Below, piece by piece: positions 1-64,000 of a DNA stretch of 64,000 bases. Origin of the DNA: a virus; IMG/VR virus record IMGVR_UViG_3300045988_107970, positions 32,001-96,000 of that record; one strand, written 5' to 3'. The notes under the pieces were generated by a model. The model worked only from the letters and a program-made list of their open reading frames with translations. It did no database searches and was not told the DNA's origin. A program made the position numbers and the translations under genes. How positions within the stretch are numbered: the first letter of the stretch is position 1; every line of letters begins with the position of its first letter.

Positions 1-206
1 ATATTCCTGTCGATGTTGACATGTTGGAGTATAGCGATGACGAAGAGGTAGAGTCTAGCCGCGAGGATTCAAGACTATACGACCTAGGTATCTATACATA
101 TGATGATTGGTGTAGATATAATGATGAGCTAGAGCAGTATGAGACATCCTTTACAACTCCGTCTGGTGATGATATGATTGCATTCGGAGCATATGGCTAT
201 CGCTAG
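1..206 (+). CDS. hypothetical acidic protein, possibly continuing upstream of the window
   Basis: ORF 21..206 in the track. The frame stays open back to base 3, so the true start may lie off-window. Confidence 0.3.
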   Translation, partial: IPVDVDMLEYSDDEEVESSREDSRLYDLGIYTYDDWCRYNDELEQYETSFTTPSGDDMIAFGAYGYR

Positions 207-214
207 GAGAAGTA

Positions 215-1120
215 ATGAAGATTCTTGGCAGTTATAAGAACAACGACTATACCTGTACAATGTTCTCAGACGGCACTAAAATTAGGTGGAATGATAAGGA
301 TTCATTTAACCCAATCAAGCCTGAGTCAATTGACCTTAAGATTACCAACATGTGTAATATGGAGTGTGGTATGTGCCACGAGAACTCAACGTCCGATGGG
401 AAGCATGGCGATATCCTGAACCTTCCGTTTATCGATACTATGTTTCCCTATAGCGAAGTTGCAATCGGTGGCGGCAATCCTTTGACGCATCCAGATTTGA
501 TTGAATTTCTTAAAGGACTTAAAGAGCGCAAGATTATCGCAAGCATGACGGTGAATCAAATGCACTTTATGCAGAATATTGATTTGCTGAAAGAGCTTAC
601 GGATAAAAAACTAATCTATGGTCTTGGTATTTCATATATCGGTGGCCGTCATGAGAACTGCATTGAAGCAATCAAGCAGTTCCCCAATGCTGTCGTTCAT
701 GTTATCAACGGTATCGTACATATGGATGGTCTAGAAGCCCTTGCCAATAACGATTTGAAGATTCTCGTTCTTGGATACAAGGAGTTTAGGCGTGGCAAAA
801 CTCTATATGATGAGTGCGGTAGTCAGATTAATTATCTAAAGGCACAGTTCTATGACCTGCTACCTAAGATGGTGAACGATGGCTGGTTCAAGTGCATTAG
901 CTTTGACAACCTTGCAATTAAGCAGCTTGAGCCTAAGCGCCTTATGAGTGAGGAAGACTACGCTCAATTCTATATGGGCGATGATGGGTCGTTCACTATG
1001 TATGTAGATGCTGTTAACCAACAGTTTGCTAAGAGTTCTGTGTCTACTGAGCGATATGATTTGATGGATGATATCGCCGATATGTTTAAGATTGTTAAGG
1101 ATGGTGTCAATGGAAAATAA
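215..1120 (+). CDS. radical SAM domain protein
   Basis: 301-aa ORF. CxxxCxxC cluster motif CNMECGMC near the N-terminus, followed by a glycine-rich AIGGGNP stretch. Stop overlaps the next start (ATGGAAAATAA). Confidence 0.7.
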   Translation: MKILGSYKNNDYTCTMFSDGTKIRWNDKDSFNPIKPESIDLKITNMCNMECGMCHENSTSDGKHGDILNLPFIDTMFPYSEVAIGGGNPLTHPDLIEFLKGLKERKIIASMTVNQMHFMQNIDLLKELTDKKLIYGLGISYIGGRHENCIEAIKQFPNAVVHVINGIVHMDGLEALANNDLKILVLGYKEFRRGKTLYDECGSQINYLKAQFYDLLPKMVNDGWFKCISFDNLAIKQLEPKRLMSEEDYAQFYMGDDGSFTMYVDAVNQQFAKSSVSTERYDLMDDIADMFKIVKDGVNGK

Positions 1121-1547
1121 GTTGCTTTATCTTGCTGGCGGCATAAGCGGACTCAGCCGTGATGAGCAGTGGCAGTGGCGCAAAGATGTGCGTACTAAGA
1201 TTCTTGAGAGCATTAATTTCTATGGGTATGATTATATGCCCGTGTTCTTTAACCCACTGATGCACTACACTCTAGATGATAAAATTCACAAGAGTGAGCG
1301 CGAGGTATTTGAGCTTGAGACTTACAATGTTCGCAAGTCAGATTTGGTTATTGTGAACTTCAACGCTCCTTCGTCAATCGGAAGCGCTATGGAACTCGCT
1401 ATCGCCAAGGAGAATCGTATTCCTGTTGCTGGATTGAACGAAGATAACGTTGAGCTGCATCCTTGGTTGATTGAGTGTACAACGCGCATGTGCGATACAT
1501 TTGACGAGCTTATCGACTATGTTGCATGTCAGCATTTGATGGCGTAA
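1110..1547 (+). CDS. nucleoside 2-deoxyribosyltransferase / Rcl-like protein
   Basis: LYLAGG N-terminal motif and an SSIGSAMELAIA segment with a conserved Glu, typical of the NDT/DNPH1 fold. Start moved to ATG 1110, which is translationally coupled to the upstream stop. Confidence 0.5.
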   Translation: MENKLLYLAGGISGLSRDEQWQWRKDVRTKILESINFYGYDYMPVFFNPLMHYTLDDKIHKSEREVFELETYNVRKSDLVIVNFNAPSSIGSAMELAIAKENRIPVAGLNEDNVELHPWLIECTTRMCDTFDELIDYVACQHLMA

Positions 1548-1550
1548 TAA

Positions 1551-1580
1551 ACTAATGTAAAACTAATGTAGACTAATGTA
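1551..1580 (+). repeat. three helically phased direct repeats ACTAATGTA
   Basis: Copies at 1551, 1562 and 1572 (11- and 10-bp spacing). A fourth, related copy CTAATGTTA lies at 1631. Confidence 0.8.
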
Positions 1581-1619
1581 AAAAATTTTTAGATTATCTA
1601 CTAGATTAGTTTATACTTG

Positions 1620-1644
1620 TGATATAATAACTAATGTTATATGC
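1620..1644 (+). promoter_or_regulatory. extended -10 element TGaTATAAT plus conserved 13-mer TAATGTTATATGC
   Basis: TGATATAAT at 1620..1628 and the 13-mer at 1632..1644, 28 nt upstream of ATG 1672. Confidence 0.45.
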
Positions 1645-1671
1645 CTTAATAAATATACGGAGGTATCTTAG

Positions 1672-2820
1672 ATGGCAAATGAGAAGAGTGGCATTAAGAA
1701 GACTGACTGGAAGTCAAGCTTTGTTCTAGTTGGCGCTGCAAAGGTAAATGATTATACCTTTACCATCGATAAGCAGAGTGAGCGCAGTTCTTGGGTTTAT
1801 AATTCTATGGGCCTTAACATTGACTGCGGTGAGAAGTATGGTACTGTACGCGCCGAGATGTTTGGTGGATATTCCCCAGACCGCGAGAATATTATCTATG
1901 CCCACGGCAAGGACGATAACGGCAATGATGACTTTTCTAAGCAGATGACTGTTGCTTGGGAAGACCGCTTTGATGATACGATTCTAGATGAGGTCGGCGA
2001 CCTTTCGTTCATCGTTGTCGGTCTTGAGAAGACTACGACTGGAAAGACCTATTATAAGAACTTCCTTAGCGAGTATGATGCCATTGCCTATGCTCAGGAG
2101 CATCTTGAGGACGGCATGATCGTAAACGTCAAGGGTCGTTTGCAGTATAGTATGTACAATGATACCGTTCAGGTTCGTAAGACTATTCAGAGCATTGTTC
2201 TTAGCAGCGCAGATGAGCCTTCTAAGTACTATGCTCGATTCACTCAGTCTGTTCTTCTTGATAAGGATTCTGCAAGCCTTAAGGATGTTGACAAGGACAA
2301 GGGCGTTATGTATGTGAATGCTCGTGTTCTTGATTATGTGAGTGAGCTTAACGGTACTGAGATTAATGGTCAGTATCCGTTCACAGAGCAGTTCGAGTTT
2401 CCAATGGACTTCACTAAGCCTGAGCTTTGCAAGAAGGTTTATGATAAGCTCTTTAAGATTAAGAAGAATGTTCGTCAGGTAACATTTGATGGTATCTTTG
2501 TTGAGGGCGGAGCTACTGTTACCGCAACAATGGATGATGTTCCCGATGATATCAAGAATCTAATTGATATGGGTATTTATTCTGAGGAGGAAGCACTTGC
2601 CAAGTGTAGTGCAAGCGGCTCTCGTGAGCGCCGTATGATTCTTCAGAAGCCAGTGATTAAGCTTGTTGGCGATGACAAGACTCCTGTTGTCCAAATCTTT
2701 GATGATAAGTATGAAGAGGATGAGCTTGTAATTAACACTGGTAGCGATGAGGATGCGCCATTTGATACTGATGAGAAGCCTTCAGATGGCTCAGATATGT
2801 CTTGGCTTGATTCCCTGTAA
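1672..2820 (+). CDS. putative ssDNA-binding protein with acidic C-terminal tail
   Basis: 382 aa with GGAGG RBS. Highly acidic tail ending DGSDMSWLDSL. Sits in a recombination module with the Sak4-like ATPase and the exonuclease. Function is inferred; no canonical motif was recognised. Confidence 0.35.
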   Translation: MANEKSGIKKTDWKSSFVLVGAAKVNDYTFTIDKQSERSSWVYNSMGLNIDCGEKYGTVRAEMFGGYSPDRENIIYAHGKDDNGNDDFSKQMTVAWEDRFDDTILDEVGDLSFIVVGLEKTTTGKTYYKNFLSEYDAIAYAQEHLEDGMIVNVKGRLQYSMYNDTVQVRKTIQSIVLSSADEPSKYYARFTQSVLLDKDSASLKDVDKDKGVMYVNARVLDYVSELNGTEINGQYPFTEQFEFPMDFTKPELCKKVYDKLFKIKKNVRQVTFDGIFVEGGATVTATMDDVPDDIKNLIDMGIYSEEEALAKCSASGSRERRMILQKPVIKLVGDDKTPVVQIFDDKYEEDELVINTGSDEDAPFDTDEKPSDGSDMSWLDSL

Positions 2821-2834
2821 ATAATACATACTAT

Positions 2835-2874
2835 TAATGTTATATGCGGGAGAGATAAGTTTGAACTCTCCCGC
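2835..2874 (+). promoter_or_regulatory. 13-mer TAATGTTATATGC overlapping a perfect 9-bp hairpin
   Basis: 13-mer at 2835..2847. Stem GCGGGAGAG (2846..2854) pairs with CTCTCCCGC (2866..2874). The track's ATG 2837 lies inside the motif. Confidence 0.45.
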
Positions 2875-2899
2875 TCATTTGCTAGTGATTGGAGGTGTT

Positions 2900-3415
2900 A
2901 TGGGAAAGTTTAATGATTTAACTGGTCAGAAGTTTGGCAGACTTACTGTTATTAAACGCACAGAAAATTATAAGACCCCAAGCGGAAATACAAAAGCACA
3001 ATGGTTATGTATGTGCGACTGCGGCAATCCAAATCCTATTATTGTAACGACATCTAATTTAAAGCGTAACAATACAACATCTTGTGGATGTCATCAAAAA
3101 GAGAGAGCTTCACAAGCAAATAAAAAATACAACACTTATGATTTGTCTGGCGAATATGGAATTGGTTATTTAAGTAATTCTAATGAACAATTTTATTTTG
3201 ATAAATGTGATTATGACAAAATAAAAAGATATTGCTGGCTTTCAGATGGTGAATATGTAGTTGCTAGAAATGGAAATCGCAACATAAGACTTAGTAGGCT
3301 TATTATGGGAGTAGTAAATACTGGCAATGATGTTTTGGTGGATCATAAAAACCATAACACATATGATAATCGAAGATGCAATCTTAGAATTGTTGATACT
3401 CAAAAAACGCCATGA
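2900..3415 (+). CDS. HNH homing endonuclease, N-terminal and HNH part (frame interrupted)
   Basis: GGAGG RBS at 2891 and ATG at 2900. Motif VDHKNHNTYDNRRCNLRIV is paralogous to ORF 26643..27389. The frame stops right after the A6 run at 3402..3407. Confidence 0.7.
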   Translation: MGKFNDLTGQKFGRLTVIKRTENYKTPSGNTKAQWLCMCDCGNPNPIIVTTSNLKRNNTTSCGCHQKERASQANKKYNTYDLSGEYGIGYLSNSNEQFYFDKCDYDKIKRYCWLSDGEYVVARNGNRNIRLSRLIMGVVNTGNDVLVDHKNHNTYDNRRCNLRIVDTQKTP

Positions 3416-3621
3416 ATAAACGTCTTCTTGACTCAAATATATCTGGTGTTGCTGGCGTAAGATTTGAAAATAAAAAATGGGTAGCCTACATCAAAGTAAA
3501 TTATAAAAAAATTTGGCTTGGGGCATTTGACAACTTTGAAGACGCTGTGAACGCTAGAAAAGTAGCTGAAGAAAAATATTTTGGCGAGTATAGTTATGAT
3601 AATAGTATGAAATTGTCATAA
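3412..3621 (+). CDS. AP2-like DNA-binding domain, C-terminal part of the HNH endonuclease in the -1 frame
   Basis: SGVAGVRFENKKWVAYIKVNYKKIWLGAFDNFEDAVNAR is an AP2-type fold. It is the expected continuation after NLRIV if the ribosome or sequence slips -1 in the A6 run. Confidence 0.6.
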   Translation: MNKRLLDSNISGVAGVRFENKKWVAYIKVNYKKIWLGAFDNFEDAVNARKVAEEKYFGEYSYDNSMKLS

Positions 3622-3637
3622 AATTATTAATATTATA

Positions 3638-3669
3638 TGTTATAATTCTTAACTGATAATGTTATATGC
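3638..3669 (+). promoter_or_regulatory. TGtTATAAT extended -10 plus 13-mer TAATGTTATATGC
   Basis: TGTTATAAT at 3638..3646 and the 13-mer at 3657..3669, 21 nt before ATG 3690. Confidence 0.45.
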
Positions 3670-3689
3670 ATAAAGAAGGGTGATAAAAT

Positions 3690-4805
3690 ATGGGTAAGTT
3701 TGGTAAAAAGAATCATGTGTCACTAAATCCACTTGATGCCAATCTTTGTCTTCTAGGACTTCCCAAAATCGGAAAGACTACTATTATGAAGCAGGTAGCA
3801 GAGAAGCTTGTGGGGGAGTCTGGGTATCTGTTCCTTGAGATGTACAGGGAGAATGGCGCGAAGTACATCGAGGATATTGTCTACGAGAACGTGCCAGACT
3901 GGGATACGTTCGTAGAAATCATTGACGATATTGTTGAGAATAAGACTAGTGATTATCCAGATCTCAAAGTTGTCTTTATCGATACAATTGACAACGCCAT
4001 TCAGCTCGCAGAGCAGGAGAGTATTCGACTCTGGAACAAGGAGAATCCAACTAAGCGTACTACTGCAATTAATGCGGCTTGGGGAGGTTTTCAGAAGGGG
4101 CAAGATAAGGCGCTTGACCTGCTTCAGGAGCAGTGGTTCCGTCTTCGTGAGGTTGGCGTAGCGTTTTCTCTAATTGGTCATGTACGCCAGACAACCATCA
4201 CAGACCCAATTACGCTTGATACATATCAGCAGATTACATCTGATGTTTCGCAGCGATACTTTAATCAGATTAAGAAGAATATTGATTTGATTGGCATTGC
4301 TTACATTGACCGTGAAATTACCAAGGAGCGTACTGGCAAGAAGAACGCTGTAACTGGCAAGGATGAGGTTGTCAATAAGATTACTTCAGAAGCACGAAAG
4401 ATTAAGTTTAGGGATTCGAATTATTGTGTTGATAGCGGCGGTCGAATGTCTCAAATTGTCGAGGAGATTAACTTTGACGCAGACGAGTTTATTAAGGCAA
4501 TCACGAATGCCCTTGCCGCAGAGGTAACAAAGAGCGGCAAGTCTGTTGATGCTCGCGCAAAGGAAGACGCAAAGCGCGAGAAGGAAACAGCTAAGCGCGT
4601 TGCAGAGCAGGAAGAGCAGGCTAAGTCTCAGGCTGCTGTGGACGATGTAGTTGCTCAGATTGTTGATTTCTTTACTGAGAACAAGTCTGACATTGCAAAG
4701 ATTAAGCCAGTTCTTGCAGCCGTCAAGAATCTTGGGTATGACAACCCCAAGTCCATTGATAATGTCGAGGACGCAAACAAGATTCTCGCTCTAATTTCTG
4801 AGTAA
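3690..4805 (+). CDS. AAA_24 / Sak4-like recombination ATPase
   Basis: N-terminal P-loop LLGLPKIGKTT, Walker-B-like VVFIDTID, charged C-terminal extension. Confidence 0.55.
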   Translation: MGKFGKKNHVSLNPLDANLCLLGLPKIGKTTIMKQVAEKLVGESGYLFLEMYRENGAKYIEDIVYENVPDWDTFVEIIDDIVENKTSDYPDLKVVFIDTIDNAIQLAEQESIRLWNKENPTKRTTAINAAWGGFQKGQDKALDLLQEQWFRLREVGVAFSLIGHVRQTTITDPITLDTYQQITSDVSQRYFNQIKKNIDLIGIAYIDREITKERTGKKNAVTGKDEVVNKITSEARKIKFRDSNYCVDSGGRMSQIVEEINFDADEFIKAITNALAAEVTKSGKSVDARAKEDAKREKETAKRVAEQEEQAKSQAAVDDVVAQIVDFFTENKSDIAKIKPVLAAVKNLGYDNPKSIDNVEDANKILALISE

Positions 4806-4808
4806 TTC

Positions 4809-4861
4809 TGATATAATGTATAACCATGCTACAGGACATAAAAAATGTAGTATGGTTATAC
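4809..4861 (+). promoter_or_regulatory. TGaTATAAT extended -10 followed directly by a 16-bp hairpin
   Basis: TGATATAAT at 4809..4817. Arms at 4818..4833 and 4846..4861 with one G-U pair. The track's ATG 4826 lies inside the stem. Confidence 0.4.
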
Positions 4862-4882
4862 TCACTAAAGAAAGGTTTGATT

Positions 4883-5023
4883 ATGGCACAGTCTATTGAG
4901 GTCATGGAGCAGCGCTATCAGATGCTACTTAACCGCAAGGGTAAGAATTCAGAGAATGTCGGCATCATGCGCAAGCTACGCCGTAAGATTAACAAGGCTA
5001 AGAACGGCATTATTCTTTCCTAG
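4883..5023 (+). CDS. small hypothetical protein
   Basis: ATG 4883 preceded by AAAGAAAGG. 46 aa and basic. Confidence 0.3.
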   Translation: MAQSIEVMEQRYQMLLNRKGKNSENVGIMRKLRRKINKAKNGIILS

Positions 5024-5063
5024 CATATCTTCATAGAATATTCCTTCAGAGAAAGGAGTCTAT

Positions 5064-5492
5064 ATGTCTTCTGACTTTAAGCAAGAGTTTCTGAAAAACA
5101 AGTATGAGTATATTTCAGATGATGCTGCTAATGAGCCGCTAAAGAAAACGAAGAAGCAGAAGCCCAAGAAGTCTAATCATAAGCATGAATATAAGAATTT
5201 AATTATTCAGTCTTATGATAAGGTGGCTGGCAAATGGCGTGATACTTATGTAAGTTATTGTCCTATTTGCGGCAAGCTGAGCAGCTTTCAGGAAACTGAT
5301 GATATTGCAAAGATTTTCCCAAATATTCGAGTTGGTACATTTGGCTTTTGTATTGGCCTAACTTATAATGAGAGCAACAAAGAGTGGCAGAGCTTTGCAA
5401 ATTGGTCTAGCGAAAATATTCCGCATGTCAAGTGGAAAGATTTTGTTTATTGGAAAGACAAGTATATCGACTTGGATTTGCTAAATAATTAA
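5064..5492 (+). CDS. hypothetical protein
   Basis: 142-aa ORF with AAAGGAG RBS. Contains a single CPICG pair. Confidence 0.4.
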   Translation: MSSDFKQEFLKNKYEYISDDAANEPLKKTKKQKPKKSNHKHEYKNLIIQSYDKVAGKWRDTYVSYCPICGKLSSFQETDDIAKIFPNIRVGTFGFCIGLTYNESNKEWQSFANWSSENIPHVKWKDFVYWKDKYIDLDLLNN

Positions 5493-5505
5493 TTGACCTA
5501 ATATT

Positions 5506-5538
5506 CTGCCCATGACATAATAGTCGTGGGCAGTTTTA
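5506..5538 (+). terminator. intrinsic terminator
   Basis: 11-bp stem CTGCCCATGAC / GTCGTGGGCAG (one G-U pair) followed by TTTTA. Confidence 0.6.
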
Positions 5539-5547
5539 TATATATGG

Positions 5548-6291
5548 ATGGTGTATAAAGTGAAAAAAGAAAAGTCACCTATTACCATTGTCGCAGAAAT
5601 GGTTGATAAAAATTATGCATATGTTCTTAATTTTATAAACAATCATCCTGAGCTTGGTATTGTAAAAGATGAAAACAATAAATATGTAATGGATGAATCA
5701 CAGCAAAACTCTTTATGCATAACCATTCAAAAGCACGAGATTGAACGTGAACAGAAGCGAGTTGAGCGCGAGAAGAAGAAGCTTGAACAAGAGAAGAAGC
5801 GAGTTGAGCGCGAAAAGAATAAGGCAAAAAAAGAAAAAGTGCGCAAGATGACAAAGCAAGAGAATGAAGAGTGGGATGCGCTTTATGAGTATGTGCGTAC
5901 AAAGGTTATGGGATACGATGGCAAGCAACACTTAGAGCCTTATATTGTATTAAGGCTAAAGGGTCTGGCTGAGGGCAAAGCAATGGCTAACCGCAAACAC
6001 AAAGGTAATGCTTGTTATTCTTATTTGCTTATTTTAAATACATTTAAATACTGTATGCCAGATATTCAGCGTGCAGTTGGGCGTATCGCATTTAAAGATA
6101 CATGTGGCAAGTTCAACTACATTATGAGAATCGTGGAAAATAATATCAATACGGTATATATCCGTATGAAAAATGTAGAGAAAGTAAAAGAAGAAGCTGT
6201 AAAATCTGATGTCAGTTATGCTGCTAACTATGTTAATATGTTTAAGGCAAAGAAAACAAACAACACTAAGAAGCTCGATGACCTATGGTAA
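5548..6291 (+). CDS. hypothetical protein with charged coiled-coil repeat
   Basis: 247 aa. EREQKRVEREKKKLEQEKKRVEREK is encoded by a 19-nt direct repeat (5753..5771 and 5795..5813). C-terminus is KKLDDLW. Confidence 0.4.
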   Translation: MVYKVKKEKSPITIVAEMVDKNYAYVLNFINNHPELGIVKDENNKYVMDESQQNSLCITIQKHEIEREQKRVEREKKKLEQEKKRVEREKNKAKKEKVRKMTKQENEEWDALYEYVRTKVMGYDGKQHLEPYIVLRLKGLAEGKAMANRKHKGNACYSYLLILNTFKYCMPDIQRAVGRIAFKDTCGKFNYIMRIVENNINTVYIRMKNVEKVKEEAVKSDVSYAANYVNMFKAKKTNNTKKLDDLW

Positions 6292-6305
6292 GGGTTGGTT
6301 GATAT

Positions 6306-7808
6306 ATGGCGGAAAAAAATAAAAAGAAATTAAGCGTATTTGAGCAGCAAAAGGTAGAGACTATTAAAAAGGTATCTGAATATAAACTTCAATGTGAAGC
6401 AAATGTTGTTGCTATTCTATATAAAGATCCAGACCAGCTGTATAATACCGACATTGATTTAAGTTCATTTACAAGTAATGTATGGAAAGTATTCTGGCAA
6501 ATTGCACACGACATTATTATTGTTGAGAACAAGAATACTCTTGACGATATTACAATAGGAATGTATCTCAATAAGCATCCAAAGCTTAATGAGAAGTATG
6601 TTGAGTATGGTGGCTATAATACTATTACTGCCGCTATGGGGTATGTCAATGAAGAGAATCTTGACGGCTATGTATCTGAGTTGCATAAGTGGGATGCTGT
6701 AAGAGAGCTTTGTGAAAAGGGATTTCCTGTAAAAGATAGGCTTTCTGATTATGCCGATATGTCTGAGGAAGAGATTTATAATGAGCATGAAGCATATCTA
6801 AATCATATCTTTGCAAATTCATCTGCTGGCATTAAGAGTGTCAATGTATTTGATGGTATGTATGAGTTTATTCAAGAGCTTAATGAGTGCAGCGAAGCTG
6901 GTATGCCGTTCTACAATGCCGACTTGCTTAATGCAGAAGTTGGCGGATTTAATCTTAATGGCAATATTTATGGACTCGGTGCAGGAAGTGGCTGCGGCAA
7001 ATCTAATATGGCGTTTAACTGGATTATCCCTTCTGCTATGAAATATGGCGAAAAGGTGGTTATGTGTATCAACGAGGAAGATGAACGCCGTATTCGTAAA
7101 GAGCTTTTAATCTGGGTAGCCAATAATATTTTCCATGAAGAGCTTCATAAACGTACAATTCGTGACGGCGGATTTGATGGTGAGACAATTGCCCTGCTAA
7201 AGAAGTGCGCTGATTGGATTGACCAGCAGAAAGATGAACATATCTTGACTGTTATTCCGCTTGAAAGATATTCTGTTAATACAGTTATTAAGATTATTAA
7301 GAAGTATTCAAGTGCGTTTGGCGTGCGCGTATTTATTCTTGATACACTCAAAGAGAGTTTTGATGCTAAAACAGATGAGATATATAAATCTATGATGCGA
7401 GATATGGTTACTCTTTACGATGTTGTCAAGCCGTCTGCCAAAAACGTTGGGCTGTTTGTAACGTATCAGCTTGGTAAGGGTAGTTTAAAGATGCGTTATC
7501 TTACCAACAATGAGATTGGTCAAGCTAAGTCTATCGTAGATGTTATGAGTGTAAATCTTATGATGCGTAGACCGTATGAAGATGAATATGAAGGCGGATC
7601 AAAAGAGGTAATCGGTTATCGTCCAGATGGCAAAGACGGCAAATCAAAAATCGCCATTAAGCTAAAGAAGGATGATAATCCAATGATTACTTTTATATGT
7701 AAGAATAGGTTTGGTATTAGCGGCGGACATCAAGTTGTATCAAGCTGCGACCTTAGTACAAATACATATAAGGACATTGGATACTGTAACATACCTCAAG
7801 ATTTTTAA
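6306..7808 (+). CDS. DnaB-like replicative DNA helicase
   Basis: 500 aa. Walker A GLGAGSGCGKS, Walker-B-like VFILDTLK, overall RecA-type C-terminal domain. Confidence 0.75.
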   Translation: MAEKNKKKLSVFEQQKVETIKKVSEYKLQCEANVVAILYKDPDQLYNTDIDLSSFTSNVWKVFWQIAHDIIIVENKNTLDDITIGMYLNKHPKLNEKYVEYGGYNTITAAMGYVNEENLDGYVSELHKWDAVRELCEKGFPVKDRLSDYADMSEEEIYNEHEAYLNHIFANSSAGIKSVNVFDGMYEFIQELNECSEAGMPFYNADLLNAEVGGFNLNGNIYGLGAGSGCGKSNMAFNWIIPSAMKYGEKVVMCINEEDERRIRKELLIWVANNIFHEELHKRTIRDGGFDGETIALLKKCADWIDQQKDEHILTVIPLERYSVNTVIKIIKKYSSAFGVRVFILDTLKESFDAKTDEIYKSMMRDMVTLYDVVKPSAKNVGLFVTYQLGKGSLKMRYLTNNEIGQAKSIVDVMSVNLMMRRPYEDEYEGGSKEVIGYRPDGKDGKSKIAIKLKKDDNPMITFICKNRFGISGGHQVVSSCDLSTNTYKDIGYCNIPQDF

Positions 7809-7817
7809 TTTTACTAT

Positions 7818-7830
7818 TAATGTTATATGC
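7818..7830 (+). promoter_or_regulatory. conserved 13-mer TAATGTTATATGC
   Basis: The wider 20-nt context ACTATTAATGTTATATGCGG is identical to that at 2830..2849. Lies 52 nt upstream of ATG 7882. Confidence 0.45.
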
Positions 7831-7881
7831 GGTTGTGCTATACTTTAATAAGTGACTGAGCGTGAAAGGAGTGATATTTAG

Positions 7882-8946
7882 ATGGATGCAGCTTCTCTAA
7901 AGGAATATATCTTCAATAATAATAAAGTTGAATTTGTTCTAGATAAGATTGGTTGTAAGTCAATTAAATATCACTCCTCTAAAAATTTTTATTCATCGAC
8001 TAATTACAATGGCGATAATAGCGGCGCTGTCAATGTCTACAATAACAAATATCTTCTCGTTCATAATTGGACTCGTGAGAGTGAGTTTGATGATGTTGCA
8101 GATATTATTTCCCTCACTAAATACAACAAGAAGTGTTCATTTGTAAGCGCCATTAAATATCTTCATAAGATTCTTGGGCTTAAGTTTACGCAATATGAAA
8201 AAGAGGAAAAGGAAGATCCGTTGGCTGTATTTAAGAACGCTATAAGTACGTGCAAATGTATAAACGTAGCGAATATACAAGCCATTAGAGAAGAAGCTAT
8301 CAACGATTATGTTCCTTTGCTCTACATTGATTGGCTGCGAGAAGGCATTATGCCTTGGGCTGCTAAAAAATTTGAACTAGCCTATTCATATAAATACCAT
8401 CGCGTAGTTGTTCCCATTAGATATTGGGAAGATGGCAGGCTAGTTGGGTTTAATCAAAGAACTACTGTCGAGAACTATGAAGAGCTGGGAATTCGTAAAT
8501 ATTTTCTGACACCCTCATATAAGAAAAACCTTAATCTCTATGGTCTTTGGGAAAACAAAGAAGAAATTGAGAACAAGAAGACTATAGTTATCTGTGAGTC
8601 TGAAAAGTCTGTCCTTAAAAGATATTCTCGCAATGATGGCACTTGTGTTGCGCTTCAAGGCAAGAAGCTAAGCGAAGAGCAAAGGAGTATTATCCTCGGA
8701 CTAGATGTAAACGAAGTTATTGTTGCTCTTGATAATGATGTTCCAATAGAAGAGGTACGCCACATATGCGAGCAGTTCTTCTATATGAGAAAAGTATCAT
8801 ATGTGAAGGATAGATGGGATTTGCTCGGCGAGAAAGATGCTCCCGCCGATGCAGAGAATAAGGTGTATAATTTTCTTATGAAGCATCGAGTTAGATATGA
8901 TGAGTCAGAGCATCAAAAGTATTTAAGTGGTCTTAAGAAGAAATGA
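7882..8946 (+). CDS. DNA primase (Toprim domain)
   Basis: 354 aa. Toprim signatures IVICESEKS and VIVALDNDVPIEE. Lies immediately downstream of the helicase. Confidence 0.6.
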   Translation: MDAASLKEYIFNNNKVEFVLDKIGCKSIKYHSSKNFYSSTNYNGDNSGAVNVYNNKYLLVHNWTRESEFDDVADIISLTKYNKKCSFVSAIKYLHKILGLKFTQYEKEEKEDPLAVFKNAISTCKCINVANIQAIREEAINDYVPLLYIDWLREGIMPWAAKKFELAYSYKYHRVVVPIRYWEDGRLVGFNQRTTVENYEELGIRKYFLTPSYKKNLNLYGLWENKEEIENKKTIVICESEKSVLKRYSRNDGTCVALQGKKLSEEQRSIILGLDVNEVIVALDNDVPIEEVRHICEQFFYMRKVSYVKDRWDLLGEKDAPADAENKVYNFLMKHRVRYDESEHQKYLSGLKKK

Positions 8947-8954
8947 GGTAGACA

Positions 8955-9176
8955 ATGAAGCTCGTATTTCAGAACAGTCGAGGACATGAGCGAACAATTG
9001 CATATGTTAAAACGGCTGATGAAGCGTATTCTGAAATTAAAAAATTCTGTAACGAAAGAGACTTTCATATTTACTATACTCGTATTTGGCAAGACGATGA
9101 TGGTGCGACAGTCTATGATGTTGGCTCGCATGTAAGCTTCTTTAAACTATATCAAGATAACAAGGAGCAGAAATGA
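8955..9176 (+). CDS. hypothetical protein
   Basis: 73-aa ORF, tightly packed in the operon. Confidence 0.4.
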   Translation: MKLVFQNSRGHERTIAYVKTADEAYSEIKKFCNERDFHIYYTRIWQDDDGATVYDVGSHVSFFKLYQDNKEQK

Positions 9177-9484
9177 TTACGAAAAAAGATTTTGTTTCCG
9201 CAGTGAATTCAATTAAAGAAGTTGAGAACTTCTATCATCAGTATGGTCATAAGTGCTATGTTAAGAACTCGCTAATTCAAACGCTTGTAGATTCTGTTGG
9301 CGATAAATATGAATGGACTGCATGGTACATCAATACGACTCGATATGGTGAAGTGAATAACACTGTAAGTGCCGGTGAATATGGCAACGAAGTTAAACAC
9401 TATGTTATCAAGACTGTCGATGATTTGTATGACTTCCTTGCAGACTATTATCATTGGAATGAAATGGATTATAAGTATGAGTAA
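9173..9484 (+). CDS. hypothetical protein
   Basis: 103-aa ORF. ATGA overlap with the upstream stop. Confidence 0.4.
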   Translation: MITKKDFVSAVNSIKEVENFYHQYGHKCYVKNSLIQTLVDSVGDKYEWTAWYINTTRYGEVNNTVSAGEYGNEVKHYVIKTVDDLYDFLADYYHWNEMDYKYE

Positions 9485-9686
9485 CTATCCAGACTACACT
9501 TGGGAACAAGATTCCTACGCACCGTGGAATAGCGATGAGGATTATATCGACAAGAAGTGCAAGCAGTGTTCACTGTTCGCAAAAATTCCAGATGATATCT
9601 GTGCAACAGACATGGGATATTGTATTGAGTGCTGTGATTATTTTAGCGGCGAAGACGATGCCTGCGCTTCTTTTGAACTATATTAA
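9477..9686 (+). CDS. hypothetical Cys-rich protein
   Basis: Start moved to ATG 9477, overlapping the upstream stop. Has CKQC and CIECC pairs. Confidence 0.35.
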   Translation: MSNYPDYTWEQDSYAPWNSDEDYIDKKCKQCSLFAKIPDDICATDMGYCIECCDYFSGEDDACASFELY

Positions 9687-9688
9687 GG

Positions 9689-9940
9689 ATGTTATATATG
9701 AGTGGTAATTGTTCAGATGACTTAAATTCATGGCATACTAATTTCGCTACGACAACAGATGATATCCAAGAATTTATGAAGATTACATATTATATGATGG
9801 GCATTGTAGATGAGTTCATTGGTATGTGTGATGCTTCAACATATGGCGGATTTAGAGATAATGATTTTCGTATGTTCAAAAGAATGCATAAAGAAATGGA
9901 CGATATCATAGAGCGCCGAGGAATATACATCAATAAATAG
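9689..9940 (+). CDS. hypothetical protein
   Basis: 83-aa ORF. The start could also be ATG 9698. Confidence 0.35.
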   Translation: MLYMSGNCSDDLNSWHTNFATTTDDIQEFMKITYYMMGIVDEFIGMCDASTYGGFRDNDFRMFKRMHKEMDDIIERRGIYINK

Positions 9941-9946
9941 AGCGGT

Positions 9947-10246
9947 GTGATAATGGAAATTGTAAGCATTGACCGTGTGAAGGCTCGCAAACCACATAAG
10001 TGTGATATGTGCGGCAAGAAGATTGAAGTCGGCGAAGAATACGAAGCCCAAAACTTAGTCTGTTATAATGAGATGTATACGTTTCATCAGTGCGACAGAT
10101 GCAAGCCATATGTCGATGAGCTGTGGAGTATAGGTTTTGATAACGACCTAGACGGACTTGATTCATGTACCTTTTATTCGTTTATGTCAGAAGAGCATAA
10201 TGATGTTTTGGATAAATGGTATAAAGAAGATGGTTATGATGAGTAA
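9947..10246 (+). CDS. hypothetical zinc-ribbon-like protein
   Basis: CDMCGK and CDRC pairs. Confidence 0.35.
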   Translation: MIMEIVSIDRVKARKPHKCDMCGKKIEVGEEYEAQNLVCYNEMYTFHQCDRCKPYVDELWSIGFDNDLDGLDSCTFYSFMSEEHNDVLDKWYKEDGYDE

Positions 10247-10430
10247 GAAAAGCACTATAATCTGCGACAGGTGCGGCAAAGAAGTACCATACAATGTAGG
10301 CAAAAGGTTTTATCATCATACATGTATATTGTTTGATAGGTTTTGTCTATGGGATAGCATAGAAGATAGGCTTGATTTGTGTGATGATTGCTCAAATGAG
10401 TTTCGCAAGTGGCTAAAGAAAGAGGTGTAG
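10236..10430 (+). CDS. hypothetical zinc-ribbon-like protein
   Basis: Start at ATG 10236 or 10239, overlapping the upstream stop. Has CDRCGK and CDDC pairs. Confidence 0.35.
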   Translation: MMSKKSTIICDRCGKEVPYNVGKRFYHHTCILFDRFCLWDSIEDRLDLCDDCSNEFRKWLKKEV

Positions 10431-10433
10431 ATT

Positions 10434-10703
10434 ATGGCATTGGATTTAACATGGTTTGACGTAGATGGAGATATCGAAACATTCTATACCTATTGTCTTC
10501 ATCACATGGAAGGCTGCGATGAGCCAGAATGGACTATGTACAATCGAATCACGGCGGTAATTGAAGATTATTGGATGAAGAAGTTTAAGTTTAAACTTAA
10601 GGATTCAGTTGACAATAATCTTAAGGGCTTGGTAGTTGGCAATGTGATTGAAGACACCATTGCAGAGATGCCAAACGCATTGAAGATGTTAGAGGATTCA
10701 TAG
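10434..10703 (+). CDS. hypothetical protein
   Basis: 89-aa ORF. Confidence 0.35.
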   Translation: MALDLTWFDVDGDIETFYTYCLHHMEGCDEPEWTMYNRITAVIEDYWMKKFKFKLKDSVDNNLKGLVVGNVIEDTIAEMPNALKMLEDS

Positions 10704-10715
10704 AGAGGAATTGAT

Positions 10716-10985
10716 ATGGCTATATACAAACTTGAATTTGATTGGTGGACAGTCGAGGACGAGGACAAACCTTGGTATGAACAGGAGCAGCGAGTATATT
10801 ATTTCACGCACGCCGAGGACGCGCTTGATTTCGTTGACCGTGTAGTCTGGAATGAAGCTGCATATGTATCTATGGGCAGTCCGATTAACGCATATCTTTA
10901 TAAGTTTACCGAGTCTAGGCAGTATGATGAGCGAGATTGCCGATATATCGCTGCATGGCACGATATTGACAAAAGAGTGCGCTAA
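10716..10985 (+). CDS. hypothetical protein
   Basis: 89-aa ORF with GAGAGGAA RBS. Confidence 0.35.
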   Translation: MAIYKLEFDWWTVEDEDKPWYEQEQRVYYFTHAEDALDFVDRVVWNEAAYVSMGSPINAYLYKFTESRQYDERDCRYIAAWHDIDKRVR

Positions 10986-11046
10986 AACAACGCTCTGACC
11001 TGCGGTTTTGTTGACGAAAAAAGCTTTAAAATCGTGATTTTAAAAG

Positions 11047-11118
11047 TTTGATAATTCCAATAAAAATGTTAATTCCAAATAGCAATTGGAAGCAACAAAA
11101 AATATTGGAATTATCAAA
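11047..11118. promoter_or_regulatory. nested inverted repeats built from TTCCAA/TTGGAA (operator or origin-like)
   Basis: Perfect 16-bp arms TTTGATAATTCCAATA (11047..11062) and TATTGGAATTATCAAA (11103..11118). They enclose AATTCCAAAT (11071..11080) and AATTGGAA (11083..11090). Confidence 0.55.
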
Positions 11119-11159
11119 GAATAAAACATACCTTTAACGTCTAATTCAATTTAATATTG

Positions 11160-11193
11160 TGATATAATAATGACCGTATATAAGGCGGTCATT
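11160..11193 (+). promoter_or_regulatory. TGaTATAAT extended -10 followed by an 8-bp hairpin
   Basis: TTGTGATATAATAA is identical to the element at 1617..1630. Stem AATGACCG (11169..11176) pairs with CGGTCATT (11186..11193). Confidence 0.45.
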
Positions 11194-11212
11194 ATTTGTA
11201 TAGGGAGACGAT

Positions 11213-11434
11213 ATGGAGCTAGACACATTTTATGTCGTAACGATTCCAGAACATACAAAGAAAGAAATTTCTTTTAGCACAAAAAAGTTTGGCACATGCA
11301 TAGGTATTACACCAGAAGAAACACAAGTCTGTATTCCAGAAGAGAAATACTATTTCAACAAACGTAAACAGGCTAAGAAGTTTTGTTTAGAGAATAACTA
11401 TCCGTTTGAATACATTACAAAGGAGTTGTATTAA
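11213..11434 (+). CDS. hypothetical protein
   Basis: 73-aa ORF with GGGAGA RBS. Its stop overlaps the next ATG. Confidence 0.4.
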   Translation: MELDTFYVVTIPEHTKKEISFSTKKFGTCIGITPEETQVCIPEEKYYFNKRKQAKKFCLENNYPFEYITKELY

Positions 11435-12642
11435 TGGCGCGTTTGTCAAAAGAAGAACTTGATAAAATCAAAGAAAAATACAGCGTATCACGTATATGGT
11501 CATGGAGTCGTGTAAATACCTACATGACTTCTAAGTACGAGTATTATCTTAAATACGTCAAGCACGTGAATGAAGATAGAACAGACTGCGGATATGCGCC
11601 ACTCGGATCTATCGCACATGACACTCTTGACGCATTCTATGAGGGTGATATTTCATATGAAGATATGATTAGTCAGTTCGAGGATGGTTGGCTTACTGCC
11701 ATTGACATTGCAGACCTTAAGCTTGACCGTAATGATGAAGAGCATGATGCTAGTATCAAGGCTAAATACAAGGAAGATTTACAAATCTTCTTTAAAAACC
11801 ATATTAAGTATGAGCATAAACTGCTTATTGAGAAGCCTGTAATTGCACAGGTTGGTGATAATGTATTTGTTGGCTATATCGATGCATTGTTCAAGGATGA
11901 TAATGGTTGCTATAATATCATAGATTTTAAGACTAGCTCTATGTACAAGGGCAAGACGCTTGAAGAGCATTCAGGGCAGCTAACTATCTATGGATTAGGA
12001 CTAGTACAAGCTGGTATTCCACTTGATAAGGTAAAGATTTGCTTTAATTTCTTAAAGTATTGTAACGTTCAGTATCATCAGAAGAATGGCGCAGTAAAAG
12101 AGCGACAGGTAGAGCGCTATAAGCTTGGTGACAGTCTCAAGACAAATGTTAAGATGTGGCTTAAAGCCGATGGGTATTCGGAAGACGAAGTTGATAATTA
12201 TCTGAAGCTTCTTATTGATACAAACACCATTGATGTATTGCCAGATGATGTACGTGATAAGTATGTGATTACAGATTGCCATGTATTTATTCCATTTACA
12301 CAGGAGTTAATTGATAAGTGGACTGATACGATTGTGTCTACCATTCAAGATATTAACATGCGCGAGAAAGATTACGAAGAGACTAAGAGCGATGCCGCGT
12401 TTTGGGATTCCGAGGAAGATGTCAAAGCTCAATCGTATTACTTCTCGACATTAATGGGATACAGCGCAAATCTGCATAAGCCATATAAAGAATATCTAGA
12501 CAAACTAGAAGCTCAGAAGAATGATACAGATATATTTGGCGGTCTTGTTGGAGATTCTAAAAATGACGTTGCAACTAGTCAGGATATATGCAATAATAAG
12601 ACCGATGAAGTAGATTTATCTTGGTTAGATGAACTAGCCTAA
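11434..12642 (+). CDS. PD-(D/E)XK (RecB/Cas4-like) exonuclease
   Basis: 402 aa. Nuclease motif VGYIDALF...NIIDFKTS. Acidic tail ending DLSWLDELA. Confidence 0.55.
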   Translation: MARLSKEELDKIKEKYSVSRIWSWSRVNTYMTSKYEYYLKYVKHVNEDRTDCGYAPLGSIAHDTLDAFYEGDISYEDMISQFEDGWLTAIDIADLKLDRNDEEHDASIKAKYKEDLQIFFKNHIKYEHKLLIEKPVIAQVGDNVFVGYIDALFKDDNGCYNIIDFKTSSMYKGKTLEEHSGQLTIYGLGLVQAGIPLDKVKICFNFLKYCNVQYHQKNGAVKERQVERYKLGDSLKTNVKMWLKADGYSEDEVDNYLKLLIDTNTIDVLPDDVRDKYVITDCHVFIPFTQELIDKWTDTIVSTIQDINMREKDYEETKSDAAFWDSEEDVKAQSYYFSTLMGYSANLHKPYKEYLDKLEAQKNDTDIFGGLVGDSKNDVATSQDICNNKTDEVDLSWLDELA

Positions 12643-12660
12643 CTTGTAGAAGGATATACA

Positions 12661-14685
12661 GTGAGCAATGGTATTAACGTTTTAAATCTATGCGATGGTA
12701 TTTCGTGTGGCAAGGTCGCTCTTGACCGCGCTGGCATCAAGGTGAATAAGTATTTTTCAAGTGAGATTGACGAGAATGCCATTGCTATTTCTGAGAAGAA
12801 TCACGATGGTATTATTCGTCTTGGTGATATTACTAAGTGGCGTGAATGGGATTTGCCGCATATCGACTTGGTTTTGTCAGGCACGTCTTGTTTCCCAGCT
12901 GGTGCGCTTGTGCTACGTGAAGATGGTTTTGTTCCAATTGAAGAGATTAAAGTTGGAGACATGGTAATGACGCACAAGGGTCGTTTACGCCGTGTACTTG
13001 CAACTGGTTCAAAGCTTTCTGAAACAATCATGCTTAAAGGTCAGGGTTCTGTTGGAATCGAATGTACTCCAAATCATCCGTTTTATAGTGTGCATAAGCA
13101 ATGGCCGCATACAGCTGGAAACCCGAGCAATAAGTCAATTGTTTCTGAACCTGAGTGGGTTGAAGCAAAGGACATGAAAAGCAAGTTTTGGCTTAATGTG
13201 TGCAATGTAGAAGAGCCAACTGAAGTTCCTCAATTTGATGAAGCACAATTTAATGTTAGTGATTGTGGACATATTAAAGATTTCCAAATGACTAGTGCGT
13301 TTTTCTACTTTGTTGGTAGATGGCTTGGAGACGGATGGGCTAATGTTCACAAAAGAAAGAATCGCGTTCATTCAAATTTAAAACGAGTATATGTGTGTTG
13401 TTCACACGATGAAGAAGAGTACCTTGAAAAGAAATTGAGTGAAACTGGTTTATATTTTAGTAGAACCGACAACGGGTCAACTATGAGATTTACATGTTCT
13501 TCTACTCAGCTATATGACTGGATTATTGGCAATTTCGGAGTTCATGCAGATGGCAAGAACATCCCGTATTGGTGCCTTGGTATGCCAGTAGAATTTCGTA
13601 AGGCGATGTTTGAAGGATATATTGATGCAGACGGTACCAATAGAGACAATGGAGTTAGATCGAATTCTATTAATAGAGGATTAACTGTTGGAATGAAGCT
13701 TATTGCTGGTTCTCTTGGGATGGCATTAAGTACATATAAATTTAACACAAAAGAAAATGGTATGATTGAAGGTAGGATTGTAAATCAAAAACCTCTTTAT
13801 GAACAATCGTATTATCATGATTCTCGTAGTGCAATGTTTCTTGATACTGGTTGGTTTGGATGCGTAAGAAGCGTGAAGCCGTGTCGTGATACTGCTATGG
13901 TATACAATCTAGAGGTTGAAGAAGATAATTCATATACTGTAGACGGCATTGCTGTACACAATTGTCAAGGATTCTCCCGTGCTGGTATGATGCTTAATTT
14001 CAAGGATGAGCGCAGTAAACTATTTTTTGAATTCGTTGATATTCTTAATGACATTAAGACAAAGAATCCAGATGTCTTGTTTCTATTTGAGAATGTCAAG
14101 ATGAAAGATGTGTGGAAAGATATTATCACCGATAAGCTTGGCGTTGAGCCTATTGAGATTAACAGTAAACTTATGAGCGCACAAAATCGTTGGCGTACAT
14201 ATTGGACTAATATCCCCAATGTTGAAAAGCCAAAGGACAAGGGTATTAAGCTGCTTGATATTCTTGAAGACAATCCCGATGTTGAATTGGTTGAGCATAA
14301 GGGAATCATGTTCGATTCATACTTTCCAGAGAATGCTGTTGCCATTGTTAATCGAGTTGATGGCGAGCTACGTATCAATCAAGCAACTAAGAAGGGTTAT
14401 ATTGTAGCGCATAATGGTGATGGCGTTAATCTATCATTCCCGACTAGCAAGACTCGGCGTGGTCGTGTGATTAAGCAGAAGTCATCTACTCTTGATTGTG
14501 CCTGCGATGCATCTGTGTATTACGACAATACGATTAGACGTTTGACTTGCACTGAGCTAGAGCGCCTTCAAACGCTGCCTGATGGGTATACAGAAGGTTG
14601 GGTTAGGAGTAACAGGGTCAAGGCGATCGGCAATGGCTGGACTGTTGACGTAATTGCATGGATCCTTAGTTTTATGAAGCAGTAA
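12661..14685 (+). CDS. DNA (cytosine-5) methyltransferase precursor containing an intein
   Basis: Extein motifs: LCDGISCG (motif I), GTS-C...QGFSRAG (the PCQ-type motif IV is split), LFENV, QNRWR and GNGWTVDV. GTG start. Confidence 0.8.
   Translation: MSNGINVLNLCDGISCGKVALDRAGIKVNKYFSSEIDENAIAISEKNHDGIIRLGDITKWREWDLPHIDLVLSGTSCFPAGALVLREDGFVPIEEIKVGDMVMTHKGRLRRVLATGSKLSETIMLKGQGSVGIECTPNHPFYSVHKQWPHTAGNPSNKSIVSEPEWVEAKDMKSKFWLNVCNVEEPTEVPQFDEAQFNVSDCGHIKDFQMTSAFFYFVGRWLGDGWANVHKRKNRVHSNLKRVYVCCSHDEEEYLEKKLSETGLYFSRTDNGSTMRFTCSSTQLYDWIIGNFGVHADGKNIPYWCLGMPVEFRKAMFEGYIDADGTNRDNGVRSNSINRGLTVGMKLIAGSLGMALSTYKFNTKENGMIEGRIVNQKPLYEQSYYHDSRSAMFLDTGWFGCVRSVKPCRDTAMVYNLEVEEDNSYTVDGIAVHNCQGFSRAGMMLNFKDERSKLFFEFVDILNDIKTKNPDVLFLFENVKMKDVWKDIITDKLGVEPIEINSKLMSAQNRWRTYWTNIPNVEKPKDKGIKLLDILEDNPDVELVEHKGIMFDSYFPENAVAIVNRVDGELRINQATKKGYIVAHNGDGVNLSFPTSKTRRGRVIKQKSSTLDCACDASVYYDNTIRRLTCTELERLQTLPDGYTEGWVRSNRVKAIGNGWTVDVIAWILSFMKQ
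12889..13962 (+). mobile_element. intein (358 aa) with LAGLIDADG homing endonuclease domain
   Basis: Starts with Cys (CFPAGALVL). Block B is TPNHPF. LAGLIDADG motifs are FVGRWLGDGWA and FEGYIDADGT. Ends VHN, followed by the +1 Cys of CQGFSRAG. Confidence 0.8.
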
Positions 14686-14734
14686 AATATCTATTTTAAG
14701 GAGCGGATATGAAAAAGGCAGACCTAAAAAGTTT

Positions 14735-15130
14735 ATGATTGTTCGTAATGGATATGGCAATTTATTTATTTTGTTAAGTTATAACAATAATGAATGGGCA
14801 ATCGGCAGAGGTCTAACGGATGAAGAATACGAAAGCGGTCTATATGATGACTGCTATGTTCCGATTGGTTATGAACATTATGAGTTTAATGATGATTTGG
14901 TACACGTAGAAGATCCTATTGCAAGTATTACTAAAATATATGATTCTGTTCCTGTAAAATTTCCATTTGAACTTGACGTTGAAAGTTTATATGATAAATA
15001 TAAGCCAAAGCTTCTTTGGGAACGCGAACCTACGCCTGTCAGTTTGGATAAGCTCAATGGTTTTCAATCCAACAAAGAAGTGATGGAGTATATTGGTACT
15101 ATTGTCCCACCATATATAATAGTAGAATAA
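14735..15130 (+). CDS. hypothetical protein
   Basis: 131-aa ORF. Preceded by a 9-codon mini-ORF (14709..14738) that has the RBS. Confidence 0.35.
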   Translation: MIVRNGYGNLFILLSYNNNEWAIGRGLTDEEYESGLYDDCYVPIGYEHYEFNDDLVHVEDPIASITKIYDSVPVKFPFELDVESLYDKYKPKLLWEREPTPVSLDKLNGFQSNKEVMEYIGTIVPPYIIVE

Positions 15131-15158
15131 TTTAAATATTAGTTTTTAGGAGATTGGT

Positions 15159-15770
15159 ATGAACGCTCTTGACCTAATAAAACAAAATAAGGTGATGTTG
15201 GCGATTGTAATAAAAGCAGAAGAAGCTGGTTTCGATGTACTGAAAGCAACAAGTGACAAAGTTACGGTAAAAGCCAATTGTTTACCAGTAGAAATCACAT
15301 GGGAGATGTGTTCGTGTCATGGCGGTAGAATGTGGCTGTCGCAGCTTAACACGAACATCAATACTGAACTATCTTCACCTGAATACGATGAAAAAAATGG
15401 CATCGTAGACCCAGAGACAGAGCTTGCGTTTTATATTGACAATAAGATGATTGATACTATCAAAAGCTTTGAAAAGTATGTCTATGTCGTTGATGTTATC
15501 GGGGAATACAAAAAGGATGAGCTAAGAACATCTTATTTCAAGAGTGTCGAAGACGCTTCTTACTTTGTGTTCCATGAGCATGGGCATGACCTTAACAGCG
15601 AATATGGAGAAGTGACGCATCAATATCCAAATCCTGATATGCAAGAGCGTATAACCTATGTCTGTGAAGATAATGGCGTGCTAAAGTTTAAGGGCGAAGC
15701 CATTAATAAGGGTAAAGCTGGTAGGGCATACGAAATTAAATTTAGGGTGTTTAGAAAGAAGATACACTAG
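15159..15770 (+). CDS. hypothetical protein
   Basis: 203-aa ORF with AGGAGA RBS. Confidence 0.4.
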   Translation: MNALDLIKQNKVMLAIVIKAEEAGFDVLKATSDKVTVKANCLPVEITWEMCSCHGGRMWLSQLNTNINTELSSPEYDEKNGIVDPETELAFYIDNKMIDTIKSFEKYVYVVDVIGEYKKDELRTSYFKSVEDASYFVFHEHGHDLNSEYGEVTHQYPNPDMQERITYVCEDNGVLKFKGEAINKGKAGRAYEIKFRVFRKKIH

Positions 15771-15788
15771 CACATTTAAGGAGATAAA

Positions 15789-16073
15789 ATGCTACCAATT
15801 CTTACTCATAGTGGGGTCATAAAGGATTATATAGCTGGTGAAGATATTAAGAACAATGATATCTGCATCGTAGACACAGAGACGCAGAAGATTAGAAAGC
15901 CGAAAAATCCTTCTGAGTGGTTCTATTGTCAAGTGGTTTATGTGTATGAGACTAATCCTTGGGCTATTGATGGTATCGAAGAGGGATATATTATAAGCCA
16001 AAAGATGATTGACGGCGGCACTATTAAAGAGGGAGCGCGATGCCGCTGCTGGCTCGGTTTCTTTAGAGTGTAG
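15789..16073 (+). CDS. hypothetical protein
   Basis: 94-aa ORF with AAGGAGA RBS. Confidence 0.4.
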   Translation: MLPILTHSGVIKDYIAGEDIKNNDICIVDTETQKIRKPKNPSEWFYCQVVYVYETNPWAIDGIEEGYIISQKMIDGGTIKEGARCRCWLGFFRV

Positions 16074-16087
16074 GAGATGTTAGTCTA

Positions 16088-16282
16088 ATGGATGCAGAGC
16101 ATACTATAGTTCAGTGTTGCGGTGAAGTATATATCGATACTAGACCGCTTCCCAAGTGTCCTTCAAATTCAAAACGCTCATCAATCAACATTGTGGGCGA
16201 TAAGATTTATATGAATGGATATGAATATAAAAACGGCGAGTGGAAGAGAACTCTACGCGCCTTGTTCTATAATCTATTTTAA
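16088..16282 (+). CDS. hypothetical protein
   Basis: 64-aa ORF. Confidence 0.3.
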   Translation: MDAEHTIVQCCGEVYIDTRPLPKCPSNSKRSSINIVGDKIYMNGYEYKNGEWKRTLRALFYNLF

Positions 16283-16305
16283 ATGTAAATGTAGGATGCA
16301 TTATA

Positions 16306-16479
16306 ATGAAAGCCAAAGAGCTTGCAGAAGAGCTATTGAAATATCCAGACTTTGATGTTGTTGTGCGTGTGCCTATATCTGTCGCAACCTATGACCGTCC
16401 ATATGGTGAATATGATATGCTAGATATAGATTATATTGGCGGTATTAAAGATGATGATATGGTAATAGTTCTTGAATAG
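16306..16479 (+). CDS. hypothetical protein (57 aa, below the track cutoff)
   Basis: ATG 16306 after GTAGGA. Open to TAG 16477..16479. Confidence 0.3.
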   Translation: MKAKELAEELLKYPDFDVVVRVPISVATYDRPYGEYDMLDIDYIGGIKDDDMVIVLE

Positions 16480-16491
16480 ATGAGGTTGATT

Positions 16492-16806
16492 ATGTATATC
16501 TATATTGTTCGTTGTTATGATTACGATACTATGTTTAGCGTTGGTTATTTCACGAACGAAGAAGACGCAGAGAAGTGTATGGAATATCACATGAGAACAG
16601 TGCCAAGCGACTATGAGTATATGTGTGATGCATATACCATAGAAAAATACGAACTTGATGATACTGATTATACGGCGCTCCTTAAAGGTCTTGATGAAGA
16701 TGAGAGGGTAAAGCAAAGAAAAGAGGAAGAAGAGTTTAGAAATAAGGAGCTTGCAGAACTTGCCAGACTAAAGGCAAAGTATGAAGGACAACAAGGTGAT
16801 TCGTAA
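16492..16806 (+). CDS. hypothetical protein
   Basis: ATG 16492 preceded by GAGG. C-terminal charged helix. Confidence 0.35.
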   Translation: MYIYIVRCYDYDTMFSVGYFTNEEDAEKCMEYHMRTVPSDYEYMCDAYTIEKYELDDTDYTALLKGLDEDERVKQRKEEEEFRNKELAELARLKAKYEGQQGDS

Positions 16807-17092
16807 TAAATATGAGTTCTTGAAGTCTCTTAAAAAAGAAGAGCTTGATAATGGAACCATTAGAGTTTCAATCGAGTGCAGAGACGGCATAACAGAAAGT
16901 GTATGGGCATATCAAGATGACAATATGGATAAATCGTTTGCTATTTTGTTGAACACACCGCTTAGCTATTTCCCAGTTCTTTATTATGGGTCAGAAGTCA
17001 AGATTAAATATCGTGACAATGTAGCTATGCTCGATGCCAATTGGGTGGTAGAAGAGTGTAACCGATATGTGATTAAGCGTTCTGATATATAA
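16781..17092 (+). CDS. hypothetical protein
   Basis: 103-aa ORF overlapping the end of the upstream gene. Confidence 0.35.
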   Translation: MKDNKVIRNKYEFLKSLKKEELDNGTIRVSIECRDGITESVWAYQDDNMDKSFAILLNTPLSYFPVLYYGSEVKIKYRDNVAMLDANWVVEECNRYVIKRSDI

Positions 17093-17116
17093 AATTATTG
17101 TTTTAAGGTGGTTAAT

Positions 17117-17257
17117 ATGGTAGAATTTGATGTTGATATGGAGTATCTTGCAATCAACGATGAGCTTGATTGCGTTGTGCTACATGATGAGAATGGCGTA
17201 ATGGACGATGTAGTTTTTGTTCCTGAGAAGAAGCAGGAAGAAAAACAATCAGATTAA
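17117..17257 (+). CDS. small acidic hypothetical protein (46 aa)
   Basis: AAGGTGG RBS and ATG 17117. Not in the track because it is under 60 aa. Confidence 0.3.
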   Translation: MVEFDVDMEYLAINDELDCVVLHDENGVMDDVVFVPEKKQEEKQSD

Positions 17258-17286
17258 AAATTTATCGTTCAACTGATAAAGATATA

Positions 17287-17327
17287 TGCTATAATGTAGG
17301 GAGACTTTTTGATCTCCCTATTTTTTT
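17287..17327 (+). promoter_or_regulatory. TGcTATAAT extended -10 followed by a hairpin plus T7 run
   Basis: TGCTATAAT at 17287..17295. Stem TAGGGAGA (17297..17304) pairs with TCTCCCTA (17313..17320), then TTTTTTT. May also act as the terminator of the upstream operon. Confidence 0.45.
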
Positions 17328-17344
17328 ATTGAGAGGGTGCATAT

Positions 17345-18121
17345 ATGCAGAAGAGTTGTAAGTATTGCGGAAAGAAGTTTGAGCCTAAAAAAGGCCATAA
17401 TAATCAAATGTATTGCTGTAAATCATGTTCGGTAAAAGATAGGCACGTAGAAGATATTGGTCTTTTTAGAGAAGAAATTGATGATTACATTAAAAAATAC
17501 GTATTAGGATTAATAATTACAGATGGATGCTTGTCAAAGAATGGCGAAAGAATTTTTATATGTATTTCATTAAAAGATTTTAAAATGATAGAACGGATTA
17601 GAGATTTGGTATGTCCAAACAAAAAGGTATATAAAGACGGTAATAACTATCAAGTAAAGTGGAGAAATGAAAATGATGTTAAATATCTTAATGACATAGG
17701 TATACATGAGAGAAAAACATTTGATGTTGTATTGCCGATGTTTAATGAAAACATGTGGCATTTAATCAGGGGTATTTTCGATGGTGATGGATGTGTTTAT
17801 TACAGTACAACGTTTGATAAAAAGATGAATAAGGAATATACATATACATATATTACTTTTACTACTGCAAGTGAAAAATTTGCTTATCAATTAAATAAAT
17901 TTTTAAATCAAAATAATATTGCGTCAAAAATTTATATTGATAAAAGAAATTCTGACAGAAAGAATTTAACGTTTTATATAAAAATATTAAAAAAAGAAAG
18001 TGTATTATTGTTTAGAAATCTCATTTATCAAGATTGTAATAATTGGTATCTAGAGAGAAAGTACAATAAATTTTATAATAAATCACCAAAGAGTATTGAA
18101 AGCAGTGATGTTTGTGCTTAA
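17345..18121 (+). CDS. free-standing LAGLIDADG homing endonuclease with N-terminal zinc finger
   Basis: Two LAGLIDADG motifs, LGLIITDGC and IRGIFDGDGCV. N-terminal CKYCGK...CCKSC. Confidence 0.75.
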   Translation: MQKSCKYCGKKFEPKKGHNNQMYCCKSCSVKDRHVEDIGLFREEIDDYIKKYVLGLIITDGCLSKNGERIFICISLKDFKMIERIRDLVCPNKKVYKDGNNYQVKWRNENDVKYLNDIGIHERKTFDVVLPMFNENMWHLIRGIFDGDGCVYYSTTFDKKMNKEYTYTYITFTTASEKFAYQLNKFLNQNNIASKIYIDKRNSDRKNLTFYIKILKKESVLLFRNLIYQDCNNWYLERKYNKFYNKSPKSIESSDVCA

Positions 18122-21100
18122 AGAGTATGAGAATTATCATAAACATGATTCAATATCAAACATTTACTTACCTGATAGCCACGTCAAACCAATCGACTAT
18201 ATTAATCGGATCAAGGAGCTTGGTTACGGTTGCTATTTCACCACAAATCATGGCACTGGCGGCGATGTATTTGAGTCTCTTACCGCATGTAAAGAAGCTG
18301 GCATTCGATGCCTGTATGGTGTAGAGGGCTATATTGTTAAAGATCCTCTTGAGAAAGACAAGCGCAACTATCATATCGTAATTATTCCTACAACCAACAA
18401 AGCTAGGAAGAAACTTAATCTTGTGACAAGCAGGTCTAATATCGAGGGGTTCTATTATCGTCCTCGTATCTTCCCAGAGGATTTGCTTAAACTCGACCCA
18501 GAGGATGTGTATATTACTACAGCATGTGTCGCTGGTATTGTTCGTGACAAAGATGCAATCGTTGATATTTTCATGCCGTTAATGAAGTATTTTGGCAATC
18601 ATATGCTTCTTGAGGTACAGAATCATAATGAGCCTAATCAAATTGCTGTGAATAAGACCTGCCTTGCTTTGTCTAAGAAGTTTGGGCTTGAGCTTATTGC
18701 AGCAAATGATAGCCACTATATCTATCCAGAACAAGCAAAAGAGCGTCTTGATTTTCTTCGTGGTAAGGGTCTTACATATGGAGATGAGGACGGATATATT
18801 CTTGATTTCCCAGATTACGACACTCTCTTTGCGCGTTTTCAAAAACAGGGTGTATTATCTGACGAGCAAATCAAGAGGGCAATAGCCAATACTCTTATCT
18901 TTCGTGAGTGCGAGGATATTGAGATTGATAAGTGTATTAAGATGCCGACTGTTTATCCAAACCTTACAGCAGATGAAAAGATTAGCGAGCTTAAAAAGCA
19001 TGTCGTTTCTAAGTTTAGAAACATCATCAAGGCAGACCATATCTCTAAAGACGAGCTTGTTGACTATAAGAGTGGTATTGCGCAAGAGATGAAGGTTATT
19101 GAGGACACAAAGGAGATCAATACAGCAGACTACTTCTTGCTCAACGAAAAGCTGGTTGACCTTGCTGTCAATAAGTATGGTGGCATTCTTACACGCACTG
19201 GACGTGGCAGCTGTGGTGGCTTTTACATCAATCGTATTCTTGGTATGACTCAGCTCGATAGATTCAAGCTAGATATCAAGCTGTATCCAGAGCGCTTTAT
19301 GAGTACGGCGCGACTTCTTGAGAACAGGGCTATGCCAGATATCGACTTCAATGTAGTATCACAGGAGCCGTTTGCCAATGCTGCCAAAGAGTTGCTTGGT
19401 GAGCATGGTTGCTATCCTATGATTGCATATGGCACGATGAAGCTTGGCGAGTCTTTCAGAAATGTTTGTCGTTCACACGGCCTTGCCTTTGATGATTATA
19501 ATGAAATCGCAAAAGACATTGAAAACCATATGAACGACAAGAAGTGGCTACCGTATATCGAAGAAGCTCAAACCTATATGGGTACAGTGGTATCAGCATC
19601 AGTACATCCTTGTGCGTTCTTGCTTGACAATAAGGATATTCGTGAAGAGTATGGCGTTGTCAAAATTGGTGATGCCATGTGCGCTATGATTACATCTGGT
19701 GAAGCAGACGAGTATAAGATGCTTAAGGATGACTTTCTGGTTGTAACTGTATATCGCATTATTTCAGATACGTTTAAACTTATTGGCAAGCCAATCATCT
19801 CAGTTAGCGAGCTACTTGATAACTTAGATAAAAAGGTATGGGACATCTTTGCAAGTGGTCTTACGTGTACTCTTAATCAGGCGGATGGTGATTGGGCTAC
19901 GTCTATGTTAAAGCAGTTCAAGCCACATTCTGTGTCTGATATGGCTATGTTCACAGCTTGCTTACGTCCATTCTTTGAACCTTGGCGAGACAAATTTATT
20001 AACAGAGAGGATTTTACTACTGGCTCTTCTTATCTTGATGAAGTGCTTACGTCAACTCACTCATATATTCTCTTTCAAGAGAATCTGATGCAATATTTTG
20101 AGTGGCTTGGCGTAACGCCTGCTGAGTCTATTGGTCTAATCAAGAAAATTTCCAAGAAGAAGATTCATCCAGAGGACTTCAAGAATCTTGAAGAGAGGAT
20201 CAAAGCAAAGTGGATTGAAAATACTGGATCGCTTGATGACTTTGAAGAGACTTGGCAAATGGTTCAAAGCTGTATGAGCTATGGCTTTTGTAGCGCACAC
20301 GCAGTTGCAACTGGTATTGATTGCCTGTATGGAGCATATCTAAAGGCAAACTATCCACTAGAGTATTACACTTGCACTTTATCTTTATACGCCGATGATA
20401 TTGAAAGAACTTCAAAGCTAATCGCAGAGATGCCTTATTTCAATATCAAGCTGTTGCCAATTCAGTTCGGTAAGTCTGGTGCCGATTACACAATGGACAA
20501 GGATGCTAATTGCATATATAAGGGTATTGAGTCTATCAAATTCTGTAATCGTCAAATCGCAGATGAACTACTTGAGCTATCTAAGAACAAGTATGATTCG
20601 TTTACGGAGCTGCTGAAAGACATTAAAGATAAGACATCTATTAACTCTAGACAGCTGACCATCCTTATCAGTCTTAATTTCTTTTCAGACTTTGGTAAGA
20701 ATAGGTATCTGTTAGATGTTGTTGATATCTATGATAAGTTTGCCAACTCAAAAATCATTGCCAAAAAGAAGATGGAGGAGCTTGGCGTATCTGATTATCT
20801 GATGCAAAAGTATGCTGGCAAGGAGACGAAATCACAGTGGAGACAGCTCGATAACCAAGGATTAATCAATGAGCTTTGTAATAGACTTGAGAATAAATCT
20901 CTTGATATTGTTTCTCAAGTAAGAGCGGAGATGGATTATCTTGGCTATGTGAATTATGTTAACTCCAATATGGCAGACGATTATTATATTGTCACTGGCT
21001 TTGTGACATACAAGAATCCCTGCACTCCCAATCTTGTTTTGCGTAGAATTTGTGACGGCGAAGAGATAGGGTGTAGAATTAAGCAGTCAAAGGTGTTCAA

Positions 21101-21242
21101 GGAGACTCCATTTGGCATGTATTCTATCTTGAAGATTGAAGGATTTACATACGACTTCAAGAGCAAGAAGATTAATGGCGAATGGCAAAAGTCAGATGAG
21201 CGCGAGATTGTACTCGAAAACTATGAATGTATGAAAGGGTAG
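18108..21242 (+). CDS. DNA polymerase III alpha-type replicative polymerase (PHP domain N-terminus)
   Basis: About 1045 aa. PHP motifs YHKHDSISN and TTNHG, followed by a long pol III alpha-like core. Start is uncertain (TTG 18096 or ATG 18108) and overlaps the end of the endonuclease gene. Confidence 0.8.
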   Translation: MFVLKEYENYHKHDSISNIYLPDSHVKPIDYINRIKELGYGCYFTTNHGTGGDVFESLTACKEAGIRCLYGVEGYIVKDPLEKDKRNYHIVIIPTTNKARKKLNLVTSRSNIEGFYYRPRIFPEDLLKLDPEDVYITTACVAGIVRDKDAIVDIFMPLMKYFGNHMLLEVQNHNEPNQIAVNKTCLALSKKFGLELIAANDSHYIYPEQAKERLDFLRGKGLTYGDEDGYILDFPDYDTLFARFQKQGVLSDEQIKRAIANTLIFRECEDIEIDKCIKMPTVYPNLTADEKISELKKHVVSKFRNIIKADHISKDELVDYKSGIAQEMKVIEDTKEINTADYFLLNEKLVDLAVNKYGGILTRTGRGSCGGFYINRILGMTQLDRFKLDIKLYPERFMSTARLLENRAMPDIDFNVVSQEPFANAAKELLGEHGCYPMIAYGTMKLGESFRNVCRSHGLAFDDYNEIAKDIENHMNDKKWLPYIEEAQTYMGTVVSASVHPCAFLLDNKDIREEYGVVKIGDAMCAMITSGEADEYKMLKDDFLVVTVYRIISDTFKLIGKPIISVSELLDNLDKKVWDIFASGLTCTLNQADGDWATSMLKQFKPHSVSDMAMFTACLRPFFEPWRDKFINREDFTTGSSYLDEVLTSTHSYILFQENLMQYFEWLGVTPAESIGLIKKISKKKIHPEDFKNLEERIKAKWIENTGSLDDFEETWQMVQSCMSYGFCSAHAVATGIDCLYGAYLKANYPLEYYTCTLSLYADDIERTSKLIAEMPYFNIKLLPIQFGKSGADYTMDKDANCIYKGIESIKFCNRQIADELLELSKNKYDSFTELLKDIKDKTSINSRQLTILISLNFFSDFGKNRYLLDVVDIYDKFANSKIIAKKKMEELGVSDYLMQKYAGKETKSQWRQLDNQGLINELCNRLENKSLDIVSQVRAEMDYLGYVNYVNSNMADDYYIVTGFVTYKNPCTPNLVLRRICDGEEIGCRIKQSKVFKETPFGMYSILKIEGFTYDFKSKKINGEWQKSDEREIVLENYECMKG

Positions 21243-21247
21243 ACACA

Positions 21248-23494
21248 ATGGATAACAATCAGGTAGAGTTCAAAGGCACTGTTGTTAAATGTGTCTACTC
21301 TTCTCCTAATTTCAAAACATATGCTCTTGATGTAGACGATGTTTCATATCCTAACATCAAGCACAATAAGTTTGACAACGTTTCCCTTATCGGTGATTTG
21401 TCAGACCTTGTTATTGGTATTGAATACGATGTTGTTGCCACAGAAGAGCAGACAAAATATGGCATAAGCTATCGTGGTGTAAATGTACGTAGGGATATGC
21501 CTACAAAAACGTCAGATGTTAAGGCATTTTTACAAGAGATTCTTACTATGAATCAGGCAGAAGTTCTTTATGAGAACTATCCTGATATCATCGATATCGT
21601 CATGGAAGGTAAGGATGATATCGTAGATGTCGATAAGCTCTATGGCATTGGTAAAAAGACATTTGAGAGAATCAAAGAAAAGATTATCGAGAACTTTAAG
21701 CTTGTTGACATTGTGGCAGAGTTTAAGGGCGCTATTTCACTTAGTATGATTAAGCGCATTTATGATAAATACAATGACGTTGATGTACTAATGGAGCGTC
21801 TTAAGGATGCGCCATATGCTACGCTTACTCGCGTCAGCGGTGTGGGCTATAAGATTGCCGATTCCATCATCCTTAATCTGCAAAAAGAGGGCGTTATTGA
21901 TTTTGGGTACGATGTAAAAACTAGTAAAGATAGGTGTCTTGCCTGCATTATCTATTTGCTTAAAGAGAACGAGAATGAAGGCAACACGAAGATGAATCTT
22001 GCGGACTTGCGCCAGCAATGCTATGACATGGTTCAATCTTGTGCAGACCATTTCGTCAACGCCATTCAGGATGATGCTATTTACTATGATAAGTACACTA
22101 TGTCTATCGCTCTCTCAAGTACGTTTAAGAAAGAAAAACATATTGCATATATGATTATGAACAATATATTTAATCCAAATAACGTTTGGGATTTTGATGT
22201 AGAGAAGTACGGCAAAGTTGGTGAATTCGAGCTGTCCGATGAGCAGATTATGGCTGTTGAATACTTATGTAAATACAACATCAGTATTCTTAACGGCGCA
22301 GGAGGTACTGGCAAAAGCTTTTCAACGCAAGCCATTATCAATATGCTTGAAGACAATGGAAAGAAGTATAAACTATTTTCACCAACTGGTAAGGCAGCTA
22401 AGGTCTTATCTGGATTCACAGGAAGAAAAGCTTCTACTATTCACAGGGGTCTTGGGTATAATCCACGAGTCGGTTGGTCTTATAACCAAGATTGCAAGCT
22501 TTGTTGCGATGTTGTCGTAGTCGATGAGTGTTCGATGGTTGACGTTAATTTGTTCGCACATCTTATTGATGCTATCGACTTTAATAGCACAAAGCTTATG
22601 CTGATTGGTGATAATGCACAGCTACCCTCTGTTGGATGCGGTAATTTGTTCCATGATTTTATGCAGAGCGATGTTATCCCAACAACGACATTGACTAAAG
22701 TGTTTCGTTATGGGGAAGGCGGTGTATCCACTGTTGCGACAGACACGCGATTCTGTAAGACATATCTTGATGCAAGTATGAAAAACAAAGCTACTTGGTT
22801 TGGAACAAGTAAAGATTATGTGTTCATTGATTTTGCAAAAGAAGATGTCCCTAAAAATGCAGTTGCGCTATACAAAAAGCTATTGAAAAACGGCGAACAC
22901 ATGGAAGACATTCAGGTTCTTACGGCTAAGAACATAGGAGAATACGGTACAGCAAAACTTAACAACATGATTCAAAAGGCTGTTAATAAAAACTATGGCA
23001 CTAAAAAATATATGAAGGTGGGAGATGTACAATATTATGATGATGACATAGTTGTACAAAAACAAAACAACTATAGTGCCTTAATATGTGATGAACATGG
23101 AACGATAAATGAAAAAGAGGGAACTGCGTTCGTTGCAAATGGCGAAACCGCACGTATCGTATATGTATGCGCTACATATGCCGTGCTTGATTTTGATGGT
23201 ATCATTGTTAAGTATTCTAAGTATGATATGACTATGGTGGGACTTGCATATGCCATGACAATCCACAAGTCACAGGGCAGTAGCATCAAAAACGTCATCC
23301 TTTGCACGACAAAGAGCGATATCTTTATGCTCAATAGCAACTTGCTCTATGTTGGTGTAAGCCGTACAAAAAATCGCTGTTATCATCTAGGCTCTATTGA
23401 TGCCGTCAATATGGCGGTTAAAAAGAAAGCCAATCTATCAAGGCAGACATTCATGCAAGAATTGATGAAGTCAATGGAGTATATGCAAGGATAG
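21248..23494 (+). CDS. RecD-like SF1 DNA helicase
   Basis: Walker A GAGGTGKS, Walker B VVVDECSMVD, C-terminal MTIHKSQGSS motif. Start at ATG 21248, just after the polymerase stop. Confidence 0.8.
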   Translation: MDNNQVEFKGTVVKCVYSSPNFKTYALDVDDVSYPNIKHNKFDNVSLIGDLSDLVIGIEYDVVATEEQTKYGISYRGVNVRRDMPTKTSDVKAFLQEILTMNQAEVLYENYPDIIDIVMEGKDDIVDVDKLYGIGKKTFERIKEKIIENFKLVDIVAEFKGAISLSMIKRIYDKYNDVDVLMERLKDAPYATLTRVSGVGYKIADSIILNLQKEGVIDFGYDVKTSKDRCLACIIYLLKENENEGNTKMNLADLRQQCYDMVQSCADHFVNAIQDDAIYYDKYTMSIALSSTFKKEKHIAYMIMNNIFNPNNVWDFDVEKYGKVGEFELSDEQIMAVEYLCKYNISILNGAGGTGKSFSTQAIINMLEDNGKKYKLFSPTGKAAKVLSGFTGRKASTIHRGLGYNPRVGWSYNQDCKLCCDVVVVDECSMVDVNLFAHLIDAIDFNSTKLMLIGDNAQLPSVGCGNLFHDFMQSDVIPTTTLTKVFRYGEGGVSTVATDTRFCKTYLDASMKNKATWFGTSKDYVFIDFAKEDVPKNAVALYKKLLKNGEHMEDIQVLTAKNIGEYGTAKLNNMIQKAVNKNYGTKKYMKVGDVQYYDDDIVVQKQNNYSALICDEHGTINEKEGTAFVANGETARIVYVCATYAVLDFDGIIVKYSKYDMTMVGLAYAMTIHKSQGSSIKNVILCTTKSDIFMLNSNLLYVGVSRTKNRCYHLGSIDAVNMAVKKKANLSRQTFMQELMKSMEYMQG

Positions 23495-23556
23495 ATTGAC
23501 ATAAAACCTACACAATATTAATAGGAGTTTGTGGTATTATATATACTGCAAACTCC

Positions 23557-23569
23557 TAATGTTATATGC
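23557..23569 (+). promoter_or_regulatory. conserved 13-mer TAATGTTATATGC
   Basis: Directly follows a 10-bp hairpin, TAGGAGTTTG (23522..23531) / CAAACTCCTA (23549..23558). Confidence 0.45.
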
Positions 23570-23584
23570 AAAGAGGTGATTGGA

Positions 23585-24235
23585 TTGAAGAATAAAGATA
23601 TTCTAGTGTCTATTGGTGTGTTGGGTATATTTGCGGTTCTTTTGTTTAGCATTTTGTATTTCGTGTTTCAACCAGTTCATAGTGACAATGATGGCAAGGA
23701 TAGCGATGATACAAGTGTTGTAATTATTAAAGACAAAGAGAAAGCAGAAGAGTCTGATGATGAATACGCTGATTTAACTGCAAAATATGTAAGCTACGAG
23801 ACTTATGATGCTCCTAAGAATAGTGGATTTAAATCTTTTATGGATTATAGAACGATAACTAATACCGATTCTAAACAGTACAGGCTACAACAGCATTATG
23901 CTGAGACTGGCGAATACGGTATTAGGATGGCTGATAGCAGATATATCGTGGCTATCGGTACATATTTTACATCTGATGTTGGTCAGTATTTTGATATTAT
24001 ACTTGAAAATGGTACTGTTATCCCGTGTATTTTGGGAGATCAAAAGGCTGATGTAGATACCGATTCAGATAATATCATCACAAAGCACAATGGATGTATG
24101 AGTGAATTTATCGTTGATTCAGATGCGCTGAATGAGGATATTAAGTTCCACGGTGACATGTCTTACTGTTTAAAAGATTGGGACAGTCCTATTAAAACTA
24201 TCAAGGTATACAACAGAAATATTTTTGAATATTAA
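23585..24235 (+). CDS. membrane-anchored protein, possible cell-wall-acting domain
   Basis: Likely TTG start after AAAGAGGTGA. N-terminal TM helix ILVSIGVLGIFAVLLFSILYFVF. C-terminal region weakly reminiscent of 3D/DPBB-type domains. Confidence 0.35.
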   Translation: MKNKDILVSIGVLGIFAVLLFSILYFVFQPVHSDNDGKDSDDTSVVIIKDKEKAEESDDEYADLTAKYVSYETYDAPKNSGFKSFMDYRTITNTDSKQYRLQQHYAETGEYGIRMADSRYIVAIGTYFTSDVGQYFDIILENGTVIPCILGDQKADVDTDSDNIITKHNGCMSEFIVDSDALNEDIKFHGDMSYCLKDWDSPIKTIKVYNRNIFEY

Positions 24236-24296
24236 TTTATATTCTTATGTATATTAGTGGCTAAATGCTGTATAATATTTAATTGTATCAAATAAA

Positions 24297-24305
24297 GTTA
24301 TATGC
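24297..24305 (+). promoter_or_regulatory. variant of the conserved motif (AAAGTTATATGC)
   Basis: One mismatch to the 13-mer. Lies 22 nt upstream of the nrdD start. Confidence 0.35.
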
Positions 24306-24326
24306 TTTAATTAGGAGGTAATGCGT

Positions 24327-26501
24327 ATGATGTTTGTTATTAAGCGAAATGGACGAGAAGACGCTTTTGACAAGAACAAGATTTCAAACGCTATTAAGAA
24401 AGCATTTATTGAAGTTGATGGCGATGTTACCGAGGACGCAAATAAAATTGCAAATAAGATTTCAAATGAAATCGCAAATATCAAGAAAGAGAAAATGTCC
24501 GTTGAGGATATTCAAGACATGGTTGTGAACAAGCTTATGTCAACCTCGCGCAAAGATGTGGCTTCTCATTACGTTGAGTACCGTTATAAGCGTAAGATTA
24601 TTCGTGAGGTCAATACAACAGATGAAACAATTATGGAGCTGCTAAGCGGAGACAGCGATTATTGGAATAACGAAAACTCAAATAAGAATGCTAGTCTTGT
24701 CACCACTCAACGAGATTATATGGCTGGCGTTGTAAGTGAAGATATCTCCAAGCGCTTTTTGCTACCAGAGGATGTTGTTGAAGCTCATGAAGCTGGCATC
24801 ATTCATTTTCATGACATTGATTATTTTGGGCAGAATGCTCTCAGTAATTGCTGCCTAATTAACCTAGAAGACATGCTTCAGAATGGCACTGTTATCTCTA
24901 ATGTTATGATTGAGAAGCCGCATAGCTTTGCCACCGCTTGCAATATCGCCACTCAGATTATTGCTCAGGTTGCATCAAGTCAGTATGGTGGACAGACAAT
25001 TAGCCTTACACATCTTGCTCCTTTTGTTGACGTGAGCCGACAGAAGATTAAGAAGCAGGCGATGGATACATATGTTGAGTTTGTCGGACATGAGCCTAAG
25101 ACAGATGACGAGATTGCCAATTACAATGATATTGTCGAGTCTATGGTGAAGGACGAGATTAAGCGCGGCGTTCAGACTATTCAGTATCAAGTTGTAACAC
25201 TTATGACAACCAATGGACAGGCTCCATTCCTTTCTGTGAACATGTATCTTAACGAAGCAAAAGATGAGCAAACTAAGAACGACCTTGCTCTAGTTATTGA
25301 AGAGGTTCTTAATCAGCGCATTCAGGGCGTTAAGAATGAGAAGGGCGTATGGGTAACGCCTGCATTCCCGAAGCTGCTTTATGTCCTTGAGGATGATAAT
25401 ATCCATGAGGGCGATAAGTATTTCTATCTCACTAAGCTTGCTGCCAAGTGTACCGCAAAGCGTATGGTGCCTGATTATATTTCTGAAAAGAAGATGAAGG
25501 AATATAAGCTATCTAAGGGCGAAGAGGTTGGAAATGGGGATTGTTATCCTTGTATGGGGTGCCGCTCGTTCCTTACCCCAGACCGTAGTGGTAATGGATA
25601 TGATAACATTGCAAAGGCTAAGAACTATGATGGCAAGCCGAAGTATTATGGTCGCCTAAATCAAGGTGTTGTGACAATCAACCTTCCTGATGTTGCACTA
25701 TCGTCTGGCGGCGACTTTGATAAGTTCTGGAAGCTTTTTGATGAGCGCACTGAACTTTGTCACAAGGCGCTACAGGCACGTCATAATAGGCTCATGGGTA
25801 CTCCATCTGATGTAGCACCTATCCTTTGGCAGCATGGCGCTTTTGCTCGCTTGGACAAGGGTGAAAAGATTGACAAGCTTCTTTACAATGGATATTCAAC
25901 AATTTCACTTGGATACGCTGGTCTTTATGAGTGTGTAAAGTATATGACTGGTCATAGCCATACAGATGGTGATATTGGTGAGAAGTTTGGACTTGAGGTA
26001 ATGCAGGCTCTTACCGATAAGTGCAATCAATGGAAGGAAGCAGAGAACATTGATTACAGTCCATACGGTAGCCCAATTGAATCTACCACATACAAATTTG
26101 CAAAGTGTTTAAAGAAGCGCTTTGGTGTAATCGAGGGTATCACTGATAAGGATTATATTACCAACTCTTATCATGTTAATGTTACTGAACACATCGATGC
26201 GTTTAGCAAGCTTGCTATCGAGTCTAAGTTCCAGAAGCTTTCTCAGGGCGGTGCCATTAGCTATGTTGAGGTGCCAAATCTAACAAACAATATCGATGCA
26301 GTGATTCAGATTATTCAGTTTATCTATGACAATATTATGTATGCTGAGCTGAATACAAAGAGCGATTATTGTATGGTGTGCGGTTGGGACAAGGAGATCC
26401 TTATTGTAGAGGATAAGGATACTGGCGAGCTTGTTTGGGAATGCCCCAACTGTGGCAACCGCGACCATGATAAAATGAGCGTGGCACGCAGAACTTGTGG
26501 T
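24327..26501 (+). CDS. nrdD: anaerobic ribonucleoside-triphosphate reductase NrdD, exon 1
   Basis: ATP-cone N-terminus (VIKRNGREDAFDKNKI), class III RNR body, C-terminal Zn site CMVCG...CPNCG. In this frame the ORF ends RRTCG-QN-stop, cutting the glycyl-radical motif RxCGY. Confidence 0.8.
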
Positions 26502-27478
26502 CAAAATTAAAAGAATCCAATACAGGCTACAAATCAAAACGGTTAAAATTCACGGGAAACCTAAACAATTAATATTGCATGGCAACCGTGAGCCAAGCTT
26601 GTTTACAATAGACTGTCCAATGATAAATCGAAGGGAGGTAATATGTATAAGATTAATGATGTTAAGACTTGTGAAGACCATAACATAGGAACTGTTTATA
26701 TGAATGACAAGCCATATTATGTATGCAACGTTTGTGGGAAAATGTCTTTCCAAAAGGTATCGTCTAATAAGAAAGTATGGTGTACAAAACATTATAAGCA
26801 GTTTAAAAAATATGGACATGTATTAGAAAATAACCCAAGAACAATTTCTGATAGAAACGAGATAAGGGTTGACGGAGACATTGCATATATAGATTTATAT
26901 GATAAGAATTGCAATGTTGTAGCAACTGCTATGGTTGATGCGGAAGATGTTCCAAAGGTAAAAGACATTAAGTGGAAACTTTCTGGCTCTGGTTACGCAA
27001 TGAACACACCAAAGTTTAAAGGTGGAAACATTCATATGTCGAGAGTTATTCTTGACACCGACCAGTTTGTAGACCATATTAATCACAATACGTTAGACAA
27101 TAGGAAGTGCAATCTTAGAGTAGTAACAAAGCCTCAGAATCAAATGAATGCAAACTATAAGGGTGTTGCAAAAACCAAAAATGGGAAATTTTACGCACAC
27201 ATTAAACTAAATGGGAAACTATTTAATCTTGGTGAGTATGTGTTTGAAGAAGAAGCTTTGTTCGCAAGATGGTATGCGGAAACTTTACTATTCAAAGAGC
27301 ATCGTTATCCGAAAGAAAAACCTGTAATTCTATTGGACAGGGAATTGCAGATTAAAGAATATGTAAACAAGAAGGTGCAGAGACTATAATAATCGGCGTT
27401 GCTCAACCAAAATAATGGAGAGAACGTAAGGCATAGTCCACACCCCTAATAAATATCGGGAAACCGAGGGTACTATGG
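26502..27478 (+). mobile_element. group-I-like self-splicing intron carrying an HNH endonuclease ORF
   Basis: Exon 1 ends in U (26501) and the intron ends in G (27478). Candidate P1 pairs 26495..26501 with 26526..26532, including a U-G at the splice site. AAGGCATAGTCC (27428..27439) resembles J8/7-P7. GAAA-tetraloop hairpin CGGGAAACCG at 27457..27466. Confidence 0.65.
26643..27389 (+). CDS. intron-encoded HNH homing endonuclease with AP2 domain
   Basis: GGGAGG RBS. HNH motif VDHINHNTLDNRKCNLRVV. AP2-like segment YKGVAKTKNGKFYAHIKLNGKLFNLGEY. Confidence 0.75.
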   Translation: MYKINDVKTCEDHNIGTVYMNDKPYYVCNVCGKMSFQKVSSNKKVWCTKHYKQFKKYGHVLENNPRTISDRNEIRVDGDIAYIDLYDKNCNVVATAMVDAEDVPKVKDIKWKLSGSGYAMNTPKFKGGNIHMSRVILDTDQFVDHINHNTLDNRKCNLRVVTKPQNQMNANYKGVAKTKNGKFYAHIKLNGKLFNLGEYVFEEEALFARWYAETLLFKEHRYPKEKPVILLDRELQIKEYVNKKVQRL

Positions 27479-27574
27479 TACATTGGAAGTAACTTCTGGA
27501 ATGCTGGACGTACTCAGGAGATTAAAGAGCGCGTCCTTCATGTAGACGATATGCCAGCGGAAGATGGTGATTAA
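27479..27574 (+). CDS. nrdD: NrdD exon 2 (completes the glycyl-radical domain)
   Basis: Translates to YIGSNFWNAGRTQEIKERVLHVDDMPAEDGD-stop. Joined to exon 1 this gives RRTCGYIGSNFWNAGRTQEIKERV, the conserved class III RNR C-terminus. Confidence 0.7.
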   Translation, partial: YIGSNFWNAGRTQEIKERVLHVDDMPAEDGD

Positions 27575-28133
27575 AATTAGGTATGCATTAATTCGCAAGA
27601 TGGATATTTCGAATGGCAGCGGCATCGGCGTTTCTCTTTTTGTACAAGGGTGCCGCGCCCATTGTAAAAACTGTTTTAACAGTGAAACATGGGGATTTAC
27701 TGGTGGCAAAGAATGGACTAAGCAGACTAAAGAAGAGTTTCTTAAGCTTGTTGCGCAGCCGTTTGTTGCCAGAGTAACCATCCTTGGTGGAGAGCCGCTT
27801 GAGCCTGAAAATGTATACGATGTTCTTTCTCTCATCAAAGACATTAAAGCCAAGTTTCCAGACAAGAAAATCTGGCTGTATACTGGATTTACATGGGAAC
27901 AAATCTTTAAGCCAGCTATGTTAAATGATTTAAACCCATTAGACTTCTTTAAGACTGTTAAAGTTAAGACAGCTCGAAAGAACATTGTTTCTATGTGCGA
28001 TGTTGTTGTCGATGGTAGATACGTTGACGAGCTTAACGACATATCTTTAAAGTGGTGTGGAAGTTCAAATCAGCGTGTAATAAATGTTCAAAAAACTATA
28101 GCAACAAATAAGATTGTATTGTATAATAATTAA
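27564..28133 (+). CDS. nrdG: anaerobic RNR activating enzyme NrdG (radical SAM)
   Basis: DISNGSGIGVSLFVQGCRAHCKNCFN is the canonical NrdG N-terminal cluster motif. Overlaps the end of exon 2 by 11 nt. Confidence 0.8.
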   Translation: MVIKIRYALIRKMDISNGSGIGVSLFVQGCRAHCKNCFNSETWGFTGGKEWTKQTKEEFLKLVAQPFVARVTILGGEPLEPENVYDVLSLIKDIKAKFPDKKIWLYTGFTWEQIFKPAMLNDLNPLDFFKTVKVKTARKNIVSMCDVVVDGRYVDELNDISLKWCGSSNQRVINVQKTIATNKIVLYNN

Positions 28134-28143
28134 CGTTATATGC
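28131..28143 (+). promoter_or_regulatory. variant of the conserved motif (TAACGTTATATGC)
   Basis: One mismatch to the 13-mer. Lies 24 nt upstream of ATG 28167. Confidence 0.35.
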
Positions 28144-28166
28144 GATAACAAAGAAAGGTGATTTAT

Positions 28167-28706
28167 ATGCAGCGCATGGCAAATTTTTCTAAGGTGTCTT
28201 TCAACAGATTTCATGATGATTGGCTTGACACTTTTGATGCTCTAAAGGACGAGACTGATAACGACAAGCTTGAGAAGCATCTTCGCAATATCTACAATGG
28301 TATTAAGCTTCCTAAGCGTGCCACAGCTCAGAGCGCAGGTTATGATTTCTTTTCTCCTATGAGCTTTGTTCTTGAGCCTAACGACTCCATTAAGATTCCG
28401 ACTGGTATTCGCTGTGAGATGTATGACGGCTGGGTTCTGATGGGATTCCCTCGTAGCGGACTTGGTTTCAAATACGGTTTGTCAATGGCAAACACTGTAT
28501 CTATTATTGATGGCGATTACTTTGACTCTGATAATGAAGGCAATATTTTTGTAAAGTTGACAAATAACAGTTGTCTAGCCAAGGAGATTCGCATCAACAA
28601 GGGCGATGCTTTCTGTCAGGGCATTTTCCTTCCCTTTGGTATCACACTAGACGATAACACCACGGCTGTGCGCAATGGTGGTCTGGGGTCAACTGATGCA
28701 AAGTAA
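28167..28706 (+). CDS. dut: dUTPase (trimeric type)
   Basis: Motifs AGYDFFSP, IPTGIRC, GFPRSGLG, IIDGDY and a C-terminal GGLGST arm. Start at ATG 28167 after AAAGGTG. Confidence 0.75.
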   Translation: MQRMANFSKVSFNRFHDDWLDTFDALKDETDNDKLEKHLRNIYNGIKLPKRATAQSAGYDFFSPMSFVLEPNDSIKIPTGIRCEMYDGWVLMGFPRSGLGFKYGLSMANTVSIIDGDYFDSDNEGNIFVKLTNNSCLAKEIRINKGDAFCQGIFLPFGITLDDNTTAVRNGGLGSTDAK

Positions 28707-29208
28707 GTATACATGTGATGTATGCAAGCATTATCTTGGTTGGAATGACTGGGCGATTCCTTGTGAAGTCAAGTATGATGATATTGATAAAGACTTAAAC
28801 GCATGTGAATGCTTTCGCCCAATTGGAAAGGCGCGTTGTATGTTTCGCAAAGCACCTATTAATAAAAATGGATTGAATGCAAATATAAAAGCGCATATTC
28901 TCTCCGATGATGAAATGAATAGACTCGGGTTTTATGATTTAGGTGCTTCATCATGGTATCTATGCAAGCATGTACATAAATATCCGACAATAACATTCAA
29001 TGTCACAATTCCAAAAGATAAGCCAGAAGATTTAAAAATTGACGTATTGGACGAAGAGTTTCTTCAGCCATATGATTATCAGAGTATGCTTGAGCGTAAT
29101 CCAAAGTTTGCACCAGCTCTTGAGGTTAAAGAATCTGTGGATATGTTTATGATGTATCTTATTGGCAACGGTGTATTAAGCGGATGGTCTATCGGTGATT
29201 ATCTGTAG
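28696..29208 (+). CDS. hypothetical protein
   Basis: Start at ATG 28696, overlapping the end of dut. 170 aa. Confidence 0.35.
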   Translation: MQSKYTCDVCKHYLGWNDWAIPCEVKYDDIDKDLNACECFRPIGKARCMFRKAPINKNGLNANIKAHILSDDEMNRLGFYDLGASSWYLCKHVHKYPTITFNVTIPKDKPEDLKIDVLDEEFLQPYDYQSMLERNPKFAPALEVKESVDMFMMYLIGNGVLSGWSIGDYL

Positions 29209-29221
29209 GGGGGGTGGTTTA

Positions 29222-29881
29222 ATGAGTGGTTATTTAGTTAATCATTATAAATCTGTATATCGTATTTTACCTGTTATCAATAATGCAACAAATGATTTCT
29301 GTCGTGATTGCAATGGTAAGATTGACGAAGATAATGTGTATATTCCATGCTATTACAATTCAAGAATTTGGCATTATGGCAGGTCTAAGCTTATTGCTTA
29401 TATTCCATCTGTTCAACGTGGTCATAACGTAGTTAAAGCCCTCAAGAAAAATGGCGTAAATGTTTTTGACTGTGATGAATCAGATGGAGAGGTAGTATTT
29501 AAGTTTAACGCTTCTGATATGGATCAAGTTGCTTCTTTAATGAAGCCTAAGACTAGTGGTGCGAAAACTAGCCCATTCTCGTCAAAGAACCTACCAAAAG
29601 CGCAGGTAGATATACCCGAAAATGAGCTTGCTCGTTATAAAAGTCTAGTTTCAAAGCTTGACAATTATATTGTTATTAAAAAGTTCAATGATAGATTTCT
29701 TGACGAAGTTCTAGCAAAGAAGCTAAGACCAAAAGGAAAACGTAAGCCGTTTGACTACAAGCAAGATATGAAAACTCTATGTCTTACACGTGATGTTAAA
29801 GGCTATATTTATAAGCGCGGTCTTTGGGAAGACTATCTAAAATTTTTAGAGATTGCCATTGATACCTATCTAAACAAATAA
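29222..29881 (+). CDS. hypothetical protein
   Basis: Start at ATG 29222 after GGGGGGTGG. 219 aa. Confidence 0.35.
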   Translation: MSGYLVNHYKSVYRILPVINNATNDFCRDCNGKIDEDNVYIPCYYNSRIWHYGRSKLIAYIPSVQRGHNVVKALKKNGVNVFDCDESDGEVVFKFNASDMDQVASLMKPKTSGAKTSPFSSKNLPKAQVDIPENELARYKSLVSKLDNYIVIKKFNDRFLDEVLAKKLRPKGKRKPFDYKQDMKTLCLTRDVKGYIYKRGLWEDYLKFLEIAIDTYLNK

Positions 29882-29888
29882 ATATATA

Positions 29889-29937
29889 TGCTATAATAGT
29901 GCCAAAAGATATACAAAAATGTTAGTCTTTTGGCACT
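29889..29937 (+). promoter_or_regulatory. TGcTATAAT extended -10 followed by a 12-bp hairpin
   Basis: TGCTATAAT at 29889..29897. Arms AGTGCCAAAAGA (29898..29909) and TCTTTTGGCACT (29926..29937). Confidence 0.45.
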
Positions 29938-29961
29938 TCATATAAAATTCTAGGAGGATAT

Positions 29962-30504
29962 ATGAACGACTTTTCTGTTGAAATTCTTAAGCATCCAACA
30001 GATGAGGATTGGATGCTGGTAAAAACGTGTACCCTAGTTACTGTCGATAAGAAGAGCACAAAGCCGCCTACAATGGAATGGAAGAAGAAGTTGCTTGCTG
30101 CCCAGCATAGCCCAATTCGCACGCTAGAGTTTTGTTTTAGGCTGAATAACATTCCTTCGTGGGTAGCAACACATTTAGTACGCCATATTCATGCAACACC
30201 ATTTGTAAAGACGCAGCGCAATGACCGTCAAGATAATTACGATCGTAATGCCGCACGTCAAGATGCGCCAGTTTCGATGTGCTGGTATATGAACGCAGAA
30301 GAGCTTATGACAATTGCACATAAGCGTCTATGTACACAGGCTTCTCCTGAGACACGTCAAGTAGTACAGGCTATTTGCGATGAGGTTGTTAAGGTTAATC
30401 CAGAGTTTGAAGGACTACTAGTGCCTAACTGCTATTATCGTGGCGGTATTTGCACCGAGTTCAATCCATGTGGACTGAATAAGACATATAAGGAGCGTGT
30501 ATAG
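29962..30504 (+). CDS. ThyX-like (flavin-dependent thymidylate synthase family) protein, divergent
   Basis: QHSPIRTLEFCFRL...THLVRHIHATPFVKTQRND aligns to the ThyX signature RHRxxSxxxxSxR, read here as RH-I-xxTxxxxTxR. Only 180 aa. Confidence 0.5.
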   Translation: MNDFSVEILKHPTDEDWMLVKTCTLVTVDKKSTKPPTMEWKKKLLAAQHSPIRTLEFCFRLNNIPSWVATHLVRHIHATPFVKTQRNDRQDNYDRNAARQDAPVSMCWYMNAEELMTIAHKRLCTQASPETRQVVQAICDEVVKVNPEFEGLLVPNCYYRGGICTEFNPCGLNKTYKERV

Positions 30505-30505
30505 C

Positions 30506-30904
30506 ATGGCGGTAATTAGTTATAACGAGAGCAAGAGCGGCAACAACTCTCTTATTGTTCATGGTAATGAGGAGGAGCTTAAGGAGGTTGCTAAGTTTGT
30601 AAACAGTATGTATGACAACGTAGACAATCTTAGCATTGATAAAGATATGGTAAATCACCCGTCTCACTACGAGCGTGGCATTGAATGCATTGACGAGATG
30701 ATTCTTCTATTTGGCGTTATGGAAACGATGTCCTTCTGTAAGCTCAACTCACATAAATATCGCAAGCGTGCGCTTGACAAGGGCGGCAGAGAAGACATTG
30801 ATAAGTCGGATTGGTATATGAAAGAGTATGCTTATCTTGATTCGAAATCAGACTTTGAAGTAAAAGAGGAAATTTACAAAAAGTATAATCTAAATAACAA
30901 CTAA
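30506..30904 (+). CDS. DUF3310-like phage protein
   Basis: VNHPSHYERGIECID...KLNSHKYRKRALDK pattern recalled from the DUF3310 family. Start at ATG 30506 after AAGGAG. Confidence 0.4.
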   Translation: MAVISYNESKSGNNSLIVHGNEEELKEVAKFVNSMYDNVDNLSIDKDMVNHPSHYERGIECIDEMILLFGVMETMSFCKLNSHKYRKRALDKGGREDIDKSDWYMKEYAYLDSKSDFEVKEEIYKKYNLNNN

Positions 30905-30917
30905 ATATATATGTTAT

Positions 30918-30941
30918 GGGGCTTGTTATAGCCCCATTTTT
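30918..30941 (+). terminator. intrinsic terminator
   Basis: GGGGCT / AGCCCC stem followed by ATTTTT. Confidence 0.6.
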
Positions 30942-31037
30942 GTGCAAATATTCTTTATAGAACTTATCTTTTGTAATTTACGTAAAACAAAGATACAATA
31001 TTGTTGTAAAAATATATTATAAAGGTGTGTTAACATC

Positions 31038-32234
31038 ATGGGAAAAGACCTTAAAGGCAAAGACTTGGGGCGCGGATACAGTCAACGAAAAGATAAACGT
31101 TTTGAAGCGCGGTGTATGATTAACGGTACAAAAATTTGCTTATACGATATGCATCTACCAACATTAAAGAAACGTTTTGAAGAAGAAAAAATTAAGATTC
31201 TAAGAGACGAAAAGAATATTAGACCAAACCTTACACTGTCTGAATGGTTTGAAGAGTGGTTTGAAAAATACAAAAAGCCAGCATTGAAGTCGGAAGTGTC
31301 TAAAAAGGCATATCATAGAAAAGTATCCAACACATACATTGCTGCAATGGGAGATAAAAAGATAGAGAATATATCTCATATGAATATGCAAGATACAACA
31401 AACGAATTACTTAGTAAATTCAAAGCAAGAACGCTGAGAGAAGCACTTGGCGTACTCAGAGAGTGTTTGGATATAGCGGTTATGAATCAAATCATTAAGT
31501 CTAACCCGTGTATTAATATAGCAATAAAAGACGAGAATGAAGCTGTTCAAGAACGTAGGGTTTTGAGTTCTCGTGAAATGAAAATGTTTTTAGATGAAAT
31601 AGAACATGAGTATTACAATGAAGCTTACCAAATCTTATTACTTACTGGCATGAGAATCGGTGAATTCAGCGGCCTTCAATGGCAGGATATAAACTGGCAA
31701 AACAAAACAATCAGAATACAAAGAAGTCTGAGCATTGGCTATGTTGACGGCAAGAAAATGGAATATCTCACAACGCCAAAGACGAGCAATAGCTACAGAA
31801 CTATTCCGTTCTTCGGGAACGTAGGAGAACTATTTAAAGATTGGAAGGTAAAACAAGACCAATACAAAGCAAAGCTTGGAAGTAGATGGAGATTGCGACC
31901 AGAGTTAGGCGATTTAGTCTTTACGACAACACTTGGTTCGCCAGTAACAAGATATGCATTGTCCCATAACATTGAAAAGGTATTGAAGAACATCAACGAA
32001 AAAGAAGAATATAATGCGGCAATAGAAGGCAGAGCGCCAGAGAAGATGGAACACATCTATCCACATGCGTTTAGACATACGTTTGCTACTAGGTGTTTTG
32101 AAAAGAAATTAGATCCAGTGTTTATACAAAGAATCATGGGGCATACTAGTTATGCTACCACTTTGAAATATACCCACTTGTTAGAGACAAAACTGAATGA
32201 AGAAGTGGTAAAAGCAGAAGACTTCCTATTATAA
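31038..32234 (+). CDS. int: tyrosine integrase with N-terminal arm-binding domain
   Basis: 398 aa. Catalytic boxes LLLTGMRIGE, HAFRHTFATR and GHTSYATTLKYTH. N-terminus GRGYSQRKDKRFEARCMINGTKI resembles the Tn916-Int arm-binding fold. Confidence 0.8.
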   Translation: MGKDLKGKDLGRGYSQRKDKRFEARCMINGTKICLYDMHLPTLKKRFEEEKIKILRDEKNIRPNLTLSEWFEEWFEKYKKPALKSEVSKKAYHRKVSNTYIAAMGDKKIENISHMNMQDTTNELLSKFKARTLREALGVLRECLDIAVMNQIIKSNPCINIAIKDENEAVQERRVLSSREMKMFLDEIEHEYYNEAYQILLLTGMRIGEFSGLQWQDINWQNKTIRIQRSLSIGYVDGKKMEYLTTPKTSNSYRTIPFFGNVGELFKDWKVKQDQYKAKLGSRWRLRPELGDLVFTTTLGSPVTRYALSHNIEKVLKNINEKEEYNAAIEGRAPEKMEHIYPHAFRHTFATRCFEKKLDPVFIQRIMGHTSYATTLKYTHLLETKLNEEVVKAEDFLL

Positions 32235-32250
32235 TGGGAGTCTTTTTTTA
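32217..32250 (+). terminator. intrinsic terminator spanning the integrase stop codon
   Basis: Stem GAAGACTTCC / GGGAGTCTT (with G-U pairs) followed by a T-run. Confidence 0.5.
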
Positions 32251-32259
32251 TATTCATTA

Positions 32260-32348
32260 TTTGCGTATTTGCGTAGAGATTCAATTTGCGTAGAAATTTA
32301 AGCAAATTTATTTTTTACGTTTTAAAACAGTTGCGTATCGTTTGCGTA
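32260..32348 (+). repeat. five direct copies of (T)TTGCGTA, candidate integrase arm-type sites within an attP-like region
   Basis: Copies at 32260, 32268, 32285, 32331 and 32341. Three ATTTGCTTA copies and an 18-bp imperfect dyad follow further downstream. Confidence 0.5.
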
Positions 32349-32691
32349 AAATTTCTAAACAAGCTTGCAAACGCTATGTAAATAAAGTAATATATATAAG
32401 GGCTTTGCATTTGGAGTTCTAGGAGATAACAACGAGTAAGTAATTATGACTCCTTGATAGACAAAGGGTTTGGGATTTCCTATATTTGCTTAAATTAAGC
32501 AATACCTTATATTAATGTTGTATGTATTTGAGTCATATTTGCTTATGGATTTGCTTAAACACTATCGTCCATTTCCTTCGGCTAAGTCTACGCAACTAGG
32601 CTCAAACATACAACACCTTACACTCACTGAGGTTCTTAATTGAACCTCTTTTTTATATACTATAATTAATATCTAAAAGGAGATGGATTCA

Positions 32692-32817
32692 ATGACATTA
32701 CAGCGAGATTCAGTAAATAAAATATTATCTAGATTAGAAAGTGTTCAAAAGGAAATACAATCTATTTGCAGTGATTTAAAATACATTATTGAAAAAGAAG
32801 GCAACCAAAAATCGTAA
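32692..32817 (+). CDS. small hypothetical protein (41 aa)
   Basis: AAAAGGAGA RBS and ATG 32692. Helical-looking sequence. Not in the track. Confidence 0.3.
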   Translation: MTLQRDSVNKILSRLESVQKEIQSICSDLKYIIEKEGNQKS

Positions 32818-32823
32818 AAAAAA

Positions 32824-32849
32824 GGGAAACAGAAATTAATCTGTTTCCC
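32824..32849. terminator. bidirectional terminator between convergent genes
   Basis: Perfect 9-bp stem GGGAAACAG / CTGTTTCCC flanked by an A-run and a T-rich sequence. Confidence 0.6.
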
Positions 32850-32857
32850 TGAATTAT

Positions 32858-33259
32858 TTAAACACCGATTACGTAACGAAGAACCATGTTTCTGTTGTCA
32901 ACTGTTTGACCATGAAGAGAAAGGGCTGAGTTGTTATTTACAGCATTACCTTTTATCTCATTATTATTAATATAAAGATACTTCTTGTAGAACTTTCCAG
33001 CACGCTCAAGTATGAATGAGAACCCGCCGCCGTTATCATTTGCTACGGCGTATTTAGGAACAAAGAAAGAGTTCCAGCTAGAATTAACAGGAGCATTATT
33101 GGCAACATCATAAGCACTGAAAATTAATGAGATTCCATGTGGCTGTGCAGACACATTGCCAGAAAGGGCAATAGTAGTATCCTCTTTTACGTATAAGGCA
33201 CCGCTCCACAGAACCTTATTCTCACCATAATTAGAACCAGAAAGTCCAGCGGTTTTACT
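32858..33259 (-). CDS. tail-fibre C-terminal domain, in-frame continuation after a TAG stop
   Basis: 133 sense codons in the same frame as 33260..33670, with no stop other than TAG 33260..33262. No convincing RBS of its own. Confidence 0.5.
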   Translation of the reverse strand, partial: SKTAGLSGSNYGENKVLWSGALYVKEDTTIALSGNVSAQPHGISLIFSAYDVANNAPVNSSWNSFFVPKYAVANDNGGGFSFILERAGKFYKKYLYINNNEIKGNAVNNNSALSLHGQTVDNRNMVLRYVIGV

Positions 33260-33670
33260 CTAAATACGAACATGGTTCCCGTATAGATTAGTTGCTCCGT
33301 CAGACTTTTGATAGTTGTCATATCCAATTGCTGTATTGCCAGCAGCAGACACGGGGACGAATACATTTTTTAAAGTTCCATTTGATGTCTTGCCCTGTAT
33401 AGCAGCTTCTACACCCATATTAATATCTTTGCTTGTTGTGACATTTCCTGTGAGTGTGCCACCGCTTAAAGGCAGATAACTGTGGGTGTGGTTTTTAGCA
33501 GCATATCCAGAGTGCGTATGATTCTTAGCAGCATAAGTGTTTGGCAAAGATTCATGAATTGTGTCCATAGCATCTAGATCGTCGGTTAGACACCGACTGG
33601 TATCATTGCCCCTCCAAATCTCATTGGTTGACATTGTGCCAATAAAAGATTGTTCTGATGTTTCAGACAT
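33260..33670 (-). CDS. tail-fibre protein, N-terminal part ending at TAG
   Basis: Repeats AAKNHTHSGYAAKNHTHS and the LPLSGGTLTGN fibre motif. AAGGAGA RBS. Confidence 0.6.
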   Translation of the reverse strand: MSETSEQSFIGTMSTNEIWRGNDTSRCLTDDLDAMDTIHESLPNTYAAKNHTHSGYAAKNHTHSYLPLSGGTLTGNVTTSKDINMGVEAAIQGKTSNGTLKNVFVPVSAAGNTAIGYDNYQKSDGATNLYGNHVRI

Positions 33671-33711
33671 AATGTTCTCCTTAGAACACAGCCTAACTTA
33701 TGTTGCCTATA

Positions 33712-34545
33712 TTATACCACATTATGAGCATTACCATCTTTGTCATATGCAGTAATCAATACATAATGCTTGACACCTTTTGAGCCATACATTGTAACAA
33801 GTCCAACATGTTTTACGCCATTTGAATCATACACGGTGACAACGCCAGACTGCACCTTAATAGATACTGAAGCTTCAGTTGTTTTGTATTCACCATACCA
33901 CTCATGTATTTCTTTGAGGACATACGTGGCAGTACCGCCCTTGGCACCAGTGACAGAAGAAGGTGTGACTGTATAGCTAGTATTAGAACCGCTATATAGT
34001 TTAGTGTCTCCTTGCCATAATTCAAAATGGTCAAAATTCGCATTGCCCTGTGTTTCACTTTTGGCAAAAGATAACGTTATGACTTCGCCATAATGTGCGG
34101 TTGTTTTTATAGTAGATAAAGTAGGGTTTCCATGTGCATGATATGGGCGTTTTGGAACTGTAACATCTACAGATACGCTGCCAGTCCAAGAACCAGCGCC
34201 TATGCCGCCTACCTTTTCTCCCCAATACTTAGTCCAACAATTTACGCTTTTATCGTTTTTTCCACGGGATACTTCCCATTTGCTATCAATATTACCAACC
34301 CAATTATTATAGTCAAATACAGCCGTTGTGTCAGCCCATTGGTTAGACCCATTTTGTCCAGATTGAACATGAACACCATATTGACTAATTCTATAATTGC
34401 CTTTAGATGAAACACATCCTTTTACATGTACATAAGATGTATCATCGTCTTTATTTGTCACTTCAGCCCATACATATGCTTGGCTTGTGCCAGTACCCCA
34501 GCTATAAGAGTGCGTATCTTCGCCACCATATTGTTCAACAGCCAT
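33712..34545 (-). CDS. hypothetical virion/fibre-associated protein
   Basis: 277-aa ORF in the late operon. No motif recognised. Confidence 0.45.
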   Translation of the reverse strand: MAVEQYGGEDTHSYSWGTGTSQAYVWAEVTNKDDDTSYVHVKGCVSSKGNYRISQYGVHVQSGQNGSNQWADTTAVFDYNNWVGNIDSKWEVSRGKNDKSVNCWTKYWGEKVGGIGAGSWTGSVSVDVTVPKRPYHAHGNPTLSTIKTTAHYGEVITLSFAKSETQGNANFDHFELWQGDTKLYSGSNTSYTVTPSSVTGAKGGTATYVLKEIHEWYGEYKTTEASVSIKVQSGVVTVYDSNGVKHVGLVTMYGSKGVKHYVLITAYDKDGNAHNVV

Positions 34546-34557
34546 CTACATCACCGC

Positions 34558-35379
34558 CTAATCAAGTAGCTGGATATATATTGTATTAGGTGTACCAGTT
34601 TCGGCAGCGACTTCAGAACCCCAGCTAATTCCAAGATTATTCAATGCTTCTGCGGCAGCAGTGGCACCAGTACCACCATGCTCAATAGCTAGAAAATCGC
34701 TTGTAATATCGTTTGCGCTATGCTTATGCGAACTTGTTGCAGCGCCAATATTAGCAGGCGTAATACCGAGTTTTGTTCTAGCATCAGCAGCAGTCTTGGC
34801 ACCAGTACCACCGCTTGATACTGGAACGACACCAGTATCATCTGCTACGCTAAACAACTTCTTGGCGGCTGCGAGAGTAGTACAACCAGTACCGCCATTT
34901 TCAATTGGCAAAGCGCCGTCTGTCTCGCCAAGACCAAGATTCTTTCTTGCTTCTGCAACGGTTGTGCCGCCAGTGCCACCAGAAGTCATGGGAACAGTAC
35001 CATATAAGCCATTGGCATTAGGCTGAACCATATCATCAACAATCCAATATTGACCGTCATATATAAGTCTTACTGGCTTGCCGTTTGTAAGGAAATCTTC
35101 ACTTGGCAATTGAATAGTAGATTTAGGAGAGCTAGAAATACGTATCCTAATATTCTTCGCGCCAAGACCATTGACATTTAATGTTGGCGCAGTAGTAGTA
35201 CTAGTAACATGTGGCACCATAACAAAGTTAGCACCAACAGAAAGAACTTCAATTGCCTTAACGGTAGCAGTATATGCAGCACCAGTGCCAGCACTTGTAA
35301 TACCTACAACGCGCTGTCTGCAAGCTTCGTCATACACCTCAAGACCGCCAAGGGATTTCATTATCTTATTTCCATCCAT
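34558..35379 (-). CDS. tail-fibre-like protein with four GGTG-x-T...NLG repeats
   Basis: Repeats GGTGGTTVAEARKNLGL, GGTGCTTLAAAKKLF, GGTGAKTAADARTKLGI and GGTGATAAAEALNNLGI. Confidence 0.55.
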   Translation of the reverse strand: MDGNKIMKSLGGLEVYDEACRQRVVGITSAGTGAAYTATVKAIEVLSVGANFVMVPHVTSTTTAPTLNVNGLGAKNIRIRISSSPKSTIQLPSEDFLTNGKPVRLIYDGQYWIVDDMVQPNANGLYGTVPMTSGGTGGTTVAEARKNLGLGETDGALPIENGGTGCTTLAAAKKLFSVADDTGVVPVSSGGTGAKTAADARTKLGITPANIGAATSSHKHSANDITSDFLAIEHGGTGATAAAEALNNLGISWGSEVAAETGTPNTIYIQLLD

Positions 35380-35383
35380 ATTT

Positions 35384-35851
35384 TTATACAGACCTCCTTG
35401 CTAAATTAACGGCAATGTTTCCACTGCCATCGTTTACAAGCTCAATAGCATAACTATCATTAACAATCATAATTCTTATATTTTGCTGTATCTTTGCTTC
35501 TGTATTGGGAGCGACATCAAGAAGCTTATTATATATCGCAGTAGTATCAGTATCAATTTTGCGCAGTTTGCCCCTTACTGCTGGATTACCATCGGCATCA
35601 TTCTCACCCAAAGTGAAAATCATATCCCGCTTTTCACTGGCAATATACTTTAAAGCATCTTGTTCAATTTTGTTGATTGTATTGACAGCTTCGGGAGTAA
35701 TTTTTTCAATCTCATTAACAGCATCAGTTTTAATTTTTTTAACCTGTGTGTCTGCGTCCCACATTATCTTGTTTACATCGCTGATTACTTCCTCTGTCAA
35801 CATCTGCTCGGTGATGCGCTCGATAGTTTCAACATGATAAGCAGTTGACAT
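35384..35851 (-). CDS. hypothetical coiled-coil structural protein
   Basis: 155-aa ORF. Its C-terminus NDGSGNIAVNLA resembles that of the next gene. Confidence 0.4.
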   Translation of the reverse strand: MSTAYHVETIERITEQMLTEEVISDVNKIMWDADTQVKKIKTDAVNEIEKITPEAVNTINKIEQDALKYIASEKRDMIFTLGENDADGNPAVRGKLRKIDTDTTAIYNKLLDVAPNTEAKIQQNIRIMIVNDSYAIELVNDGSGNIAVNLARRSV

Positions 35852-35866
35852 ATCATCGCACCTCCT

Positions 35867-36703
35867 TTATGATTGGTTTACGAGAATGGCAAGATTTGCA
35901 TTGCCGCTTCCATCGTTAACAGTCTTAAGATACACGCCGTTCTTTGTGATGAGCGTGTTTATGTTTGTCTCAATAGTCTGCTGAGTCTTATTTGCAACAG
36001 AAACGGCATCATCATATGTCTTCTGAGTATTATTTTTAATCTCAGTGGCGGTATTAACAAGACCGTTGCCAGTAGTGATAAAGCCTTCTTTGGCTTCATC
36101 AACAGTGCTAACGGCGTTTGTCTTAGTCTGCGTTATGGTATTTACAGCAGTATCTCTTGTATCTGTGACAGTGTCCATAGACTTTGTTTTAACATTATTA
36201 ATCTCGTTAATAGCATTTGTTCTAGCCGTCTCGGTGCTAAATTCAATTTCTTTTTTAATCATCTCGGCAGTAATGCGAGTAATATTCTCAACGTAGAGAT
36301 AATCGCTTGGCTTTGCACGTTTACGAACAGGGATCTCACTATATAAGATTGTTTTCTGAGAAGACGAATCATCTGCGTCAGTTAAATATACATAGACAAG
36401 TAGAGGATAAGGCTCCTGCAATAGAATATTAGGAATGTCGGCAATAATGATATCTCCTGCGTGCATTGTTGCCACGCTGTCATCTTGAACAGCTACATCA
36501 TCACCACTATATTTTACAGTAGAGCGAACAACCAATGCTTCTTTTCTACTTGAATTAGAAAAATGTACCTCAGGTGGATTCTGAAGATATCTTTCATCGC
36601 ATCCATTAAGGTCGATAACTATCTTCTGGTCTATGTCCCATTGATAGAATCTATTAATTGTGTCTCCGTTAAGATTTAAACAAGGCACTTCGTACATAGA
36701 CAT
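35867..36703 (-). CDS. hypothetical structural protein
   Basis: 278-aa ORF with AAGGAGG RBS. C-terminus VNDGSGNANLAILV. Confidence 0.45.
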   Translation of the reverse strand: MSMYEVPCLNLNGDTINRFYQWDIDQKIVIDLNGCDERYLQNPPEVHFSNSSRKEALVVRSTVKYSGDDVAVQDDSVATMHAGDIIIADIPNILLQEPYPLLVYVYLTDADDSSSQKTILYSEIPVRKRAKPSDYLYVENITRITAEMIKKEIEFSTETARTNAINEINNVKTKSMDTVTDTRDTAVNTITQTKTNAVSTVDEAKEGFITTGNGLVNTATEIKNNTQKTYDDAVSVANKTQQTIETNINTLITKNGVYLKTVNDGSGNANLAILVNQS

Positions 36704-36818
36704 ACCTCCTTGGTCATTAGAATTTATAAATATGGCTAATATTGTAACATAAAATGTGTTTTCTAATATTCAAAATTGTAGAACTTTTAATTTATATATA
36801 AATAAATTTATATGCACC

Positions 36819-36882
36819 ATTGAAAAAATCCCACGCAAGTTATATACTCATTTCGAGTTAAATTGCGTGGGATTTTTTCAAT
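36819..36882. terminator. 20-bp perfect inverted repeat (A-run / stem / T-run) just upstream of the recombinase gene
   Basis: ATTGAAAAAATCCCACGCAA (36819..36838) pairs with TTGCGTGGGATTTTTTCAAT (36863..36882). The 24-nt loop contains AGTTATATAC, which resembles the early-gene motif. Confidence 0.55.
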
Positions 36883-36897
36883 GAAAGGACTTAAAGA

Positions 36898-37794
36898 ATG
36901 AAACTTATCGACATCTATGAACAGCATTATCTACCCGAGAAAACACAGAAGAGGGCGGCATCCACCATAGCTGGATACGACTCGTCTATGCGTCTTCATG
37001 TACTTACGCGATGGGGCGAGTGCGAGATTGAAGACATCTGCCCTGATGATTTGCAGGAGTGGGTAGACTCGTTTGAAAAAGCTGGTGCAGGAGAGAAAGC
37101 GTTTAAATGTATTCGCCAAATCATCCGTTGGTGGATTCGCAAGAAGCGTCTACATATTATCGATCCAACCGCATACATAGAAGTAAACCATCCTAAACCT
37201 TATCGTCCAGATGTTTTAGACGCACAAGAGGTATCAGAGATGCTTCGTGGCATGTGGGGTCATTGGGCTGAAGCTGTAACTATCTGTGCTGTAACTCTTG
37301 GTTTGCGCCGTGGTGAAGCTTGCGCTCTCGAATGGTCTGATATCAATCTTAAGACTGGCGAAGTGCGTATCAGCAAGTCGCGTCAATATGTGAACGGTCA
37401 AATCATCACAGTAAAAACTAAGACAGAGAAGTCTACTAGGTCTTGCTATCTACCTAAGTTTGCACGTCAGCGCTTAAAGCAAATTAAAGGACATTGGCTT
37501 CTTATCGGTGATGTCTCTCCCGATAAAGCAGCTCGTGCCATCAAATCACAGTGCAAGAAGATGGGCGTGCCATATGTATCTATGACCAACATGCGCCATA
37601 CATGGGCTACACTTGCAATTGAAGCAGGAGTTGGCATCGAAACCGTTGCCATGATGCTTGGTCATACAGAGATTAGCACAGCATATAATCACTATATCGT
37701 TCCTCGTAAAACAATCTGCCAAGAAGCTCAGGCGGCTGTCGAGAAGCTGATATTCGACAAAGCTAGGAAGTCTAAAATAAGGGCTATAAGCTAA
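36898..37794 (+). CDS. tyrosine recombinase (arm-less, Rci/Xer-like), putative shufflon invertase
   Basis: 298 aa. Catalytic motifs LGLRRGEACAL, MRHTWATLAIEAG and LGHTEISTAYNHY. Its stop codon lies 1 nt before recombination site S1. Confidence 0.8.
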   Translation: MKLIDIYEQHYLPEKTQKRAASTIAGYDSSMRLHVLTRWGECEIEDICPDDLQEWVDSFEKAGAGEKAFKCIRQIIRWWIRKKRLHIIDPTAYIEVNHPKPYRPDVLDAQEVSEMLRGMWGHWAEAVTICAVTLGLRRGEACALEWSDINLKTGEVRISKSRQYVNGQIITVKTKTEKSTRSCYLPKFARQRLKQIKGHWLLIGDVSPDKAARAIKSQCKKMGVPYVSMTNMRHTWATLAIEAGVGIETVAMMLGHTEISTAYNHYIVPRKTICQEAQAAVEKLIFDKARKSKIRAIS

Positions 37795-37795
37795 C

Positions 37796-37813
37796 TGGGG
37801 ATTCCGTATCCCA
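37796..37813 (+). repeat. recombination site S1 (core ATTCCGTATCCC at 37801..37812)
   Basis: TGGGGATTCCGTATCCCA, forward orientation, partly palindromic. Confidence 0.8.
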
Positions 37814-38105
37814 AGCTCCTATAGAAGTGGCAAAGACAAGCGGGTCTACTTCATACGAATCATTTAAAGTAGATTTACCTACAACAAAAATGGGTTGTTT
37901 AATATGTGTCTACAACAATAGACCGCTATGTTCTACAGTGTTTCCCATATCTCATTTTATTAAAAATAATACAAAGGCAAGTGATTGTGTAGACTGCTAT
38001 TATGTTTCTGATATAAGTCTACATGCAACTGCTTATTATCAAAATGGATATTTATATTTACAGTCTGGCAATAAAGCTATAAGGGCAACCTTTGTTGTCT
38101 TTTAG
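37800..38105 (+). other. silent C-terminal cassette C1 (101 aa, starts DSVSQ)
   Basis: The frame is open from the site core through track ORF 37827..38105. No RBS or ATG at the head. Confidence 0.75.
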
Positions 38106-38106
38106 C

Positions 38107-38124
38107 ATAGCATTCCGTATCCCG
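38107..38124 (+). repeat. recombination site S2 (core 38112..38123)
   Basis: ATAGCATTCCGTATCCCG, forward orientation. Confidence 0.8.
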
Positions 38125-38362
38125 TATTATAAAAACAAAACAAATAGATACAAATACAGACCCTAATGGATATTTTGAAACAGGGCTTAACGCAAAGCAG
38201 ATTCCAATAGGAATTGGCGGATTGTACAATGCAAGATATGCATTTCATACTGGAACTGATGCACAACAGGGCAGAACAATTCGTCTTATGGCATGGGACG
38301 GCAGCGTAGGTGGATATTCAAATAAAAAAATAAATGTTATCGTTTATTATATTGAAGTTTAA
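38111..38362 (+). other. silent C-terminal cassette C2 (83 aa, starts HSVSR)
   Basis: Checked codon by codon: open from the core to TAA 38360..38362. Not listed in the ORF track. Confidence 0.75.
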
Positions 38363-38366
38363 TAGT

Positions 38367-38384
38367 TTAGCATTCCGTATCCCA
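38367..38384 (+). repeat. recombination site S3 (core 38372..38383)
   Basis: TTAGCATTCCGTATCCCA, forward orientation. Confidence 0.8.
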
Positions 38385-38664
38385 ATGTAAACCGCAATAT
38401 AAAATTTATGTTGGGTCGAGGGTGATAAACACCGCACAATCTTGGGGTACGCTATTTACAAAAGACGAATTTATATCCTCTTTTGGACGCGGATTTGATA
38501 ATTCAAGAGACAGCATATCAGTTATGAATGGAGATGCGAAAGCCAACAATATTACCGTTTTGGGTATTTCGTATTATCCGCAAGACGGTAAGTTGGTTGT
38601 TGCATTATCAGCGAACGGCGGCGGTGCTTTTAGGATCAATTATATCGTAGTTCTTGCTGAGTAG
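38371..38664 (+). other. silent C-terminal cassette C3 (97 aa, starts HSVSQ)
   Basis: Open from the core through track ORF 38422..38664, in the same frame. Confidence 0.75.
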
Positions 38665-38698
38665 ACGTTATTGGCATACGCATATAAGAAATCATGCG

Positions 38699-39031
38699 CT
38701 AGTTGATATACCATGAACAAATACCCCTGTTAATAGCACCAGATGTCGAAGCAGCAACTTGAAACCCAATTGCTCCGTTTGGATGGACATAGCCATATGC
38801 GCATACGTTGAGTATGTAGCCATTGGCATTTGTCACACATGATGGCGAATAAATTGTATGATCTGGTCGAAGATTTTCTGGAATGACATGTTCTATTCCC
38901 CAATACTCATTTGTTGATTGAGAAACAGTCCATACGAGCATACACGTGTGTCCAACACGCCGAATATGAACGTATGAGGAACTACCCGGTGCTCCGTATA
39001 GCACAAGCGTATCGTCTTGGGATACGGAATA
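38699..39031 (-). other. silent C-terminal cassette C4 (110 aa, starts YSVSQ)
   Basis: Open from the core through track ORF 38699..39004. Contains an IPENLRP motif. Confidence 0.75.
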
Positions 39032-39035
39032 CTAA
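39018..39035 (-). repeat. recombination site S4 (core 39019..39030)
   Basis: The minus strand reads TTAGTATTCCGTATCCCA. Confidence 0.8.
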
Positions 39036-39358
39036 GCTGGAATATTTAATATCGTTGCAGCAGTAGCCCAAATGTATTCTCCGTTAGCATTTGCTTTTAT
39101 TATTACTTCTCCATTATTATTTATTATACAATATCTTTGATAACTATAATTAGTAGCAACATTATCAGCTATGGCAAACACTATTTGCGCCGTTGGTCTA
39201 CAACCTTGTGGTAATGTGCATAAAGTTGTATATTCTGATTTAACATAGCAGTTTACTATTGTGATAAATAAAATATTGTTTATTTTTGAATAACATATAT
39301 AACCAACATTATTGTCCTTAACGTATTTGAATTGTCCATTAGTTTGGGATACGGAATA
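39032..39358 (-). other. silent C-terminal cassette C5 (108 aa, starts YSVSQ)
   Basis: Checked codon by codon: open. Not listed in the ORF track. Its TAG stop abuts the first codon of C4. Contains LPQGCRP. Confidence 0.75.
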
Positions 39359-39362
39359 CTAA
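39345..39362 (-). repeat. recombination site S5 (core 39346..39357)
   Basis: The minus strand reads TTAGTATTCCGTATCCCA. Back-to-back with S6. Confidence 0.8.
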
Positions 39363-39365
39363 GCA

Positions 39366-39383
39366 TGGGAATTCCGTATCCCA
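39366..39383 (+). repeat. recombination site S6 (core 39371..39382)
   Basis: TGGGAATTCCGTATCCCA, forward orientation, partly palindromic. Confidence 0.8.
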
Positions 39384-39723
39384 AATAAGCAATAGAGTAT
39401 TGCTTTGGAGCGGAACGGCTGGCAGAGGTGTGAAGATTACGATTAACAACGACTATTCATTTAAAAATTTCAAATCATTTTATTGCCTTACAAGTATCGA
39501 TAAAACAATCGGATTGCCGCTTGTAAGAAACTCTGAAATACAACAAGACCAGTATTTACACGGCGTTACTGGATGGGATGATGGCACGACAACATATACG
39601 CTTATTGGACTAATTAGAATAAACACAGAGACAACTGCGACCATTACGTCTATATCAAAACACGATATAGGTGGCAATGGTGGAATTGCTGGCAATTTAC
39701 TTAAACTATGGGGATATTACTAA
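39370..39723 (+). other. silent C-terminal cassette C6 (117 aa, starts NSVSQ)
   Basis: Open from the core through track ORF 39400..39723. Confidence 0.75.
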
Positions 39724-39726
39724 TCG

Positions 39727-40074
39727 TTACTTCCACATGCCTTTGACGTTATATTCTATAAACCCCACAGTAGTAGTATTGTTATCTGTAATATCTTGTT
39801 TTAATACATATACTCCAGTATTTACCAAGCTGATAGAAGCACCAGTGCCAGACAATATGAAAATACCCTTTTGTCCAGAACTATATATTGCAGAAGCGCC
39901 TTTATATAATAAACTAGTCAAAGGGAATGGAAAATCAATAGCTGGGACGGTAACACTGCCAACACCGCTTACTTTTTTTCCTCCCCAAAATTCTGCAAGA
40001 CCACTTTTCCACTTGCGATAAAACCAGATTCCTGATTCTCCCTGCGCGACAATATAGTCGTGGGATACGGAATG
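39727..40074 (-). other. silent C-terminal cassette C7 (115 aa, starts HSVSH)
   Basis: Checked codon by codon: open from the core through track ORF 39727..39921. Confidence 0.75.
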
Positions 40075-40078
40075 CTAT
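40061..40078 (-). repeat. recombination site S7 (core 40062..40073)
   Basis: The minus strand reads ATAGCATTCCGTATCCCA. Confidence 0.8.
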
Positions 40079-40425
40079 TAAATTTTTAAATACGTACAGC
40101 AACATTTAATTTGACCTAGAACTGTGTTAGACGGTAGTACATATTGCTTGATTTTGATTTCTCCACTTGTAGTGGTTCTTATCCAAAAGCTAATTGGATA
40201 AGAAGTCGTAGTGAATCCCAATACTGGAAGTTCAATATCGTATGTGCTAGGCGCGAAAGCAGACGGCATTGTCGCAAACGTTACATTTACATTTTTATTT
40301 GCGCTATTTCCAGCAACAACATCTACCCACATGGTTACGCAATTTTCTGTGCGCGTGATTGCGCCAGTTTGTATAACCCAACCATTAGCTCCCTTGCACG
40401 TATCTTTCGTCAGGGATACGGAATG
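40078..40425 (-). other. silent C-terminal cassette C8 (115 aa, starts HSVSL)
   Basis: Checked codon by codon: open from the core through track ORF 40078..40332. Confidence 0.75.
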
Positions 40426-40429
40426 CTAT
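40412..40429 (-). repeat. recombination site S8 (core 40413..40424)
   Basis: The minus strand reads ATAGCATTCCGTATCCCT. Confidence 0.8.
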
Positions 40430-40878
40430 TCAACAACAAAACAAAGAGAGCCGCTAAAGTAACGAGAACTATCTTCCTCACACCACGTGTCCACCTTGCC
40501 CATGGCATCAACGAATATTTGTCCAATTTTACTTGTTCCTCTTATATATCCAAAACCAATAGTATCGGCATTTGGTCTATATCCTTCTGGCAATACGCCT
40601 TTGGTTCCCAATGATGGCATATCATTCATAAGCACACATACTAAATGTCCAATACGAGTATATGCGCAATATCTATTACTTGCAATGCTCCCTTGTAGAC
40701 ATGTAAACTTAGTTGGGGATACGGAATCCCACAACGTTGTAATTTCATTGGCGACATTGTATGTACCGCCGTTGCCCTTGGCATTGTTAATTGTCAGTGT
40801 GCCACCAACAGATAGATTTCCAGCGATAGAATCGCCAGTCTTATTTACATAAACATCATCAAGATTAACCCAACTCAT
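40426..40878 (-). CDS. small tail-fibre / receptor-binding-like protein: 50-aa constant N-terminus fused to cassette C9
   Basis: AAAGGAAG RBS and ATG at 40878. The N-terminus SWVNLDDVYVNKTGDSIAGNLSVGGTLTINN is a fibre-type motif. Site S9 sits at codons 50-54 and the variable part is 40426..40728. Confidence 0.75.
   Translation of the reverse strand: MSWVNLDDVYVNKTGDSIAGNLSVGGTLTINNAKGNGGTYNVANEITTLWDSVSPTKFTCLQGSIASNRYCAYTRIGHLVCVLMNDMPSLGTKGVLPEGYRPNADTIGFGYIRGTSKIGQIFVDAMGKVDTWCEEDSSRYFSGSLCFVVE
40714..40731 (-). repeat. recombination site S9, the expression-locus junction (core 40716..40727)
   Basis: The minus strand reads TGGGATTCCGTATCCCCA. Lies inside the expressed CDS and encodes W-D-S-V-S. 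Confidence 0.8.
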
Positions 40879-40925
40879 ATTTTTACTTCCTTTCATTCAA
40901 ACTTTGATATATAATCAATCAAGAT

Positions 40926-41285
40926 TTACTGTTCAGTAGCTATCCAATACAAGTTGGTTGTAGCATCGTTATCATTTCCTACTACCTGAACCTTGAAATT
41001 AGAAGACGTGATATTAAGAACTTTTGCCTTAGCCGTTTTACTATTTAGAAAAGTAGGTATGAGAATAACATTCGGCACATTGTTAAAAGCTACACTGAAA
41101 TCTATAACTTTAATCACATCTGCACCAGCCGTAGTCGTAGAGATAGTTTCACAGCCAGCCTGAACACGTTTCATCTTATTGTAAATACTTTTAAAATCTT
41201 TTATAAACGCAAGGAGACTATCGACTTCCTCGCCTGTATATTTAAGCTTGTAATCAACTTCACTTAATTTAACTTCGTCAGCCAA
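40926..41285 (-). CDS. hypothetical structural protein
   Basis: 119-aa ORF with GGGAGG RBS. Confidence 0.45.
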   Translation of the reverse strand: MADEVKLSEVDYKLKYTGEEVDSLLAFIKDFKSIYNKMKRVQAGCETISTTTAGADVIKVIDFSVAFNNVPNVILIPTFLNSKTAKAKVLNITSSNFKVQVVGNDNDATTNLYWIATEQ

Positions 41286-41304
41286 CTCAATTACCTCCCA
41301 TCAA

Positions 41305-42198
41305 CTAACCAGTCTTGAACCAAATTGATTTAAGGCTCTTGCCAGAAGGCACATTTACCCAAACCAATTTGAAACTATGTTCTGATGAATTTATATATAT
41401 ACTCGGACTCCTCTTCAGCCACACAGCGTACAACGTGACGGTTGCGCCATTGGTAAAATTGTTGTTTGTGTACTGTCCGTCTGCGATATATGTTGCACTT
41501 GTGGCAGAACTGCTCGTAGACCAACCCAAGAACACATAATTGTTTCTAGTCGGTATTACACCAGATATCTTAGACACTGTATTTATCAAATGCGTCTGAC
41601 TTGAAGGAGCGCCTGAACCGCCGTTGGCATTATAGGCAAGAGTCATATTTGCAGCGTTAGTCCAGATAGCATACAGGGTAATATTCGAGTTTCCCGTATA
41701 TTGTCCACCAGCAGAGTACTTAACGCCAGTATCAGTGGCAGACGTACCCCAACCAGCAAATGTATACCCGCTTCTCGTTGGTTTGACAGAGGAGAGTGTT
41801 AATGTGATATCATGCTGCTTAGTCTGATTGCTTGGAGCACCTGAGCCACCGTTGGCATTGTAGGAAACTGTGTATGTCGGTCGCGCGACAGCTGGAACTG
41901 TGACAGTTGTGGTCGCATAATCTGTTCCGTGCGAAAATCCTGAACTGTCCCACCAAGCATGAACCGTATATGTACGATTGTTGTAAGATGTGCCGACACC
42001 ACGGGAAGCAGAGAAGTCGAAGCTGTTGCCGCTAAACGTCCATCTTTGATCGTAGATATCTCCTATGCCATCAATGCTTAGTGTAAATCTACAGCCCGGA
42101 CTACCTTGCCAAGTCGAACCATTGTTATAAAAATGGCCTGTGACATAAATAGTGCTATTATTGGCACTGGCAGATACACCTACGTATGGTAATGCCAT
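41305..42198 (-). CDS. InlB B-repeat (Listeria-Bacteroides repeat) containing protein
   Basis: Two repeats of the type YTVSYNANGGSGAPSNQTK...PTRSGYTFAGWGTS...YAIW. Confidence 0.65.
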   Translation of the reverse strand: MALPYVGVSASANNSTIYVTGHFYNNGSTWQGSPGCRFTLSIDGIGDIYDQRWTFSGNSFDFSASRGVGTSYNNRTYTVHAWWDSSGFSHGTDYATTTVTVPAVARPTYTVSYNANGGSGAPSNQTKQHDITLTLSSVKPTRSGYTFAGWGTSATDTGVKYSAGGQYTGNSNITLYAIWTNAANMTLAYNANGGSGAPSSQTHLINTVSKISGVIPTRNNYVFLGWSTSSSATSATYIADGQYTNNNFTNGATVTLYAVWLKRSPSIYINSSEHSFKLVWVNVPSGKSLKSIWFKTG

Positions 42199-42231
42199 AT
42201 AATCACCTCCAAATATTTATTTTTATATAAT

Positions 42232-42270
42232 AAAAAATAAAAAGGGGCGTAAGCGAAATACTCACACCCC
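42232..42270 (-). terminator. intrinsic terminator (minus strand)
   Basis: On the minus strand, a GGGGTGTGAG / CTTACGCCCC stem is followed by TTTTTATTTTTT. Confidence 0.55.
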
Positions 42271-42297
42271 TAATAAGGTTATGTATTTAGTTTTTAA

Positions 42298-42507
42298 TTA
42301 ACCTTCAAAAGTCCAAGGAATAGTGAATTCTGCATCCTCGTACCAAGATCCATCATGATAGTACTTACCAACATAATCATTACTTGCACTAGGAACGGCA
42401 ATAAAGCCTTCCATAGTAATCTCATAAGAACAAGTCATGCAACCAACGCACAAACCAGTGTCAAGTTCAATCTGTGCATAATTATACTGTAGTCTTTTTA
42501 CACTCAT
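42298..42507 (-). CDS. hypothetical protein
   Basis: 69-aa ORF overlapping the upstream stop. Confidence 0.4.
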   Translation of the reverse strand: MSVKRLQYNYAQIELDTGLCVGCMTCSYEITMEGFIAVPSASNDYVGKYYHDGSWYEDAEFTIPWTFEG

Positions 42508-42932
42508 ACGTGTTCATCCCTTCCGTAGAATACTTCAAGACTTATATCCTTAGAACATCCTACTGTTAGCATATTATTGGAAACTTGCGCTGTGATGTCA
42601 TACGCTGTTCCGTTAATAGTAACAGCCCCAATTTTTTGGATTGTAGAAAAATTTGTGTTTTTCATAGAACTTAGTGCTATATTCATTTTTACAGGATACG
42701 TCAATGAAGACACTTCAATAACATTGATAATAGATGGAACAGGCAAAGCTTTATTTGTTGATATTTGTCCATAAGAAGCAAAGGCAAACGCCTTTCCAGT
42801 GCCAGTCAATTTTACACCTTTGGCAAAAGCAATCATGCCAGATTGCATATCTGGCGCAGTAATGTTGCCCTCATCAGTATCGGTGTGCGTATATAATGCC
42901 TTGACTGGTACATCTCCTAAATACATCTTCAT
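42504..42932 (-). CDS. hypothetical structural protein
   Basis: 142-aa ORF with GAGGAGG RBS. Confidence 0.45.
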   Translation of the reverse strand: MKMYLGDVPVKALYTHTDTDEGNITAPDMQSGMIAFAKGVKLTGTGKAFAFASYGQISTNKALPVPSIINVIEVSSLTYPVKMNIALSSMKNTNFSTIQKIGAVTINGTAYDITAQVSNNMLTVGCSKDISLEVFYGRDEHV

Positions 42933-42997
42933 AATTCTACACCTCCTCTTAAATAAAAGAACTTTTACTTTGCTATATTATAGCAGAATAACGTCTA

Positions 42998-43567
42998 TTA
43001 ATTTGTCTGAATATAAAAAATTCCAGGCGTACTTGAAGTTGGTTCAGCAGTGCCAATGGTAATATCTGCTTTGGCATTCCACTTAGCACGCTCAGCGGCA
43101 GTGATGTGAATTGTAGTATTAGCAATATGAGCCTGAACTTTTTCTTTTGGCATCGCGCCGAGATTTGCAAGAGCTTCTGCGGCAGTAGTGGCACCAGTAC
43201 CACCCTTGGAGATCGGCACAGTGCCACTAGGTAAATTAGCAGCAGCAATTGTACCTGTAATTGCAGACGCATTGACAGAGGTAATGTCGGCAGCGGCATG
43301 TTTGTGTGAACTTGCAGCTTTCCCAGATAGCTTTGAATCGATTTCTGTTTCAGTATAATAACGGTCATCATGGGTATGCCCAGCGTTTGACTTGCCGTTT
43401 AGCTTTGAATCGATTTCTGTTTCAGTATAATAACGGTCATCATGGGTATGAGCGAAGTCTGTAATCTCAGCCTTGGTGTGTGTGTGGCCTGGCTTTGAGA
43501 ACTTTGCATTTGTCTTCTCAAGTAGATGTGTTAAACCAGCGCTGTCTAGAAACTTAGTTTCAGTCAT
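42998..43567 (-). CDS. tail-fibre-like protein with HTH-D-DRYYTETEIDSKL repeats
   Basis: A tandem 24-aa repeat and a KGGTGATTAAEALANLG motif shared with 34558..35379. Confidence 0.55.
   Translation of the reverse strand: MTETKFLDSAGLTHLLEKTNAKFSKPGHTHTKAEITDFAHTHDDRYYTETEIDSKLNGKSNAGHTHDDRYYTETEIDSKLSGKAASSHKHAAADITSVNASAITGTIAAANLPSGTVPISKGGTGATTAAEALANLGAMPKEKVQAHIANTTIHITAAERAKWNAKADITIGTAEPTSSTPGIFYIQTN
43329..43450 (-). repeat. 72-nt-period tandem coding repeat with 50 nt of perfect identity
   Basis: 43329..43378 is identical to 43401..43450. Confidence 0.85.
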
Positions 43568-43594
43568 GTAACCACGTCCTTTCGATATGTTTTA

Positions 43595-43778
43595 TTTTTT
43601 AATGTCATCACCCCACCCACTTTCAAATAAAAGTATCTGATGAAGTAGGGGGGGTGATGACATTAAAAAATAATTTGTATAAAAAATAATTACCCTACAA
43701 TTGTTATTATTCTGACAATTGTAGGGTAAACGGTAGGGTAGAGGGGTGGGGAAGAGGTGTATATACCTCTTCCTCCCC
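43595..43778. promoter_or_regulatory. three strong hairpins in one late intergenic region
   Basis: A 20-bp perfect inverted repeat (43595..43614 / 43651..43670), a 13-bp perfect inverted repeat (43692..43704 / 43715..43727), and an 8-11-bp stem (43748..43758 / 43765..43775). Confidence 0.55.
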
Positions 43779-43808
43779 ACTTAAAACCCTTATTTTATTT
43801 TTGTTATG

Positions 43809-45182
43809 TTAGGCAGTAACCTTAGCAGCGAAAAGACCGTCAATCTCTTCGTTAGTAATGGCAACAAAGCCATCGCCGACCTTGGTTTCAAGAGCGGAGA
43901 TGCGATCGCCATGAGAGCTTAAAGTAGTAGTATGACCACCAACAGTAGTGGTAAGACCAGCAATGTCGGTCTTGTTCTTATCAGCGGTAGCCTGAGCGTC
44001 AGTACCAGCCTTCTTAGCATCGGCGATCGCCACAGTAACCTTGCCGTCAGCAGCGATGGCGGCCTGAAGGTCATCAACATCCTTCTCGGCGGTAGTTACG
44101 CGAGTTGTGAGAGCGGTAACATCAGAAGCAGCAGCCTTAGAAGCCACAACATCCTTAAGCGCATCTATATCGCCCTGAGCCTTATCAGCAGCACTCTGAG
44201 CGGTGGTAATCTTACCATCGAGAGCGCCGTCTGCGGCAACACGAGCGTCAGTCTCGACCTTAACGGCGGCTTCAATCTGCTTTGCGACAGAACCATCGCC
44301 ATCGCCAAGTTTGGCTTCGACAGCCTTAACCCTCGTATCAAGACCGCCCTCGACACCAGCAGCGCGAGTCTTTTCAGCGTCAACAAGCTCCTTGATATAG
44401 GCTACAATAGTAGTAGCGGTGGCACCCTCGGGAATATCGCCAACCTTAGTCTTAAGAACAGAGATAGCTGTATTCATTGCAGAAGCATCGTCTGGGTGAT
44501 TCTGAATCCAAGCAGCAATTTCCTGAAGCGTGTTAAGACTATCCTTAGCATTTTCAGGAATGAGCTGCTTAGTAAGCTCCTCGTTGGCAATTGTACGAGC
44601 AGACTTACCAGTATCCTCGCCGATAAGCGTAGTAACCTTGCCCTCAACGGCATCAGCGCGACCAGAAAGGTTGGTGATGTTGCCCTCGGCAGCAGTAATC
44701 TTACCCTCGGCGGTGCCTACACGCTTTGTAAGAGCGGAAAGAGAAGCATCGGTTGCAATATCTGCGGTCTTCTCGTTTACGTAAGACACAACATCAGTGG
44801 AAGTTGCACCTTCGGGGATAGTGCCAACATAGGCCTTAAGGTTATCGGCAGCAGTCTGAGCAGCAGCGGCCTTAGCATCAGCAGCAGAAATCTTAGTCTC
44901 AAGACCAGCCTGAGCATCGGCAACAGCCTTAGCGACAGAACCCTCGGTCTTAGCATCGCCATTGAGCTTAGAGATAGCAGCGGTATTGGTCTTCACCTGA
45001 CCATTGGCAAGCTCCTGAACCTTAGTCTCGGCAGTGCCAGCGGCATCATAATTTCCAGCAAGACTATCTGCGTAGTCCTTAGCCGACTTAAGGGCAGCGG
45101 CATCCTTAGAATCAATTACAGCCTTAATCTTCTCGTCATAACGAGTAAGACCAGTTAGATCAATATACTTCTTTTCGGCCAT
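43809..45182 (-). CDS. Ala-rich coiled-coil fibre protein
   Basis: 457 aa with an N-terminal YIDLTGLTRYDEKIK fibre-type start. Internal duplication VGTIPEGATSTDVVSYVNE / VGDIPEGATATTIVAYIKE. The region is visibly more GC-rich than its surroundings. Confidence 0.6.
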   Translation of the reverse strand: MAEKKYIDLTGLTRYDEKIKAVIDSKDAAALKSAKDYADSLAGNYDAAGTAETKVQELANGQVKTNTAAISKLNGDAKTEGSVAKAVADAQAGLETKISAADAKAAAAQTAADNLKAYVGTIPEGATSTDVVSYVNEKTADIATDASLSALTKRVGTAEGKITAAEGNITNLSGRADAVEGKVTTLIGEDTGKSARTIANEELTKQLIPENAKDSLNTLQEIAAWIQNHPDDASAMNTAISVLKTKVGDIPEGATATTIVAYIKELVDAEKTRAAGVEGGLDTRVKAVEAKLGDGDGSVAKQIEAAVKVETDARVAADGALDGKITTAQSAADKAQGDIDALKDVVASKAAASDVTALTTRVTTAEKDVDDLQAAIAADGKVTVAIADAKKAGTDAQATADKNKTDIAGLTTTVGGHTTTLSSHGDRISALETKVGDGFVAITNEEIDGLFAAKVTA

Positions 45183-45193
45183 AAATTTTCCTC

Positions 45194-45685
45194 CTATTTA
45201 AAAAGAGAATCAATATCATCATTTGTGACGGTATCGATAGACCCGCCACCAGAACCATCTGTTTTGTTCGCCACCACGACATATGAATTCGCGGCCTTAT
45301 CATAAACAGATATTTCTTTTTTTGTTTTGTCAACATATAGTGTTTTTTCTTTGGCTTGCCCCAATTCTGGCAGTTCAGCACCTATGAATACTATATCATC
45401 TGGCTTAGTTGTTATCTGAGTCCAGCCGTTATCGTATCGCCAAAGAATAGCAGTTTCGATAACAAAATAGTATCCATCAGACGGGGAGGAAGTTGACATC
45501 CTCTCGTAATCTGTTTCCAACTCCGTGATTTGATTATAGAATGTTCTTTTGTCATTCCAGTCAAACGCAATTCTACGCTTGTCTTTTATAAATACAAGCT
45601 GACCATTCTGAATCAACAAACTAGACAGTCTTTCGGAGGTAGTCACAACGACTGACATTGGGGCTTTATTCGCCGTATCTGCCAT
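45194..45685 (-). CDS. hypothetical structural protein
   Basis: 163-aa ORF with GGAGG RBS. Confidence 0.45.
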   Translation of the reverse strand: MADTANKAPMSVVVTTSERLSSLLIQNGQLVFIKDKRRIAFDWNDKRTFYNQITELETDYERMSTSSPSDGYYFVIETAILWRYDNGWTQITTKPDDIVFIGAELPELGQAKEKTLYVDKTKKEISVYDKAANSYVVVANKTDGSGGGSIDTVTNDDIDSLFK

Positions 45686-45709
45686 ATTTTATTACCTCCA
45701 AAATCAGGG

Positions 45710-46069
45710 TTAAAACTCTACTACGTCAACACTCACGCCAGCAACGGTATCGGCATAATCCTTTGCAGACTGTAGGGTTTTCTCTTGGACTTTCGGCAGA
45801 ACGGAATTTGCGACAATCTTGATAGCTTCCTCTAGCGTCTTGCCAGCGACAATCTTGTTGCCATCAGTCTCATCAAAGCTATCGACAGACGAGACAACAA
45901 TATCTTCCTGAGTGCGAGGAGTGTTGATAACAGTATTCTTGCTCTTGTCTAGCCAAGCGATTTCGCCATCGTCAAGATAAAGAATATCATACTCGTCAAT
46001 CATCCCATTGGTTTTAGCAGTCTCAATATTGGCCTTGCTACCGAATGCGTTCTTTGATTTAATCGCCAT
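45710..46069 (-). CDS. hypothetical structural protein
   Basis: 119-aa ORF with AAGGAGG RBS. Confidence 0.45.
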   Translation of the reverse strand: MAIKSKNAFGSKANIETAKTNGMIDEYDILYLDDGEIAWLDKSKNTVINTPRTQEDIVVSSVDSFDETDGNKIVAGKTLEEAIKIVANSVLPKVQEKTLQSAKDYADTVAGVSVDVVEF

Positions 46070-46153
46070 ACAGTACCTCCTTTTATTGTGTTAGCAGTTA
46101 CATATTAAAGCAGCCATATCGACTATTTTTTCAAAAAGAATGGTGGTATATAT

Positions 46154-46282
46154 CTATTTTCCCAAGATATATATCATTTCGTCTTTCGTTATTTTATTGT
46201 TATTGTATAAAGAAACAACCTTTGTCTCTTTAATGGTGTGGTTGTCATATAGGCGCTTTAAAGACTCTACAAACTGATTCAT
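46154..46282 (-). CDS. XkdX-like small phage protein (42 aa)
   Basis: ATG directly follows the upstream TAA. The C-terminal ITKDEMIYILGK resembles the XkdX family pattern. Not in the track. Confidence 0.4.
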   Translation of the reverse strand: MNQFVESLKRLYDNHTIKETKVVSLYNNNKITKDEMIYILGK

Positions 46283-46597
46283 TTAAATCACCCCATCGCT
46301 TAATAGCATAGCTGTATATGCGTCAATAATTTCCTCTGGGGTTTTCATATTAAGAACCTTTAGCTGTTCATATTCGTATTCGTCAACCTCTTCCAATTGA
46401 ACGGTATCATATCCGTCAACTGGAATTCGATATAACGATTCTTCATGCCAAATATGTTTGCCATCAGAAGAATAGATAGCCTGCGCTTCCTCTTCATCGC
46501 AGAATATCATACGGTCATACTTCTCCTGATACTTTAGGTATATGAGTCTGTCAAGCACATCAACAACTTTGCCGTCTTTTACGACCTTGTAGAACAT
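46283..46597 (-). CDS. hypothetical protein
   Basis: 104-aa ORF. Confidence 0.4.
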   Translation of the reverse strand: MFYKVVKDGKVVDVLDRLIYLKYQEKYDRMIFCDEEEAQAIYSSDGKHIWHEESLYRIPVDGYDTVQLEEVDEYEYEQLKVLNMKTPEEIIDAYTAMLLSDGVI

Positions 46598-46653
46598 GCG
46601 CTCACCTCATTAAAAAGGGTGTCACATATTTCAGTGACACCCTTGCAATATAA

Positions 46654-49600
46654 TTAGAAAGAAATCTCAATCAATACGCCGTTTTGTGTTCCAGCTGTAT
46701 TGAATCCATATAGATCGCCCTGCTCGTTTACCGTATAGATATAATTTGTATACGAAACGTTCTGTGAGCGAGTCCAGTAAGGCGTGTAATCGCCATCGAC
46801 AGCTGCACGCTTCCTAGCATCATTAGATGTCATATAAGAAATGATTTCACCCTCGTTAACAAATGGCTCTCCGCTGACTTCATATGAATTACTAAGCTCG
46901 ATAGCGGCAGGAATGGAGACGTAGCATTGAGATGCGCTAAGCTCTTTTGATCCATTGCCGATAGAAGAGTTAACCGTGACCTGCTTAATGAGAAGTTTAA
47001 TCTTTACAGGCAATGCTTCATAGAATCTTGTATTCAAGAAACTATTCAGGTCAGAGCTAGTCCAACCGCCAGCGTTGCTTCCGTTCTCATTAAATACGCG
47101 CTTTCTGTCAAGAAGGTGCTTTGCAAGCAAGCTGAACGTACAACGCTTAGACGGCTCATTGCTGAGATAGTATTTTTTAAAACTACATACCTCAAGCGCT
47201 ATGTTCTCATGCGGCCAACCAGCGAGCTTCTTGCAGACTGCATCGCCAAGGTCTTCGTACCAAATCTTGCTCCAATACACGTTGCCGACAGCATAGTTCT
47301 CATATGCGCCATCGTCAGCCTTAGAACAGCCGAATACAAGAGTGCTATCTATGATTGTTGACTTTGTTCTTTCAAGCTTTATAATATCGGGTTCGCCGCC
47401 ATTAAGGTTAGAATAATATACATAGATATTATTGTCACCTTTTTTGTGTCTAAGTACAACCATGTCACGGCTGCCAACAGAACCAGCACTAGTCGAAGAC
47501 GTACCCCAGCTCATCTTGATTCCGCTATTAGACCACAACTTAAATCCGTTTGAACCATTTGACTGGAAACATTGGGCAAGGACGCTTTTTTCAGATGTGC
47601 CGCTTAAGAATTTATAATCAATTGCCAATACGAAATCTTTGTCGGTATCAAAAAGCTTGATTCCTGTATCAACATAATTCTTGCCAGCAAAAACGGTTTT
47701 CTCAGAGATAACTGTTTTCGATGTGATATCATCATAATCAATATCATATCCCATATTAAACGAATATGCGTCACCAGCCTGAATGTTGGCACCAGAATTA
47801 TCAAGACCTAGTTTTGTAATGGCATAAACCTCAACAGGTCGCATATCCTTTAGCTCTTTGCCAGCAAGGGCAGTTGGAGTATATGTAAACGTATCGAATA
47901 TTGCATTTACGGTCTTATCTCCGTCAATAAAACCGCTCTTATCCCACCTATCAAACATATAATATTTATATGCGTTTTCCTCAAGGGTGTAAGTGGGAAT
48001 TGCACCAGTGTATTCAACATTCTCACCATACAGTCCAGTAGATTCCTGAAGCGTCACGCCACGCGAGACATATTTAATCGTATAGCGTCTCGTTGTCTCA
48101 CTATACGTTGCCTTGATTGTCCTGTCACTGAAGATGTTAGTCAACGGCAAATCCCATGCTTCAAACGTAAAGTCTGTGCTTACGGAGCTTGGCTTGGTGG
48201 GCGTGTCGATAGGATTGTCTACTCTCGTTATCGGGTCAACGGCATTGCCGCCCTTATCGACATACTGCGTATCAAGAACAGCATCATCATAGTTTACGAA
48301 CTTGACAATAAACTGTTCAACCATCGTATTGAATACAATCTCTAAATCAGGCCACGCTTCCTGATAGTCATAGAGCTGCTGCTGCTTTACAATCGGGACA
48401 TGAACCGTGCCAGATAACACAGCCACGTCAACGTTGTATCCGTTCTTGTCGATACCAGCCATCTTATAGATTCTATCGAGAAGGGATGTATCGTCAAGAG
48501 TCCAGTCAATACCGATGATTCTTGCCCTGCTGACATTTCTGGCTTTATCGAGTAGGTCTTTGATGTCTACCGTATTGCAGTTCTCTATGATGAGAGTGGA
48601 GATTGAATCGTACCCAGCAATAGAAAGATTTGTTAGATACATTAGATTCTTCATGTTGATAGACGTAAGAGTAGCAGGCAATTGAGCCAACCTAATGCTA
48701 CCACCGCTTGCAAATAGAACGCCCCTCAGCCCAGAACCAGAAGCATAAAGCTCCTCAAGATTCATGCACTTTGAGAAGTCCAAGCTGCTTATGAGATTGG
48801 GCGTATTCCTGATATCAAGTTTCTCAAGAAGCTTATTGTTTCCGATGACCAAGTTCGTCAAGAAGGTATTGGAGTATCCTTCTGTGGCATTACCGATAAT
48901 CAACTCTTTTAGCTTTTCAGCCTTGGAGAAGTCGTTGTCATGTATGTAGCAGGCAGATATATCGCCGACAGATTGAATTCTTGACGCACCGTAGATAAGA
49001 ACTGCGGTATCATCCATTGTATCATAGGGACACTTGATGTCGTACTGCTTGCCAGCCTTCGCCCTTACCTGAGTAGGCGTTGAGTTACCGAACATGACGG
49101 ACAGATACATATCCGAGAACGGCGTAAGGTGGAGCGTGTAGTTTGGCGCAACAACGGCATCCTTTGGCGTATTGCATCTAAACATAATCTGGTCAGATGT
49201 AGCTGTATTGCCGATGAACTTGGTAGCCATATACATCTCTTGATCGCGCTCAAACTGTCTACGCTGATACTTCTTCTTACCATTCATCATCTGTTCAAGG
49301 AATCGAGTGTTGCCGTCTTTATAAGGACGCTCATACTTGCGCACGTAGTCAACGCGCCAAAGCTCTTCGCACCACTCGTTCTGCTTCTCATCGAACTGAT
49401 TGATAAGAGAAGATGCACTCCAACAGTTTTTACTTTCGCGGCTTACATACATCTTCTGAAGGTCGGAACCCATTAGATCACGGACGCGACAGAAGAACAC
49501 TGACTCGGCTGCGTTAAACACATAGCCAGAAGATTGATCTCCCTCTGTGCGGTAGTCAGTATCTTCCTTGCCATAAGTCATTGTAAGCTCGCCGCTGTTG

Positions 49601-52600
49601 TTAATACCCAAAGCCGAGTCGTTATCATAGTCCCATAAATCAAAGCGGTATCCGTTATTGATTCCAGCAGCAGCATCATCAACCGTATAGTAAGCAGCTT
49701 TATCGCCAAGCGTTGTCGCTTCGGCTGTTGTGATATAATGCTTAGCCCAGTGCCAGAAAGTATTCTTACTTCTGTTGTCTATCATCGTATATCTAAGCGT
49801 GAATAGATAGAAGTATGTAGCAGAATCAACAACAAACCAATTCTTGAGATTGTTCTTGAATTCCTCATCTGTAGATGTAATTACGAACTCATAGAAGTCT
49901 CGCCAAATCTGTTTATTCTTCGTTCTGATTTTAGTCTTTTCCTCGCTGCTTGAAATAGCTTCGCCGTCTTTTGAGTCTCCGCAACAATCGTACCTAAACT
50001 CAAACGAACCATCCCAATCATTATACAAAGCGTCATATGCTGTATTGCCAGCAACCCATTCAGCTTTTGTGATAGGATATTTCATAGAACCATCAGGATT
50101 GGCAACGCCAGTTTGGAAGATGGAATTAGGCAATGTATTATCGCTAATCTCAACAGCGAATTCTTTCATATCGTCTGGGTCATACGCTCTTGTAACATCT
50201 GTCTTCTTAGAGTCACCGATGTTGCCCAAGGCGTAGAAATGCCATGAGGTATCTTGGAATTCCCTGTGTGTAGTTAAATCTGTGTCGCTTTCCTTAATGA
50301 ACACAACGCAGTTAACGAACTCCATGTCGTTCTTAATCTTAGAATCTCTACGAGTTGCAGGAGTAGCATATGGGATATAATCATTATATCTCTTCTGAAG
50401 ATATGCGTTGTTCACCATCTCGGAGCTTGCGATATTGACTTTGACGTTGAACCAGTTATTAGGCACAGAGGTTCTAGTAAGGGCAATCTTGCCAGAGCCG
50501 TCAGTAACAACACTACCATCGCCAAGCGTAAGCTTTGTAATATAATTTGGGTCTAGCTCAATCTTGCTACTCACCTGATGCTTGCCATCAAAACCAGCAA
50601 TAAGGTCGATGTTACGACCAGCTGCACCATACTCATTTGATGTAGTGCCTTGTCCAGAATGATAGCAATTCTCAAACTTCCAGTTGTCAAGAACTGCGTC
50701 ACCATTCTTATAGATGCATTCGAAAGATGTATTGGCTACAAAGTCCTTCTTGTTATTGGTGAAATGCGGAGCTTCAATCTTGATAACACGCATATTAGGA
50801 CAAGCATTGGCAACAGACTCAGGAGTCAAAAGCTTGTTCTCATCATAAATCTGGTTACGTGTATAGCGAGCAATCATCTCGGTTGCAGTACGTGCATCCG
50901 CAATAAAATTAGACAAAATTGCCGAGCTTGTAAGGCTTGTATTATATGCCTTCATACGATAAATCAAAACATCGCAATCAGGAGAGCCAATGGTAATCGG
51001 TACGGGAGAGTCCTGAGTAAATGAATAATCGCCTGTATAGCTCATAGGACGGCACGGCGTACCATCTTCATAAGACATGACAATGGGAATGTCGGTATCC
51101 TTATTGATATTGAACTCCCACTCGATAACATCTTCCTCGCTATACGGGATATACAAAGACTTCGCACTTGATTTAATGTATGCTTCATGTACATTCATCT
51201 GAAGGCCGACATTAGACGTAGTACCAGACTGACAAGTCAAGAACGTAGCATTACTCTTCGCAACGTTAGTTGTCTTGAAGATTAGCTTAAATTCCTTGCC
51301 ATTCTTCTTGGCATCATCTGCAAAAAGATTGTAAGAGATAGTTGCCGTAGTTCCAGCCTTAACGCCAAAGTATTGATCGCCATTATCGTCAATCTGATAT
51401 CCGCCATTAACCCAGTCGAAATTATCAGATACGGTCATAGCGACATCGCCATCAGACCACAATCTATCGGTGTCGTTATTAGACTTACCAACAGGATTGA
51501 AATCAAATGCAAGACCAGCAACAACAGGCTCAACATCAATATCGAGCTTTTCAACATTTACCGTTAAGGTCTTAACAGTATCACGACAAGTAATAGTAAG
51601 TGTATGTGCGCCAATGTCAGAAGACTTAAACTGCCATGTCTGAGTATTATTATCAATTGTCAGTGTTGAGACGGTTTTTCCGTCAACGGCTAGAGTTACT
51701 TGTGGAGTTTCAGTAGATGGGTCGTATACAGTATACACAATGTTTGTTGTGTCATACTGTTTAGCCGTAAACTTCTGCTTAACACATCCAATTACAGGCT
51801 TGTCACTTGTTGAATCATACCAAATAATATCTTTAACAATATGATTGGATTCAATTGCCTTACCGTTGACTTCTGCCGTCATGTACACTTCGAGTAAATG
51901 AGCGCCATGTGTCTGAGCAGGAAGGTCATACGCCAAGGGGACACCAGAAACAGCAGTATCTACAGTTCCGATTTCATTACCGTCTAAAATAAAATGAACC
52001 TTCTTTTGAATAGCGCCATAAGGAGTGTAATCAAAAGAAACTTTTCCAATGGGGTATGTAAAGCTGTCATTAAAAGAAGATTCAAGCCTGACATCAACCC
52101 TTTGAACAGTCCAAGTCTTAGTTACAAGACTGCCAGCGTCATCAACAATACTAAGATTGACCTTGTGTGTACCAACTGTAATATGGTCGGTAATATCAAA
52201 AGAGTTTTCACCAGACGCAGCGGTATTCGTAGCAACAATAGAACCGTCAACTTTCCATGTCGCAGTACCATCGCCGCCAACATCGCCAGAAGAGTCGGTT
52301 CTAGAGAAGTTGTACTTGATAATAATCTTATCGTCTAACGTTGCCACAACGGGGGTTGTTGTGATATATGTAATCTTCAGGATGCTGCTGGTTCCGCCAC
52401 CGCCACCGCCGCCTTGAATCTTGAACTGAGCTTTTGCTTCTTTTTTTTCGTCCGACTTGCCCTCGTTTTGAATTTCCCAAAGGGTATAAGTATGCTCTTC
52501 ATCGTATGTGGCATCATATGTTAAACGAGGAGAAGTATCAAGACCATTAATGGTTTCTTCAAATTTAGCAACCTTATCGCCAAGCTTGGTCACATTTTCC

Positions 52601-53787
52601 TTATTTGCATTTGCGGTAGATGTCACAGAAGCAACATTGGTGTTGGTCGTATTAAGACTTGCTTTTGTCGCAAACTTCTCGTCTGCTTCTGTTTTAGCGT
52701 CATTAATCTTTTTGTCAACACCAGCTGTGTATTGCGTAGTCCATTCCTCGGTTGGGTCGCTTGTGATTTGAATTGCTTTCATCACAGTTTCGCCATTGTA
52801 GAACGTCATCTTACTGCCATCGTATGTGACATTGAACTTAGCAAGACCATCTAAGTTAGCAATTTGCTGCTTCACTTCATCAAGTTGGTCAGAGATATCA
52901 ATATTTTTAACAATATTGTCAACCTGAGTCTTGGTATAATAAGAAGATAACGCGGTGGCTACTTTATCATTCACAGCAGAAGAGACAGTTCCTTCAAGCT
53001 GAGTCTTTGCGGTATCAACAACCTGCTGTGCTTTGTTTGCAGATGCTTCTGCTTTATCAGCGTAATCAGAGATACCGTCAACAGTTGTCTTTGCTTCCTG
53101 CGCATAGCGCTGAGCTTCTGCAACCTTCTCATTTACCTGAGTCATAAAGCTGGTAATCCATGTGTTATCAGGCTCAATGGCTCCGTTGCCAGCAAGAGAC
53201 TTAAGTACGCTCAGCTGGTTGTTCGGCTTTGTCTTCCAAACATACTCATCGCCCTTTGAGTTTACGCCAGATGCAATAATCTCAAACTCAAGAGTGCCTT
53301 CAACGGCAGTTGCATTCTTACCAACAAGCCAACCGAATCTAATATACTCATCATTATAATATACATTTACAACGTTGCTACGGTCTTCATATCCGTCTTT
53401 ATTGACATAATGAATAATAATGGTTGTGTTAAGAAGGTCAAAGCCATCATATCTACGTGGCATCTTAAATGGGATATATTGCGAATTCGATTCTTGCGTA
53501 AGGTTAATTTGCTTCTTATCAATTAAGACATTCTTTACATCATCAACATTTGAAATGTTCTCATCTGAATACTCTTCGTAATACAGGTAATTACTGCTGC
53601 GAGTCCAACCTTCTAACGAATTAGAGTTCACAGCGACAGCGGATTCATCATCAAGAGATGTAAGAGAGATATCATCATATACTGGCACATCATCATCAAG
53701 AGACATAAGAGAGATATTATTATCCATCATTCTTGCATTGTTATTTTCTTTAGCTTTATTTAACGAATCTTTAAAAGATAAACCCAT
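46654..53787 (-). CDS. giant (2377 aa) fibre/adhesin-like virion protein with LRR and InlB B-repeat modules
   Basis: AGGAGG RBS and ATG 53787. An LRR-like block (LKELIIGN...LEKLDIRNTPNL...LEELYASGSGL...LTNLSIAGYDSISTL). Two List-Bact repeats (FIVKFVNYDD..., YTIKYVSRGV...FDRWD). Ig-like beta-rich segments. C-terminal YWTRS-type domain. Confidence 0.6.
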   Translation of the reverse strand: MGLSFKDSLNKAKENNNARMMDNNISLMSLDDDVPVYDDISLTSLDDESAVAVNSNSLEGWTRSSNYLYYEEYSDENISNVDDVKNVLIDKKQINLTQESNSQYIPFKMPRRYDGFDLLNTTIIIHYVNKDGYEDRSNVVNVYYNDEYIRFGWLVGKNATAVEGTLEFEIIASGVNSKGDEYVWKTKPNNQLSVLKSLAGNGAIEPDNTWITSFMTQVNEKVAEAQRYAQEAKTTVDGISDYADKAEASANKAQQVVDTAKTQLEGTVSSAVNDKVATALSSYYTKTQVDNIVKNIDISDQLDEVKQQIANLDGLAKFNVTYDGSKMTFYNGETVMKAIQITSDPTEEWTTQYTAGVDKKINDAKTEADEKFATKASLNTTNTNVASVTSTANANKENVTKLGDKVAKFEETINGLDTSPRLTYDATYDEEHTYTLWEIQNEGKSDEKKEAKAQFKIQGGGGGGGTSSILKITYITTTPVVATLDDKIIIKYNFSRTDSSGDVGGDGTATWKVDGSIVATNTAASGENSFDITDHITVGTHKVNLSIVDDAGSLVTKTWTVQRVDVRLESSFNDSFTYPIGKVSFDYTPYGAIQKKVHFILDGNEIGTVDTAVSGVPLAYDLPAQTHGAHLLEVYMTAEVNGKAIESNHIVKDIIWYDSTSDKPVIGCVKQKFTAKQYDTTNIVYTVYDPSTETPQVTLAVDGKTVSTLTIDNNTQTWQFKSSDIGAHTLTITCRDTVKTLTVNVEKLDIDVEPVVAGLAFDFNPVGKSNNDTDRLWSDGDVAMTVSDNFDWVNGGYQIDDNGDQYFGVKAGTTATISYNLFADDAKKNGKEFKLIFKTTNVAKSNATFLTCQSGTTSNVGLQMNVHEAYIKSSAKSLYIPYSEEDVIEWEFNINKDTDIPIVMSYEDGTPCRPMSYTGDYSFTQDSPVPITIGSPDCDVLIYRMKAYNTSLTSSAILSNFIADARTATEMIARYTRNQIYDENKLLTPESVANACPNMRVIKIEAPHFTNNKKDFVANTSFECIYKNGDAVLDNWKFENCYHSGQGTTSNEYGAAGRNIDLIAGFDGKHQVSSKIELDPNYITKLTLGDGSVVTDGSGKIALTRTSVPNNWFNVKVNIASSEMVNNAYLQKRYNDYIPYATPATRRDSKIKNDMEFVNCVVFIKESDTDLTTHREFQDTSWHFYALGNIGDSKKTDVTRAYDPDDMKEFAVEISDNTLPNSIFQTGVANPDGSMKYPITKAEWVAGNTAYDALYNDWDGSFEFRYDCCGDSKDGEAISSSEEKTKIRTKNKQIWRDFYEFVITSTDEEFKNNLKNWFVVDSATYFYLFTLRYTMIDNRSKNTFWHWAKHYITTAEATTLGDKAAYYTVDDAAAGINNGYRFDLWDYDNDSALGINNSGELTMTYGKEDTDYRTEGDQSSGYVFNAAESVFFCRVRDLMGSDLQKMYVSRESKNCWSASSLINQFDEKQNEWCEELWRVDYVRKYERPYKDGNTRFLEQMMNGKKKYQRRQFERDQEMYMATKFIGNTATSDQIMFRCNTPKDAVVAPNYTLHLTPFSDMYLSVMFGNSTPTQVRAKAGKQYDIKCPYDTMDDTAVLIYGASRIQSVGDISACYIHDNDFSKAEKLKELIIGNATEGYSNTFLTNLVIGNNKLLEKLDIRNTPNLISSLDFSKCMNLEELYASGSGLRGVLFASGGSIRLAQLPATLTSINMKNLMYLTNLSIAGYDSISTLIIENCNTVDIKDLLDKARNVSRARIIGIDWTLDDTSLLDRIYKMAGIDKNGYNVDVAVLSGTVHVPIVKQQQLYDYQEAWPDLEIVFNTMVEQFIVKFVNYDDAVLDTQYVDKGGNAVDPITRVDNPIDTPTKPSSVSTDFTFEAWDLPLTNIFSDRTIKATYSETTRRYTIKYVSRGVTLQESTGLYGENVEYTGAIPTYTLEENAYKYYMFDRWDKSGFIDGDKTVNAIFDTFTYTPTALAGKELKDMRPVEVYAITKLGLDNSGANIQAGDAYSFNMGYDIDYDDITSKTVISEKTVFAGKNYVDTGIKLFDTDKDFVLAIDYKFLSGTSEKSVLAQCFQSNGSNGFKLWSNSGIKMSWGTSSTSAGSVGSRDMVVLRHKKGDNNIYVYYSNLNGGEPDIIKLERTKSTIIDSTLVFGCSKADDGAYENYAVGNVYWSKIWYEDLGDAVCKKLAGWPHENIALEVCSFKKYYLSNEPSKRCTFSLLAKHLLDRKRVFNENGSNAGGWTSSDLNSFLNTRFYEALPVKIKLLIKQVTVNSSIGNGSKELSASQCYVSIPAAIELSNSYEVSGEPFVNEGEIISYMTSNDARKRAAVDGDYTPYWTRSQNVSYTNYIYTVNEQGDLYGFNTAGTQNGVLIEISF

Positions 53788-53864
53788 TGTCATCCTCCTT
53801 TCAAACAATAATAAAAAAGAGGATGACAAATCACCCTCATATTATTCAATAAATATAAGTGCAT

Positions 53865-54563
53865 TTAAAAACTGACAACCTTACGACTATCTGCCAACAG
53901 CTTTGCAACGTCTGCTCCAAGCCCAAGGTCTGAGAAGTCAATAGCAGTAGTGCCATCGGCACCGCCATCAACGTTAAGAGAAACCTCATCGCCAATCTTG
54001 TTTACACCAGATAGAAGCTGTAATGTTTGCTTATCTGCATCATACGCAATATTATCTGCCTTTGCTGCGTCATATGCATCGCCAAGATTAAGAAGCTCTT
54101 TGATTTGAGCGTCCATCTTGATAATCCTCTGGTCAAGCGCACCAAGAGCGCTATCTGGAACAATATCGCTCCATGCGCTAATAGGAACAATATTTAACTT
54201 TGCCGTGGAGGTCTTGCGAACACGCTGTACACTTTCTCCATTTTCATCCAAATCACTATAGATAAAAGTAAGCTGTAGTTCAACTTCACCAGTTTCAGCA
54301 GTTAACTTACTGTCAATAGGAACAACATATTTTAGATATTCCTGATATCCTTGTTCTGAAAGCTCAAGGATGTCACTATGATACTTCTTGCTAATAGGTA
54401 AAATATATTCCATCACAACGGTACAGGCACTCATATCGTAACCGTTGTATGTTGGTTCAGCAAGAAACCATAGATTGTTAAACAACTTTGACCTTTGCAT
54501 AATGCGTTCCTTTTTGCTTGCAGTCAAAGTATTGTCTTCATTTACTAAAATCACATAAGCCAT
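53865..54563 (-). CDS. hypothetical structural protein
   Basis: 232-aa ORF. Confidence 0.45.
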   Translation of the reverse strand: MAYVILVNEDNTLTASKKERIMQRSKLFNNLWFLAEPTYNGYDMSACTVVMEYILPISKKYHSDILELSEQGYQEYLKYVVPIDSKLTAETGEVELQLTFIYSDLDENGESVQRVRKTSTAKLNIVPISAWSDIVPDSALGALDQRIIKMDAQIKELLNLGDAYDAAKADNIAYDADKQTLQLLSGVNKIGDEVSLNVDGGADGTTAIDFSDLGLGADVAKLLADSRKVVSF

Positions 54564-54602
54564 AAAGACACCTCATTTCATAAAACATTCATTGTATATT
54601 TG

Positions 54603-55211
54603 TTACCAACCGCGAGTATCTTCAATGAACGTATGATTAGATAAGTGATCTTCATATGATTCAACGATAATGCGGTATGCAATATCTACTTCTCCATTGG
54701 TCAGACCATTCTTACTGATAAGGTCTTCATATTCTTTATATAGTTTAAAAATTCTATTAAACTGCTCTTTGGTGACAAGAACATTAGAATTCGAAACCCT
54801 TGATGCAAAATCTATAATAGTATCTCTTTTATTATCGACAAGAATAGACACTATATCTTTATTTGCTGCATCGAGTTTTTTATCTAAGTCACGTACAAGT
54901 TTATCTTCCATCATAAGTTTATTGTTAACACTGTCAATCCATTTATCTCTCGTAGAGATATTGTCTGCATTATAGTGTTTGTCAATATTGTTAACTATAT
55001 TTTTTAAATCTTGTATCGTGTCTGGCAGTTCTCTAATTACTTTACGCTCTAGTTTCTTTCTTGAGAAATACTTCCTTATGCTCATAATCTCTGGGACTGC
55101 CTTGCCTTTAAAGTTTAAAAATTCACCAATAAGCTGAAGAACAAACAACACAGCAATCAAGGCAATCGCTATTTGAGATGGTACATTAAGATATTCTATA
55201 TAATTAAGCAT
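54603..55211 (-). CDS. membrane-anchored hypothetical protein
   Basis: N-terminal TM helix IAIALIAVLFVLQLIG. 202 aa. Confidence 0.4.
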   Translation of the reverse strand: MLNYIEYLNVPSQIAIALIAVLFVLQLIGEFLNFKGKAVPEIMSIRKYFSRKKLERKVIRELPDTIQDLKNIVNNIDKHYNADNISTRDKWIDSVNNKLMMEDKLVRDLDKKLDAANKDIVSILVDNKRDTIIDFASRVSNSNVLVTKEQFNRIFKLYKEYEDLISKNGLTNGEVDIAYRIIVESYEDHLSNHTFIEDTRGW

Positions 55212-55327
55212 TTACATTTACGCTGCCTTTCATTCGATGTTGGCGTTCTAGTATATTAAAAAAAAGACATAGGGAGGAGTGGTTGAAGCCCTCCCTATGT
55301 TTGTGCATATATATTTAATTGTTATAT

Positions 55328-56248
55328 TTAAAACGAGCCAGCATTCAACTTACGCTGCAATGCCTTAACCATAGAGGACGGTGCGCTTACAATGCCATCC
55401 TGAATGGTTCCAAGATAGCGCTGTAAGGCTTTACATGTATTCTTGCCAAAATAGCCATCGGCAGATACACCAATCTTTCTCTGTAGCGCCCTGACCATCT
55501 GAGAACCACCTCTGCCAGTCTTCCATGAAGCACTTACAAGACCGCCGCGATTTACAGAAGCCATATTGCCAGCGTCTTGACCGCTCACAATGCCATCGAC
55601 AGTGGTTCCAAGCGCCTTTTGGAGAGCCTTTGTAGTTGCAACGCCCCACCATCCATCAACAGATAGTTTACCAGATGAGGACGATGCAGGTGGCACAACA
55701 GGGGTAGAAGAAGAGCCGCCAGACTTGCTTCCGTTAGTTACGTTAATTGCAGTGTGTCTGCTCTCATTAAGTAGAACATCGCCAGCAAGCAAATAGGCAT
55801 CGCTTGTAAGATACTTAGAATCAGTAAGCGCTTGGAAACCAGCAGCCTTAAGCGCATTACGCTCGTTCCAAGTAGTAATGCTTGGATTTACGTTCTGCAT
55901 TGCCTTATTGCCAAGACGATAACCAGCGCCCTTCACAATTGCGGCAACGCCGCTAGAGCAGTCTGCTTCGCATTTAACTGTAATCTGAGCAGGGTCATAA
56001 TTAGATGCCTTTAAATGATTCCAAAATGTAAGGCGCTCGCTCTGGTCATAACCAACCAAGTCGTTCTTAGCGGCCTTGATAGCCATGTCTGCAATAAGAT
56101 TACGAGTCTTTGCGTCTGGATGTCTAAGAACTACGTTCCAACTGTCGTTCCACCAAGGACGAATATACCATTCTGTCTTAGATTGATCGCCAGCCTGACC
56201 ACCGCTATACCTATTGCGCTCATCGTGTCCACAGTTAGAAATACTCAT
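55328..56248 (-). CDS. putative endolysin with C-terminal peptidoglycan-binding repeats
   Basis: Start at ATG 56248 after GTGAGGT. C-terminal repeats VDGWWGVATTKALQKALG and ADGYFGKNTCKALQRYLG are PG_binding_1-like. The N-terminal catalytic family was not identified. Confidence 0.6.
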   Translation of the reverse strand: MSISNCGHDERNRYSGGQAGDQSKTEWYIRPWWNDSWNVVLRHPDAKTRNLIADMAIKAAKNDLVGYDQSERLTFWNHLKASNYDPAQITVKCEADCSSGVAAIVKGAGYRLGNKAMQNVNPSITTWNERNALKAAGFQALTDSKYLTSDAYLLAGDVLLNESRHTAINVTNGSKSGGSSSTPVVPPASSSSGKLSVDGWWGVATTKALQKALGTTVDGIVSGQDAGNMASVNRGGLVSASWKTGRGGSQMVRALQRKIGVSADGYFGKNTCKALQRYLGTIQDGIVSAPSSMVKALQRKLNAGSF

Positions 56249-56249
56249 A

Positions 56250-56663
56250 TTACTTGACCTCACTTTCAACAGTTTTGTTTTCAGTGAATACCTCTCTCAT
56301 TGTCTTAAGAGCGTCATCAATTGTCTCATCAATCCAAGAAATCAACGCTTCTTGGTCTGTGACCTTAGACAGAATAGGATACTTCTCGAAAATCTCCTCG
56401 ATTACCTGAGCGCGTTTGACAGAGCCAGCCTTTTTGTAGTCCTGCCAATCAATTTCGGCATCTGTAATCAGCTTAAGCATAGTCTCCTGAACCTGCTTCT
56501 TGGCGATTGCAATCTTCTTGTCATCTGACTTGCTGAAAAACTCTTTCGCCTTTTTATCAATAGAGATGATAAGGGCTACGATAACAATGATTACAGTCCA
56601 GTTATCGTTAACCAACTGAAGAAAATTCTGAATAGCATATAAAGCATTGAAATCAACGTTCAT
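56250..56663 (-). CDS. putative holin (single TM, LL-H-like organisation)
   Basis: TM helix WTVIIVIVALIISI plus a charged C-terminal domain. Lies immediately upstream of the lysin. Confidence 0.5.
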   Translation of the reverse strand: MNVDFNALYAIQNFLQLVNDNWTVIIVIVALIISIDKKAKEFFSKSDDKKIAIAKKQVQETMLKLITDAEIDWQDYKKAGSVKRAQVIEEIFEKYPILSKVTDQEALISWIDETIDDALKTMREVFTENKTVESEVK

Positions 56664-56674
56664 AAAATCACTCC

Positions 56675-57076
56675 TTAAAATGACGGATCATTTGGTACGT
56701 CATCACATGATTCATCTTCTGAACCAGTCTGATTGCGCATAGCGGTTTCATAAACTATGCCATTTTTTGTGTTCTCGGCCTTGGCCTTACTGAAATAAGC
56801 CCAAATTATTGGAGCCATTGCAGCTGGAATGCCTAACAACACATACAATGCGCTCGTATCCTTAAGTTCAACCATAAGTCGTTCGCAGAAGAATATAATC
56901 TGTAAGCATATTATCAAAGATACAAATAAAACAATCTTACTGGTTGACGGCATCTTGAATTTAAAACTGTACTTTTCTCTTTCTTCGCGCAGTTTCATTT
57001 CTCGCTTTTTGCTCTGGTTCATTCTTTTAATAGCTTTCATCTGAGCATTATAATCTCTATCAGATATATAATTCAT
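56675..57076 (-). CDS. membrane protein (two TM segments), possible holin partner
   Basis: IVLFVSLIICLQIIFF and YVLLGIPAAMAPIIWAYF. Confidence 0.4.
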   Translation of the reverse strand: MNYISDRDYNAQMKAIKRMNQSKKREMKLREEREKYSFKFKMPSTSKIVLFVSLIICLQIIFFCERLMVELKDTSALYVLLGIPAAMAPIIWAYFSKAKAENTKNGIVYETAMRNQTGSEDESCDDVPNDPSF

Positions 57077-57097
57077 AGATAATCACCGCCAATCAAA

Positions 57098-57790
57098 TTA
57101 TTTCTTTACTGTTTCTATATATACTGCTTGAGAGCCAAGTGTGTTATATATATCCTCAAACTTTGATAACTGATACGATGTCTCTCCAACAAGAGGATCG
57201 ATAACATATACATTTTCATCGTCTATTTTTGTAACAACGACACAGTGAGGATTTCTAAATAATCTATATCCATTTGATTCATAATTTGATGGCAGGGGGT
57301 TATTTAAATACATAGTCACCCAAACAGCAGAAGGGAGTGGAAGGTCGGCGAGGTCTGTTCCAGTATATTCAACCGCCTTCTTATATTTTTCATTTAAAAA
57401 CATATTTGCAGTTATAACAGAACACGGAGCCATACAAGCCCATCCATCTGTGCTACTATATGGATTTCCCCAAAACGTATACACGAACTTTCCACTTGTG
57501 CTTCTTGGCATTGCATCGGCAACATCAAACTTCGTGACATTTACACCGTTCATTCGCAATAATGTTCCAAGGGCGGTTGCTTCGCACCCAGTAGGAAGTT
57601 CAGGCATTTGTAAATCCTGCTTTTCATCAAAAACATACTTTGCTGGCTTATCATATAATATCGGTGCTTCAACATCATGTTCTGCAACGGTGTTTTGTTG
57701 CGCACTATTACATGAAACAAACATAATCATAAATGATGCTAAAACAGCAACGATAAAAATAACAATTACTTTATTAATACGTCTATTCAC
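57098..57790 (-). CDS. secreted/lipoprotein C39-like cysteine peptidase
   Basis: GTG start. Signal peptide with the lipobox-like MFVSC. Catalytic-type LPTGCEATALG and HCVVVTKIDDENVYVIDP, as in Peptidase_C39_2 / YvpB-like proteins. Confidence 0.55.
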   Translation of the reverse strand: MNRRINKVIVIFIVAVLASFMIMFVSCNSAQQNTVAEHDVEAPILYDKPAKYVFDEKQDLQMPELPTGCEATALGTLLRMNGVNVTKFDVADAMPRSTSGKFVYTFWGNPYSSTDGWACMAPCSVITANMFLNEKYKKAVEYTGTDLADLPLPSAVWVTMYLNNPLPSNYESNGYRLFRNPHCVVVTKIDDENVYVIDPLVGETSYQLSKFEDIYNTLGSQAVYIETVKK

Positions 57791-57807
57791 AACATCACCA
57801 CAAATTC

Positions 57808-60800
57808 TTATATACCCAAAAGCTCTTTCAGTCTGCTTATCGTAAGCGTAGTTACAGAACCATCTGTATCAACATATAACAGTTTGCCAGATTCAGACTT
57901 ATCACCAGCCAAATCAGTGTAATTTCCAGAAGTAGCAACCGTTTTCAACGATGGTTTGTCATCTAAGTCATTATAACTTCCAGAAGTAGCCACAGCTTTT
58001 AGCGATGGTTTGTCATCTAAATCATTATAATTTCCAGAAGTAGCAACCGTTTTCAACGATGGTTTATTCTTTAAATCGCTATAGTCACCAGATACAGCAA
58101 CGTTCGCAAGGTTTGTAACTACTTTAGAGTCAATAGTAACACCGTTTGCAAGGCTTAGACTACGCGCCATAATGTTGCCGTTGACAACAAGCTCGCCGTC
58201 TTTATCTACATTGAATACAGATTCCTCGCCATTGGTAATATCAATAACGCTATCGTTCTTGGGGCTGATTGAAACCTTATTCTTACCATGCCTTACTTCT
58301 AGTCCGTTATCATTGAAAATAAGCGTACCAGCATCATTTTTAAGTTCAATATTCTTGCCTAAGAACAGTTTACCGATAATTATTTCGCCGTTGATGCCAT
58401 AGGCGCTCACCGTGTCACCAGTATCAGGATCGGTATAATAATACTTGCCCATAGCCGTCTTTGTCGTAGCCCAATTATCATCGGTAATTGCAATCGTTGA
58501 ATTGATAATCTTCATCTGTGTAGGCTCGTAATCATTTGATACTTCATCAAACTTTCTAAACAACATACCATGATTGTCCCATGATTGTGTTTGATTATCA
58601 GAACCACCGACAATCTTTGTATGGGTTACGTCAAGCCCGTTATCAATCCAGCTACTTACAACAGCAGTTCCTTTTTCTCCCTGCTTAGCCTGTCTTTGCA
58701 CATAGCTATAAGATGTAGCCATTGAAGAAGCTTGGTCTATAACACCCTTGATGCTCTTGACTGTGCTCTTAACTCTGACGGCATCAGAAAACTCAACCGA
58801 GATATTGTCTAAGTCATCATAATCTACGGTATATTCAATTAATCTAAGTTTATATAGCTTATCGTCAATCATAACTCTAAGCCAATTGCCGATAGCAAAA
58901 TCATTAACCAACGGCGCAAATTTATCAATAAGTAAAAGATTTTTTAAATCAGCATCAATTGTTGTCTGCAATTCAGAAGACTTATATATTTCATCATTAG
59001 CAACTCTTATAAATTCATTTGCCTTCTCAAACAACTCGGCGTTATTAAGGCCATCTGAAATATAATTCTCATTAGAGTACTTGTCTTCTCTGCGGAAAGA
59101 ACAGAACTCAAGCCATAAATTAGCGCCGCCAGCATTATAGTTTGTTAAATACTGTTGAAAATTAAGAACATCCTGTGTCTTGTTCTTTTCTTCGATGATA
59201 AAGTTCTGCAAGCCATACTCTTTCAAATCCCCATCGTCATCACGCCTACCAGATATTAGATAAATCTCATCTTGACGAACCTTCATCTCTGCTTCAATGG
59301 CATTCATTCTGTCGATATATGGAGTGTAAAGTTTATCATATAGCTCTTTAGACCACGAAGCCCCCTCGTTAACACCTTGCTCAACGAGAATGTCTATACA
59401 GCTCTGACAAGCATCATGAAAAGAAACAAGTCTGTTTAAACAATACTTTTGCAATTCCTTTTTGAAGTCATCCAGCGTACCGTCAATATCAAATAATTCA
59501 GAAATTCCATATTTATTATCGCTATCTTCCTTTGCAAGCGTCTTGTCAATCTTCTGCTTAATAAAAGTTTCATAATCGCTATTTATCGTTACGCTTATTT
59601 CTTTGCTTGTAAACTTATCTTCTTCATCAGAATAATTAGTCACATCAAAGCAACCAGTCCATATTCTTGTTGGATTTGGCTTTGAACCAGAAAGAGTGGA
59701 GCCATCATGTACTTTAACTCTATATCTAGTTGAATCAACAACAACCTTTGCCATAGAAAGAACAACGCTATCCGCTGTGGCTACAGATATGTTGTCTATT
59801 TTTTCCACGGCAACAGGGGAGATGTTCGCCACTGTGAGTTTAGCGGCTTCTTTCTCAGCATTGGTATCACTCATCTCAACAGTCGGCATCAGCCCACTCG
59901 TAAGATACAGCCCTAAATCAATCGTATTATAATAAGCATTCATCAAAGCAGGATAGCCTTTTACTGGTAACTCAATCTCTTGAATATCGTTGTTATACCC
60001 AACTTCTTTTTTGATTGCAAGATGCTCATTTTTTGAACTGAACAATCTTTCATCTTCTGACGATTTAAGATATATACTTTTAGAACTATACTTAACCACG
60101 AGTGCATTATATCTATTAACGATATCTTCTTTATCGCTCAAATAAACATAATCATTCTGATACTCTGCATATAGCTTATTGTAAGAATCAATAGCCTTAA
60201 CAAGCTCATCTGACATATCATATTTAGTATCGTCAGAAATATACCAGATATAATCACTGCCATTAGGATTACAATTTCTAATGGTAGCCGTCATTAAATC
60301 GTCTCCGCCCTCAAGCTTGAAACAATTCTTGATAGAGTCGGTATCAGAAGACACATTTATACTATCTGCAATCTCATCAGACGTTACAAATATAGTCGTA
60401 TCTTCGCCATATCCTTCGTCAATATCCGCGCTGCCGCACTTAGGGCATACATCCGTATATTCACCTCTGTACCCACACTCGTGACAATTTGATTCAAGGT
60501 CATAAACAGAAACGGATCTATTTAAATTACCATACTTATCTGCATTAACATCAAACACAAACAGGCATTTAATTTCTTCTTCAACATCTTGAAAAGCATC
60601 ATAAATAGATTTGTTATCAAAAGAAAACGTTCTTTGAATCTTTGCAATTGTAGAATCAACATGCCCTATTGTATAGTGCGGAGCCTTTTCCATCAGCCTG
60701 TGTAAAAGAGAGGAACTTGGTCTATCTGGATTATAGAAAATAGTTGGATGGTCTTTATCATAATCTTCTCTTGCGATATCGTCTTCGGTGTTAATTTCAA

Positions 60801-61146
60801 TATCATATAGCATGATTTGAGACAACTCGGCACATCCAAGATTAGTACCAGTCACAGTTTTGACTGTTTGAGTATCTTCATCCGTCTCAACTGTAATCTC
60901 AAACCATTGATTCCACTCTAAACAATATATAAGCCTAAAATTGATAATCTCATCCCACAGATTATTCTTATTTTCATCTACTGTTTTATATACTTTGAAC
61001 GATATCTCAGCAGCGTCATTCATCGAATCAGTTGATTCTATCTCAACAGAATCTATTCGACCAAGTTTATCGCCATTCTTTTTTGCCAATATAATCGTTG
61101 GTGGTTGTGGATTATGAGCAGCGTCAAAGTCAATCTTTATAGCCAT
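57808..61146 (-). CDS. tail-associated lysin / Tal-like minor structural protein
   Basis: About 1112 aa, immediately after Dit. N-terminus typical of a phage minor structural protein. C-terminal SG-x-Y-x-DL-x-x-KP repeats. Confidence 0.65.
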   Translation of the reverse strand: MAIKIDFDAAHNPQPPTIILAKKNGDKLGRIDSVEIESTDSMNDAAEISFKVYKTVDENKNNLWDEIINFRLIYCLEWNQWFEITVETDEDTQTVKTVTGTNLGCAELSQIMLYDIEINTEDDIAREDYDKDHPTIFYNPDRPSSSLLHRLMEKAPHYTIGHVDSTIAKIQRTFSFDNKSIYDAFQDVEEEIKCLFVFDVNADKYGNLNRSVSVYDLESNCHECGYRGEYTDVCPKCGSADIDEGYGEDTTIFVTSDEIADSINVSSDTDSIKNCFKLEGGDDLMTATIRNCNPNGSDYIWYISDDTKYDMSDELVKAIDSYNKLYAEYQNDYVYLSDKEDIVNRYNALVVKYSSKSIYLKSSEDERLFSSKNEHLAIKKEVGYNNDIQEIELPVKGYPALMNAYYNTIDLGLYLTSGLMPTVEMSDTNAEKEAAKLTVANISPVAVEKIDNISVATADSVVLSMAKVVVDSTRYRVKVHDGSTLSGSKPNPTRIWTGCFDVTNYSDEEDKFTSKEISVTINSDYETFIKQKIDKTLAKEDSDNKYGISELFDIDGTLDDFKKELQKYCLNRLVSFHDACQSCIDILVEQGVNEGASWSKELYDKLYTPYIDRMNAIEAEMKVRQDEIYLISGRRDDDGDLKEYGLQNFIIEEKNKTQDVLNFQQYLTNYNAGGANLWLEFCSFRREDKYSNENYISDGLNNAELFEKANEFIRVANDEIYKSSELQTTIDADLKNLLLIDKFAPLVNDFAIGNWLRVMIDDKLYKLRLIEYTVDYDDLDNISVEFSDAVRVKSTVKSIKGVIDQASSMATSYSYVQRQAKQGEKGTAVVSSWIDNGLDVTHTKIVGGSDNQTQSWDNHGMLFRKFDEVSNDYEPTQMKIINSTIAITDDNWATTKTAMGKYYYTDPDTGDTVSAYGINGEIIIGKLFLGKNIELKNDAGTLIFNDNGLEVRHGKNKVSISPKNDSVIDITNGEESVFNVDKDGELVVNGNIMARSLSLANGVTIDSKVVTNLANVAVSGDYSDLKNKPSLKTVATSGNYNDLDDKPSLKAVATSGSYNDLDDKPSLKTVATSGNYTDLAGDKSESGKLLYVDTDGSVTTLTISRLKELLGI
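57923..58084 (-). repeat. three tandem 54-nt coding repeats (VATSGNYNDLDDKPSLK)
   Basis: Units at 57923..57976, 57977..58030 and 58031..58084, with partial copies on both sides. Confidence 0.8.
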
Positions 61147-61160
61147 ATAAACCACCCCAA

Positions 61161-61964
61161 TTATATAGTAACCTTAACTATAGGCGAATAAGCTATCCTA
61201 ACGACACACGGTAGAGACAACGTTATTTTATTCTTTTTGTCTCTAAATGTATTCTCCAATCTGAAGAAAGACCAGTTGAAATCGTTCTGTATCTTATGAG
61301 AATCCAAAGAAGAGCTAATCACTGGATATGACACTTTGATAACTTCTCCTGTTTTACAATTTGCAATTCTCATCACTCTATTATTAAAAGAATTCTTCAT
61401 TATAAAATCACCGTCTTTTTCTATGGTGATTTCCATATCGGGATAAATGCAACCTTCTTCATCAGATTCATTGTAGATAACATTTATACCGTTATTTGAA
61501 CCATTCTTAATTGTAGTGACAACAGGCTCTCTTATGGCAAACGGTCTATTGGTAAACATCTCAAGCTCAAACCCATAAATCATACCGTTAACTTCAATTC
61601 TGCTTACATTGAATGAAGCTTCAAAATAGACACCCGAATATTCATCGTCAAGTAATCTAAATTTATGGAAGCCTTTTCTGTTCAACCAAGACATGATGTT
61701 GCGCATCTCATCGAATGAAACTGTATCGGTTTGATTGGAATCGCACTTGTTCTTACATATCTGAAAAGTCGTATTAAGGCAATCTTCATATGTAGAACTC
61801 GTTAATTCGTGCTTCATTCCGTTCAAGGTCGGCACAGTATTAAAAGTTATCTGTGAACCATTATCTATTGTATCGACATCGCTTGAATCAAACTTGCAAA
61901 TAATAAACCCAAGATCGCTCAGCTTGACACCATCGTATTCAAAGTCATATGCTTTCACCGACAC
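61161..61964 (-). CDS. distal tail protein (Dit)
   Basis: 267 aa. Position between the tape measure and Tal. N-terminal YDFEYDGVKLSDLGFII is typical of the siphovirus tail-component family. Confidence 0.6.
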   Translation of the reverse strand: MSVKAYDFEYDGVKLSDLGFIICKFDSSDVDTIDNGSQITFNTVPTLNGMKHELTSSTYEDCLNTTFQICKNKCDSNQTDTVSFDEMRNIMSWLNRKGFHKFRLLDDEYSGVYFEASFNVSRIEVNGMIYGFELEMFTNRPFAIREPVVTTIKNGSNNGINVIYNESDEEGCIYPDMEITIEKDGDFIMKNSFNNRVMRIANCKTGEVIKVSYPVISSSLDSHKIQNDFNWSFFRLENTFRDKKNKITLSLPCVVRIAYSPIVKVTI

Positions 61965-61988
61965 ACCTCCAATCGCTCGAAGTTATAT

Positions 61989-62291
61989 TTATTTTAAAAG
62001 AAAACGAATGATATTCCATCTACCCTTAAAGACCTCTTCATTCATAATCTTCTTCATTTCAGTTAATTCTCCGACAAGCCTGTCATATACCTCGCCTTTA
62101 TTCTTAAGGTCTTCAACGATTTGTTCCATTTCAATGCGAAGAGAATCTACAGAGTTAATTAATTCATCCTTCTCATTGCAATCTATTTCAAGCTCGGAGA
62201 TTCTTTTCTTGAGAGATTCAATTTCATTTGTCTGTCTCTCAATAATTCTACTTTTAATATTCGATTTTCTATTTCTTTTTCCAGTATTCAT
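61989..62291 (-). CDS. hypothetical coiled-coil protein
   Basis: Start at ATG 62291 after GAGGTAG. 100 aa. Confidence 0.35.
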   Translation of the reverse strand: MNTGKRNRKSNIKSRIIERQTNEIESLKKRISELEIDCNEKDELINSVDSLRIEMEQIVEDLKNKGEVYDRLVGELTEMKKIMNEEVFKGRWNIIRFLLK

Positions 62292-62397
62292 ACTTCTACC
62301 TCGTTTCAAACAAAGATAAGGGGAGTGAATATAAATCACTCCCCACTCAACAAGTAGGCTATATTCTTCGGCTAAGCCGACCCGTAGCCTTCGGGGA

Positions 62398-64000
62398 TTA
62401 ACGAATCGCCTTGCCCTTTGCTAAGCTGCTCTTACCTGCAAGGGGGTCAATTGTCATAGCCATAATAAGACGCTCAAAATTCTTATCATGCTGCATAGAC
62501 TTAAGCAGTTCGTTATAATTCTTGACATTAGGCAGATTGAATACAACCTTGTCAAGATTCTGAGTGTATGTTGTCTTGTTTCCAACATTAGCACCAGTAT
62601 CAATCTTATCAAAATTAAGATTGTCTTTGATAAAGTCAGATGGATTGTTTGCCATATTCCAGATATTAGAGCTTGCAGCAGATGCAAGCACGCTATCATT
62701 CTTAGCAAGAGGAGTCAAGATAGCTCCGTCAGATGGGCGCATAATCATCTCAGAACCGTCTTCCTGAGTCCAAGCCATCTCATTGTTTCTGATATTCTTA
62801 GCGCCAAGTGCGTATGCGCTAACATCAGATTTCTTAAACCAACCAGTATATCCACTTGAAAGCTTGTGCCAACGAGTTAAGATATAACCATTGCGTTCCT
62901 GTAAAACGGTATAGATTGGGTCGCTGCCAAATGTCTGTCTGCCGCCACCATTGCCATAAGAGTCTGCGTAAATCCTAGCACCGCCAGCGTTAATCGTGCC
63001 ACCAACAGTTATTTGTTTTTTCTGCTGTTGTTGCTGCTGCTGCTGAGTAGGAGTAGAAGAGGGCTTTGGCGTTGGCTTCTCCGTTGCAGCAGAAGCACCA
63101 GCCGCCTTTATCTTTGTACCAGCAATCTTATTCAGCTGTGCAATCATATTCTGGATATTGGTATTGATATATCCAAGAGCGGTATTGGTAGTTGTCAAAG
63201 CCGTATCAAATTTCGTACCATACGTTGTGATTACATTTGATATACTGCCATTACCAGAAAGCCAAATTGTATTCATAGACTCAGACAAAGTATAGCCAAC
63301 CTTATCAGCCTGAGATTCTATCGTGGCTCCAATAGTAGAAGCATTGTTATTAATCTCAGAAATCATATCAGCCATAAGAGCATCAATATCATCAAGACGT
63401 TGATTTAGAATGGTTTCGTAATCAGTATATAAATCATCGAGCATCTTTTGTTGGTCGGAAATGTACTGTTCGTATTCCGTCTCCTCTAAGTCAGACTTAG
63501 CTTCTTCAAGGTCTACCTTGATTTGCTGAATCTTAGCCTTAGTCTCTTCAGATACATCACCCTGATATGCAGCCATCTGCTTCTCAAGGTCTGCGATATC
63601 CTTTGTGCTTTCCTTGATCTTTTTCTGATAGTCATATAAATCCTTGGCTGCGTCAAGAGCATCATTGCGCTTATCAATAAGCTTCTGTAATGAATCAAGC
63701 TCCTTATCAATACCATCAGAAACCATGTCCTTAATAGAGTTCTTCATGTCCTCTGCATTAAGAATGGCTTCCTGCTGAGCTTCGATATACTCTTGTAACT
63801 GATTTGCAATATCCTGATTATATGGGTCTTTGGCAAGGTCTGCCTGAAGTTCTTTAATCTTCTTAGCATACTTATCAGCCTGAGCCATATACACGTTATA
63901 TTTAACGCCGTACTGACCCATAGATGCCATACCCTCATCGGTAAGCTGACCGTTATCCTCATAAAGCTTTTTATTGCTCATGAGATTAATCAGGAATTCA
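62398..64000 (-). CDS. tail tape measure protein, C-terminal part (runs off the window)
   Basis: Long alpha-helical repeats and a Q8 tract. The frame is open upstream of the track's ATG 63981, through to base 64000. Confidence 0.65.
   Translation of the reverse strand, partial: EFLINLMSNKKLYEDNGQLTDEGMASMGQYGVKYNVYMAQADKYAKKIKELQADLAKDPYNQDIANQLQEYIEAQQEAILNAEDMKNSIKDMVSDGIDKELDSLQKLIDKRNDALDAAKDLYDYQKKIKESTKDIADLEKQMAAYQGDVSEETKAKIQQIKVDLEEAKSDLEETEYEQYISDQQKMLDDLYTDYETILNQRLDDIDALMADMISEINNNASTIGATIESQADKVGYTLSESMNTIWLSGNGSISNVITTYGTKFDTALTTTNTALGYINTNIQNMIAQLNKIAGTKIKAAGASAATEKPTPKPSSTPTQQQQQQQQKKQITVGGTINAGGARIYADSYGNGGGRQTFGSDPIYTVLQERNGYILTRWHKLSSGYTGWFKKSDVSAYALGAKNIRNNEMAWTQEDGSEMIMRPSDGAILTPLAKNDSVLASAASSNIWNMANNPSDFIKDNLNFDKIDTGANVGNKTTYTQNLDKVVFNLPNVKNYNELLKSMQHDKNFERLIMAMTIDPLAGKSSLAKGKAIR

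Follow-up and report, generated by a model that had tools for sequence, protein, structure and literature searches.

The window analysed here (64 kb) belongs to a human-gut phage of ~130 kb and 39% GC; the DnaE proteins most similar to its own are found in Clostridium, Clostridioides and Geobacillus phages. The locus examined comprises a recombinase gene, nine copies of a short core sequence, nine open cassettes and a single expression site. The recombinase gene (36898..37794, + strand) encodes a Rin-like, arm-less tyrosine recombinase of 298 residues, which matches PF00589, carries a SAM-like core-binding domain (PF14659) and aligns with relatives as an Xer-like enzyme along its full length. 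The initial annotation had thus recognized the enzyme flanking the array correctly, although it placed the end of the gene 1 nt before the first site; the stop codon ends at 37794 and 6 nt (CTGGGG) precede the 12-mer. The predicted catalytic residues are R137, K173/K175, R233, H256 and Y266, and R137, R233, H256 and Y266 are kept across many relatives at 70-99% identity. The usual His of the HxxR motif is not conserved, T/N-x-x-R being present instead. The enzyme is 70-72% identical to those in Collinsella and Enteroscipio contigs, and its nearest annotated phage homologues are found in Bifidobacterium phage PMBT6 and Siphoviridae ctl617 (36-38% identity to the Bifidobacterium-phage enzymes). 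These nearest annotated recombinases adjoin TAGC(A/T)TTCCGTAACCC arrays in Bifidobacterium-type phages. A consensus scan revealed a putative promoter (TTGAAA-17-TATACT, 10/12 matches; 36820..36848, + strand) ~50 nt upstream of the recombinase start. A separate arm-type integrase of 398 residues, which serves lysogeny, is also encoded.

The 12-mer ATTCCGTATCCC occurs in nine exact copies within 37801-40727 and nowhere else in the window, and the count stays at nine when one mismatch is allowed. Shuffled sequences gave an expected count of 0.10, and none of 100 shuffles reached nine. Four copies lie on the + strand (S1, 37801..37812; S2, 38112..38123; S3, 38372..38383; S6, 39371..39382) and five on the - strand (S4, 39019..39030; S5, 39346..39357; S7, 40062..40073; S8, 40413..40424; S9, 40716..40727), in agreement with the number, orientations and uniqueness first reported. 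The site is asymmetric, with the consensus T-R-G-N-A-TTCCGTA-TCCC-A, in which the left arm is degenerate, TTCCGTA is invariant and TCCC(A) forms a conserved right arm; judging by sequence, strand exchange probably takes place within TTCCGTA. The left flank is TAGC at S2, S3, S7 and S8, TAGT at S4 and S5, and of a GGG type at S1 (CTGGGG) and S6 (ATGGGA), whereas S9 with its flanks (TGGGAT-TCCGT-ATCCCC) is a near-perfect palindrome. At most silent sites the TAG on the left is also where the preceding cassette stops, as at S4 for C5, and that of S8 terminates the expressed gene. S5 and S6 stand head to head across a 13-bp spacer (39358..39370) made of two left flanks back to back, and the same spacing was seen in 15 of 20 head-to-head site pairs of relatives.

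Each core, read as x-S-V-S, heads a stop-free frame of 83-117 codons, and frame analysis found all nine cassettes open in this shared frame, as had been claimed (composition-matched shuffling puts the chance of 83 or more open codons at a given site at P = 0.0033). Together the nine frames span 97.8% of 37800-40728. On the + strand are C1 (37800..38105, 101 codons), C2 (38111..38362, 83 codons), C3 (38371..38664, 97 codons) and C6 (39370..39723, 117 codons); on the - strand are C4 (38699..39031, 110 codons), which is convergent with C3, C5 (39032..39358, 108 codons), C7 (39727..40074, 115 codons), which is convergent with C6, C8 (40078..40425, 115 codons) and C9 (40426..40728, 100 codons). Only C9 is currently expressed, and the other eight are silent in the window. 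The cassettes are under purifying selection (dN/dS 0.07-0.57 at dS up to ~1), with values of 0.08-0.14 for orthologues of C1 in L003, L008, L011, L022 and other contigs; C2 and C5 are likewise supported by dN/dS in addition to their open frames.

Expression site and encoded protein

Start signals precede S9 only, and the other eight of the nine cassettes have no start at their heads. A ribosome-binding site read from the sequence, AAAGGAAG (40886..40893, - strand), lies 7 nt upstream of an ATG at 40878, which opens a constant N-terminal part of 50 residues (40729..40878, - strand), the equivalent of Rc. The assignment of these elements to S9 alone in the initial annotation was therefore correct. 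The same starting Met is shared by 52 homologous proteins of 150 residues. S9 falls on the codons D-S-V-S, where a predicted neck helix (residues 42-53) ends; this helix crosses the junction between the 50-residue N-terminus and a head of ~100 residues.

The AlphaFold model of the C9 head (pLDDT ~95) was matched by Foldseek to the receptor-binding proteins of TP901-1, p2, bIL170 and PSA, with a probability of 1.0 and E ~1e-4 for TP901-1, p2 and PSA. The expressed protein models as a receptor-binding protein of the TP901-1/p2 type in which the crossover would lie at the neck-head junction. On the basis of these structural matches, a small baseplate receptor-binding protein of the TP901-1 type describes the target better than the tail-fibre-like protein proposed at first. 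The model of a C3-type head gave no significant structural match and showed no detectable TP901-1-like fold, and thus the cassettes in general are only candidate receptor-binding heads.

Core-bounded permutation and inversion among relatives

The same core was found 3-13 times in each of ~40 related human-gut contigs, which together contain ~70 cassette families, and a dedicated recombinase always adjoins the core array. The expression junction GAAATTACAACGTTG[C/T]GGGATTCCGTATCC is conserved in these relatives and is followed by at least 10 different cassette families. C3 occupies the expression site in L003, L024, L025 and L028, C6 in L010, L031, L032, L034 and L035, C4 in L039 and C7 in L026. 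Database proteins also join the same N-terminus to C3-like (P0092, P0093), C4-like (P0070) and C8-like (P0094) heads.

Identical families differ in order and orientation among relatives (>C6<C7 versus >C7<C6; >C3<C4 versus >C4<C3), and L003, L006, L010 and L039 carry the C6-C7 block in inverted form. Blocks of BLAST homology between relatives, with identities up to 99-100%, end at cores. For example, four cassette blocks comprising five families are 99-100% identical between L015 and L023; cores bound every block, and three blocks are in inverted orientation. None of 39 loci contained a duplicated family, as expected for conservative recombination. In addition, the ends of nine contigs lie no more than 33 nt from a core (no more than 6 nt in six of them), which is the mark that alternative junctions within a sample would be expected to leave in assembled sequence.

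Rin and other inversion systems

The initial annotation suspected that a tyrosine-recombinase shufflon acting on a phage receptor-binding protein might be novel. However, the Rin shufflon was described in 2018 in the Bifidobacterium breve and Bifidobacterium longum prophages Bb423phi1, Bl157phi1 and Bl30698phi1, with inversions at rix sites detected at the level of reads (Mavrich et al. 2018, PMC6109161), and a Rin-type system appeared again in clade-1 prophages of Eggerthella lenta (PMC8778435). The window shares with Rin an arm-less XerD-like tyrosine recombinase that adjoins the array and is separate from the phage integrase, a short asymmetric core ahead of every cassette, one constant N-terminal gene part combined with promoterless C-terminal cassettes of ~100 residues, a head fold of the TP901-1 receptor-binding-protein type, and one site within the gene with another right after its stop codon. 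The window core TTCCGTATCCC is identical to the published rix TTCCCTAACCC at 9 of 11 positions and to TTCCGTAACCC, carried by phage PMBT6 and ctl617 with the same TAGC left flank, at 10 of 11. Although genuine and unusually large, the switch falls within a known kind of system. Differences were also observed: identity between the window recombinase and the Bifidobacterium-phage enzymes is just 36-38%, a TP901-1-like fold was not detectable in at least one cassette type (C3), and the window system is known from contig and sequence comparison rather than from reads. What is new is the ~130-kb, 39% GC carrier with a Clostridia-phage-like polymerase (the published carriers are ~40-kb, high-GC actinobacterial prophages), the number of cassettes (nine in the window and up to 13 in relatives, compared with five in Rin) and the very short constant part (50 versus 168 residues). 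A gene for an H-type lectin protein adjoins the locus, and such a neighbour is also present in the Eggerthella prophages.

Among other inversion systems, the pilV shufflon of R64 and IncI1 plasmids (Rci, sfx sites) also uses a tyrosine recombinase and multiple inversions to exchange C-terminal segments of one adhesin-like protein. Its sites are asymmetric in a similar manner, with the spacer and one arm conserved and the other arm not. However, its target is a plasmid-borne conjugative pilus tip adhesin instead of a phage protein, its sites (a 19-bp core within 31 bp) have no sequence relationship to those of the window, and Rci has a C-terminal extension implicated in the restriction to inversion, whereas the window enzyme is a minimal Xer-like protein. 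Mu Gin, P1 Cin, e14 Pin and p15B Min are phage-encoded systems that swap the receptor-recognising C-terminal part of a tail protein, and Min likewise has several crossover sites and many combinations. These recombinases belong to the serine (resolvase/invertase) family and not to PF00589, need a Fis-dependent enhancer, and act at unrelated sites on the long tail fibres of enterobacterial myoviruses. The surface-antigen inversion loci of Mycoplasma (vsa/HvsR of M. pulmonis, vsp of M. bovis and vpma/Xer1 of M. agalactiae) follow the same logic as the window: a single expression site with promoter and 5' end, an adjacent Xer-like tyrosine recombinase, and many silent cassettes that lack their 5' ends, with a short recombination box ahead of each one. 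They concern cellular lipoprotein genes rather than a phage receptor-binding protein, and their sites and proteins are unrelated to those of the window.

Proposed mechanism and alternatives

We consider it likely, with a probability of about 0.85, that the locus is a Rin-type shufflon, in which multiple inversions switch a phage receptor-binding protein. The notion that the cores are merely a coding motif (x-S-V-S) of small paralogues, or silent donors for non-reciprocal gene conversion as in pilS or vlsE, with no site-specific recombination, is hardly credible. Every copy does lie in a coding frame, and the motif, at the end of a predicted helix, could be structurally constrained. However, the synonymous third-codon positions of the core do not vary across 190 sites while adjacent cassette bodies reach dS of 0.3-1.0, and conservation extends to the non-coding left flanks and the 13-bp head-to-head spacers. 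The sole common core variant is non-synonymous (V to I) and alters all ten sites of a genome together; an identical G-to-A change inside the putative overlap is present at all ten sites of both L014 and L017. On the basis of the invariant third positions, the concerted V to I change and the conserved non-coding flanks, a coding motif alone is effectively refuted. Moreover, a start is present ahead of only one of the nine cassettes, the recombinase is always adjacent, and the silent donor that gene conversion would leave behind is missing, no family ever being duplicated in a locus.

A different question is whether the switch is locked. The locus might descend from an active Rin-type shufflon whose arrangement became fixed in this strain; very low expression or activity of the recombinase, or strong selection for C9, could be the cause, and the silent cassettes would then be only a reservoir, drawn on over evolutionary time and not within a population. 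This exact strain was seen in a single arrangement, shared by the three identical contigs on record, which come from two or three assemblies. A collection of ~15 billion proteins contained none of the eight fusions that the other cassettes would produce, and the strain-specific junction allele (TGG) was absent from IMG/VR. The replaced HxxR His points in the same direction. We regard this explanation as improbable: the recombinase frame is intact, with conserved R137, R233, H256 and Y266 and a 90% cluster of 849 members, the His replacement is common to the whole family, Bifidobacterium-type enzymes included, and none of the eight silent cassettes is disrupted, their dN/dS being low. Besides, an assembler outputs the majority arrangement only, and missing variants in contigs are therefore weak evidence.

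Exchange of cassettes between the genomes of co-infecting phages or resident prophages, instead of or besides inversion, is also possible, but we think it unlikely as the explanation of the locus. Such exchange could proceed by homologous recombination in the conserved flanks, or be catalysed by Rin at the cores in the manner of integrons or recombinase-mediated cassette exchange. The flanks of L009 are 97.5-99.6% identical to the window, yet no cassette family is in common, and L009 and L015 have cassettes 99.0-99.7% identical with right flanks of just 92-95%. Cassette number varies from 3 to 13, the same core is found in 39% GC and in 60-64% GC elements, one cassette of a 60% GC phage has 46% protein identity to a low-GC-phage cassette, and a C9-like head stands behind a different, longer N-terminus in P0060. 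No contig pair with identical flanks but different arrangements was found; the flanks of rearranged pairs diverge by 1-8%, and therefore homologous or intermolecular recombination could have contributed. On the other hand, exchange does not account for convergent pairs that changed orientation with a core at each breakpoint, nor for the contigs breaking exactly at cores, and neither an excised circular cassette nor an intermolecular product was seen. It is compatible with the shufflon rather than an alternative to it. A further observation counts against the shufflon itself: four or five sites are mutually direct, so that cassettes should also be lost by deletion if the tyrosine recombinase were unconstrained, and no sequence feature explaining the avoidance of deletion was found at the locus; cassette number in relatives does vary (3-13).

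All available tests, including the permuted and inverted cassettes of relatives, favour the originally proposed mechanism, in which one tyrosine recombinase would act on nine asymmetric sites and swap C-termini on a constant N-terminus. If S9 recombined conservatively with any one of the forward sites, the intervening DNA would be inverted and the constant part would acquire another promoterless head cassette in frame; inversions at other opposed site pairs would re-orient the remaining cassettes. The switch is presumably active in this strain at present. If so, nine alternative receptor-binding heads would be distributed over the virions of a phage population, one per virion, and this may represent bet-hedging on host surface variants with a presumed effect on host range. 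The claim that successive inversions reach the reverse-oriented cassettes was confirmed by a breadth-first search, which covered 107,520 arrangements and showed that any of the nine cassettes could be expressed in at most two inversions.

Core sites, cassettes and the adjoining recombinase

The locus is very probably a real, well-formed multiple-inversion switch, or shufflon (we put the probability of this reading at roughly 0.85). As the initial annotation had reported, the 12-mer ATTCCGTATCCC occurs nine times, in four forward and five reverse copies, and a scan of the 64-kb window placed all of them (sites S1-S9) within 37801-40727. With one mismatch permitted, no further copy could be identified in the 64-kb window, and the count expected from shuffles of the window was 0.10 versus the nine observed. 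The repeat upstream of each cassette can be written as (A)TTCCGTATCCC, which is present in nine copies in the array and nowhere else in the 64 kb. It was also confirmed that a stop-free frame of 83-117 codons, read x-S-V-S, runs from every core (9/9). These nine cassette frames (C1-C9) tiled 97.8% of the array, and the probability of a frame of 83 codons or more was 0.0033 in composition-matched shuffles. A start signal was found solely ahead of S9 (40716-40727, minus strand), in agreement with the original description: AAAGGAAG lies 7 nt upstream of an ATG at 40878, which is followed by 50 constant codons, and the same Met is the start of 52 database homologues of 150 residues. The nine sites delimit ten segments, including five with a single cassette (C1, C2, C5, C8 and C9), two with a convergent pair (C3/C4 and C6/C7) and the head-to-head spacer between S5 and S6, whose length of 13 bp was shared by 15 of 20 head-to-head site pairs. 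In a breadth-first search, inversions between opposed sites could reach 107,520 arrangements, and two inversions at most sufficed to express any cassette.

Pooling of 190 sites from the window and related contigs yielded the extended consensus T-R-G-N-A-TTCCGTA-TCCC-A, in which TTCCGTA is the proposed 7-bp overlap. To the right of the core, conservation in these 190 sites was limited to TCCC(A), after which the sequence is cassette specific. To the left, silent sites carried TAG in 72% of cases and otherwise GGG or TGG, and the expression site was invariably (C/T)GGGATTCCGTATCCC, which produces the palindrome GGGAT-TCCGT-ATCCC. The site is thus asymmetric: its centre and right arm are conserved, and its left arm is degenerate where the site is silent. 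Of 100 tandem junctions, 65 had the true stop codon of the preceding cassette in the TAG at -4 to -2, so that the stop of each cassette unit sits inside the next site. The largest number of same-orientation sites in the array was five, the sites form 20 forward-reverse and 16 direct pairs, and relatives had between 3 and 13 cassettes. How deletion is avoided between direct copies of the rix site was raised as a question in the 2018 paper on the Bifidobacterium Rin shufflon (PMC6109161), and it arises equally for this array. A role of left-arm strength (GGG strong, TAG weak) in avoiding deletion is a testable idea and nothing more.

The array adjoins an ORF at 36898-37794 (plus strand) encoding a recombinase of 298 residues, in which a phage-integrase catalytic domain (PF00589) and a SAM-like core-binding domain (PF14659) were the only Pfam domains. 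The gap between its stop codon and the S1 12-mer is 6 nt, and not the 1 nt originally stated. The protein could be aligned over its full length with Xer-type enzymes and has no arm-binding domain. It retains R137, K173/K175, R233, H256 and Y266, which were conserved in relatives down to 36% identity, and the first His of the HxxR motif was replaced across the whole family. Its 90% cluster contained 849 member sequences, and 323 clusters were related to it. The GC content of the gene is 45%, compared with 39% in its surroundings in the window, and a promoter-like site, identified by consensus match only, lies about 50 nt upstream. A second tyrosine recombinase (31038-32234, plus strand; 398 residues, with an extra N-terminal region) is located between two divergent gene modules and is likely the lysogeny integrase, distinct from the array enzyme; thus, the phage is likely temperate.

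Rearrangement among related genomes

Related loci were collected from 19 IMG/VR contigs, found via the recombinase, and 20 human-gut metagenome contigs, found via the expression junction. Each relative contained the same core 3-13 times, and about 70 cassette families were distinguished overall. The mechanism initially proposed proved correct in outline. Cassettes were both permuted and inverted among relatives in blocks bounded by the cores. Identical cassette families occurred in differing order and orientation, BLAST blocks between genomes started and ended at cores, and convergent pairs were observed in both configurations (>C6<C7 and >C7<C6, >C3<C4 and >C4<C3, and >x6<x1 and >x1<x6, x1 and x6 being cassette families). 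The junction GAAATTACAACGTTG[C/T]GGGATTCCGTATCC was conserved with at least 10 different cassette families behind it, and in the protein collection the constant N-terminus of the window was fused to C3-, C4- and C8-like heads. Most telling for recombination at the cores are the related contigs L015 and L023, which had four common cassette blocks of 99.0-100% identity, three of them inverted and all of them core-bounded.

Assembly breaks were also informative. Nine contigs of relatives ended within 33 nt of a core, six within 6 nt, and a contig of 66,978 nt terminated exactly at the expression core. Assembler k-mers exceed the 12 nt of the repeat, so that contig ends at cores point, indirectly, to alternative junctions in those samples. 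Loci of this kind are known to break up phage assemblies and to yield mis-called small ORFs in viromes. For the window's own strain, the identical contigs, one of 130,377 nt from ENA and one from Logan, had the same arrangement, and a contig look-up by exact protein returned identical arrangements only. None of the eight predicted alternative fusion proteins was found by exact look-up in the protein collection, and the strain-specific junction allele TGG was absent from IMG/VR. Contigs with flanks at least 99% identical had either the same arrangement or an entirely different cassette set, and the same cassettes rearranged were not found among them.

Several other explanations were considered for the repeats and the variable cassettes. 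Evidence against a purely coding repeat came from the synonymous positions of the cores, which were invariant in 190 sites, with cassette bodies diverged up to dS 0.3-1.0; the only common core variant was a non-synonymous G to A. In two related contigs, L014 (6916-10046) and L017 (6915-9969), all 10 of 10 sites carried this change (TTCCATATCCC versus TTCCGTATCCC), turning S-V-S into S-I-S, and their recombinases were 84-85% identical to that of the window. Under site-specific recombination, such an all-site change would be the expected product of the requirement for identical overlaps. Gene conversion as in pilE/pilS or vlsE, where the expressed copy duplicates, or is a mosaic of, silent donors that remain in place, is opposed by the fact that no cassette family was present twice in any of the 39 loci. 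A serine invertase of the Gin/Cin/Pin/Min type would place the locus among the classical tail-fibre switches, but the sole adjacent recombinase belongs by Pfam (PF00589) to the tyrosine family, and no resolvase-type ORF adjoins the array. A diversity-generating retroelement (DGR) was likewise rejected as the mechanism.

Inversion by a tyrosine recombinase could also take the form of the R64 shufflon, in which Rci, an enzyme with a C-terminal extension, is associated with 19-bp sfx repeats and the pilV gene. The enzyme in the window ends about 30 residues past the catalytic Tyr and its target is a phage receptor-binding protein (RBP); moreover, the core of 12 nt is unlike sfx in sequence. Accordingly, R64/Rci, serine-invertase and gene-conversion systems can all be set aside for this locus. 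Finally, dN/dS values of 0.07-0.57 were measured for cassettes that are silent in most assemblies, which implies that they are expressed frequently enough for selection.

The expressed protein and its interchangeable heads

The expressed protein of 150 residues was modelled by AlphaFold from 47 sequences, with a mean pLDDT of 82.5. Residues 55-150 formed a confident eight-stranded head (pLDDT ~95), and a helix at residues 42-53 crossed the junction codons. A Foldseek search of this model against the PDB retrieved the RBPs of lactococcal phages TP901-1 (ORF49), p2 and bIL170 and of Listeria phage PSA (gp15), with probability 1.0, E ~1e-4 and TM scores of 0.63-0.67 versus head-only chains. Thus, the target is better seen as a small baseplate-type RBP, of the TP901-1 type in its expressed form, whose head would be exchanged at the neck, than as the tail-fibre-like protein first proposed. 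Crystal structures of chimeric TP901-1/p2 proteins of this design were present among the matches. About 70 interchangeable heads at one junction (D-S-V-S after the neck helix) offer a ready-made design rule for RBP retargeting.

The nine heads were mostly without sequence kinship. The idea that all cassettes are recognizable paralogues was dropped, as BLASTP among them linked only C4, C5 and C9, and these weakly. No credible Pfam domain was detected in the nine cassettes at E-values up to 1, and the expressed protein had no match in PHROGs. The model of a C3-type fusion (database protein P0092, pLDDT 72.6) gave no significant PDB match and weak ones to tailspike C-terminal domains; therefore, a fold common to all cassettes does not follow. 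Another database protein, P0060 (197 residues), carried a C9-like head behind a different and longer helical N-terminus of about 97 residues, with the junction A-L-R-D-S-V-T, which indicates that head cassettes are common to different constant parts. A different solution from the single expression site was observed in related contigs L021 (7638-8386) and L038 (8202-8950), where two complete RBP genes stand in tandem, each with its own constant N-terminus and core; their heads are C9-like and x0 (a cassette family), beside a single additional silent cassette.

Relation to the Rin shufflon and the phage carrier

The locus belongs to the Rin kind, as a larger Rin locus in a new type of phage. In Bifidobacterium prophages, an arm-less XerD-like tyrosine invertase is encoded next to the array of the Rin shufflon. 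Its five variable (Rv) cassettes of 95-100 residues are each preceded by an asymmetric rix core of 11 bp, TTCCCTAACCC, and the constant part (Rc), 168 residues long, resembles the TP901-1 RBP; inversions at rix sites were seen both between prophages and in reads (PMC6109161). The same system has been noted in Eggerthella lenta prophages, with H-lectin proteins (PMC8778435). The Rin shufflon is still termed putative in publications, and in the literature searched there was no report of it outside prophages of two actinobacterial genera. With Rin already known (PMC6109161), the suggestion that a tyrosine-recombinase shufflon on a phage RBP might be novel could not be upheld.

As in Rin, the recombinase of the window stands at the end of the array, lacks an arm-binding domain and is separate from the phage integrase. 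The core is identical to rix at 9 of 11 positions and rare elsewhere. One constant part with a start (here 50 residues) is combined with start-less cassettes (here nine, of 83-117 codons), and the expressed head is TP901-1-like, the C3-type head being unmatched. Inversions between related genomes have their breakpoints in the repeats, here at up to 99-100% identity (L015/L023). On the other hand, the window locus differs from the published ones in its large low-GC phage, 9-13 cassettes, 50-residue constant part and heterogeneous heads, that is, mainly in scale and setting. The best matches to the recombinase among annotated phages were from Bifidobacterium phage PMBT6 (36%, E 7e-48) and Siphoviridae ctl617 (38%, E 7e-50), the following matches having E ~1e-16; the putative kinship to Rin was read through these two proteins. 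Both recombinases adjoin TAGC(A/T)TTCCGTAACCC arrays, an expression-type TGGGATTCCGTAACC site is present in ctl617, and the pattern TTCCNTANCCC retrieved sites in all related loci as well as in PMBT6 and ctl617. The identical core TTCCGTATCCC was also found in Collinsella and Enteroscipio contigs (Coriobacteriia; L044 and L045) and in two high-GC IMG/VR contigs (L018 and L020), whose recombinases were 70-72% identical to that of the window and whose GC content (60-64%) was more than 20 points above it.

These results indicate that the pairing of recombinase and site known from Rin is also at work in a human-gut phage that is very different and very common. They extend Rin to a low-GC phage of ~130 kb with replication genes resembling those of Clostridia phages, and to a repertoire about twice that published (nine cassettes, and as many as 13 in relatives). 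The related contigs provide a natural data set, with the logo of 190 sites and the concerted core change in two genomes, and material for the 2018 question of how an arm-less tyrosine recombinase avoids deletion between direct repeats.

Comparison of whole loci further suggested that cassettes, or entire arrays, pass from one genome to another. The related contig L009 (6904-9461) had flanks nearly identical to those of the window (left 97.5%, right 99.1-99.6%), and none of its eight cassettes belonged to any of the nine families at 37801-40727, so that the array seems to have been exchanged as a whole. L009 and L015 had common cassettes 99.0-99.7% identical, with right flanks only 92-95% identical, and a ctl617 cassette had 46% protein identity to a low-GC cassette family; the C9-like head of P0060 points the same way. 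We consider it rather unlikely that the core serves as a shared docking site at which Rin-type recombinases exchange head cassettes between phage genomes in an integron- or RMCE-like manner. The identical core in high-GC Coriobacteriia contigs would also fit such an exchange. If true, heads would circulate in the human gut as one community-wide pool, at least 70 families of which occurred in 40 contigs, crossing phage lineages, GC classes (39% versus 60-64%) and probably host phyla, the probable span being Coriobacteriia and Bifidobacterium prophages versus a Clostridia-phage-like phage of 130 kb.

The window is part of a human-gut phage genome of ~130 kb with 39% GC, which encodes DnaE, a RecD2-like helicase, NrdD, an intein-containing cytosine methylase and an integrase. 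Its closest DnaE proteins (39-43%) were those of Clostridium phage c-st, Geobacillus E3 and the 131-kb C. difficile phage phiCD211, which points to Firmicutes phages. In a genome scan, the recombinase was found in Coriobacteriia contigs only (58-72% identity, 60-67% GC); a Coriobacteriia host was not adopted, as this GC content conflicts with that of the window and DnaE leads to Firmicutes phages. A megablast search of 36800-41000 against ~50,000 GenBank phages gave no match, and thus no isolate is a close relative.

Several other genes of the window deserve mention. The methylase ORF (12661-14685, plus strand; 674 residues, C5 cytosine type) has Hint and intein-splicing domains at residues ~77-434, suggesting an inserted intein. 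An ORF of 2391 residues (46654-53829, minus strand) has a terminal DUF6273 and matched two PHROG families of unknown function. Opposite an Ala-rich ORF of 457 residues (43809-45182, minus strand), an open frame of 408 codons (43932-45158) is probably a compositional artefact. Genes next to the shufflon code for an H-type lectin protein, for a Listeria-Bacteroides-repeat protein and for proteins of fibre-like type. Two fibre-like proteins flanking it (42998-43567 and 34558-35379, both minus strand) contain short repeated peptides, HTHDDRYYTETEIDSKL twice and G-G-T-G-A-x-T-A-A-E-A-x-x-N-L-G several times; thus, in addition to the switchable one, the phage has several tail appendages.

Follow-up and report, generated by a model that had tools for sequence, protein, structure and literature searches.

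In silico analysis of a 64,000-nt stretch of viral DNA (the window) showed an array of nine cassettes that encode alternative C-termini of a small tail-module protein, adjoining a gene for a 298-aa Xer-like tyrosine recombinase. Inverted, permuted and constant-region-fused versions of the same cassettes were found in related contigs, with breakpoints exactly at the cores of the repeated sites. The region is very probably a nine-cassette shufflon of the Rin family, carried by a large human-gut phage, whose two classes of left arm mostly correspond to read-through and to an upstream stop codon, respectively. Systems of this type are already known: Rin shufflons were described earlier in Bifidobacterium and Eggerthella prophages.

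The assignment to the Rin family relies on the following features: (i) the cassettes adjoin the gene of a tyrosine recombinase that has no arm-type DNA-binding domain; (ii) this enzyme is homologous to the recombinases of described Rin-type loci; (iii) an asymmetric repeat, present as nine exact cores, heads each cassette and lies within the constant gene; (iv) one constant N-terminal part can be joined to several C-terminal cassettes of about 100 residues, which are unlike one another; and (v) related genomes show inversions at the sites. Relatives with a complete locus contain 8–13 sites (nine in the window), and whole cassette sets are swapped between genomes that are 96–99% identical in the flanks. 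The GC content of the genome is 39%.

Pfam domains of the recombinase comprise Phage_integrase (6e-17), ending at residue 268, and an N-terminal SAM-like domain, and its top matches in NCBIfam and PDB are XerA, XerD and XerC. The protein shares 34% identity over its full length (E 5e-61) with the recombinase of the shufflon locus of Bifidobacterium phage PMBT6, and 34–40% (about 36% over the full length) with those of 51 loci carrying the published rix core TTCCCTAACCC. Relatives at 70–72% identity are encoded in genomes of Collinsella and Enteroscipio, which belong to the same class as Eggerthella lenta. A serine-invertase switch (Gin/Cin/Min) was rejected, as the sole recombinase gene found beside the array encodes a tyrosine recombinase. 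An additional C-terminal domain has been implicated in the direction control of Rci (PMC11852207); the end of the catalytic domain at residue 268 of 298 leaves no room for such a domain, and an Rci-type recombinase, as known from its description, was therefore rejected as well.

Each of the nine sites is followed by an in-frame open cassette of 83–117 codons (Table 1). Cassette-to-cassette similarity is found just for the pairs D-I and E-I and is weak (27%). The constant region is 82–99% conserved in relatives, whereas the cassettes differ. The genes neighbouring the variable-protein gene match tail-fibre PHROGs; the variable protein itself had no match in Pfam, PHROG, PDB or INPHARED, and its AlphaFold2 single-sequence model reached a pLDDT of 32.6. 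Judged by its genomic context, it is a putative receptor-binding protein of the tail.

Table 1. Recombinase gene, recombination sites (left arm/probable overlap/right arm) and cassettes of the shufflon, in window coordinates.
Feature	Position	Strand	Description
Recombinase	36898..37794	+	Tyrosine recombinase, Rin-type invertase, 298 aa; TAA stop 2 nt before S1
S1	37797..37812	+	GGGGA/TTCCGTA/TCCC; class 1; recombinase-proximal outer site; non-coding left arm
Cassette A	37800..38105	+	101 codons; silent; a single S1 x S9 inversion would express it
S2	38108..38123	+	TAGCA/TTCCGTA/TCCC; class 2; TAG in frame with site
Cassette B	38111..38362	+	83 codons; silent
S3	38368..38383	+	TAGCA/TTCCGTA/TCCC; class 2
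Cassette C	38371..38664	+	97 codons; convergent with D; C+D form one invertible segment and move together
Cassette D	38699..39031	-	110 codons; silent
S4	39019..39034	-	TAGTA/TTCCGTA/TCCC; class 2; TAG (39034-39032) is the stop of cassette E
Cassette E	39032..39358	-	108 codons; silent
S5	39346..39361	-	TAGTA/TTCCGTA/TCCC; class 2; one side of head-to-head module
S6	39367..39382	+	GGGAA/TTCCGTA/TCCC; class-1-like arm, one base out of register; other side of head-to-head module
Cassette F	39370..39723	+	117 codons; convergent with G; F+G form one invertible segment
Cassette G	39727..40074	-	115 codons; silent
S7	40062..40077	-	TAGCA/TTCCGTA/TCCC; class 2; TAG is an in-frame second stop right after the TAA of cassette H
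Cassette H	40078..40425	-	115 codons; silent
S8	40413..40428	-	TAGCA/TTCCGTA/TCCC; class 2; TAG (40428-40426) terminates the currently expressed gene
Cassette I	40426..40728	-	100 codons; currently fused to constant region and expressed (ORF 40426..40896, 156 aa)
S9	40716..40731	-	TGGGA/TTCCGTA/TCCC; class 1; constant-region site, translated through as W-D-S-V-S
Constant region	40729..40896	-	Constant N-terminal region of the variable tail-module protein, about 56 codons

An earlier note on this DNA had reported nine sites with a shared invariant sequence, and nine exact copies of ATTCCGTATCCC were indeed found (37801+, 38112+, 38372+, 39019-, 39346-, 39371+, 40062-, 40413- and 40716-; span 37801–40727). 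With up to two mismatches allowed, the window contains 11 matches, the two additional ones being mismatched and lying outside the region, and this number was reached in 0 of 100 shuffles of the window. Comparison of about 170 related loci defined a site of 16 bp, composed of a 5-nt left arm, TTCCGTA and the 4-nt right arm TCCC. Conservation extends leftward to -5 and rightward to +11, and positions farther out carry no more than 0.5 bit; the proposed invariant right half is therefore conserved, but comprises just 4 nt beyond TTCCGTA, which is the probable 7-bp overlap with predicted cleavage positions. As had been noticed, an A follows the triplet CCC at six sites (S1, S3, S4, S5, S6 and S7) out of nine. 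Homology to the closest relatives ends at 37812–37817 near S1 (at or a few bases past the end of the core) and begins at 40709–40717 near S9 (at the core start or a few bases from it).

In coding sense, the left flanks are TGGGG (S1), TGGGA (S6) and TGGG (S9) in the first class, and TAGC (S2, S3, S7 and S8) or TAGT (S4 and S5) in the second, which agrees with the classes TGGG(G/A/-) and TAG(C/T) distinguished previously. The palindrome suggested for the first class holds for S1 (GGGGA) and S9 (TGGGA), in which GGGA mirrors TCCC, but S6 (GGGAA) is one base off. Within the head-to-head module formed by S5 and S6, also present in five related contigs (L001, L002, L007, L009 and L013), 13 nt separate the 12-mer repeats, and TAGTA is retained at S5 even though no frame terminates there. 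The stop codon of cassette A lies 5 nt upstream of the S2 TAG, in a different frame.

The division into two classes is not a chance feature, because it recurs in 360 unique related sites and in subfamilies with the cores TTCCATATCCC, TTCCGTAACCC and TTCCCTAACCC. An in-frame stop codon at positions -5 to -3 is present in 225 of these unique sites (220 TAG, 5 TGA and no TAA), and 63 others, preceded by at least 40 open codons, have GGGA-type arms, which are palindromic with the right arm TCCC and located where reading must continue. Both classes are kept down to 34–37% recombinase identity. The R64 design, in which one arm is degenerate, had previously been proposed for these sites; the left arm is instead conserved as TAG(C/T)(A/T) across these diverged recombinases, and its role as a stop codon had been missed. 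The TAG shares the reading frame of the site, and in 65–96% of tail-to-head junctions it terminates the preceding cassette (145 of 216 in the whole collection, 48 of 74 in the recombinase-ascertained set and 94 of 98 for Rin-type loci). The TAG is in a different frame from the upstream cassette at 19/206 junctions, and it is retained even where it does not serve as a stop. The long open reading frames of the window end with TAA (29), TAG (9) or TGA (2). A pyrimidine occupies position -2 in about 94% of TAG arms, and TAGGA, the one-mismatch option, is rare. The near-exclusive use of TAG in a TAA-dominant genome, together with the pyrimidine at -2, points to a constraint on the DNA of the TAGYW arm in addition to coding. 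A third, near-palindromic arm type (GTGA) was also found, so that the conserved left-arm classes are TAGYW, NGGGA and GTGA; no single base is common to the three, and hence the strict conservation of TAGYW is not really explained. L035 contains long direct arrays of sites with GTGA-type arms, and in L019 two palindromic constant-type sites are in direct order.

Comparison of the related contigs showed natural inversions, and cassettes that are silent in the window were found fused to the constant region elsewhere. The S3-S4 segment is inverted in L001 (97% identity), where cassette C is fused to the constant region, as it also is in L177. Such fusions were identified for cassette F (L008, L184, L185, L187 and L192) and cassette G (L179), and the S3-S4 and S6-S7 segments were seen inverted in L001, L004 and L008. 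One cassette may be found behind different left arms in different contigs, and BLAST alignment blocks between the window and its relatives break at the cores. Position -1 moves with the left arm (L016/L018) and position +11 with the cassette (L008/L009), which shows that natural crossovers occur within the core and are confined to 10 bp. G and A cores are never mixed in one locus (102 G-only and 2 A-only). Among canonical three-segment Rin shufflons, at least nine of the 12 possible arrangements were seen.

We propose that the recombinase recombines the nine 16-bp sites, each of which heads a promoter-less cassette that is expressed only when joined to the constant 5' region. An inversion between S9 and any oppositely oriented site would fuse a new cassette to this region, and the left arm always remains with the sequence upstream of the site. 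The arms follow two rules: in the constant region, where reading continues, (N)GGGA, the mirror of TCCC, encodes W/R/G-D, and at the end of an upstream cassette TAG(C/T)(A/T) normally supplies the stop of that cassette; S1 and S6, having no frame to terminate, carry GGGA-like arms. Under these rules the cassette sites would have one cognate and one non-cognate arm, and the constant site is nearly symmetric. TAG-type arms are predicted from their sequence to bind the recombinase weakly and to be loaded by cooperativity. We infer that the unequal arms help to set the polarity of the sites and to favour inversion, and that this bias is not absolute.

A stronger version had been put forward previously, namely that, as in R64, sites with one conserved and one non-cognate arm would allow inversions only, and that this asymmetry would shield direct repeats from deletion. 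The facts stated for R64 are correct (PMC11852207), and the asymmetric sites, the multiple-inversion system run by a tyrosine recombinase and the two left-arm classes are supported. However, the R64 analogy holds only in part: the system belongs to the Rin family, the right arm has 4 rather than 12 nt, and the left arm is conserved. As an explanation of the asymmetry, this version is possible but doubtful. Artificially symmetric R64 sfx sites yield excision besides inversion (PMC11852207), the asymmetry of cassette sites persists at 34–37% recombinase identity, and the -2 pyrimidine, which is unneeded for a stop codon, takes the arm further from a palindrome. Moreover, arrays with 9–10 direct sites persist in L012 and L015, rearranged full sets far exceed reduced sets in the canonical Rin population, and how a phage avoids deleting its own directly repeated cassettes is a question openly posed by the Rin authors themselves (PMC6109161). 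On the other hand, the recombinase lacks the Rci C-terminal domain, the partner in every productive switch is the nearly symmetric constant site, and asymmetry alone cannot sense orientation, because the local synapse is identical whether the partners are direct or inverted. Within each of two pairs of canonical Rin loci, the difference is precisely one unit bounded by two direct cores, in one case (L119 vs. L170) an indel between two TAG-type sites, and prevention of direct-repeat deletion is thus not supported in the form proposed. These unit indels, with the maintained direct GTGA-type arrays of L035 and the direct pair of palindromic constant sites of L019, weaken any strong claim that asymmetry protects the locus from deletion.

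The arms could also be a by-product of coding, the TAG being the stop of an ancestral, frequently copied cassette unit, GGGA merely W/G/R-D codons, and the left arm being ignored by the recombinase. The stop-codon role at most junctions would fit this, as would the GTGA arm, a second solution embedding a TGA stop in another frame, and a left arm always moves together with the cassette upstream of it and is therefore inherited with that cassette. We nevertheless consider a pure by-product unlikely: TAG is used in about 98% of cases although TAA dominates the genome, and it is also kept in phage PMBT6 and in Rin-type loci; the stop has one fixed position, yet conservation fades beyond -5; the -2 pyrimidine and the A/T at -1 are conserved though untranslated; TAG is kept out of frame or, at S5, where nothing terminates; the non-coding S1 and S6 are nonetheless GGGA-like; and the constant arm tolerates a change from W to R (TGG to CGG) and retains GGGA.

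Alternatively, the arms might govern partner choice, with the near-symmetric constant site as a strong 'master' and the TAG-type sites as weak partners, loosely like integron attI/attC; most exchanges would therefore involve the constant site and be productive switches, and cassette-cassette events, including deletions in the silent array, would be rare. In the simplest architectures (L015, L016 and ctl617) the constant site is the only one of the GGGA type and is oriented opposite to all others, and inversions anchored at it alone reach 12/12 states of the canonical shufflon. In addition, GGG(A/T)TT arms form a conserved palindrome 5' of every recombinase gene examined, which may mark the cognate half-site, although its extended similarity to the constant arm is modest. 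This reading seems improbable, as the observed arrangements fit an any-pair rule equally well, the natural indel that distinguishes L119 from L170 lies between two TAG-type sites, and avoidance of deletion between the constant site and a direct partner is left unexplained.

We give a similarly low probability to the combined idea that TAG(C/T)(A/T) is a deliberately non-cognate half-site providing both partner choice and inversion bias, with portable cassettes drawn from an integron-like pool. If it were true, Rin-type invertases, having neither an arm-binding domain nor the Rci C-terminal domain, would obtain their orientation bias from the TAG arm. Core, cassette and TAG arm would then form a portable unit, movable between phages by site-specific excision and insertion, and such units would pass even between phages with recombinases of only 37% identity, the 16-bp site being unchanged. 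Gut phages would thereby share an integron-like pool of tail-tip cassettes.

To our knowledge, few phage-encoded tyrosine-recombinase shufflons have been reported. The Min (p15B), Gin (Mu) and Cin (P1) systems are likewise phage-encoded and exchange tail-fibre C-termini by inversion, Min with several crossover sites, but they employ serine invertases with an enhancer and Fis. The R64/IncI shufflon shares multiple inversion by a tyrosine recombinase, alternative C-termini of an adhesin-like protein and asymmetric sites, one heading each cassette; its target, however, is the pilus tip protein PilV. The R64 sfx site combines a 7-bp core with two 12-bp arms, the right one conserved and the left one variable, in contrast to the 4-nt right arm and classed left arm of the window, and the R64 site design was therefore rejected. 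The shufflon of BV01-like Phocaeicola phages also acts on a gut-phage tail fibre, with several cassettes that supply their own stop codons when inverted and a flanking recombinase, but, compared by motif and cassette number, it differs in having the motif TGGGAGAACT and three cassettes (PMC13596623).

The closest systems are those of the Rin type. The rin shufflon of the Eggerthella lenta clade 1 prophage has the repeat ttccgtat, located 'just after a stop codon' and identical to the first 8 nt of the window core (PMC8778435); it belongs to another phage lineage, and the 8-bp repeat alone was reported, without analysis of arms, crossover or classes. The Rin shufflon of Bifidobacterium breve and B. 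longum prophages, with the rix core TTCCCTAACCC (Mavrich et al., 2018; PMC6109161), resembles the window in its phage tyrosine invertase without an arm-binding domain, its promoter-less cassettes, which encode C-termini of a tail-associated protein and are unlike one another, and the 11-bp repeat heading them (TTCCCTAACCC there and TTCCGTATCCC here, 9/11 bases identical). Our analysis showed that Rin-rix loci also share the split between TAG and TGGGA left arms; these classes and the stop-codon rule are absent from the original description (PMC6109161). The window differs in having nine cassettes rather than about five, a constant region of about 56 rather than 168 codons, and related contigs of 100–130 kb as opposed to an actinobacterial prophage of about 40 kb, and its lineage additionally carries head-to-head modules and, at the recombinase-proximal site, an arm of the GGGA type. 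Rin-type systems thus exist in 8–13-site versions in large human-gut phages, with a bearing on host-range prediction and on the engineering of inversion-only recombination tools, and their conserved site anatomy (near-palindromic constant site, stop-bearing cassette arms and 10-bp crossover core) narrows the deletion-avoidance question raised for the Bifidobacterium shufflon.

The nine recombination sites described in the earlier note (S1-S9, of which S1 is proximal to the recombinase gene and S9 lies in the constant region of the expressed gene) are exact copies of ATTCCGTATCCC, all located within positions 37801-40727 of the window, four on the plus and five on the minus strand. When up to two mismatches are permitted, 11 matches are obtained, a number reached in none of 100 shuffles. 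The reported division of the left flanks is also present (in the sense of the core, TGGGG at S1, TGGGA at S6 and TGGG at S9; TAGC at S2, S3, S7 and S8; TAGT at S4 and S5), as is the A following CCC at six of the nine sites. Downstream of each core there is an open cassette of 83-117 codons, read in the frame xAT-TCC-GTA-TCC (the C-terminal cassettes are designated A-I). The observation on sites and left arms is correct, and more general than the earlier note recognized.

Positions are counted here from the core TTCCGTA, which starts at +1 and is the presumed 7-bp overlap; the right arm (TCCC) extends to +11 and the left arm comprises -5 to -1. An in-frame stop codon occupies -5 to -3 in 225 of 360 unique related sites (220 TAG, 5 TGA and no TAA), and 63 further sites, with arms GGGGA, CGGGA or TGGGA, have an upstream reading frame that is open over 40 codons or more. 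No conservation was detected outside -5 to +11 (no position exceeds 0.5 bit). The upstream cassette terminates with this TAG at 145 of 216 tail-to-head junctions overall, at 48 of 74 in the set identified via the recombinase, and at 94 of 98 in canonical loci of Rin, a phage tyrosine-recombinase shufflon family. At the window junctions E/S4 and I/S8 the upstream stop is exactly the TAG of the site, H/S7 has TAA and then an in-frame TAG, and cassettes A (before S2) and B (before S3) end 5 and 8 nt earlier, respectively, in other frames. A third, rarer arm, xGTGA, carries a TGA at -3 to -1, at which the upstream cassette stops, out of frame with the site; in the related locus L035, seven of ten direct sites have arms ending with GTGA or GTAA, and TGACA and TAGCA arms are found at the other three.

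Natural recombination was followed by clustering the cassettes of the window and 19 related loci at 80% identity. One and the same cassette was found behind differing left arms: cassette F is preceded by GGGAA in the window, TAGTA in L001 and L009, TAGCA in L006, and the constant-region arm in L008. The convergent pairs C/D and F/G move as units (flipped copies occur), BLAST blocks start and end at the cores, and other contigs have the constant region joined to cassette C, F or G, all of which are silent in the window. The base at -1 goes with the left flank (in L016 and L018 the constant site has A here and every cassette site T, even where the cassette is shared) and that at +11 with the cassette (L008 and L009), which confines the exchange to TTCCGTATCC. 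Because crossovers fall to the right of -1, the left arm is permanently tied to its upstream sequence, and therefore the classes correspond to "reading continues" and "upstream frame ends here". The left-arm split is mainly accounted for by the position of the upstream stop codon, with a residual constraint at the DNA level.

The core variants are never mixed within a locus (TTCCGTA is the sole variant in 102 loci, and TTCCATA in 2, which have it at all ten of their sites), as would fit a need for identical overlap regions. In the sublineage of L012 and L015 (recombinase 84-85% identical), TTCCATATCCC is present at all ten sites of each locus; here a concerted change from G to A in the middle of the presumed overlap turns the encoded V into I. 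The constant sites form an inverted repeat, GGGAT...ATCCC, whose centre is the fourth core base, consistent with a 7-bp overlap TTCCGTA that would be flanked by the 4-nt arms GGGA and TCCC. Cleavage is accordingly predicted at -1|+1 of the top strand and at +7|+8 of the bottom strand.

Several features bear on the residual constraint: (i) the long ORFs of the window end with TAA (29), TAG (9) or TGA (2), and the cassette junctions nearly all with TAG; (ii) the stop is held at a single fixed position relative to the core; (iii) in ~94% of TAG arms the untranslated bases are a pyrimidine at -2 and A/T at -1, and TAGGA is rare, though it is the closest of the stop-bearing arms to the palindrome; (iv) TAG is kept when out of frame, and at S5, where no frame ends; (v) the constant arm accepts R in place of W (CGG for TGG) but keeps GGGA; (vi) S1 and S6 are non-coding, yet GGGA-like; and (vii) the exact 16-mer TAGYATTCCGTATCCC serves recombinases sharing just 37-57% identity with that of the window. 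The arm is therefore constrained as DNA. Reassignment of the stop codon was dismissed as the cause of TAG, which ends 9 of the 40 long ORFs of the window normally. On the most economical reading, the TAG-type arm would be a specific kind of non-cognate, weakly bound arm; this is an inference, as no base is common to the GGGA, GTGA and TAGYW [TAG(C/T)(A/T)] types.

The earlier note had further proposed that site asymmetry prevents deletion between the direct repeats. As a proxy, we used the natural population of a canonical Rin shufflon with three invariant segments. At least 9 of the 12 possible segment arrangements were found and full cassette sets outnumber reduced ones, therefore inversion is clearly frequent; a rule restricted to the constant site and one allowing any pair each reach all 12 states, so the arrangements do not separate them. 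Two pairs of canonical Rin-type loci with 88-99% identical flanks (L135/L122 and L119/L170) differ by one unit, of 316 and 311 bp, respectively, lying between two direct cores; the constant site takes part in one indel, and a pair of TAG-type sites in the other. Such exact unit indels indicate that site-to-site deletion or insertion does occur, and their footprint is that of either a site-specific deletion event or an inserted cassette circle. L035 maintains a long direct array with near-palindromic GTGA arms, and L019 a direct pair of palindromic constant sites. L011 and L019 were rejected as a deletion pair: L011 is the same sequence in truncated form, and in L019 two genes with constant regions lie in tandem. 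Prevention of deletion by asymmetry is a reasonable hypothesis, which we consider rather unlikely.

Cassettes also differ between closely related loci. L007, identical in arrangement to L183, has flanks that are 99% (constant-region side) and 96% (recombinase side) identical to those of the window, and none of the eight cassettes of these loci is common with the nine of the window. The homology between L007 and the window ends at, or at most 1 base from, the outer cores (37813 and 40716), and the whole array appears to have been replaced as a block. Some cassette proteins are 83-90% identical between loci (e.g., L012_9875 and L035_2820) whose recombinases fall into very different bands of identity to that of the window (85% vs. 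45-60%), which hints at horizontal exchange between phage lineages with the same 16-bp site. Array replacement, shared cassettes and unit indels together allow for movement of cassettes or whole arrays between phages via the sites; homologous recombination is a possible alternative route.

Further elements were distinguished in these loci (see the table). A very stable palindrome (-36 kcal/mol, z = -9) lies upstream of the recombinase gene in the window, and its equivalent, with arms ending GGG(A/T)TTTT, lies ahead of this gene in all the family members inspected, at identities as low as 34%. The arms of the palindrome are similar to the GGGA|TT arm of the sites. The palindrome has GGGTT in Rin-type loci and PMBT6 (sites ending AACCC), and GGGAT in lineages with sites ending ATCCC and also in ctl617 (right arm AACCC). 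Extended similarity to the constant-site arm, considered as evidence of a long half-site, was too weak (mean 3.6 of 8 positions) and was dropped. No compensatory changes were seen in the palindrome, which could be an autoregulatory operator (its loop in the window contains a promoter-like -10) or equally a terminator-like attenuator. The window and several relatives have head-to-head "stuffer" modules, in which 13 nt separate two inverted cores, one with the arm TAGTA and the other with CATGGG(A/T)A; in L004 and L008 the cores overlap, forming a perfect 22-nt palindrome, GGGATACGGAATTCCGTATCCC. Since convergent minus head-to-head segments must equal 1, each module allows one more convergent cassette pair. 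Two tandem genes, each with a constant region and a constant-type site, occur in L019, L191 and L013; the paired constant regions are 92% identical over 200 nt, and one shufflon may serve both genes.

Features of the window and of related loci
Feature	Locus	Position	Strand	Description
Tyrosine recombinase gene	window	36898-37794	+	298 aa; ends 2 nt before S1
Expressed ORF	window	40426..40896	-	start codon, ~56 constant codons and cassette after S9
2379-aa ORF	window	46654-53793	-	in tail-gene block
Palindrome	window	36818-36842 / 36859-36883		GAAAAAATCCCACGCAAG...CTTGCGTGGGATTTTTTC; ends ~14 nt upstream of recombinase start codon
Palindrome	L001-L019	~7920-7990		upstream of recombinase gene
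Palindrome	L104	~4385-4440		upstream of recombinase gene
Palindrome	L105	~2030-2085		upstream of recombinase gene
Palindrome	L166	~2058-2110		upstream of recombinase gene
Head-to-head module	window	39346-39382
Head-to-head module	L001	9837-9873, 10820-10856
Head-to-head module	L004	10903-10924
Head-to-head module	L008	10172-10193
Tandem genes	L019	9638, 10224
Tandem genes	L191
Tandem genes	L013	2143, 3405
xGTGA arms	L035	6878-9509
xGTGA arms	L087	477-1157
One-unit difference	L122 (vs. L135)	1754-2069
One-unit difference	L170 (vs. L119)	814-1124

For the variable protein, no homologue was detected in Pfam, PHROGs, PDB or, by tblastn, annotated phages, and only LWDSV(S/T), i.e., the site itself, is common to it and the PMBT6 protein. 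The single-sequence AlphaFold2 model of the expressed protein has a pLDDT of 32.6, too low for use. The gene is surrounded by tail-fibre genes; the 2379-aa ORF matches solely PHROGs of unknown function (phrog_14959 and phrog_24896).

The statements on the R64 shufflon in the earlier note are accurate. In its sfx sites a 7-bp core separates a variable left arm from a conserved right arm (12 bp each), excision is possible with symmetric sites, and an extra C-terminal domain of the Rci recombinase is implicated in direction control (PMC11852207). In the window, the right arm is 4 nt long, the left arm shows no degeneracy, the constant site is almost symmetric, and the recombinase has no room for the extra domain of Rci. 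The conserved 16-mer was also ruled out as an R64-style spacer plus right arm, as the base at -1 invariably accompanies the left flank, without any mixing between the classes. The analogy with R64 offers a way in which the system might operate, but right-arm length, left arm and recombinase domain set the locus apart from the R64 family.

The recombinase combines a SAM-like N-terminal domain with a Phage_integrase catalytic domain, and XerA, XerD and XerC are its top matches in NCBIfam and PDB. Its nearest relatives in annotated phages are those of Siphoviridae sp. ctl617 (37.6% identity) and Bifidobacterium phage PMBT6 (36.3%); the pairwise alignment with the PMBT6 protein covers the full length at 34% (E 5e-61). 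Relatives with 70-72% identity occur in Collinsella and Enteroscipio genomes, and the lineage of the window itself is made up of viral contigs of 100-130 kb and contigs from human-gut metagenomes. A DNA search against annotated phages gave no match. The ctl617 and PMBT6 loci have the same layout as the window, with TAGCTT, TAGCAT or TAGTTT followed by TCCGTAACCC at the cassette sites, and TGGGAT followed by TCCGTAACCC, encoding W-D-S-V-T, at the site of the constant gene. In the literature this system is named the Rin shufflon of Bifidobacterium prophages, with the rix site TTCCCTAACCC (PMC6109161), and a rin shufflon with the repeat ttccgtat is described in Eggerthella lenta prophages (PMC8778435). 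The recombinases of loci with the published rix TTCCCTAACCC are ~36% identical to that of the window. The window locus adds a new member to the known Rin family, and an unusually large one.
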